This document shows, one piece after another, positions 1 through 32,000 of a DNA stretch of 32,000 bases (positions are counted from its first letter, which is position 1; each line of letters opens with the position of its first letter). The notes under the pieces were generated by a model. The model was given only the letters and a program-made list of their open reading frames with translations, was not told the origin of the DNA and ran no database searches. The position numbers and the translations under genes are program-made. This DNA comes from Candidatus Saccharimonadota bacterium (GTDB lineage Bacteria > Bacteroidota > Bacteroidia > Cytophagales > Amoebophilaceae), in NCBI RefSeq assembly GCF_936981045.1, contig NZ_OW441264.1:90001-122000 (forward strand). The letters are read 5' to 3'.

Positions 1-567
1 GTAGCTTCTATATATATGGGTATAAAGTGGGTCCGTATGGGTCCATGAAGAAAGTAAACTATTCTCTACATTTCGGTAGGCTTCTAAAGATTGCTTTAAA
101 GTTGCTAACCAAGTTGGGTGTTCCAATAATACCTGTAAAGTGCGCTGACGGTTGGATAGTGTCGCAATATCGCTGGTTGGGGTTACTAAGAGTGTAGCCA
201 ACGCATACTCACCTAATACAGTAGCGGTCCGGTTAATGCGTGACAGGAAGTGATGCGTTGGATTACTCGATCCACCACAAAACAGCATCAAATCTACCCA
301 CACATTATCGTTCAATATAGCACCACGTTCTGACGGAATGCTGGCATCAATGTCAGAAAATATCGTACGTAGTACTACTTTACGTTGCGTACTTTCAGCT
401 AGTTTTATTTTATCCATTTGTAGAAGGGTCTGCTGATTGATCTTTGAAGGCAATAACGTAGAAGCGCGCGAGCCAATGGGGAAAGACCTTAGGTAGTAAC
501 TTGAAATTTTTTCAGCAGTCGATTCATGACCTCCTTTTGGATGGGCAAATGCCCAGTTGCTACTCAT
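1..567 (-). CDS. MutS-family protein, N-terminal part (ORF runs off the window start)
   Basis: ATG at 565-567 (minus) opens a stop-free frame of 189 codons to the window edge; it is absent from the ORF track because it is truncated. My translation contains ...FLSRINRTATVLGEYALATLLVTPTSDIATLSNRQRTLQVLLEHP... This fits, from memory, the MutS core-domain signature (T-x-x-G-x-x-x-L ... P-x-x-D-x-x-x-I-x-x-R). No search was run. Confidence 0.45.
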   Translation of the reverse strand, partial: MSSNWAFAHPKGGHESTAEKISSYYLRSFPIGSRASTLLPSKINQQTLLQMDKIKLAESTQRKVVLRTIFSDIDASIPSERGAILNDNVWVDLMLFCGGSSNPTHHFLSRINRTATVLGEYALATLLVTPTSDIATLSNRQRTLQVLLEHPTWLATLKQSLEAYRNVENSLLSSWTHTDPLYTHIYRSY

Positions 568-744
568 AATACTTAACGATAAGGTGAAATAAATATAATG
601 CTTCTTATATAGTTGCTATTGCGTCTCATAGTGGGTAAAAATAAAACGTATTGTTGGAGTTGCTGAACAACTTTAAATTTGCTTTCTTTGCTACACACCC
701 TAATATAATGTTTTATGTATTATAAAAGTAAAATCACTGCTTTA

Positions 745-3075
745 TCAGCAAGCCATAGTGCTTTTTTTACTTTTTTTTGATTTTGTATTGTTTCCCAAAA
801 TGTTTAAACATTCCTCGAAACTGAGTAACCTAGGATCTGCAATGTCTTTAGGAATACGGGTATGGTTTTTACCATTTTTAATATAGGCCCCCCATTTCCC
901 GTTTAAAATTTGTATGGTGGGTGCTTCAGCGAAAGTTTTGATCAGCTTTTCAGCATCTGCTTTCCGTTTGGCTTCAATAATGGCTATGGCTCCCTGTTCA
1001 TTAATTGCAAATGGATCATCCGTTTTGGGTATGGAATAGAATAGGGAACCATGTTTAATGTAGGGACCAAATCTACCTATGTTGATCATCAGTGGCAGCG
1101 TTTCAAATGTCCCCACTACACGTGGTAGTTTAAAAAGTTCTAAGGCCTCTTCTAACGTAATCGTTTCCATACGCTGATTGGCCCGTAGTCCTGCAAAACG
1201 AGGCGCTTCCTCATGGCCATCTGCTTCGATGCCTAACTGAACCAATGGACCATATTTACCTAATCGAACCATTACGGAAGCATGGGTTACTGGATCTTTT
1301 CCTAAAAGTCTAGTATATTTTACCATAGAGCGGTCTATACCAGCCGTAGCTTGAACTTTAGGATAAAAGCCGCTATAGAATTCACTTAACATCTGATTCC
1401 AAATTTTAGTACCTTGTGCAATTTTATCCAGCTCTTTTTCCACATGTGCGGTAAAATTATAGTCGGTTATATCAGAAAAGTGTTTGACCAAAAAGTCATT
1501 GACCACCGCAGCCATATCGGTGGGAAAAAGCTTTTGTTTCTCTGTGCGAACGATTTCAGTTAGTTTTTCTTTATGAATCAGGTTATTTTGTAGTGTTAAT
1601 AACCTATAGGCGCGTAGAAAGCCTTCACGAGACTCCATCTTAATATACCCTCTTTTCTGAATAGTGGCAATAATGGGTGCATAGGTAGATGGACGTCCAA
1701 TTTCCTTTTCTTCTAAATCTCTAACCAAAGTGGCCTCAGTATACCGAGCAGGCGGATTAGTGAATCGTTCTCTGGCCAACATTTTCTCTAAGCAAAGTTC
1801 CTGGCCTATATGGAGTGATGGCAACATCGTTTTGGCATCATCTGACGCTTCTTCATTCACTTGGTCGCGTATGTATGCCTTTAGAAAGCCTTCAAATTTC
1901 AATACTTCTCCTGTTGCGATCAGTGGTTGGTCTGTAGTAGAGATTTGAATGGTTGCTATGGTTTTTTCTATTTGTGCATCAGCCATCTGAGCAGCCATAG
2001 CCCTACACCAAATGAGTTCATATAGCCGTTGTTCATCTTTACGGCTACTGGCTACTTTTAGTGAAAAATCAGTAGGTCGTATCGCTTCATGAGCTTCTTG
2101 TGCAGTGGATGATTTAGTCGTATAACTTCTAGCCTGGAAATAGGCAGCTCCATAGGTTGTGGAGACCATTTCCGATATATTTTGTATGGCCTCTTGTGAA
2201 AGATTTACAGAGTCTGTCCTCATATAAGAAATTTTACCTGTTTCATAGAGCTGTTGAGCCAGTACCATCGTACGGTTGACAGAATAGCCAAGCTTTCTAC
2301 TAGCCTCTTGCTGTAAAGTAGAGGTTGTAAAAGGAGGAGAGGGAGATCGTTTTAATGCTTTCGTATCCAATGCTTTAATGGAGAAGATTGCTCCTTTGCA
2401 TTTTTCTAAAAATGCAAAAGCTTCTTCCTCCGTTTTAAACTTCTCTCCACCATCTGCTTTCAATAATTGTCCCGTCGGTAGAATAAAAAAAGCAGCCACC
2501 GCAAAGTTAGAAGTTGCAACAAAGCGATCAATCGCTCTTTCTCGCTCTACGACCATCCTTACCGCAACAGATTGTACACGGCCTGCAGAAAGGCCTGGTT
2601 TAATCTTTTTCCACAATAATGGCGATAAATCATAGCCTACTAATCTGTCTAAAACACGCCTGGCTTGCTGTGAGTCAACTAAAGCTAAGTCGATGGTACG
2701 CGGCTGCTTGAATGCGTTTAATACAGCCATTTTAGTAACTTCTCTAAAAACAATGCGTTGCACCTTTTCATCCTTTAACTTCAGCGCTTCTTTTAAATGC
2801 CACGAAATAGATTCTCCTTCTCGGTCATCATCACTAGCTAAATAGACACAATCAGAGCTATGGGCCAACTTTTTAAGGTACTGTACTACCCTTTCCTTTC
2901 CAGGGCTGATTTCATAACTAGGCAAAAACCCTTGCTCAATGTTAATAGCATTATTGCCCTTCATAAGGTCTCTAATATGACCATTTGAGGAAGCTACTTG
3001 ATAGTTACTGCCTAGGTAACGTTCGATCGTTTTGGCTTTTGCAGGTGACTCAACAATAACTAGATTTTTTGCCAT
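745..3075 (-). CDS. topA: DNA topoisomerase I (type IA)
   Basis: 776-aa ORF. It has an N-terminal Toprim domain (VIVESPAKAKTIERYLG, DDDREGE) and the active-site Tyr context GKISYMRTDS. The C-terminal repeats lack Cys4 zinc ribbons, as is common in Bacteroidota. Confidence 0.97.
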   Translation of the reverse strand: MAKNLVIVESPAKAKTIERYLGSNYQVASSNGHIRDLMKGNNAINIEQGFLPSYEISPGKERVVQYLKKLAHSSDCVYLASDDDREGESISWHLKEALKLKDEKVQRIVFREVTKMAVLNAFKQPRTIDLALVDSQQARRVLDRLVGYDLSPLLWKKIKPGLSAGRVQSVAVRMVVERERAIDRFVATSNFAVAAFFILPTGQLLKADGGEKFKTEEEAFAFLEKCKGAIFSIKALDTKALKRSPSPPFTTSTLQQEASRKLGYSVNRTMVLAQQLYETGKISYMRTDSVNLSQEAIQNISEMVSTTYGAAYFQARSYTTKSSTAQEAHEAIRPTDFSLKVASSRKDEQRLYELIWCRAMAAQMADAQIEKTIATIQISTTDQPLIATGEVLKFEGFLKAYIRDQVNEEASDDAKTMLPSLHIGQELCLEKMLARERFTNPPARYTEATLVRDLEEKEIGRPSTYAPIIATIQKRGYIKMESREGFLRAYRLLTLQNNLIHKEKLTEIVRTEKQKLFPTDMAAVVNDFLVKHFSDITDYNFTAHVEKELDKIAQGTKIWNQMLSEFYSGFYPKVQATAGIDRSMVKYTRLLGKDPVTHASVMVRLGKYGPLVQLGIEADGHEEAPRFAGLRANQRMETITLEEALELFKLPRVVGTFETLPLMINIGRFGPYIKHGSLFYSIPKTDDPFAINEQGAIAIIEAKRKADAEKLIKTFAEAPTIQILNGKWGAYIKNGKNHTRIPKDIADPRLLSFEECLNILGNNTKSKKSKKSTMAC

Positions 3076-3776
3076 ACCAATGTTTGTTGTAATAAAAAAT
3101 AGTACTATATAATAGCATGATGCCAGACCACATAATATAAAGCTTAGGAAAATGCTAACTTATCTTAAGCATCGCTTTCGCTTCACCCTATTGTGTTATC
3201 TTATGGGTTTAGTTTCATCTCAATTTACAAATGGTTGTTTGATTATAGCATATCATGCCTCCTAAGTAAGTTACAATGTTTCATATAATCAGTCTACTAA
3301 AACCCTAGAAATGATTGTAATGCGCGCACTATTTTCATATTTCATACCCCCTAACCATTTAGATGATAGCTACTCAACTCTAAGGTTCAACATTTCCGAC
3401 TACTTCAGCTGGATACTAAACTGTTAGTTAGTGTATGTTAATTTATTTAATTTTCAAAAAATAACTTTGCTTGAAGCGCTCAAATGCCATTTGCAACGGA
3501 TGCACGCACACGGTTTATCCATCAACCTAGCATTCCTTTGTTTCAACCCGCGCAGCGGGCTGAGTGTATGATTTTCCCGCTGGACAATAGATTGGTTTAT
3601 AATAATTTTACTACGTGCCAAATGTTTTATCGAAGGCCATCAGCGGTGGGGCATACCCACCATCCATAAAGTGCTTTTTGCACGTTTGCGTTAAAATATA
3701 TAAAATTTAATCATCTGATTATTAAATAGTTTATAAAATAAAGAAGGTTTTTCCTTCTTTATTTCTGATAAATGTA

Positions 3777-3806
3777 TTGCAAATTATAAAAAAGTATGTA
3801 CCTTTG
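3777..3806 (+). promoter_or_regulatory. candidate Bacteroidota sigma-A promoter upstream of the 16S rRNA gene
   Basis: aTTG (3776-3779), 19 nt, then TAccTTTG (3799-3806). This matches the published Bacteroides consensus TTTG-N19-21-TAnnTTTG and lies about 185 nt upstream of the mature 16S 5' end. A 9-bp hairpin plus T-run sits just upstream (3739-3761). Motif match only. Confidence 0.3.
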
Positions 3807-3990
3807 TACCAGAGTTGATCAGGATGAGTTAGTAGCCAAGTAGAAGGTAAACAAGCTGGTTCTGGTTTAGCTTTAGTTCTTTGAAATGGATGTAGGTAAG
3901 AAGCTCATTAAGTATGAGTGAGAGGGAAGTGTGTGACTCAAGAAAAATCATTCCTAGTTTTATGATTAGGGATAACGTTAATAAATAATA

Positions 3991-5513
<1,523 letters not shown>

Positions 5514-5783
5514 TTATAGAGTGAGTGCTATCCCTCTCTTCTTACCGCATTTGTTTTAAATGTTGTTTGCGCGCTCTTTAAAGGTTTTTAATATCTTGTG
5601 CCTTTTTATCTTTCTATTTTTATTCTAGTAGTTGAAAGCTAGGTAATAAATATGGCTATGTTTTTAATTAACCTAAAATTAGCTACAACAGAAAGTTTAA
5701 ACCAATATTCCATATGTTTAGATGGATATAATAGATAATAATTTCATTTTCAATAATGAAGGTTATTTTTATCTAGAAGGATA

Positions 5784-6142
5784 ACCATCAAAGCATGCAT
5801 TATACAAAAGTATACGTTACGCTTAACGCTTAGGGCGTTGATCGTACAAGAAGGTAAGCTCCTTTTAGTAAGTAATGATGGGCATTTTTGGTCTACGCCA
5901 GTAGTAAAAATTACCCACACAAAGTAGAGGTGTATTTTACAGCCAGCATCAAGTCTGATATTATCCCTAAAGATTGGTCAGACAAAGATGGTAGCGTTCA
6001 ATATTTTAGGTTTTTTTCATTTAAGGAGCTAAAGCGTATGGATGCTGTTGCACCTAATTTCCTAAAAGAAGGTAAATGGCTTAAAACTAATGTTGAAAGC
6101 GTATACGAACGGAGTGCAGTAAGTTGCCCTTTTCCGAAATAA
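5784..6142 (+). pseudogene. NUDIX hydrolase remnant (Nudix box missing, no start codon)
   Basis: The frame from 5784 reads ...LRALIVQEGKLLLVSNDGHFWSTP and then hits a stop where GG-x5-E-x7-REUxEExGU is expected. A different frame (ORF 5888-6142) carries a NUDIX-like C-terminus (VEVYFTASI...YFRFFSFKELKRMD..PNFL). Confidence 0.5.
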
Positions 6143-6221
6143 AATTGTATTCGTTAAGACAGTACCCTCAAGGAAAAATATCAATGATCATTGCAGTGTA
6201 GCTATGTGTGCCCTTTTAGTA

Positions 6222-6502
6222 TTGTGGCAATGTTATGAAAAAACAGAAAAACCGTCCCTTGTAAAAAGTTGCGGTGAGCAAGCAGACTTTACGGTTGATC
6301 AGAAAGACAGCATGCTTGAAGCCCGCGCAGCGGGCAAGTTCTGTTCTTCCAGCTGTAAGGTTTTGATTTTTTGCACACCTTTTTTATTAAGAAAAAGGTG
6401 TGCAAAAAATTCTTTTTTTACTACTAGCCTGAACAGATACCTTCTGTTTTCCCCCGTGTGCTTTCAGTAACTTTTTACAAGGGACGGTTTTTCTGTTTTT
6501 TA
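6222..6502. repeat. hairpin-type MITE (MITE-B), copy 1
   Basis: Terminal inverted repeats are AAAAAACAGAAAAACCGTCCCTTGTAAAAAGTT (about 6236-6270) and AACTTTTTACAAGGGACGGTTTTTCTGTTTTTT (about 6469-6501). The same ends and 5' flank (TTGTGGCAATGTTATG) recur at 21928-22088. The interior is largely self-complementary. Confidence 0.7.
6366..6419 (+). terminator. perfect long stem-loop followed by a T-run, inside MITE-B copy 1
   Basis: TTTTTTGCACACCTTTTT (loop TATTAAG) AAAAAGGTGTGCAAAAAA, followed by TTCTTTTTTTA. This has the geometry of an intrinsic terminator. No expressed gene obviously needs it. Confidence 0.3.
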
Positions 6503-6936
6503 GGCAGTGTGGTCATTGAATCAAGGATACCCTTTATAAGGAGCGCTTTTTTCGTAGCGTTACCCTGCAATGGCCATGAATAACTTCCTTAAACCTCTAC
6601 CGTTCGTTGAACGGATAGATCTAAAGAACTAGTATCTAGTACTAGCACAAAGCCATATAATTACCAACCCTGCCTTAATTTTTACCTACTTACGAAAGTA
6701 CTTGTCTCGTACGTAATGAAACAACAAATAGTTCATTGCAATCATGTATAGTGCTATGGCAATGGCAAAACCTGTTTTAAATGATATCATAGACAAAAGA
6801 ATAATAAAGCATTGTATAAAAAGCAACAATATTAATTTATAATTATTATCGAAACAATCCAAAAAATTTTGAAATACAGCATTATACTATACTAGATGGC
6901 TCTGTCCACTTAAGTGTGTAAATTATTTTTTTGGTT

Positions 6937-7589
6937 CTATTCAATTCTGTTTTCAAATTTAATTAAAAAATGTGCCATAGTCTCGCTCCAGTTATGAATA
7001 GAGGTGGTCCATTTTCTAGTCATGTAGTTAATAGTTAGATATAATGTTTTAAAAACAGCTAGATCGTTAGGGAACACTTTTTTATTTTTGGTAACTCTAC
7101 GAAATTGGCTATTTACAGATTCCAAACATTTGTTGTGTAAATGACCTTACGTATGGCATTAGGGTACTGTAAAAATACCATCAGATTATCCCAGTTAGCA
7201 TACCAAGATTGGGCTATTTGTGGGTATTGTTGATTCCACTTAGTAGCAAAAGCTTCTAAGGCCATCAATGCTTCTTGCTCGGTAACTGCTGTATAAATTG
7301 GTTTTAAATCAGCAACTAATACCTTTCTATGTTTATAAGAAACATACTGCAAACTACCCCTAATTGCATGAACAATACAGAGCTGATGTTCTGTTTTTGG
7401 GTATACAGCAGCAATGGCCTCAGACATGCCTGACAAATTATCTGTACATGCAATGAGCATATCGTTCATACCCCGATTTTTGAGTTCTGTTAAATTGCCT
7501 AACCAAAATTTAGCCCCTTCATTTTCACTCATCCAAAGCCCTAAAACATCCTTTATGCCAGATCTATCTATACCTAAAGCAACATAGAC
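6937..7589 (-). pseudogene. IS256-family (Mutator-type) transposase, 5'-truncated and frameshifted
   Basis: ORFs 7113-7532 and 6937-7125 together read VYVALGIDRSGIKDVLGLWMSENEGAKFW...CIVH...IYTTN / ESVNSQFRRVTK..FPND. These are classic IS256 motifs, interrupted by a -1 shift near 7120. The frame stays open up to 7589, where the IS6 copy cuts it. The IS terminus GGCTCTGTCCACTTAAGTGTGTA is at 6903-6925. Confidence 0.85.
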
Positions 7590-8422
7590 GGTTCTGTCGC
7601 GTTTATTCTAAAAAATGATTATTTTAGTATCGGTATTTAAAAAAGTAGTTATTATGTTTAATATTTCTCCTGAGTTATTACCATATTTTAAAGGTTATTG
7701 TTCTTCATCAGAAGTCATCCTGTTATTTGTGTACATGAAGTGTCGTTTTTCCTTGAGCTATAGAGATTTGGAAGAGATGATGCGTATGAGAGGCGCAAGA
7801 GTTGATCATTCTACGCTACAGAGATGGGTTATTAAGTTTGTTCCTCTGATAGATAAAGCAGTAAGAAAAAGAAAACGACCAGTTGGTAGTAGTTGGAGAA
7901 TGGATGAAACCTATGTTAAACTAAACGGGAAGTGGATCTATTTATATAGAGCAGTAGATCGTTATGGTGATACAGTTGACTTTTTTCTATCTGATCATAG
8001 AGACAAGTCTTCAACGCTTTCTTTTTTTCGCAAGGCGATCACAGAAAATAATATTCCTAAGAAAGTAGTAATTGACAAAAGCGGTAGTAATAAAGCTGCC
8101 CTTGATGCGATCAATACAGATCTTGATCAAGATCATACCATTCAAATATTGCAAAACAAATATTTGAATAATAGAGTTGAACAAGATCATAGGTTTATCA
8201 AAAAACGGATAAAACCTATGCTGGGTTTTAAGAATTTTTATTCTGCTTCCATTACTATTTCAGGGATAGAAAACATTCGTATGATTCAAAAAGGACAAGT
8301 AAGAGGAGCTAAAAATCATCTTTCTACTTTTGAGAACTTTGCTATCTTAATGGCCGCATAATATCCAAAATTTGACTTAAACGAAAAACCTATACTAAGA
8401 AAACTATAGACGCGACAGAACC
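7590..8422 (+). mobile_element. IS6-family insertion sequence, full-length copy a (833 bp)
   Basis: The ends are GGTTCTGTCGCGT (7590) and its inverse ACGCGACAGAACC (ending 8422). The IR tip resembles the IS257/IS431 tip GGTTCTGTTGCAAAGT. It carries one transposase ORF. Near-identical copies are at 14993, 22097, 27815 and 29362. Confidence 0.95.
7615..8361 (+). CDS. IS6-family DDE transposase
   Basis: 248-aa ORF with WRMDETYVKLNGKWIYLYRAVD ... KYLNNRVEQDHRFIKKR (IS26/IS240-type DDE). The first ATG is 25 nt from the IS tip. The true start may be M14 (MFNISPELL, 7654). Confidence 0.95.
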   Translation: MIILVSVFKKVVIMFNISPELLPYFKGYCSSSEVILLFVYMKCRFSLSYRDLEEMMRMRGARVDHSTLQRWVIKFVPLIDKAVRKRKRPVGSSWRMDETYVKLNGKWIYLYRAVDRYGDTVDFFLSDHRDKSSTLSFFRKAITENNIPKKVVIDKSGSNKAALDAINTDLDQDHTIQILQNKYLNNRVEQDHRFIKKRIKPMLGFKNFYSASITISGIENIRMIQKGQVRGAKNHLSTFENFAILMAA

Positions 8423-8441
8423 ATTTTTACTGCCTGTCAGA

Positions 8442-8870
8442 TTAAATCTTGACTACTACAGCTGACGAAAATATAGACGCGGCAGAACCAATTGCCATAG
8501 GGTATGTAAATAGTAATAGGTGCAGTAAGTTTAGCCCAAAATGAACGATCATCGAGCATAATATTTTACCTGTTTTATAATAGGTATATCCGTAACAGAC
8601 ACTAGCAATAGTTGCAAGCCCAATATAGGTAAGCCCTCCCTGAAAATGCACCATACCAAATACTGAAGAAGTGATTATAATGGCCCATAACTCGTTTTTA
8701 CTGGTGTAGTTCTTTAAAGCATTTTGTAACGCGTTTTGCAAGAAGCCACGAAAAATTATTTCTTCCTCCATGCAGACTAAAAAGAAATTATGCATTGCCC
8801 ACGTCAATACTATATTGGGCAGATGAGGTTCAAATAATATATGGCCATTTATATATGCAGGAATAAACAC
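8442..8870 (-). CDS. CPBP-family (CAAX/Abi) intramembrane protease, C-terminal fragment with IS-derived tail
   Basis: It contains the EEEIIFRGFLQ motif, FGMVHF and a later HFGLN, all typical of PF02517-type proteases. The last 15 codons (GSAASIFSSAVVVKI) start exactly at the solo IR at 8489. Confidence 0.7.
   Translation of the reverse strand: MFIPAYINGHILFEPHLPNIVLTWAMHNFFLVCMEEEIIFRGFLQNALQNALKNYTSKNELWAIIITSSVFGMVHFQGGLTYIGLATIASVCYGYTYYKTGKILCSMIVHFGLNLLHLLLFTYPMAIGSAASIFSSAVVVKI
8465..8489 (+). repeat. solo right-end IR remnant of the IS6-family element
   Basis: ACGAAAATATAGACGCGGCAGAACC matches the right-end variant seen at 13355-13379 and 13824-13848. No transposase is attached. Confidence 0.7.
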
Positions 8871-8926
8871 TAATGGAATAGACCATACATAGGGAATAAC
8901 GGTATGCTTTATGAACTGTTGACAAC

Positions 8927-9343
8927 TTAGATTATTTTTTTTTCTAAAAAATATAGATCACTCATACAATAAACCATTAGTATAACCATAGGTTGATCAA
9001 AGTTTACATACATTGAAACGGGTATGGATAAGGTTGATAATTTTATTTCATTGATAACCAGTATATTAGAAAAACCTGGGAGACAATGAAGCGCAGCTGC
9101 TAATATAAATGCATATATTATTATACGTAATAAAATCTTTACTAACTTGTTGAGTCGAAGGTTCAAATAGATATAATTAATAGAAGTAAATAGCACTAAA
9201 AAACAGATTCCAATAGTGTTGATTACACCCTGGTACCACCCTACTAAATTGGTAGTCATTATCAACAGGTAAGTAGGCCTTCTTTGTTTACAAGATAAAG
9301 CCGCCACTATGGTGGACATGAAAAAAAGATAGGTGGCATGCAT
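8927..9343 (-). CDS. polytopic membrane protein; probable N-terminal half of the same CPBP gene (frameshifted)
   Basis: 138 aa, very hydrophobic. The downstream CPBP frame stays open back to 8942 and overlaps this ORF's end across a T9 (coding-strand A9) run at 8935-8943. Confidence 0.5.
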   Translation of the reverse strand: MHATYLFFMSTIVAALSCKQRRPTYLLIMTTNLVGWYQGVINTIGICFLVLFTSINYIYLNLRLNKLVKILLRIIIYAFILAAALHCLPGFSNILVINEIKLSTLSIPVSMYVNFDQPMVILMVYCMSDLYFLEKKII

Positions 9344-9364
9344 TTTATATAAGCAATGTAGAAC

Positions 9365-10462
9365 CTACACATTAAAACGAAAAAGCATTACATCCCCATC
9401 TTGCACTATGTAATCTTTACCTTCTATGCGTAGCTTGCCCGCTTCACGACAACCATTTTCACTTTTATAGGTCTTATAATCGTCAAAAGTAATAACTTCT
9501 GCCTTAATAAATCCACGTTGAAAGTCTGTATGAATCACGCCAGCCGCTTGAGGCGCTTTTGTGCCTTTTTGAATGGTCCATGCCCGTACTTCTTGTGGCC
9601 CTACCGTAAAGTAGGTAATAAGTCGAAGGAGGGAATAAGCGGATTGAATCAACTTATCTAATGCAGATTCCATAAGGTTGTATTCTTTTAGGAAAAACGC
9701 TTTGTCATCGCTATTTAATGCATTTAGTTGCATTTCTAGTGCCGTGGAGCCAATGATCACCTTACCATTGTCTTCTGCAATAGCCTGTTTCAAGGCAGCC
9801 AAGTGAGGGTTTATGTTGCCAACTATAGTTGCCTCATCTGCATTAGCAAAGTAAATAACAGGTTTTAAGGTTAATAGTTGCCAACCATCTATCAATGGCT
9901 GGTCAGTTGCTTCTACTTGGATGGTGCGTGCATCACGGCCCTGTTTTAGCTCTGTTAAAAATAGGTTCAACAGTTCGTAAGTCCGTTGTTGTGCTTTAGC
10001 GCCATGTTTAGCAAGTTTTTCCATTTTGTCCAATCTTTTGGTTAAGGTATCAATATCCTTACACCGTAGCTCATGGTCAATAACTTGTTTGTCAAACACA
10101 GGATCTACACTGCCCGCTACGTGTACTACATCTTCATCTTCAAAACACCTGATTACATGTACAATAGCATCCACTTCTCGAATATGGCTAAGGAATTTAT
10201 TACCCAATCCTTCTCCTTGATGGGCATCCTTGACCAACCCAGCTATATCTACAAACTCGATAGCAGCAGGTATCGCATTTTTAGAATGCACCCATGTGAC
10301 AAGTAGTTCCATACGTGGATCTGGTACAGCTACTACACCTACATTAGGCTCTATAGTACAAAAAGGAAAGTTAGCCGAAGCTACATTTCCTTTTGATAAG
10401 CTATTAAATAGCATAGATTTACCCACATTAGGCAAGCCAACAAGACCACATCTTAAAGCCAT
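9365..10462 (-). CDS. ychF: ribosome-binding/redox-regulated ATPase YchF
   Basis: 365 aa. It has [15 protein letters not shown] (P-loop), FCTIEPN, the DIAGLV motif and a C-terminal TGS-like [18 protein letters not shown]. Confidence 0.95.
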
Positions 10463-10540
10463 GAATCAAATGTATAGAATGAAAAACCTGAATGGAGTGC
10501 TTACAAGTATCTAAATATACTCGGGCTAGATCTGGGTCCT

Positions 10541-10846
10541 TTATTTGCTTGAATTTCGCTCTGCATTACGATCAAATTGATCAAATGCATAATCAGCCAT
10601 TAGTGTCGTTTTAAGGTGATCAACCACTTCATTAAGCGCACGAATGAATTTATTCACATCTTCTTTATATAGGAAGATTTTATGTTTTTCGTAAGCCATT
10701 CCATCCATTTCTGTTCTTTTCTTACTTTCTGTGATGGTCAGATAATAGTCTTTACCTCTGGTTGACTTTATATCAAAGAAATAAACTCTTTTTCCTGCAT
10801 TTACTCTTTTCGAATAAACTTCATCTAATCCTCTATGTGATTCCAC
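10541..10846 (-). CDS. PUR-alpha-like DNA/RNA-binding protein (DUF3276 family)
   Basis: 101 aa. VYSKRVNAGKRVYFFDIKSTRGKDYYLTITESKKR...YEKHKIFLYKEDVNKFIRAL is the conserved Bacteroidota DUF3276 pattern as I recall it. Confidence 0.8.
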   Translation of the reverse strand: MESHRGLDEVYSKRVNAGKRVYFFDIKSTRGKDYYLTITESKKRTEMDGMAYEKHKIFLYKEDVNKFIRALNEVVDHLKTTLMADYAFDQFDRNAERNSSK

Positions 10847-10882
10847 TGTATAATTAGTTTTATATATATTCTGCTAACGCCT

Positions 10883-11227
10883 TTAACACCCATGTAAAAA
10901 TTGCTTTTTTCCCAGCAATGCTTCTTTCGTTTCTGGGTGATCTAGGTCCAATACACAACAATCTACCGGGCAAACTGCTGCACATTGTGGTTCTTCATAA
11001 AAGCCTACACACTCAGTACATTTATCTGTAACAATATAAAAGGTATCATCCGAATAGGGTGCTTGTGGTAGGGTTGCATCCAATGCTGTTCCTTTTACCT
11101 CGACTGTTTTCAATTGCGTACCTTCAGCCCATTGCCAATCTGTTCCGCCCTCATATATTGCAGTATTAGGGCATTCAACTGCACATGCACCGCAATTGAT
11201 ACATGCTTCTGTTATCCGTAAGGCCAT
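10883..11227 (-). CDS. 4Fe-4S ferredoxin
   Basis: 114 aa with two Cys clusters: CINCGACAVECP and CTECVGFYEEPQCAAVCPVDCC. Confidence 0.9.
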   Translation of the reverse strand: MALRITEACINCGACAVECPNTAIYEGGTDWQWAEGTQLKTVEVKGTALDATLPQAPYSDDTFYIVTDKCTECVGFYEEPQCAAVCPVDCCVLDLDHPETKEALLGKKQFLHGC

Positions 11228-11316
11228 AACTTCTAAAGTTGTTTGTATCTACCGGCTAAATTAATAGAAATAAAAGATTACAGCAAATCCTTTTGTAAGG
11301 TTTGGGTTGACAACTT

Positions 11317-11793
11317 TCAAAGATCTAAACCGATTTTTAAAATTTCCAGTTCAATGATACCAGAGGGGGTATGAACTTGAGCAACCTCTGATACCTTTTT
11401 ACCTAATAGTCCTTTGCCCATAGGGGATTCAACGGATATCTTACCCTGCTTTAGGTCAGCCTCGCCTTGCGAGACAAGCATAAAAACAGATTCTTTGCCT
11501 GTTTTTTTATTCCTAACGCGTGTTTTAGAGAGAATAGAAACGCGGGATACGTCAATTTCACTTTCTTTTAATACTCTAGCATTAGCCACTAAACTTTCTA
11601 AGGCAGCAATCTTTGCTTCTAATAAGCCTTGCGTATCCCTAGCCGCATCATATTCCGCATTTTCACTTAAATCCCCCTTTTTATGCGCTTCTGCCAGATC
11701 ATTGGCTACTCGAATGCGACCTTCGCTTTTTAAACAACTGAGTTCTTTCTTTATGCGCTCTAGCCCTTCTTCTGTATAATAGGTCATTGACAT
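11317..11793 (-). CDS. greA: transcription elongation factor GreA
   Basis: 158 aa. N-terminal coiled coil with GDLSENAEYDAARD. C-terminal FKBP-like domain with ISVESPMGKGLLGKKVSEV. Confidence 0.95.
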   Translation of the reverse strand: MSMTYYTEEGLERIKKELSCLKSEGRIRVANDLAEAHKKGDLSENAEYDAARDTQGLLEAKIAALESLVANARVLKESEIDVSRVSILSKTRVRNKKTGKESVFMLVSQGEADLKQGKISVESPMGKGLLGKKVSEVAQVHTPSGIIELEILKIGLDL

Positions 11794-11908
11794 TCTATGT
11801 TTTTATGGTTGTAATTGTTTTTTACAATGCTAATGGTTCCATTTTTTCAAAATTTTTTCTTGCTATTGTTAGCTATTTATTAAATGAATGCTAGACTTTC
11901 TTGGTTAT

Positions 11909-12073
11909 TTAAAGAAGCATGGATGCAAATAGCAGTAAGAAAGCAATAAATAGCATGATAAACTTATACCCAGCAAGTAGGGGTATTGCTACAATGCCCG
12001 CATGCATGCCTATAGAGAGCAGGGCAATAAGCACTGCTGAAAATCTTGCAATATTTTTCATATTACCTTTCAT
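11909..12073 (-). CDS. small hydrophobic protein (54 aa), copy 1 of tandem pair
   Basis: My translation is MKGNMKNIARFSAVLIALLSIGMHAGIVAIPLLAGYKFIMLFIAFLLLFASMLL. It is too short for the ORF track. The frame is preserved in both duplicate units. An alternative start is at 12061. Confidence 0.35.
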   Translation of the reverse strand: MKGNMKNIARFSAVLIALLSIGMHAGIVAIPLLAGYKFIMLFIAFLLLFASMLL

Positions 12074-12215
12074 ATTAATGATTTTTTTACAAAATTGACA
12101 TTCTATGTTTTATGGTTGTAATTGTTTTTTACAATGCTAATGGTTCCATTTTTTCAAAATTTTTTCTTGCTATTGCTACCTATTTAATTAAACAAATGCT
12201 AGACTTGCTTGGTTA

Positions 12216-12368
12216 TTAAAGAAATATGGATACAAACGGAAGTAAGAAGGCAATAAATAGCATGGTAAGCTTATACCCGGTAAGCATGAGTATTGCTACA
12301 ATGGCCCCATGGATGCCTATAGAGAGCAGGGCAATAAGCACTGCTGAAAATCTTGCAATGGCTTTCAT
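12216..12368 (-). CDS. small hydrophobic protein (50 aa), copy 2 of tandem pair
   Basis: My translation is MKAIARFSAVLIALLSIGIHGAIVAILMLTGYKLTMLFIAFLLPFVSIFL. It is a paralog of the 11909-12073 ORF, and the differences between them are in-frame substitutions. Confidence 0.35.
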   Translation of the reverse strand: MKAIARFSAVLIALLSIGIHGAIVAILMLTGYKLTMLFIAFLLPFVSIFL

Positions 12369-12689
12369 ACTTCTTACAAAAATGATGCTTTCAGGCTTTA
12401 CCTAACCATTTTGTTGCATGCAAACCCAACTCAAAAAATAAGGATATTCTTGGTTGTTTGCTATTAGTGGTACTATAAAGTTGGCTTGGTTTTAGACCAA
12501 AACAAAGTTATCTGTGTTGGCGTGGCCAAAAAGCTAATATAAAAAATAAAAGACTAAAATAATGCATAACCTACAGTTAGATCTAGATAACGTCAATTCT
12601 GGATTAAACTTGTTGTAACCCAGCCATATGTATATTAGTTATAGAAGGTTTTTTCTCTTTTAGTCCATAAGCTGTAATTCCAGCTATTT

Positions 12690-12929
12690 ACGTGAGTTGG
12701 GGATTATATTATTTTTTCATTTGATAATCAATATTAATAAAAATTAATAAAATTTGTTTTATAGACAGTTAAATAGGTAGTTGAATAACAAATAATTCTG
12801 ATAATCAGTTTATTATATATGTTATATTTATAAAATTAGATATAAAAACTTGTTAAATAGGTGCAAATATTAACTAAATAATTGATATTAAATTGTTGTA
12901 AATCAGTCAAATAAATCCCGAACTCACGT
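12690..12929 (-). repeat. 240-bp MITE (MITE-A), copy 1
   Basis: Terminal inverted repeats are ACGTGAGTTGGGGAT ... ATCCCGAACTCACGT. The interior is very AT-rich and non-coding. It is an exact reverse complement of copy 2. Confidence 0.85.
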
Positions 12930-13016
12930 TATTAGATTGACTAGAAAATTAGGTATACTTCTGTATCTGGAATGTTCTATCTGGCTAATATTTTTAAGTT
13001 GATCTATAATAGTTTC

Positions 13017-13256
13017 ACGTGAGTTCGGGATTTATTTGACTGATTTACAACAATTTAATATCAATTATTTAGTTAATATTTGCACCTATTTAACAAGTTT
13101 TTATATCTAATTTTATAAATATAACATATATAATAAACTGATTATCAGAATTATTTGTTATTCAACTACCTATTTAACTGTCTATAAAACAAATTTTATT
13201 AATTTTTATTAATATTGATTATCAAATGAAAAAATAATATAATCCCCAACTCACGT
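13017..13256 (+). repeat. 240-bp MITE (MITE-A), copy 2
   Basis: ACGTGAGTTCGGGATTTATTTGACTG ... AATCCCCAACTCACGT. It is inverted relative to copy 1 and separated from it by an 87-bp unique spacer. Confidence 0.85.
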
Positions 13257-13356
13257 AAATAAGGTAATAATTTGGGCGAAATATTAAACATAATAACTAC
13301 TTTTTTAACTACAGATACTGAAATAATGATTTTTTAGAATAAACGCGACAGAAACC
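13257..13356 (-). mobile_element. left-end fragment of a sister IS6 variant (V1)
   Basis: The reverse complement reads GGTTTCTGTCGCGTTTATTCTAAAAAATCATTATTTCAGTATCTGTAGTTAAAAAAGTAGTTATTATGTTTAATATTTCGCCCAAATTATTACCTTATTT. That is the IRL plus the first codons (MFNISPKLLPY) of a diverged relative. The same variant occurs at 14903-14992 and 30195-30325. Confidence 0.75.
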
Positions 13357-13379
13357 GAAAATATAGACGCGACAGAACC
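13357..13379 (+). repeat. solo right-end IR remnant of the IS6-family element
   Basis: GAAAATATAGACGCGACAGAACC lies directly between fragment V1 and the truncated copy b. Confidence 0.65.
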
Positions 13380-13848
13380 GTAGATCGTTATGGTGATACA
13401 GTTGACTTTTTTCTATCTGATCATAGAGATAAGTCTTCAACGCTTTCTTTTTTTCGCAAGGCGATCACAGAAAATAATATTCCTAAGAAAGTAGTAATTG
13501 ACAAAAGCGGTAGTAATAAAGCTGCCCTTGATGCGATCAATACAGATCTTGATCAAGATCATACCATTCAAATATTTCAAAACAAATATTTGAATAATAG
13601 AGTTGAACAAGATCATAGGTTTATCAAAAAACGGATAAAACCTATGCTGGGTTTTAAGAATTTTTATTCTGCTTCCATTACTATTTCAGGGATAGAAAAC
13701 ATTCGTATGATTCAAAAAGGACAAGTAAGAGGAGCTAAAAATCATCTTTCTACTTTTGAGAACTTTGCTATCTTAATGGCCGCATAATATCCAAAATTTG
13801 ACTTAAACGAAAAACCTATACTAACGAAAATATAGACGCGACAGAACC
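13380..13848 (+). mobile_element. IS6-family element, 5'-truncated copy b (3' 469 bp)
   Basis: It starts mid-gene at (A)VDRYGDTVDFF. The frame is open to the normal stop at 13787 (the ORF-track 13590-13787 piece is part of it). It ends with the right IR at 13848. Confidence 0.9.
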
Positions 13849-14077
13849 ATGCCAACTCTCTGCACACCTATTTGCTTTACTTTGTACATTTACGTGTATT
13901 TTTTAATCAGTTTTTATACAATTCTTACACATTTTACACCAACTTAATCTACATCTACAAAAAAATTAAAACAAAAAATATTGAACATGAGTTCTGTTAA
14001 AAATCAAAAAAATGATTAAATTTAGGGTCTGTTTGCTAAGACGCCTGTTTTAATACCATCATTCAAAAGTATCTTCC

Positions 14078-14887
14078 ATGATGCCTCTACAAAGGATACT
14101 ATATGTTGCAAGTGAGATAGCTCCTTTTTTGGAGACTTCCCTTGTATCAAATTGTGTACGTAAGCTACCCGAAGCCATGCAAAGCAAACAGATTGACGTA
14201 CGGATTGTAGTACCTAAGTTTGGTACGATTAATGACCGTATGAATAGGCTACATGAAGTGTTACGTTTGTCAGGCTCTATTATTTCAATAAATGATACAG
14301 ATCATTACATGTCTGTAAAGGTAGGTACTATACCTAGTACACGGTTACAAGTGTATTTTGTAGATAACGATGATCTATTTGGGCGTAGAAGATCGGTTTT
14401 TGAGGACCAGAACAATAATTTTTTTGAGGACAATGACTTGCGTATGATTTTTTTCTGCACAGGTGTAATGGAAACGCTCAAAAAATTAGAATGGGAGGCA
14501 GACATTGTACATTGTCATGATTGGATAACGGGTCTTATACCTATTTTTTGGAAGAAACTTTACCAAGACCATCTGCTTTTTAGAAAAGCCAAACTGGTTT
14601 TTACCATCTATAACAATACTTTTTCGTACCATTTTCCCTGCTTGGCAGAAAAAATAGCAAAGGCAGGTATTGCCCAGGAAGATGTAGTATGGTTAACCCC
14701 TGGTGGTTTTCGCAACATCATTCAGCTTGCTATGGACTATTCTGATCTAGTATTGCGTGGCGAACCACTGGATGCAATTGAATTCGAAGATTTATTTAAG
14801 GAAAACGAGCTGCCTTGGGTTGAAAACGATGACCAATATCACGAGGGTTACTGGGCAGTCTATAACCGACTACTCTCCTCTACATAA
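14078..14887 (+). CDS. glycogen/starch-synthase-like protein (GT5 N-terminal domain only)
   Basis: 269 aa. ILYVASEIAPFLETS...KLPEAM...DVRIVVPKFG...HCHDW fits the starch-synthase catalytic-domain N-terminus. Short versions of about 270 aa are common in Bacteroidota, as I recall. Confidence 0.7.
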   Translation: MMPLQRILYVASEIAPFLETSLVSNCVRKLPEAMQSKQIDVRIVVPKFGTINDRMNRLHEVLRLSGSIISINDTDHYMSVKVGTIPSTRLQVYFVDNDDLFGRRRSVFEDQNNNFFEDNDLRMIFFCTGVMETLKKLEWEADIVHCHDWITGLIPIFWKKLYQDHLLFRKAKLVFTIYNNTFSYHFPCLAEKIAKAGIAQEDVVWLTPGGFRNIIQLAMDYSDLVLRGEPLDAIEFEDLFKENELPWVENDDQYHEGYWAVYNRLLSST

Positions 14888-14902
14888 GGCATTTCCGTTC
14901 TT

Positions 14903-14992
14903 CTGTATTTAAAAAAGTAGTTATTATGTTTAATATTTCGCCCAAATTATTACCTTATTTTAAAGGCTATTGTTCTTCAGCAGAAGTCATTC
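14903..14992 (+). mobile_element. left-end fragment of sister IS6 variant (V2; IR missing)
   Basis: CTGTATTTAAAAAAGTAGTTATTATGTTTAATATTTCGCCCAAATTATTACCTTATTTTAAAGGCTATTGTTCTTCAGCAGAAGTCATTC. It is cut at exactly the same nucleotide by an IS6 right end as V3 at 30195. Confidence 0.75.
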
Positions 14993-15825
14993 GGTTCTGT
15001 CGCGTCTATAGTTTTCTTAGTATAGGTTTTTCGTTTAAGTCAAATTTTGGATATTATGCGGCCATTAAGATAGCAAAGTTCTCAAAAGTAGAAAGATGAT
15101 TTTTAGCTCCTCTTACTTGTCCTTTTTGAATCATACGAATGTTTTCTATCCCTGAAATAGTAATGGAAGCAGAATAAAAATTCTTAAAACCCAGCATAGG
15201 TTTTATCCGTTTTTTGATAAACCTATGATCTTGTTCAACTCTATTATTCAAATATTTGTTTTGCAATATTTGAATGGTATGATCTTGATCAAGATCTGTA
15301 TTGATCGCATCAAGGGCAGCTTTATTACTACCGCTTTTGTCAATTACTACTTTCTTAGGAATATTATTTTCTGTGATCGCCTTTCGAAAAAAAGAAAGCG
15401 TTGAAGACTTGTCTCTATGATCAGATAGAAAAAAGTCAACTGTATCACCATAACGATCTATTGCTCTATATAAATAGATCTACTTCCCGTTTAGTTTAAC
15501 ATAGGTTTCATCCATTCTCCAACTACTACCAACTGGTCGTTTTCTTTTTCTTACTGCTTTATCTATCAGAGGAACAAACTTAATAACCCATCTCTGTAGC
15601 GTAAAATGATCAACTCTTGCGCCTCTCATACGCATCATCTCTTCCAAATCTCTATAGCTCAAGGAAAAACGACACTTCATGTATACAAATAACAGGATGA
15701 CTTCTGATGAAGAACAATAACCTTTAAAATATGGTAATAACTCGGGAGAAATATTAAACATAATAACTACTTTTTTAAATACCGATACTAAAATAATCAT
15801 TTTTTAGAATAAACGCGACAGAACC
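14993..15825 (-). mobile_element. IS6-family insertion sequence, full-length but decayed copy c (833 bp)
   Basis: Both IRs are present (GGTTCTGTCGCGTCTATAG at 14993, AACGCGACAGAACC ending 15825). The transposase is broken. Confidence 0.9.
15054..15800 (-). pseudogene. IS6-family transposase, inactivated
   Basis: Only ORF pieces survive (15480-15800 N-terminal, 15054-15266 C-terminal). The W codon of NGKWIY is now TAG (15480-15482 region). An S-to-F change is also present. Confidence 0.9.
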
Positions 15826-16126
15826 TCCAATGGTTACCAAATCTCGGCAAAATAATTGGGAACATTTGTCTGGTTATTTTAAGTATTCAGATCCTGTCAG
15901 AAGGCTAATTTATACCACCAATCCTATAGAAAGCTTGCATAGGCAGATTAGGAAGTTTACCAAGACAAAAGGAGCGTTTACCAGTATAAATGCTTTGTAT
16001 AAATTAGTATATTGTGCCATAAAGAAGATCGAGGATAAATGGACTATGCCGCTGCGAAACTGGGCGTTGACCATATCTCAGATAGACATCTTTTTTTCCG
16101 GTAGATTAAAAGAGACGTTGAGATGA
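15826..16126 (+). pseudogene. IS256-family transposase, C-terminal fragment (second, diverged IS256-type element)
   Basis: ...NWEHLSGYFKYSDPVRRLIYTTNPIESLHRQIRKFTKTKGAFTS...KW.. is the conserved IS256 C-terminus. Its 5' part is removed by IS6 copy c, which ends at 15825. Confidence 0.85.
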
Positions 16127-16468
16127 ACAGGAGATGTGACACAGTTTATAGAACACTTCCGAAACGACAGAACCCGGTAAGAATGTACACCATCATTACT
16201 TTTTTTTCTCTGTTATGCACCACAATATACCTTTCTGTTTTATATCTGCATCCGAACTATTTCTTAATTTTAGGAGCTCATGTTTCATAGCATTAAATAA
16301 TATGGCTATTACTGCACTATAATTTTTATCTAGTCTAAGTTGTACATTTGTAACCCTTGTTCTAGCATAATTATATTAGCAGGGGATAAATGACACATAT
16401 TCTAAAAATTTTAACTCCTCTGTTTTAAAGTTGAACAGATACCAAAAAAATCTTAATACATTGCTCTG

Positions 16469-17710
16469 ATGACAGGAGCATATTTTATAATGCAATTGCC
16501 CTATTCATTTTTAATTGTATATACTTTGAACCCAACCAACTTATATCATTATATACTACGTTTTGTTTTGTTTATTACCTGGTTGCTTCCTTGTGTAACA
16601 AAGGCTGCTGCGCAATCTAATGTTAAGTTAGCGACATTTCCAACTACAATCAATACGACTTGCCATCCCTATCCGCGCTCTATACAATTACGGTCTGGGT
16701 TAATGGTACACAACTATAATGAAAAGTCAATCATAGTCATCCCAACTACCATTGATTTAGATATTTTATATATACATTCCTTTTTTGCTAGTCAATTCCA
16801 GTCCTATCCAAGAGTTGGACTATCCTTTTTGATGCCCTATGCGCTTCAAAAAGAGCAGCCACTTAGATTCCCGAACATATGGGGTATCTCGGCTTATATA
16901 GAACTATATCAATCCCATCCTACCCTGTCTACATGGGGGAATAGAATAAGTATTGGTGCAATCAAAGATGGTACAAAGGATCAACCCCACTATAGTTTTA
17001 TAGGCATAAAAGAAATTATCTATCACTGGTTATGGGCACCATCTTGGCAACTTAACTTTGGCATAGGGTTAAATATAAATCAAGCAAACACAACTGATCC
17101 TCTTCATTCCCGCACACAGCCATTGCATAATGCAGACAATGAAAATGATGCTATAAGATTAAAATTGGCTCCTATAGCCACGATAGGGATACGATATATA
17201 ACCCATACAGAACCTTTTTTAAGACGGGGTAACCACCCGATCCATTATAGAAAACGAAAAAGCAGTAGAGTAGACTGTAGTATAGCTGGTAGCAGTAGGA
17301 GGCTAGCAGCAACCAAAGCATACTATTTGATTTTTAGGGGATCTTCATTATTCAGTTTTACTATTAATAGCCATAATGCCTTATTATGCGCCATGGAGTT
17401 AGGATACAACCGGTATAAAAAAGCTTTGTTAAACAATATGCTGCCAGCAGGCGGTATAGAGGTTACCGCATTATTGGGCTATGAAATACGCTACGGACAT
17501 TATTTGTTGCAACTACAACTAGGATATGAAATGACCGATTTAAAAAAACCTACCACACAAACTGCTAACGAGGATAGGTTATTAAGTATATTGAACAGGA
17601 AGTATCATTTTTCTATAAATGTGCAATATATGCTTACAGAACGTTTCTTTGTGGGCATCAGCGCTCGTCATCAGGAAATACCAGCGTTTCGATTGGGCGT
17701 ATCATGGTAA
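16469..17710 (+). CDS. hypothetical protein, possibly an outer-membrane beta-barrel
   Basis: 413-aa ORF with a signal-like segment ...WLLPCVTKAAAQS. Alternating hydrophobic patterns run through it, and it ends in an aromatic residue (FRLGVSW). I recognise no family. The start codon is uncertain. Confidence 0.5.
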   Translation: MTGAYFIMQLPYSFLIVYTLNPTNLYHYILRFVLFITWLLPCVTKAAAQSNVKLATFPTTINTTCHPYPRSIQLRSGLMVHNYNEKSIIVIPTTIDLDILYIHSFFASQFQSYPRVGLSFLMPYALQKEQPLRFPNIWGISAYIELYQSHPTLSTWGNRISIGAIKDGTKDQPHYSFIGIKEIIYHWLWAPSWQLNFGIGLNINQANTTDPLHSRTQPLHNADNENDAIRLKLAPIATIGIRYITHTEPFLRRGNHPIHYRKRKSSRVDCSIAGSSRRLAATKAYYLIFRGSSLFSFTINSHNALLCAMELGYNRYKKALLNNMLPAGGIEVTALLGYEIRYGHYLLQLQLGYEMTDLKKPTTQTANEDRLLSILNRKYHFSINVQYMLTERFFVGISARHQEIPAFRLGVSW

Positions 17711-17792
17711 TTAAATGATTGAATGATATATAAAAAAGTAGTATCTTGCATGCAATAAGATTATATTTAATATTTAATTCAATTATATTTAC

Positions 17793-18059
17793 ATGGCCAA
17801 TCATCAATCAGCTGAAAAACGAATAAGATCGAACCGTACCAAGTATCTTCGCAATCGTTATCAGCTAAAAACATGTAGAACTTTTATGAAAAAGGTTAGT
17901 AAATGTACGGATAAAGCCGCTGCAGAGCAGTTATTGCCTAAGGTTTTTTCTATGTTAGATAAGCTTGCAGCAAAAAACATAATGCACAAAAACAAAAGTG
18001 CCAATAGTAAAGCTAAGCTTGCTAAACATGTAAATAGGCTCACTGTAGCTGTAGTCTAA
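17793..18059 (+). CDS. rpsT: 30S ribosomal protein S20
   Basis: 88 aa, MANHQSAEKRIRSNRTKYLRNR..., basic and helical. A typical bS20. Confidence 0.93.
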   Translation: MANHQSAEKRIRSNRTKYLRNRYQLKTCRTFMKKVSKCTDKAAAEQLLPKVFSMLDKLAAKNIMHKNKSANSKAKLAKHVNRLTVAVV

Positions 18060-18073
18060 ATGATTTAAGTGAT

Positions 18074-18781
18074 ATGGCACGGGAGATATATGTAACTGCT
18101 CCACTCAAAATCCAAGACTGGGCACCGGAAGACCGGCCAAGAGAAAAATTACTACGACAAGGGGCCTCTAGCTTAACCGATGCAGAGCTTTTAGCTGTGC
18201 TTATAGGCTCTGGTACGCGCAACACAAGTGTTGTAGTATTGGCTCAACATGTCTTAAAAACGAATGGCAATAGTCTTCAAGAACTGGCCAAGCGTTCTGT
18301 GCAGGAATTACGGCGGTTTAGGGGTATAGGGGAGGTAAAATCGATTGCTATTGTCTGTGCCATGGAACTTACCCGTAGGCGGCCTTATGAGCCTGCCCAT
18401 AAAAGAGAACTGGTAAACAGCTCTTTTAAAGCTTATAAGCTGCTACAGCCAGATCTAACCGATAAATCTGTAGAAGAGTTTTGGGTCTTGTTGCTCAACA
18501 GGGCAAATTATCTAATCAAGAAAATAAAAATCAGTAGTGGAGGTACAAGTAGAACCATTGTAGATTCTAAATTTCTATTTAGATTAGTGCTAGATCATCA
18601 GACGGTTTCCATTGTATTAGCACACAACCATCCTTCTGGAAATACTACGCCAATCACTACTGATATTGAATTAACCAAGTCTCTTACAAAGGCTGGGGAA
18701 TTACTTGACGTAACGGTTCTAGATCATATTATATTTACAGATAGAAAATACTTCAGTTTTTCTGATGGAGGGATGCTTTGA
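18074..18781 (+). CDS. radC: RadC-like JAB-domain protein
   Basis: 235 aa. N-terminal HhH (PREKLLRQGASSLTDAELLAVLIGSG) and a C-terminal JAMM motif (LAHNHPSGNTTP). It lies 14 nt downstream of rpsT. Confidence 0.92.
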   Translation: MAREIYVTAPLKIQDWAPEDRPREKLLRQGASSLTDAELLAVLIGSGTRNTSVVVLAQHVLKTNGNSLQELAKRSVQELRRFRGIGEVKSIAIVCAMELTRRRPYEPAHKRELVNSSFKAYKLLQPDLTDKSVEEFWVLLLNRANYLIKKIKISSGGTSRTIVDSKFLFRLVLDHQTVSIVLAHNHPSGNTTPITTDIELTKSLTKAGELLDVTVLDHIIFTDRKYFSFSDGGML

Positions 18782-18913
18782 CCCCATATATAACATGCAA
18801 ACAACCATCTTTCTCTATAGATAAGTGGTCATCTGTTCGTTATCCTTGTAGGAAGTTGGTCTATATGTTTGCGTCTATCCCTTTCCTTTCTAAACATAGA
18901 AAGCAACATAATA

Positions 18914-19153
18914 ACGTGAGTTTGGGATTTATTTGACTGATTTACAACAATTTAATATCAATTATTTAGTTAATATTTGCACCTATTTAACAAGTTTTTA
19001 TATCTAATTTTATAAATATAATATATATAATAAACTGATTATCAGAATTATTTGTTATTCAACTACCTATTTAACTGTCTATAAGACAAATTTTATAAAT
19101 TTTTATTAATATTGATTATCAAATGAAAAAATAATCTAATCCCGAACTCACGT
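18914..19153 (+). repeat. 240-bp MITE (MITE-A), copy 3
   Basis: ACGTGAGTTTGGGATTTATTTGACTG ... TAATCCCGAACTCACGT. It shows a few substitutions relative to copies 1/2 and ends 80 nt upstream of the typA start. Confidence 0.85.
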
Positions 19154-19233
19154 TAATACATCAACTTCTCTTTTTTAGATTAGCATTATTTAAAATACCA
19201 GTAGCCTAAAAACCCATTAAATTAAAAGATTTC

Positions 19234-21075
19234 ATGCAGCCATTACGCAATATTGCCATTATAGCACACGTAGACCACGGGAAAACAACCTTATTAGACA
19301 ACTTATTAAAACAAAGTGGAACATTTAGAGCCCATCAAGAAGTAGCGGAACGGGTCATGGATTCCAATGATTTAGAGCGAGAGCGTGGCATTACGATTCT
19401 GGCTAAATGTACCTCTTTAGTTTGGAAAGATACCCGTATCAATGTTGTAGATACACCTGGTCACGCTGACTTTGGTGGAGAAGTAGAACGCATCTTAAGT
19501 ATGGTAGATGGTGTGGTCTTATTGGTGGATGCAGCAGAGGGGACTATGCCCCAAACTAAGTTCGTGTTAAGTAAAGCGTTAAAGCTAGGATTACGTCCTA
19601 TTGTAGTAGTCAATAAAATTGACCGTTCAGATGCGCGTGTAGGAGAAGTGGAAGATGAAATCTTAGAACTTTTTATGGCCCTTGAAGCTACAGAAGCGCA
19701 ATTTAACTTTCCTGTTGTCTATGCTTCTGGAAGATCAGGTTGGGCAAGTAGAACATTAGATGGGGAGCGAAAAGACCTATCTCCCTTATTTGATCTCATT
19801 CTAGACTATGTACCTGCTCCAACAGTCGATTTAAATAGTGACTTTTCCATGCTTATAACGGCAAGGGAATACGACCCTTATCTAGGGCGTATGCTAACAG
19901 GACGTATTTTCACAGGCAGCTTAAAAGTTCAACAAGCCATCAAAGCGCTCAATAAAGACAATGTAGTAATAGAAAATGGTAAGGTTACAAAGATTATGGC
20001 TTTCCGTGGTATGGAACAAGTACCCATTGAAACAGCACATGCTGGTGATATTGTTGCTATTGCAGGGATGCAACGCGCCAATGTAGCCGATACTATTTGT
20101 GCACCTACGGTGATAAAAGCCCTACCTGCCATTCCTATAGACCCACCTACGTTGGCTATTAACTTTTCAGTGAATGATTCGCCACTAGCTGGAACAGAAG
20201 GGAGCAAGGTTACTTGTAATGCGATACGTGATAGGCTAATGCGTGAACTGGAATCAAATGTATCTATTCAAGTAACCGAAAGTCCCAATAAGGATGCTTT
20301 TGAAGTAGCTGGACGTGGTGAATTACAATTAGGTGTTTTAATAGAAACGATGAGAAGGGAGGGGTTTGAACTTTCCATTAGCAGACCACGTGTATTAATT
20401 AAACTAGGGCCTAATGGTGAAAAACTAGAGCCACTAGAGGAGATTCAAATAGAATTGGATGATGCATTTTCAGGATCTGTCATCGAATCTATGAGTTTTC
20501 GAAAAGCAGAAATGAGGGACCTGCGTCCAATGGGGGGGGGCAAAACACGTATTATTTTTATTGGTCCATCACGCGGTTTAATTGGTTATTATGGCACCTT
20601 TCTTACTGAAACGAGGGGTACTGGTATTATGAATAGGACTTTTCATAGGTATGGTACCTACCGTGGAACGATTGTTGGACGACGCAATGGGGTACTTATT
20701 TCTATGGGTATGGGCAACGCCGTCGCATATGCACTTTTTAATTTAGCTGATCGGGGTAAAATGTTTATCGGTGCAGGTGAGAAGGTATATGGTGGGATGA
20801 TTGTAGGGGAACACAACAGGGATAATGACCTAGAAGTGAACCTATTAAAAGGGAAACAGCTTACAAATATGCGCGCATCTAGCTCAGACGAATCCATTCG
20901 ATTAAGCCCACCTGTGGTAATGACACTAGAAGAGGCCATTACCTATATAAAGGATGATGAACGTGTAGAAGTGACACCAAAATCGATTCGTTTGCGAAAA
21001 GCGATATTAGATCCTAATGAGCGCAAAAGAGCTGCTAAATCGCATCATTCATCCCCACCACCAGCCGATCAGTGA
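19234..21075 (+). CDS. typA: translational GTPase TypA/BipA
   Basis: 613 aa. It has [32 protein letters not shown] and the BipA-specific C-terminal domain ([20 protein letters not shown]). Confidence 0.96.
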
Positions 21076-21596
21076 CACGCTGTTTTAAGCTGACACCATG
21101 GTTTGAATGGATAAATATGATGTATAGATGTGAAAGATTGTAAGATTTTTGGAACAATAGGTTCTAATAGTGGGAATAGGAGACTATGATCTGTATACCT
21201 GCTGGAGGTAAGTCCTGCGCAACCTAAAAAATAAATCAATAAACTGATAAAAAATGCCACTTTACATAATCCCAATACCCCCCCTAATAGGTTATCAAAT
21301 ATACCTAGAAAGCCAATCACTAAAATTTCTTTAATCAATTTCGTTAACAAGTAAATCACCAGCCCGCCTATGAAAAGCATGAGAATGGCTAAACAAATAG
21401 GTAGAAAAGTAGCTAAAGCAGGTAATTTGCGTTCTAGAATGCAGGGCAGAAATATATAAAATAAGGTTACACCTTTTATGCAACCCAATACCAATAGTGA
21501 AGAAGAAATCAGTTCTACAATAAACCCTTTCTTAAGCCCATTATAAAGCCCCCAAATAAGTGGTATAACGAGTAAAATATCAAAACCATTCATCAT
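21069..21596 (-). CDS. cvpA: CvpA-family membrane protein
   Basis: 175 aa. MNGFDILLVIPLIWGLYNGLKKGFIVEL plus 4 TM segments is the typical CvpA N-terminus. It is convergent with typA and overlaps it by 7 nt. Confidence 0.8.
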   Translation of the reverse strand: MMNGFDILLVIPLIWGLYNGLKKGFIVELISSSLLVLGCIKGVTLFYIFLPCILERKLPALATFLPICLAILMLFIGGLVIYLLTKLIKEILVIGFLGIFDNLLGGVLGLCKVAFFISLLIYFLGCAGLTSSRYTDHSLLFPLLEPIVPKILQSFTSIHHIYPFKPWCQLKTACH

Positions 21597-21606
21597 AGTT
21601 TTATTA

Positions 21607-21847
21607 ACGTGAGTTCGGGATTAGATTATTTTTTCATTTGATAATCAATATCAATGAAAATTTATAAAATTTGTTTTATTAGACGGTTAAATAGGTAGTT
21701 GAATAACAAATAATTCTGGTAATCAGTTTATTATATATATTATATTTATAAAATTAGATATAAAAATTTGTTAAATAGGTGCAAATATTAACTAAATAAT
21801 TGATATTAAATTGTTGTAAATCAGTCAAATAAATCCCGAACTCACGT
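21607..21847 (-). repeat. 240-bp MITE (MITE-A), copy 4
   Basis: ACGTGAGTTCGGGATTAGATTATTTTTTCATTTG ... AAATCCCGAACTCACGT. It begins 10 nt upstream of the cvpA start codon. Confidence 0.85.
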
Positions 21848-21927
21848 TATTAAAATCAATTTTAAAAATGGTATCTAATTAAATGTTTACCTTTAACAAA
21901 CTAGCAATCTGAATGTACCGTTCAGTC

Positions 21928-22088
21928 TTGTGGCAATGTTATGAAAAAACAGAAAAACCGCCCCTTGTAAAAAGTTGCTGAAAGCCCCCCATTGCAGCTG
22001 ATCAGAAAAACAGTTTAATGGAGGGCACAGGGTGGCTTCTGTTTTTCCAGCTGTATGGGGGGCTTTCAGCAACTTTTTACAAGGGGCT
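21928..22088. repeat. hairpin-type MITE (MITE-B), copy 2, right tip clipped
   Basis: TTGTGGCAATGTTATGAAAAAACAGAAAAACCGCCCCTTGTAAAAAGTTGCTGAAAGCCCCCC ... GGGGGGCTTTCAGCAACTTTTTACAAGGGGC. It is nearly one long hairpin. The expected last ~16 nt of the right arm are missing next to IS6 copy d. Confidence 0.7.
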
Positions 22089-22096
22089 TGATTTTT

Positions 22097-22929
22097 GGTT
22101 CTGTCGCGTCTATAGTTTTCTTAGTATAGGTTTTTCGTTTAAGTCAAATTTTGGATATTATGCGGCCATTAAGATAGCAAAGTTCTCAAAAGTAGAAAGA
22201 TGATTTTTAGCTCCTCTTACTTGTCCTTTTTGAATCATACGAATGTTTTCTATCCCTGAAATAGTAATGGAAGCAGAATAAAAATTCTTAAAACCCAGCA
22301 TAGGTTTTATCCGTTTTTTGATAAACCTATGATCTTGTTCAACTCTATTATTCAAATATTTGTTTTGCAATATTTGAATGGTATGATCTTGATCAAGATC
22401 TGTATTGATCGCATCAAGGGCAGCTTTATTACTACCGCTTTTGTCAATTACTACTTTCTTAGGAATATTATTTTCTGTGATCGCCTTTCGAAAAAAAGAA
22501 AGCGTTGAAGACTTGTCTCTATGCTCAGATAGAAAAAAGTCAACTGTATCACCATAACGATCTACTGCTCTATATAAATAGATCCACTTCCCGTTTAGTT
22601 TAACATAGGTTTCATCCATTCTCCAACTACTACCAACTGGTCGTTTTCTTTTTCTTACTGCTTTATCTATCAGAGGAACAAACTTAATAACCCATCTCTG
22701 TAGCGTAGAATGATCAACTCTTGCGCCTCTCATACGCATCATCTCTTCCAAATCTCTATAGCTCAAGGAAAAACGACACTTCATGTATACAAATAACAGG
22801 ATGACTTCTGATGAAGAACAATAACCTTTAAAATATGGTAATAACTCGGGAGAAATATTAAACATAATAACTACTTTTTTAAATACCGATACTAAAATAA
22901 TCATTTTTTAGAATAAACGCGACAGAACC
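22097..22929 (-). mobile_element. IS6-family insertion sequence, full-length copy d (833 bp)
   Basis: It has the same IRs and length as copy a. The transposase differs by about 1 aa (D-to-E). Confidence 0.95.
22158..22904 (-). CDS. IS6-family DDE transposase
   Basis: 248-aa intact ORF, near-identical to 7615-8361. Confidence 0.95.
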   Translation of the reverse strand: MIILVSVFKKVVIMFNISPELLPYFKGYCSSSEVILLFVYMKCRFSLSYRDLEEMMRMRGARVDHSTLQRWVIKFVPLIDKAVRKRKRPVGSSWRMDETYVKLNGKWIYLYRAVDRYGDTVDFFLSEHRDKSSTLSFFRKAITENNIPKKVVIDKSGSNKAALDAINTDLDQDHTIQILQNKYLNNRVEQDHRFIKKRIKPMLGFKNFYSASITISGIENIRMIQKGQVRGAKNHLSTFENFAILMAA

Positions 22930-22953
22930 TACACACTTAATTGGACAGAGCCC
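22930..22953 (+). repeat. terminal 24 bp of an IS256-type element
   Basis: TACACACTTAATTGGACAGAGCCC is the reverse complement of the terminus GGCTCTGTCCACTTAAGTGTGTA seen at 6903-6925 (1 mismatch). The rest of that element is replaced by IS6 copy d. Confidence 0.6.
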
Positions 22954-23161
22954 TTAGGTCGACTGGCTGAAATATCTGCAAAACTTAATTGATTATTTGT
23001 TTTGATTACCATAACAATACTATTAAAAATCTTAAGTATAAACGATTAAAGAAGTAACATAATTTAACCATTTTATAACACTAAAAGTCACTTTTTATAC
23101 CAAAGCTTAAAACTCTATTGAAACGGCCTCTTTATATAGGATTACTACATGGATTATGATA

Positions 23162-26100
23162 CTACGCAGGCATCCAAAATAAAATAATTGCTTCTTGCAT
23201 CCAAGGTAATTTAATGCTGGTTATAGACCAAGGAGGCACTAAATCACCTGTATCGTGTTCCTGGTGCATAATCGTTAGATGCCAAAATTTGCTTTCGGTA
23301 GCATCATTAGCTTTCTGTCTAGTTAAAATACCTAGTCTGTTCAAGAAATAACTTTTTAATATATCTTGCGTAGTACAACCTTGATATGAAGCCATTGCTT
23401 TAAGCTTTGTTAAACTTTTCCAGCGCTTTATTACTTTTTTAATCAGTAGTTGGCTGTTGACAGCTATAACTTCCATTGCACTATTGGATATAGATCCACT
23501 TTCTTCTATTTTTTCTGTAGATGCCTGTTGAGACGGTTGTTCTGGCTCAGCTATCATTTCTTTCATTGCTTCTTGACGATATGCATCGCAACCTTCATTT
23601 ATAGGTCTATAGGGTAACAATACTTCATCATAGGATAATCCACAAAGTAGCTTGGGAAGAGTAAGCTGCCATTCTGGACTCTTTAGCTGGCCAGTAACTA
23701 AGTATTGTAAGAGATAAACCGCATTATGGGCTGCTTGGTCACAGAAAAATTGGTTACCAACCATAAGGTTGTGCACTTTAAAAAAATCGTATAAGAAAGG
23801 CCATAGAAAGACCAATCCAGTATTTTTAGTATAGACCCGGACCTCTTCTTCTGGTAGACTAACTTTTGGGGATGGTTCTTTTTGCTTGGTTACCGATACC
23901 GTTTCTAATGAATGATTGGCCAAAGCTGGCTGACTCATGGTAGGTGGGTTGATGTGCTTTATAAGGGGCTTAAGCAAGGTTATAATCTTATCTTCTTCTT
24001 GATTAATGGCTTTTGTAGCCACAATTGAAGTAATGATTTTGTAAATCGCTTCTTTGGGATAACAAGTGGTCAATACTGTGCTGTGTACAAACTCCGTTGC
24101 TTCAAATGGCTTTTTTGTAATCAAATAATATATAATGGAAATGTATAATGCCCTATTCCAGGTTGATGGGTGATAGAGTGGTACAGTTTCGTGTTGCAGT
24201 GGATTGCTTAACAGATCCAGGTAATGCGTTACAAATCGAGCGTTGTCCTTTGCCAAAGAGGCTATAATCTTTGTAGTAACTTCTTGGCTAAAGTAGTGCA
24301 CCATACGTCTGGCTACTAATTGATGATTGTCCTGCGCTTCTAAAAAATTTGCTAATGTAGATGGTTGGTCCGCCATAAACTGAACCAATGCATTGCCTAA
24401 TGTAGGCATCGATAGATGGTACTGCTGGACACAAAGAGATAGGGTACCATTAAGCAGTAGATACAGCTTGGTTAGAATAGGTGCTTTGTAGCCACGTTGT
24501 ATAGCTTGTTGTTGGATCTCTTGTCGGTATTTTTCTTGTAATCTATTCAATGAAGTGATTAACTCTTCTGGTATCCCCTCGGTATCCAGGAGTTGAAAAG
24601 TTTCTAATAATGTAGTGGGGGTGATTTCTAAAACGTTACTCCATTCGGTGGTGATTTGTGCAAGCCAATTCTCTTTAGAAATAGATGTATGAGGTAGTGT
24701 TTTCAATACACTATCCCAAAATACATTTTTAGTACTATTGGGCTGGCCCAGTGAACCTTGTGTGGTACACCATAATTGATAACTCCCTTTTATAAAGTCT
24801 GCTAACGTTTTGCCTATTTCACTATGCCTTTGAACCAATAGCATAAGTTGCGTATGGGTAAAATGTACAATCAGCCGTTGACGCACATGTATTTTATGTT
24901 GCGCTAAGGAAAAAGTAGGAAGATGCGTGATCACATCATTCAACAAGGCTGTGCCATCTGCATAGTTCTCCAGCTTACCAGTATGCAAAAAGAGGTACCA
25001 TCCTTGTGCAACCCGTTCTCTTTTGCTTCGTACGGCATCGGTAATCTGCTTGTAGAGCGCTATGCTAATGGTTTCCTGTAATGGTTTGGCAATGGTTGGT
25101 AAGTGTTGTGCAACCAGTTGGTCAATCATTGATTGTGATAGGTCATCAGACTGTCGGACCCTATGCTTAATAGCTGGCAGTAGGTTGTTATAGTAAAGTG
25201 GCAAAAGGGCTTGGTCCAATTTTTCGTGTGTAGATAGAAAAATAAGATCCACGTCATCTATTTTATTTAGGTTTAGTGGCGCTAATTTTTCCTTGAGGAT
25301 AGAAAAGGCCTCTACTAGGTAGTAATCAGTTGCCTGTTTGGCCGCATCTATTAACTGATTACATAAGGTTGTTGGACGACATGAAGCTTGTGCGCTAAGA
25401 TGGAGTAATATGCGCTCTATATATTGTTTTTCGGGTGGCGTATGGGTGATCGCTGCTGCAATAAAAATTTCTTTGATTAAACGGATATTGGTCTGCTGCT
25501 GGGTACTCTGGAGCATTTTTGATTGTATGATCACCCTTTCTAACCCATCTAGCATCTGATTGGAAAATGGAATAAAGGCCTGTAATAGTTTAGATAAGGT
25601 GACCTCTGTGGCATGTTGCATTAACTTTTTTAAGATAGCGGCCTCTCGGCATAAAGGCGCTAATTGATCCCGTATTTGTTGGGGTGTTGCACGCCCCAAA
25701 CATTTGACTATTAAATAGGCGGGCACCAACTGATTGGGTGGTAATTCATTATAAGCAAGGAAATCTACTACATCAGATAATGGGTTTTCTTCGACTGAAA
25801 TAGGATCCCTATCCAAGTGCGCTGTGTAATACTTTGTTTGCAATGTGTCAAGTAGTTCTGCCGCTGAGTAGCCTTTTACTATATAATGATTATCTTTATT
25901 TATTGCATCGTTTTGAAATGATGCCAAACTAGAAAAGCACGCTGCTAGATGTTGATACCCTGCCTGTGTGGCCCTATCCAATAACCGATCACATAATATA
26001 TCATAAGAAAATGGCGTATAAGGCATAAGGTAGTCTACAATACGTGCTATATAGTGTCTTTCCGTAATCGGTGGATCTACAGTCGCTGCTGTAATCAACA

Positions 26101-27763
26101 TATTTTTTATCGAGTCTATATTTACCTGACATTCAGTAGTCTGAAGCAATGCAATGAGCACAGTTTCTAGTCTATCTAGAAACTTCATTGCAATCGGCAT
26201 GTGTTGTGCAAGACTACGTTCTATGATAGGCCGATGGATTGACACCTTTCTATCTGTTGCATCAGATGAGCATACAATAGGCTGGAGTGGGTTAACGATA
26301 GGTGGATGATGTAGTCCATCTTGGTAGATGGTTGTTTTGAAAGCATCTGATGGAAGGATCGCTGTGGATGCCAATGGAACCATAATGGCTTTTATAGCTA
26401 GGTTATACGTTTGAGTAGTAAGCAAGGCGGAAAGTCGTTGCTTGTTGATAAGGCTATTGGCAATATATTTTCTAAACAACGATTGAATCTCTTCAAAATA
26501 GAGCGTTTGAGCATATCCAAAGGCACAATAGGCTAAAGTAATGGCTTTAATCGCGCAAACAAGTGCGATGGCAGCATTAGTAGCAGTTGAGATCTGCATA
26601 AAATCAGAAAATATAGATACAATAGAGGGATCTATAGATTCTAAAAATGCAACAAAGAGGGTATCAGGTAAGTTTTTAGCCAGTTTTTCTCTATTTTTTT
26701 CTTCTTGAAGCCAACTTTTTACTAGAGGACCTATACCGGCTTTGTCCATTGCTATCTTAATGCCACTCATAGCTACTGATAGTTGATAGAACGCCATTGT
26801 GTTATTGCCTATTTTGTCCAATTCCTTTAATACCTTTTCCTGATTTTTAATATCCTGATACCAGAATTTTGGTGGCGTTATGAGTAAGTCACGCAACTGA
26901 AGGACTAATGCTTTTATGGTTGGGTCGTATGAGGATTTTTCCTCATTTTGTGCACAGTAAGTGTGTAACTTTTCTAGAATTTTTTCGTAGCTGGTGGAGG
27001 TTTGTATGGCTACTTGTTGGAGGAGCATACGCAACAAACCCATACGGTCTATTTTAGATCTTTGTTGGTTGATCATACCTAATAGGGTCATGGAAAGCAC
27101 CTGCTGTCCCGGTGTATACAACAAGTTGGGTAAAATCTTCGCTTGATATAACAATAACCCTGTTTCAGCTAAGATAGGCTTAAAATATTTTATAGGCTGC
27201 TTCAATAAACACGCAAGGGTATGCTCCAAGGTAGCCGGGGAAAAAATTGCAATGCAACGTTGAACGGCTTTTTCTTTTTTGGTCAGATTATACCAAAGTT
27301 GCTCTATAAGCAGAGGCGTATGGCGGAGCAACGCTAGATATATTTTTTCAATTTGTTTTTCACAACGTTCGACCATCCACCAAGCAAAATTACCTTCTGA
27401 TAGATAGTGTGCTATAGCTTGCCGTTTTGCATCTGGTAGTGGAATGACTTGATACCAAGTAGGATTATGAATTACCTTTCCAATCTGTTCTTTTAGCTTA
27501 AGCGTTAACATTTGTTCCACCTGACAGGGTAGTTGTTTGTCAAGGCTGGATAGATTGAAGCTACCTACATCTATGGCAATCTTGTCTAAATGGATGACTA
27601 CATCGTTCGGCACATATTGAGCAAAGAGTTTTGATAAAATAGGCATAATCCGTTTCCGGATAATTTTATGAATGATATGTTGGAGCATACTATTTTGACT
27701 ATGCTGATCAATAGTAACTTCAATTCGACTACGTAGAATAACATGACAGCTTGTTATAGGCAT
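23162..27763 (-). CDS. giant 1,533-aa protein; putative contractile-injection-system tape-measure protein (Afp14/Pvc14-like)
   Basis: Uninterrupted 4.6-kb ORF. The N-terminal module is ...VVIHLDKIAIDVGSFNLSSLDKQL... The C-terminal module is NTGLVFLWPFLYDFFKV...AVYLLQYLVTGQ..EWQLTLPKLLCGL...YFLNRLGIL...PPWSITSIKLPWMQEAIILFW. Both match, from memory, the conserved termini of eCIS/T6SS-iv tape-measure proteins. The middle is helical, of low conservation, and contains an internal duplication. The CDS itself is certain; the functional call is about 0.55. Confidence 0.6.
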   Translation of the reverse strand: MPITSCHVILRSRIEVTIDQHSQNSMLQHIIHKIIRKRIMPILSKLFAQYVPNDVVIHLDKIAIDVGSFNLSSLDKQLPCQVEQMLTLKLKEQIGKVIHNPTWYQVIPLPDAKRQAIAHYLSEGNFAWWMVERCEKQIEKIYLALLRHTPLLIEQLWYNLTKKEKAVQRCIAIFSPATLEHTLACLLKQPIKYFKPILAETGLLLYQAKILPNLLYTPGQQVLSMTLLGMINQQRSKIDRMGLLRMLLQQVAIQTSTSYEKILEKLHTYCAQNEEKSSYDPTIKALVLQLRDLLITPPKFWYQDIKNQEKVLKELDKIGNNTMAFYQLSVAMSGIKIAMDKAGIGPLVKSWLQEEKNREKLAKNLPDTLFVAFLESIDPSIVSIFSDFMQISTATNAAIALVCAIKAITLAYCAFGYAQTLYFEEIQSLFRKYIANSLINKQRLSALLTTQTYNLAIKAIMVPLASTAILPSDAFKTTIYQDGLHHPPIVNPLQPIVCSSDATDRKVSIHRPIIERSLAQHMPIAMKFLDRLETVLIALLQTTECQVNIDSIKNMLITAATVDPPITERHYIARIVDYLMPYTPFSYDILCDRLLDRATQAGYQHLAACFSSLASFQNDAINKDNHYIVKGYSAAELLDTLQTKYYTAHLDRDPISVEENPLSDVVDFLAYNELPPNQLVPAYLIVKCLGRATPQQIRDQLAPLCREAAILKKLMQHATEVTLSKLLQAFIPFSNQMLDGLERVIIQSKMLQSTQQQTNIRLIKEIFIAAAITHTPPEKQYIERILLHLSAQASCRPTTLCNQLIDAAKQATDYYLVEAFSILKEKLAPLNLNKIDDVDLIFLSTHEKLDQALLPLYYNNLLPAIKHRVRQSDDLSQSMIDQLVAQHLPTIAKPLQETISIALYKQITDAVRSKRERVAQGWYLFLHTGKLENYADGTALLNDVITHLPTFSLAQHKIHVRQRLIVHFTHTQLMLLVQRHSEIGKTLADFIKGSYQLWCTTQGSLGQPNSTKNVFWDSVLKTLPHTSISKENWLAQITTEWSNVLEITPTTLLETFQLLDTEGIPEELITSLNRLQEKYRQEIQQQAIQRGYKAPILTKLYLLLNGTLSLCVQQYHLSMPTLGNALVQFMADQPSTLANFLEAQDNHQLVARRMVHYFSQEVTTKIIASLAKDNARFVTHYLDLLSNPLQHETVPLYHPSTWNRALYISIIYYLITKKPFEATEFVHSTVLTTCYPKEAIYKIITSIVATKAINQEEDKIITLLKPLIKHINPPTMSQPALANHSLETVSVTKQKEPSPKVSLPEEEVRVYTKNTGLVFLWPFLYDFFKVHNLMVGNQFFCDQAAHNAVYLLQYLVTGQLKSPEWQLTLPKLLCGLSYDEVLLPYRPINEGCDAYRQEAMKEMIAEPEQPSQQASTEKIEESGSISNSAMEVIAVNSQLLIKKVIKRWKSLTKLKAMASYQGCTTQDILKSYFLNRLGILTRQKANDATESKFWHLTIMHQEHDTGDLVPPWSITSIKLPWMQEAIILFWMPA

Positions 27764-27814
27764 AACCGATTAAGTTGTGTGAGAACCCGCACACCAGTAC
27801 CCTGATGTGGGGGA

Positions 27815-28647
27815 GGTTCTGTCGCGTCTATAGTTTTCTTAGTATAGGTTTTTCGTTTAAGTCAAATTTTGGATATTATGCGGCCATTAAGATAGCAAAG
27901 TTCTCAAAAGTAGAAAGATGATTTTTAGCTCCTCTTACTTGTCCTTTTTGAATCATACGAATGTTTTCTATCCCTGAAATAGTAATGGAAGCAGAATAAA
28001 AATTCTTAAAACCCAGCATAGGTTTTATCCGTTTTTTGATAAACCTATGATCTTGTTCAACTCTATTATTCAAATATTTGTTTTGCAATATTTGAATGGT
28101 ATGATCTTGATCAAGATCTGTATTGATCGCATCAAGGGCAGCTTTATTACTACCGCTTTTGTCAATTACTACTTTCTTAGGAATATTATTTTCTGTGATC
28201 GCCTTTCGAAAAAAAGAAAGCGTTGAAGACTTGTCTCTATGCTCAGATAGAAAAAAGTCAACTGTATCACCATAACGATCTACTGCTCCATATAAATAGA
28301 TCCACTTCCCGTTTAGTTTAACATAGGTTTCATCCATTCTCCAACTACTACCAATTGGTCGTTTTCTTTTTCTTACTGCTTTATCTATCAGAGGAACAAA
28401 CTTAATAACCCATCTCTGTAGCGTAGAATGATCAACTCTTGCACCTCTCACACGCATCATCTCTTCCAAATCTCTATAGCTCAAGGAAAAACGACACTTC
28501 ATGTATACAAATAATAGGATGACTTCTGATGAAGAACAATAACCTTTAAAATATGGTAATAACTCGGGAGAAATATTAAACATAATAACTACTTTTTTAA
28601 ATACCGATACTAAAATAATCATTTTTTAGAATAAACGCGACAGAACC
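27815..28647 (-). mobile_element. IS6-family insertion sequence, full-length copy e (833 bp)
   Basis: It has the same IRs and length as the other copies. The transposase has 4 aa differences (M57V, V89I, R112G, D-to-E). Confidence 0.95.
27876..28622 (-). CDS. IS6-family DDE transposase
   Basis: 248-aa intact ORF. LYRAVD has changed to LYGAVD, next to the second catalytic Asp. Confidence 0.93.
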   Translation of the reverse strand: MIILVSVFKKVVIMFNISPELLPYFKGYCSSSEVILLFVYMKCRFSLSYRDLEEMMRVRGARVDHSTLQRWVIKFVPLIDKAVRKRKRPIGSSWRMDETYVKLNGKWIYLYGAVDRYGDTVDFFLSEHRDKSSTLSFFRKAITENNIPKKVVIDKSGSNKAALDAINTDLDQDHTIQILQNKYLNNRVEQDHRFIKKRIKPMLGFKNFYSASITISGIENIRMIQKGQVRGAKNHLSTFENFAILMAA

Positions 28648-28799
28648 GGTTGGCCTGCTTTATTCATTTTATACCATGTATGCTCTATTTAAAAATAAAA
28701 TCTACAATCTCGAATAGAGGTTATAAAGAAAATAAATGTGTATATTTGAAACGTGCTATGGTATGTTCACAACATATTAAATTAAATGCAAGTAATATC

Positions 28800-29390
28800 A
28801 TGAATAAAAATTTAAACAACTATTTTTATAAACTTGGTTTATTGTTTGCCTCTACATTGTGCATGAATTTTACTAATAAACTAGTCTATTGCTCGTTAAT
28901 ATTTACTTTCTTAATGCTGATCTTAAATTGTATAGCAAAGTGTCATGGTAGCAAAAAGGCTACTATAAGTATAATTTTATGCACATCCACCAGTCTTGCC
29001 TTATTATGTAATAAGCAATATTACATTGCCGGTAAACTTATTAGGGGGCTTATACCAGCCTCTTTATGCGCCATATTGATTGCTTCATACATTGGCTTCA
29101 AACTGTTTTTAAAGCTAAAGGCGCGGTACGGTTTTACGATAAGCAACTGTATCAGTCTATACATCTCTGCACTTGTGGATCATCTTATAATGGGAATATT
29201 TTTCACCAGGATATTTCCTATCCATAAGATTTGGTTGATGATATATAAAGAAACAGCTTATACCTGTCTCTTTACAGTGGTAGTATACCTATGTTCAGTT
29301 ACAGTTTTGTATGCAAAACCGATTTATCGTAAACTTAAGAAGCATTTACATCCATTGGTCTGGTTCTGTCGCGTTTATTCTAAAAAATGA
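28800..29390 (+). CDS. polytopic membrane protein, possibly divergent VUT/YhhQ-type (queuosine-precursor transporter family); 3' end runs into an IS
   Basis: The ORF-track frame is 28650-29390 (TTG start); the first ATG with a sensible N-terminus is at 28800 (MNKNLNNYFYK). It has about 6 TM segments. The segment ...ISLYISALVDHLIMGIFFTRIF...YKETAYTCLFTVVVYLCSVTVLY...KLKK resembles the C-terminal half of YhhQ from memory. The last 9 codons (WFCRVYSKK) are IS6 IRL sequence. Confidence 0.4.
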   Translation: MNKNLNNYFYKLGLLFASTLCMNFTNKLVYCSLIFTFLMLILNCIAKCHGSKKATISIILCTSTSLALLCNKQYYIAGKLIRGLIPASLCAILIASYIGFKLFLKLKARYGFTISNCISLYISALVDHLIMGIFFTRIFPIHKIWLMIYKETAYTCLFTVVVYLCSVTVLYAKPIYRKLKKHLHPLVWFCRVYSKK

Positions 29391-30194
29391 TTATTTTAGT
29401 ATCGGTATTTAAAAAAGTAGTTATTATGTTTAATATTTCTCCCGAGTTATTACCATATTTTAAAGGTTATTGTTCTTCATTAGAAGTCATCCTATTATTT
29501 GTATACATGAAGTGTCGTTTTTCCTTGAGCTATAGAGATTTGGAAGAGATGATGCGTATGAGAGGTGCAAGAGTTGATCATTCTACGCTACAGAGATGGG
29601 TTATTAAGTTTGTTCCTCTGATAGATAAAGCAGTAAGAAAAAGAAAACGACCAATTGGTAGTAGTTGGAGAATGGATGAAACCTATGTTAAACTAAACGG
29701 GAAGTGGATCTATTTATATAGAGCAGTAGATCGTTATGGTGATACAGTTGACTTTTTTCTATCTGATCATAGAGACAAGTCTTCAACGCTTTCTTTTTTT
29801 CGCAAGGCGATCACAGAAAATAATATTCCTAAGAAAGTAGTAATTGACAAAAGCGGTAGTAATAAAGCTGCCCTTGATGCGATCAATACAGATCTTGATC
29901 AAGATCATACCATTCAAATATTTCAAAACAAATATTTGAATAATAGAGTTGAACAAGATCATAGGTTTATCAAAAAACGGATAAAACCTATGCTGGGTTT
30001 TAAGAATTTTTATTCTGCTTCCATTACTATTTCAGGGATAGAAAACATTCGTATGATTCAAAAAGGACAAGTAAGAGGAGCTAAAAATCATCTTTCTACT
30101 TTTGAGAACTTTGCTATCTTAATGGCCGCATAATATCCAAAATTTGACTTAAACGAAAAACCTATACTAAGAAAACTATAGACGCGACAGAACC
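29362..30194 (+). mobile_element. IS6-family insertion sequence, full-length copy f (833 bp)
   Basis: It has the same IRs and length as the other copies and is inverted relative to copy e. Confidence 0.95.
29387..30133 (+). CDS. IS6-family DDE transposase
   Basis: 248-aa intact ORF with 3 aa differences from copy a (S32L, V89I, L-to-F). Confidence 0.95.
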   Translation: MIILVSVFKKVVIMFNISPELLPYFKGYCSSLEVILLFVYMKCRFSLSYRDLEEMMRMRGARVDHSTLQRWVIKFVPLIDKAVRKRKRPIGSSWRMDETYVKLNGKWIYLYRAVDRYGDTVDFFLSDHRDKSSTLSFFRKAITENNIPKKVVIDKSGSNKAALDAINTDLDQDHTIQIFQNKYLNNRVEQDHRFIKKRIKPMLGFKNFYSASITISGIENIRMIQKGQVRGAKNHLSTFENFAILMAA

Positions 30195-30325
30195 GAATGA
30201 CTTCTGCTGAAGAACAATAGCCTTTAAAATAAGGTAATAATTTGGGCGAAATATTAAACATAATAACTACTTTTTCAACTGCAGATACTAAAATAATGAT
30301 TTTTTAGAATAAACGAGACAGAACC
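30195..30325 (-). mobile_element. left-end fragment of sister IS6 variant (V3, with IR)
   Basis: The reverse complement reads GGTTCTGTCTCGTTTATTCTAAAAAATCATTATTTTAGTATCTGCAGTTGAAAAAGTAGTTATTATGTTTAATATTTCGCCCAAATTATTACCTTATTTTAAAGGCTATTGTTCTTCAGCAGAAGTCATTC. Confidence 0.8.
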
Positions 30326-30869
30326 CTAATCCAGCAGATACAGCTACATCAGCTATATTAAAAACAGGAAGGCAATATACATAGTAATTGCCCCAAATGG
30401 GTACCCAACTAGGCATAACGCCAGACCAAAGATCAATATGCAGCATATCAATTACCTGACCATAAAACCACTTCATAGGGGCGTCAGCAGGTGCGTTATT
30501 CAAATATACACCATAAAAAATGCTATCTATACTATTGCCAATAGCGCCTCCTAAAACCAAGGCCCATCCGAAGATCCAAGCAGCAGGTGCATTGCTTCTT
30601 ATAGATTGAATGATATACCCCAAAATAGATAAAGAGGCCAAAGCACGGAACATAGTAATCAATAACTTGCCATACTTAAAACCCAAATGGATACTAAAAG
30701 CCATTCCAGCATTTAAAGTATAGGTAAGCTTCAAGACATTGCCCAAAAGATTAATTTGCCCATCTGTCCCCATTGCCATATGGGTGTGCACCCAAAGTTT
30801 AAACGCTTGGTCTGCCAAGATAATCAACCATACAATAGAAAAATATTTTATAAACTGCTTCATATACAC
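30288..30869 (-). CDS. lspA: lipoprotein signal peptidase (signal peptidase II), paralog 1 with IS-derived C-terminal tail
   Basis: 193 aa. It has ILADQAFKLWV, GGAIGNSIDSIFYG, VIDMLH and FNIADVAV, so the LspA Asp motifs are retained. The last ~11 codons (FCLVYSKKSLF) are encoded by the V3 IS end. Confidence 0.85.
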   Translation of the reverse strand: MYMKQFIKYFSIVWLIILADQAFKLWVHTHMAMGTDGQINLLGNVLKLTYTLNAGMAFSIHLGFKYGKLLITMFRALASLSILGYIIQSIRSNAPAAWIFGWALVLGGAIGNSIDSIFYGVYLNNAPADAPMKWFYGQVIDMLHIDLWSGVMPSWVPIWGNYYVYCLPVFNIADVAVSAGLGFCLVYSKKSLF

Positions 30870-30896
30870 AAATTTTTATACGATAAGATCCATTAC

Positions 30897-31487
30897 TTAA
30901 TCCTTTTTTTTCGATAGAGCCAATGTACTAAAAGAACAAAAAACAAGCCCTAATCCGAGAAAAATAGCCAGGTCTGCTATATTGAAAATAGGTAAAATGC
31001 AGACCTCTTTTCCTCCCCAAATAGGTACCCAATGGGGCATAAGACCAGACCAAAAATCAACATAGAGCATATCAATTACCTGACCATGAAACCACTTCAT
31101 AGGCGCTATGTCGGGTGCATTATTTAAATAAACACCATAAAAAATACTATCAATGGTATTGCCCATAGCACCTCCTAAAAGCAATACCCATCCCCAAATC
31201 CAAAGCGCAGGGGATGACTGAGCCAGTGATTGAACAATATGAAGTGCAATATAAAACGAAGCAAAAAGACGCACAAAGGTGATCAATAGTTTTCCATACT
31301 TAAAGCCAAATTGCAACCCAAAAGCCATGCCATAGTTCAGAACATAGGTCAACTTAAATAGGTTGCCAAATATTTTAATCTGGTGATCTAGACCTAACTC
31401 CATATGACTATATACCCAAAGCTTGCATCCTTGATCTGCAAGAATGATCAATAACAATACTAAAATGTATTTTCCATACCGCTTCAT
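30897..31487 (-). CDS. lspA: lipoprotein signal peptidase (signal peptidase II), paralog 2
   Basis: 196 aa. It has ILADQGCKLWV, GGAMGNTIDSIFYG, VIDMLY and FNIADLAI. It is about two-thirds identical to paralog 1 by eye. Confidence 0.9.
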   Translation of the reverse strand: MKRYGKYILVLLLIILADQGCKLWVYSHMELGLDHQIKIFGNLFKLTYVLNYGMAFGLQFGFKYGKLLITFVRLFASFYIALHIVQSLAQSSPALWIWGWVLLLGGAMGNTIDSIFYGVYLNNAPDIAPMKWFHGQVIDMLYVDFWSGLMPHWVPIWGGKEVCILPIFNIADLAIFLGLGLVFCSFSTLALSKKKD

Positions 31488-31529
31488 GATACAATAACGT
31501 GTAATATATTTTTACAAGATTAAATGGGC

Positions 31530-32000
31530 TTAGGTTACGCTTTTTTGAGGAACATGCTCATGGTAAGTCTTATTGCTTTTCTGTAGTGGAATGCGCAATA
31601 AAATATACAAACTATAACCAAAAGCATGGTCAAATGCTGCCAAGCCAAAACCTGGGATATCAAATGGCAAAGCATATACATTATCTTTTATTAAATTATT
31701 TGCTATTCTTTTACCGAACTTGTAGCGAGCGGTACAGCCAATAGATAATATATGCATCAGATATACCTTTCCGCCTGCTACAATTTCCCACCAATGGGCT
31801 ATGGCACTACTTTTTATATCCCGAAGAAACGGAGGAGGAAGGATACACTGCTTATCGCAACCTTTATCTCGTGGGTGGTTGCACTGAAACTTATCACTCT
31901 TTAGTTGAAAACCCAAAAAGCTTCTGGCATAACGGAAGCCTATAAAAAATTGATTGTGATCTGCAGTGGATGTCAAAAAATTATACCCTAAGCCCATTCT
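31530..32000 (-). CDS. hypothetical protein (probably 5'-incomplete at the window end)
   Basis: The 155-aa ORF starts at 31997, but the frame is still open at the window edge. The beta-rich pattern (FFIGFRYARSFLGFQLK) hints at an outer-membrane protein. I recognise no family. Confidence 0.45.
   Translation of the reverse strand, partial: RMGLGYNFLTSTADHNQFFIGFRYARSFLGFQLKSDKFQCNHPRDKGCDKQCILPPPFLRDIKSSAIAHWWEIVAGGKVYLMHILSIGCTARYKFGKRIANNLIKDNVYALPFDIPGFGLAAFDHAFGYSLYILLRIPLQKSNKTYHEHVPQKSVT

Follow-up and report, generated by a model that had tools for sequence, protein, structure and literature searches.

A 32,000-nucleotide stretch of bacterial DNA, analysed as a whole and hereafter called the window, holds one long open reading frame (ORF) with insertion sequence (IS) elements on either side. 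The locus raises two questions. Is this the tape-measure gene of a contractile injection system (CIS), as an earlier note proposed from the sequence? If so, why does it stand apart from the rest of the machine? The ORF has an ATG start and runs without interruption through 1,533 codons and a stop, according to both the ORF list and the translation. In the same interval, the plus-strand frame contains stops throughout; the coding strand is minus, a point that the note had left unspecified. The gene is real and intact. It encodes the largest product in the window, the runner-up being topA (776 aa), just as the note had stated. The peptides that were quoted there all occur in the translation (at aa 9, 53, 1314, 1347, 1444, 1471, 1493 and 1510) and the residue make-up is as described (L 13.3, I 8.6, A 7.6, T 7.0 and Q 7.0%).

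We compared the whole protein with PF19268 (CIS_TMP), a Pfam profile of 463 positions. The match scored 233.2 bits (E=1e-68), far beyond chance; the curated gathering threshold for this family is 27.8 bits. The accession given in the earlier note is that of the correct CIS tape-measure family. Each terminus was also recognised separately. Residues 1–120 alone aligned with profile positions 2–86, and the last 233 aa alone matched with E=4e-31. An identical public protein exists (WP_250238395.1 / CAH2559647.1) and is named "contractile injection system tape measure protein". [quoted passage not shown] The organism is therefore Cardinium and not Amoebophilus, the symbiont mentioned in the earlier note. 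With the C-terminal 449 aa as query, 5,273 representative relatives were found. Seventeen orthologues, all carrying PF19268, were 23–69% identical over the best local match; for the Cardinium orthologues recovered, the range was 41–69%. All 17 align from residue 1 through the last residue and the terminal motifs are invariant. No related solved structure was detectable by sequence, profile or fold. The genome also contains CIS structural genes. [quoted passage not shown] The matches of each terminus and the CIS genes in the genome, both checks that the earlier note had put forward, came out positive and, with the match of the whole protein, support the proposed reading. We conclude that the ORF is very probably the cis14/afp14-type tape-measure gene of the Cardinium T6SSiv. 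Its product is referred to below as TMP.

Table 1. Positions of the tape-measure gene, its parts and the adjoining elements in the window.
Feature	Position	Strand	Evidence
Tape-measure protein (TMP) CDS, 1,533 aa + stop	23162..27763	-	ORF list, translation, PF19268 E=1e-68, exact-sequence look-up
N-terminal conserved TMP module, aa 7-91	27491..27745	-	PF19268 positions 2-86; aa 1-120 E=1.4e-13
First copy of profile middle section, aa 121-277 (PF19268 positions 118-245)	26933..27403	-	Segment scan E=1.6e-7
Internal ~110-aa repeat copy 1, aa 505-620	25904..26251	-	Local alignment; jackhmmer domain table
Internal ~110-aa repeat copy 2, aa 719-824	25292..25609	-	jackhmmer domain E=2.8e-39
Internal ~110-aa repeat copy 3, aa 875-984	24812..25141	-	jackhmmer domain E=1.4e-35
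Conserved C-terminal region, aa 1085-1533	23165..24511	-	Pfam, relatives, AlphaFold2
ISCca2-type IS6-family element upstream, same orientation as TMP; transposase 27876-28622	27815..28647	-	Repeat families, IR GGTTCTGTCGCGT
ISCca2-type IS6-family element downstream, same orientation; transposase 22158-22904	22097..22929	-	Repeat families, IR
Only non-IS DNA upstream of TMP start, 51 bp	27764..27814	-	IS boundary mapping, upstream alignment

Briefly, TMP consists of two conserved ends and a variable centre. The N-terminal module has six residues that are invariant among 18 homologues: H7, I9, R11, L43, P52 and D54. Towards the other end, the best PF19268 stretch is aa 1085–1384, within which the middle section of the profile was matched a second time. 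We applied AlphaFold2 to aa 1085–1533. Residues 1085–1272 were predicted to be all-helical (pLDDT 75–93) and the remainder scored below 50. This low-confidence part is the C-terminal 260 aa, the most conserved stretch of TMP. Following the helical domain is the signature GLVFLWPF..LLQYLVTG..LPKLLCG..FLNRLGIL..PPW..KLPWM. Across 14 C-terminal sequences, 46 columns are invariant, mostly within the last 220 aa.

The Cardinium orthologues are colinear at both ends (aa 1–330 and aa 1001–1533). They range from 1,255 to 1,800 aa and this variation is confined to reference aa 331–1000. Here, TMP has a repeated module of ~110 aa (local alignment score 131, versus 30 ± 5 for shuffles). Across Cardinium, the module is present in two or three copies, with jackhmmer domain E-values of 1e-28 to 1e-48. 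Copy 1 lies outside the Pfam profile coverage and is missing in most Cardinium orthologues; TMP, with three modules rather than two, shares this form with a subset of strains. A putative separate internal duplication was noticed by eye in orthologues of 1,700–1,800 aa. Much smaller proteins are frequent in PF19268: of 115 full-length relatives sampled, 54 have 401–852 aa. Compared with these, TMP has an expansion of ~1,000 aa, which includes the second profile-middle copy and the three lineage-specific modules. Its 1,533 aa place it in the common "long" class of the family (1,001–2,091 aa). Judged from these alignments, the architecture fits a ruler: the ends are colinear and the centre is variable, growing by internal duplication.

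The centre might do more than provide spacing. In phages, contraction of the tail expels the tape-measure protein, and some of these proteins have additional activities. The centre of TMP (aa ~330–1000), including the three modules, could be an injected effector or a scaffold for the hexagonal arrays. The centre is outside the Pfam profile coverage and its modules are well conserved within Cardinium. However, no enzymatic or binding domain was found across the whole of TMP, which the earlier note had described as free of recognisable enzymatic motifs. Moreover, strains vary freely in how many modules they have and in how long the centre is, a pattern more typical of a spacer, and long forms are common family-wide. 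We consider an additional central function unlikely and treat the centre as a spacer.

To examine the surroundings of TMP, we used Pfam scans of all window ORFs of at least ~84 aa outside known genes, and tblastn, the queries being CIS proteins encoded at related loci. Neither identified a sheath, tube, baseplate, spike or AAA+ gene in the 32-kb window, which bears out what had been claimed from inspection. TMP is free of CIS neighbours for 23 kb in one direction and for 4 kb in the opposite one. Tape-measure genes of eCIS loci typically lie within a contiguous cluster (PMC6899500), whereas TMP is alone. Such a location is typical of eCIS but does not define membership.

Separation of TMP from the machine genes is normal for the lineage. 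Orthologues in three other Cardinium genomes likewise have no CIS neighbours. The distance between TMP and vgrG is ~208 and ~227 kb in two other Cardinium genomes, the Tipula strain (TMP at 370,104, VgrG at 160,554) and cBtQ1 (TMP at 323,658–328,796, VgrG at ~555,842). Consistent with this, Penz et al. 2012 described the machine genes as spread over five regions; in Cardinium cEper1 as well as in Amoebophilus, the Afp14 homologue stood by itself (PMC3486910). The two detached homologues were tabulated as CAHE_0118, from the reference Cardinium (Cardinium hertigii cEper1), and Aasi_1806, from the T6SSiv of the sister lineage Amoebophilus asiaticus. Both are apart from the sheath/tube modules (CAHE_0456-0463 and Aasi_1072-1079) and the spike/baseplate modules (CAHE_0760-0763 and Aasi_1080-1083; PMC3486910 Table S5). 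Compared with these homologues, TMP is strain-specific in sequence and bracketed by ISCca2. Amoebophilus was not among the genomes recovered in our searches, and the comparison with it follows the published table. In L004, a distant relative, the ancestral linkage can still be seen, in the order VgrG-PAAR-gp25-833aa-TMP. Cardinium retains VgrG-PAAR-gp25-828aa, with TMP missing from the cluster. Hence, the description of TMP as detached holds within the window, but "orphan" overstates the case for a gene whose position is lineage-typical, tabulated in 2012, and whose product is named by NCBI.

The flanking IS elements were correctly recognised beforehand, and both are on the minus strand. They are direct ISCca2 copies of 833 bp, 99–100% identical, and enclose 4.9 kb holding TMP only. 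The transposase has 248 aa (PF13610; E=8e-43 for an identical-family copy). One copy ends just 51 bp before the TMP ATG; the other sits 232 bp past the stop codon. Formally, an IS-TMP-IS layout is that of an IS6-family pseudo-compound transposon. TMP could have been carried to this site by transposition, inside an IS6-type (IS26-like) compound transposon or translocatable unit. However, matching 8-mers, the mark of 8-bp target-site duplications, were absent from the flanks of all five full ISCca2 copies and from the outer sides of the bracketing pair. The genome carries 109 ISCca2 copies in 1.14 Mb and 29.6% mobile DNA (PMC9769881), with 5–6 copies in the window, so flanking on both sides is expected by chance. 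TMP is also detached in strains without flanking IS6 copies. Furthermore, the 51 bp upstream of TMP are orthologous to the sequence just ahead of the gene in the Sogatella Cardinium, as expected if an IS simply inserted beside a resident gene. Arrival as transposon cargo is scarcely credible. The data show that IS flanking is a genome-wide effect and nothing special to the TMP locus.

The nearby upstream copy raises a second alternative. TMP may be a decaying relic, with operon and promoter severed by IS insertions, and so be unexpressed and without a role in the machine. A scan for sigma-70-like promoters, which differ from the Bacteroidota type, found none in the 51-bp stretch. In this genome, besides the abundant mobile DNA, pseudogenisation is widespread (PMC9769881). 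Even so, the 4.6-kb frame has been kept open where genes readily become pseudogenes. TMP matches its orthologues along the whole length, and every family-invariant terminal motif is retained; orthologues in other strains are just as detached and still intact. A T6SSiv is present in every Cardinium genome (PMC12342168), and in cEper1 each of the 15 genes of the system is transcribed (PMC5698495). The ISCca2 transposase gene has the same direction as TMP and read-through is therefore possible. Transcription of TMP in this strain from the copy ending 51 bp upstream is a secondary possibility. Decay of TMP is very unlikely, and we infer that TMP is probably expressed in this strain and would function as a ruler.

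Built like a contractile phage tail and anchored in the membrane, the T6SSiv injection machine presumably makes up the "microfilament-like" arrays typical of Cardinium. Attachment to the hub by the C-terminus, extension through the lumen and length setting are established properties of the Afp14/phage tape-measure family. By homology with these proteins, the conserved C-terminal module would attach TMP to the spike/baseplate hub. TMP would then extend within the growing inner tube. Polymerisation of tube and sheath would stop once the other end of TMP was reached. Hence, the length of TMP would set a uniform machine length. At ~0.15 nm per residue, a rule from phage work that is not calibrated for T6SSiv, 1,533 aa would correspond, by arithmetic, to the ~230 nm of the earlier note. 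As for the layout, the cluster may have been scattered in the Cardinium-Amoebophilus ancestor, or in each lineage separately. Proliferation of ISCca2 would afterwards have placed IS copies either side of TMP in this strain.

Known relatives offer a comparison. Afp14 proteins belong to the same Pfam family (PF19268) and have the same N- and C-terminal conserved modules as TMP. Afp14 is credited with determining how long the tail becomes (Rybakova 2015, as cited in PMC6899500) and is listed as the counterpart of gp29 (PMC6899500 Table 1). Phage tape-measure proteins, such as T4 gp29 and lambda gpH, follow the same logic, a lumen-spanning protein setting tail length, but neither sequence nor fold comparison linked TMP to any solved phage protein. 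Aureispira Cis14, like TMP, is the tape measure of a membrane-anchored Bacteroidota T6SSiv. That system has a homogeneous length of 420 ± 8 nm and requires cis14 for assembly; when IS elements insert into the gene, the machine no longer assembles and the system is turned off (bioRxiv 10.1101/2024.01.29.577165). Two differences are apparent. Aureispira cis14 is drawn in the T6SS gene cluster (Fig. 3a of the same study), whereas TMP is detached. In addition, IS elements lie inside cis14 in Aureispira but flank an intact TMP in Cardinium.

TMP is already annotated publicly, its biology is known and its novelty is low. As a discovery it carries little weight: the protein has a name, the system is described for the strain and the genus, and the scattered layout has been in print since 2012. 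What the analysis yields is confirmation of a tape-measure call made from sequence only, and the finding that the "orphan" state is a lineage trait and the IS flanks a genome-wide IS effect. We tentatively suggest that Cardinium strains form a natural series of ruler lengths, from 1,255 to 1,800 aa, produced by internal duplications in the central spacer. If T6SSiv length scales with TMP, the "microfilament" arrays would differ between strains by ~0.82 : 1 : 1.17 (1,255 : 1,533 : 1,800 aa). The ruler mechanism could then be tested in situ, in organisms that are unculturable and genetically intractable. As a third useful outcome, length variation of the central spacer across Cardinium strains offers a cheap comparative test of T6SSiv length control.

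The largest open reading frame (ORF) in the window starts with ATG and encodes an intact tape-measure protein (TMP) of a contractile injection system (CIS). The runner-up, topA, encodes 776 amino acids. The earlier note left the strand unstated; the TMP ORF lies on the minus strand, and the plus-strand reading of the same interval is full of stops. The eight peptides that had been quoted are all located in TMP, at residues 9, 53, 1314, 1347, 1444, 1471, 1493 and 1510. The composition is as described, with Leu (13.3%), Ile (8.6%), Ala (7.6%), Thr (7.0%) and Gln (7.0%) prominent. The Pfam accession given in the earlier note, PF19268, is the right one: CIS_TMP matches the whole protein with 233 bits (E=1e-68; cutoff 27.8 bits). 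Each end was also searched alone. Residues 1-120 match profile positions 2-86 (E=1.4e-13) and the last 233 residues match with E=4e-31. No match to TMP was found among NCBIfam profiles. Observation and interpretation in the earlier note were both correct, and the gene is a CIS tape-measure gene.

An exact-sequence look-up found TMP already public as CAH2559647.1 / WP_250238395.1, 'contractile injection system tape measure protein'. The CAH2559647.1 record belongs to the Cardinium endosymbiont of Oedothorax gibbosus (cOegib) and a 1,137,202-bp contig. Hence, the source is Cardinium, the sister lineage of Amoebophilus, which the earlier note had cited. TMP is already annotated and its system, a type VI secretion system of subtype iv (T6SSiv), is published for cOegib; this is known biology. 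According to a 2025 review, T6SSiv occurs in every sequenced Cardinium and probably forms the columns that give the genus its name (PMC12342168). In cEper1, another Cardinium strain, all 15 genes are transcribed (PMC5698495).

Scans of the window ORFs and tblastn support the claim that the 32 kb hold no other CIS gene. In tblastn, the tube-initiator, VgrG, PAAR, gp25 and Afp12-like proteins encoded at a related locus had no match in the window. When ORFs of three Cardinium vgrG loci were compared with the window, IS transposases were the sole matches. The description of TMP as an orphan thus holds for the window but not for the genome. With a related VgrG as the query, a search identified a cOegib 'type VI secretion system tip protein VgrG' (CAH2559892.1) on the same 1,137,202-bp contig as TMP. 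[quoted passage not shown] The ENA accessions CAH2559647 and CAH2559892 differ by 245, which hints at ~245 CDS, or a few hundred kb, between TMP and vgrG, only if accession numbering follows gene order. The Afp7-like tube-initiator of L004, the locus of a distant relative, was used as a query for the cOegib sheath/tube module and gave no Cardinium match.

The scattered layout is lineage-wide. In cEper1, the 16 AFP-like genes described by Penz et al. 2012 are spread over five regions of the genome (PMC3486910). Table S5 of that study pairs Afp14, a TMP counterpart, with CAHE_0118 and Aasi_1806. Judged by the order of locus tags in cEper1 and Amoebophilus, both are remote from the genes for sheath and tube (CAHE_0456-0463, Aasi_1072-1079) and from those for spike and baseplate (CAHE_0760-0763, Aasi_1080-1083; PMC3486910). 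In the Sogatella, Bemisia and Tipula strains, the neighbours of the TMP orthologue are unrelated genes. In the Cardinium strain cBtQ1, TMP (323,658-328,796) and vgrG (near 555,842) are ~227 kb apart; the distance is ~208 kb in the Tipula strain. In nine Cardinium/Amoebophilaceae loci, the search for a tape-measure sequence up to 10 kb from vgrG was negative. The L004 locus, a Logan contig, encodes a TMP with 23% identity and a VgrG closest to Amoebophilus-type sequences. Here the tube-initiator gene is followed by VgrG, two unrelated genes, PAAR, gp25, an 833-aa gene and TMP. This linked layout is presumably ancestral. In Cardinium of Nabis limbatus, VgrG, PAAR, gp25 and an 828-aa gene are followed by unrelated genes. 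Comparison of the two orders places the break in Cardinium directly after the Afp12-like gene. Detachment of TMP is a lineage trait, and the 'orphan' layout is ordinary for Cardinium.

Further neighbouring genes were recorded in these comparisons. Between vgrG and PAAR, L004 carries on the opposite strand (3286-6291, minus) an aminotransferase and a 483-aa leucine-rich-repeat protein, a candidate effector. The gene directly after TMP encodes 671 aa in the Sogatella locus (14602-16617) and 641 aa in the Bemisia locus (15263-17188); the products are 41-42% identical, with no Pfam domain. This gene was looked for in the window and the Tipula locus and found in neither. Hence, it is not an obligate partner of TMP. 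The product could be an accessory factor or effector linked to TMP in some strains.

As the earlier note had stated, both flanks of the TMP gene are IS copies. The element has terminal inverted repeats GGTTCTGTCGCGT and a 248-aa transposase matching PF13610; it corresponds to ISCca2 (IS6 family). Halter et al. counted 109 copies of ISCca2 (43 intact) in cOegib, where mobile DNA makes up 29.6% of the genome (PMC9769881). The two flanking copies are in direct orientation and 99-100% identical, formally a compound-transposon layout. We rejected TMP as compound-transposon cargo because target duplications are absent and IS copy number is very high (PMC9769881). Specifically, no 8-bp duplication was found at either flanking copy, the pair, or any other full copy in the window. 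ISCca2 occurs on average once per ~10 kb. Hence, double flanking needs no special explanation, and IS flanks are ordinary for Cardinium. A stretch of 51 bp separates the upstream copy from the TMP ATG and shares homology with the proximal part of the upstream region in the Sogatella strain. We infer that the IS inserted beside a resident gene, removing whatever lay further upstream. The transposase and TMP genes point the same way, so that putative read-through transcription of TMP from ISCca2 is plausible. A scan for sigma-70 promoters and terminators around the TMP gene, with a model that does not extend to Bacteroidota promoters, gave scores no better than shuffled sequence.

Besides TMP, the window contains housekeeping genes and mobile DNA. 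The former are topA, ychF, ferredoxin, greA, a GT5 starch-synthase-like gene, rpsT, radC, typA/bipA, cvpA, two lspA copies and a 16S rRNA gene. The latter comprises the 833-bp IS6-family element (five full copies and one partial), plus IS256/Mutator-type fragments. Feature coordinates are tabulated.

Features of the window, with strand and supporting evidence
Feature	Position	Strand	Evidence
TMP ORF, ATG start, 1,533 codons	23162-27763	-	ORF list and translation
ISCca2 copies flanking TMP	22097-22929, 27815-28647		
Complete 16S rRNA gene	3990-5515	+	Rfam RF00177, 1,463 bits
lspA paralogues (signal peptidase II), 193 and 196 aa	30288-30869, 30897-31487	- / -	PF01252
~245-nt repeat copies	12685-12939, 13017-13261, 18904-19158, 21657-21874		90-100% identical
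924-nt inverted repeat	14902-15832, 29362-30285		99% identical
Direct-repeat families, same 307-bp spacing	11801-11884 / 12108-12191; 11909-12084 / 12216-12391		83-95% identity
Mutator/IS256-family transposase fragments	7113-7532, 15830-16126	-, +	PF00872, partial profile coverage
GT5 starch/glycogen-synthase ORF, 269 aa	14078-14887	+	PF08323, catalytic domain only

No 23S, 5S or tRNA gene was found anywhere in the 32 kb. Hence, the rRNA genes appear not to be linked, a common condition in symbionts restricted to a host. The adjacent lspA copies share 82% nucleotide identity over 197 nt; in a reduced genome, a housekeeping gene would not be expected to be duplicated in tandem. The direct repeats occupy an AT-rich intergenic region beside greA and resemble a ~307-bp unit duplicated in tandem. 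Two of the ~245-nt copies form an inverted pair, 87 nt apart. Judged by size and abundance, this repeat fits MITECca01, a ~240-bp IS982-derived MITE of the cOegib genome (PMC9769881). The 924-nt repeat consists of a full ISCca2 copy and ~90 nt resembling the start of another. The same IS-within-IS junction is thus present twice, suggesting that a nested insertion was duplicated or recombined. In the ISCca2 copy at 14993-15832, the longest transposase ORF is just 106 aa (15480-15800). The Mutator/IS256 fragments adjoin ISCca2 copies. They are remnants of IS elements, in line with the large number of inactivated elements reported from the cOegib genome. The GT5 ORF stops 15 bp short of IS-derived sequence that begins at 14902; it may have been cut short by the insertion or may be naturally short.

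In an 18-sequence alignment, every orthologue is colinear over TMP residues 1-330 and 1001-1533. The intervening stretch measures 416 to 935 aa, and the whole proteins 1,255 to 1,800 aa. A central module of ~110 aa, outside Pfam coverage, occurs three times in cOegib TMP (aa 505-620, 719-824 and 875-984). Four further strains have three copies and the remaining ones two. The repeat was detected by windowed Smith-Waterman alignment and jackhmmer; plain BLASTP self-comparison missed it. Positions 118-245 of PF19268 are also matched twice, at aa 121-277 and inside aa 1085-1384. Neither phmmer nor the 18-sequence profile found solved-structure relatives of TMP. An AlphaFold2 model of aa 1085-1533 is confidently all-helical over aa 1085-1272, and Foldseek with this model found no solved structure with a related fold. 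The conserved tail is modelled with low confidence and could fold only inside the assembly.

Judging from homologues, TMP would span the tube lumen and set machine length. In Afp, the tape-measure role belongs to Afp14 (Rybakova 2015, as cited in PMC6899500). In Aureispira, the T6SSiv is uniformly 420 +/- 8 nm long, and assembly is lost when IS elements insert into cis14, which encodes the TMP counterpart (bioRxiv 10.1101/2024.01.29.577165). Conserved ends, with a length-variable spacer growing by duplication, fit the ruler logic of Afp14 and phage tape measures. The 230 nm proposed in the earlier note would be the expected value if the phage rule held for these 1,533 residues.

The C-terminal 449 aa of TMP retrieved 5,273 representative relatives. 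Lengths were surveyed in the top 150, a sample skewed to the closest relatives, of which 115 have both terminal domains. Lengths of these 115 are bimodal (401-852 aa in 54; 1,001-2,091 aa in 61) and 11 have at least 1,533 aa. Hence, 1,533 aa is not an unusual length for the family. The only mildly new point is that length differences between Cardinium orthologues stem from duplication and stay within the central spacer. These differences predict strain-specific lengths of the characteristic arrays.
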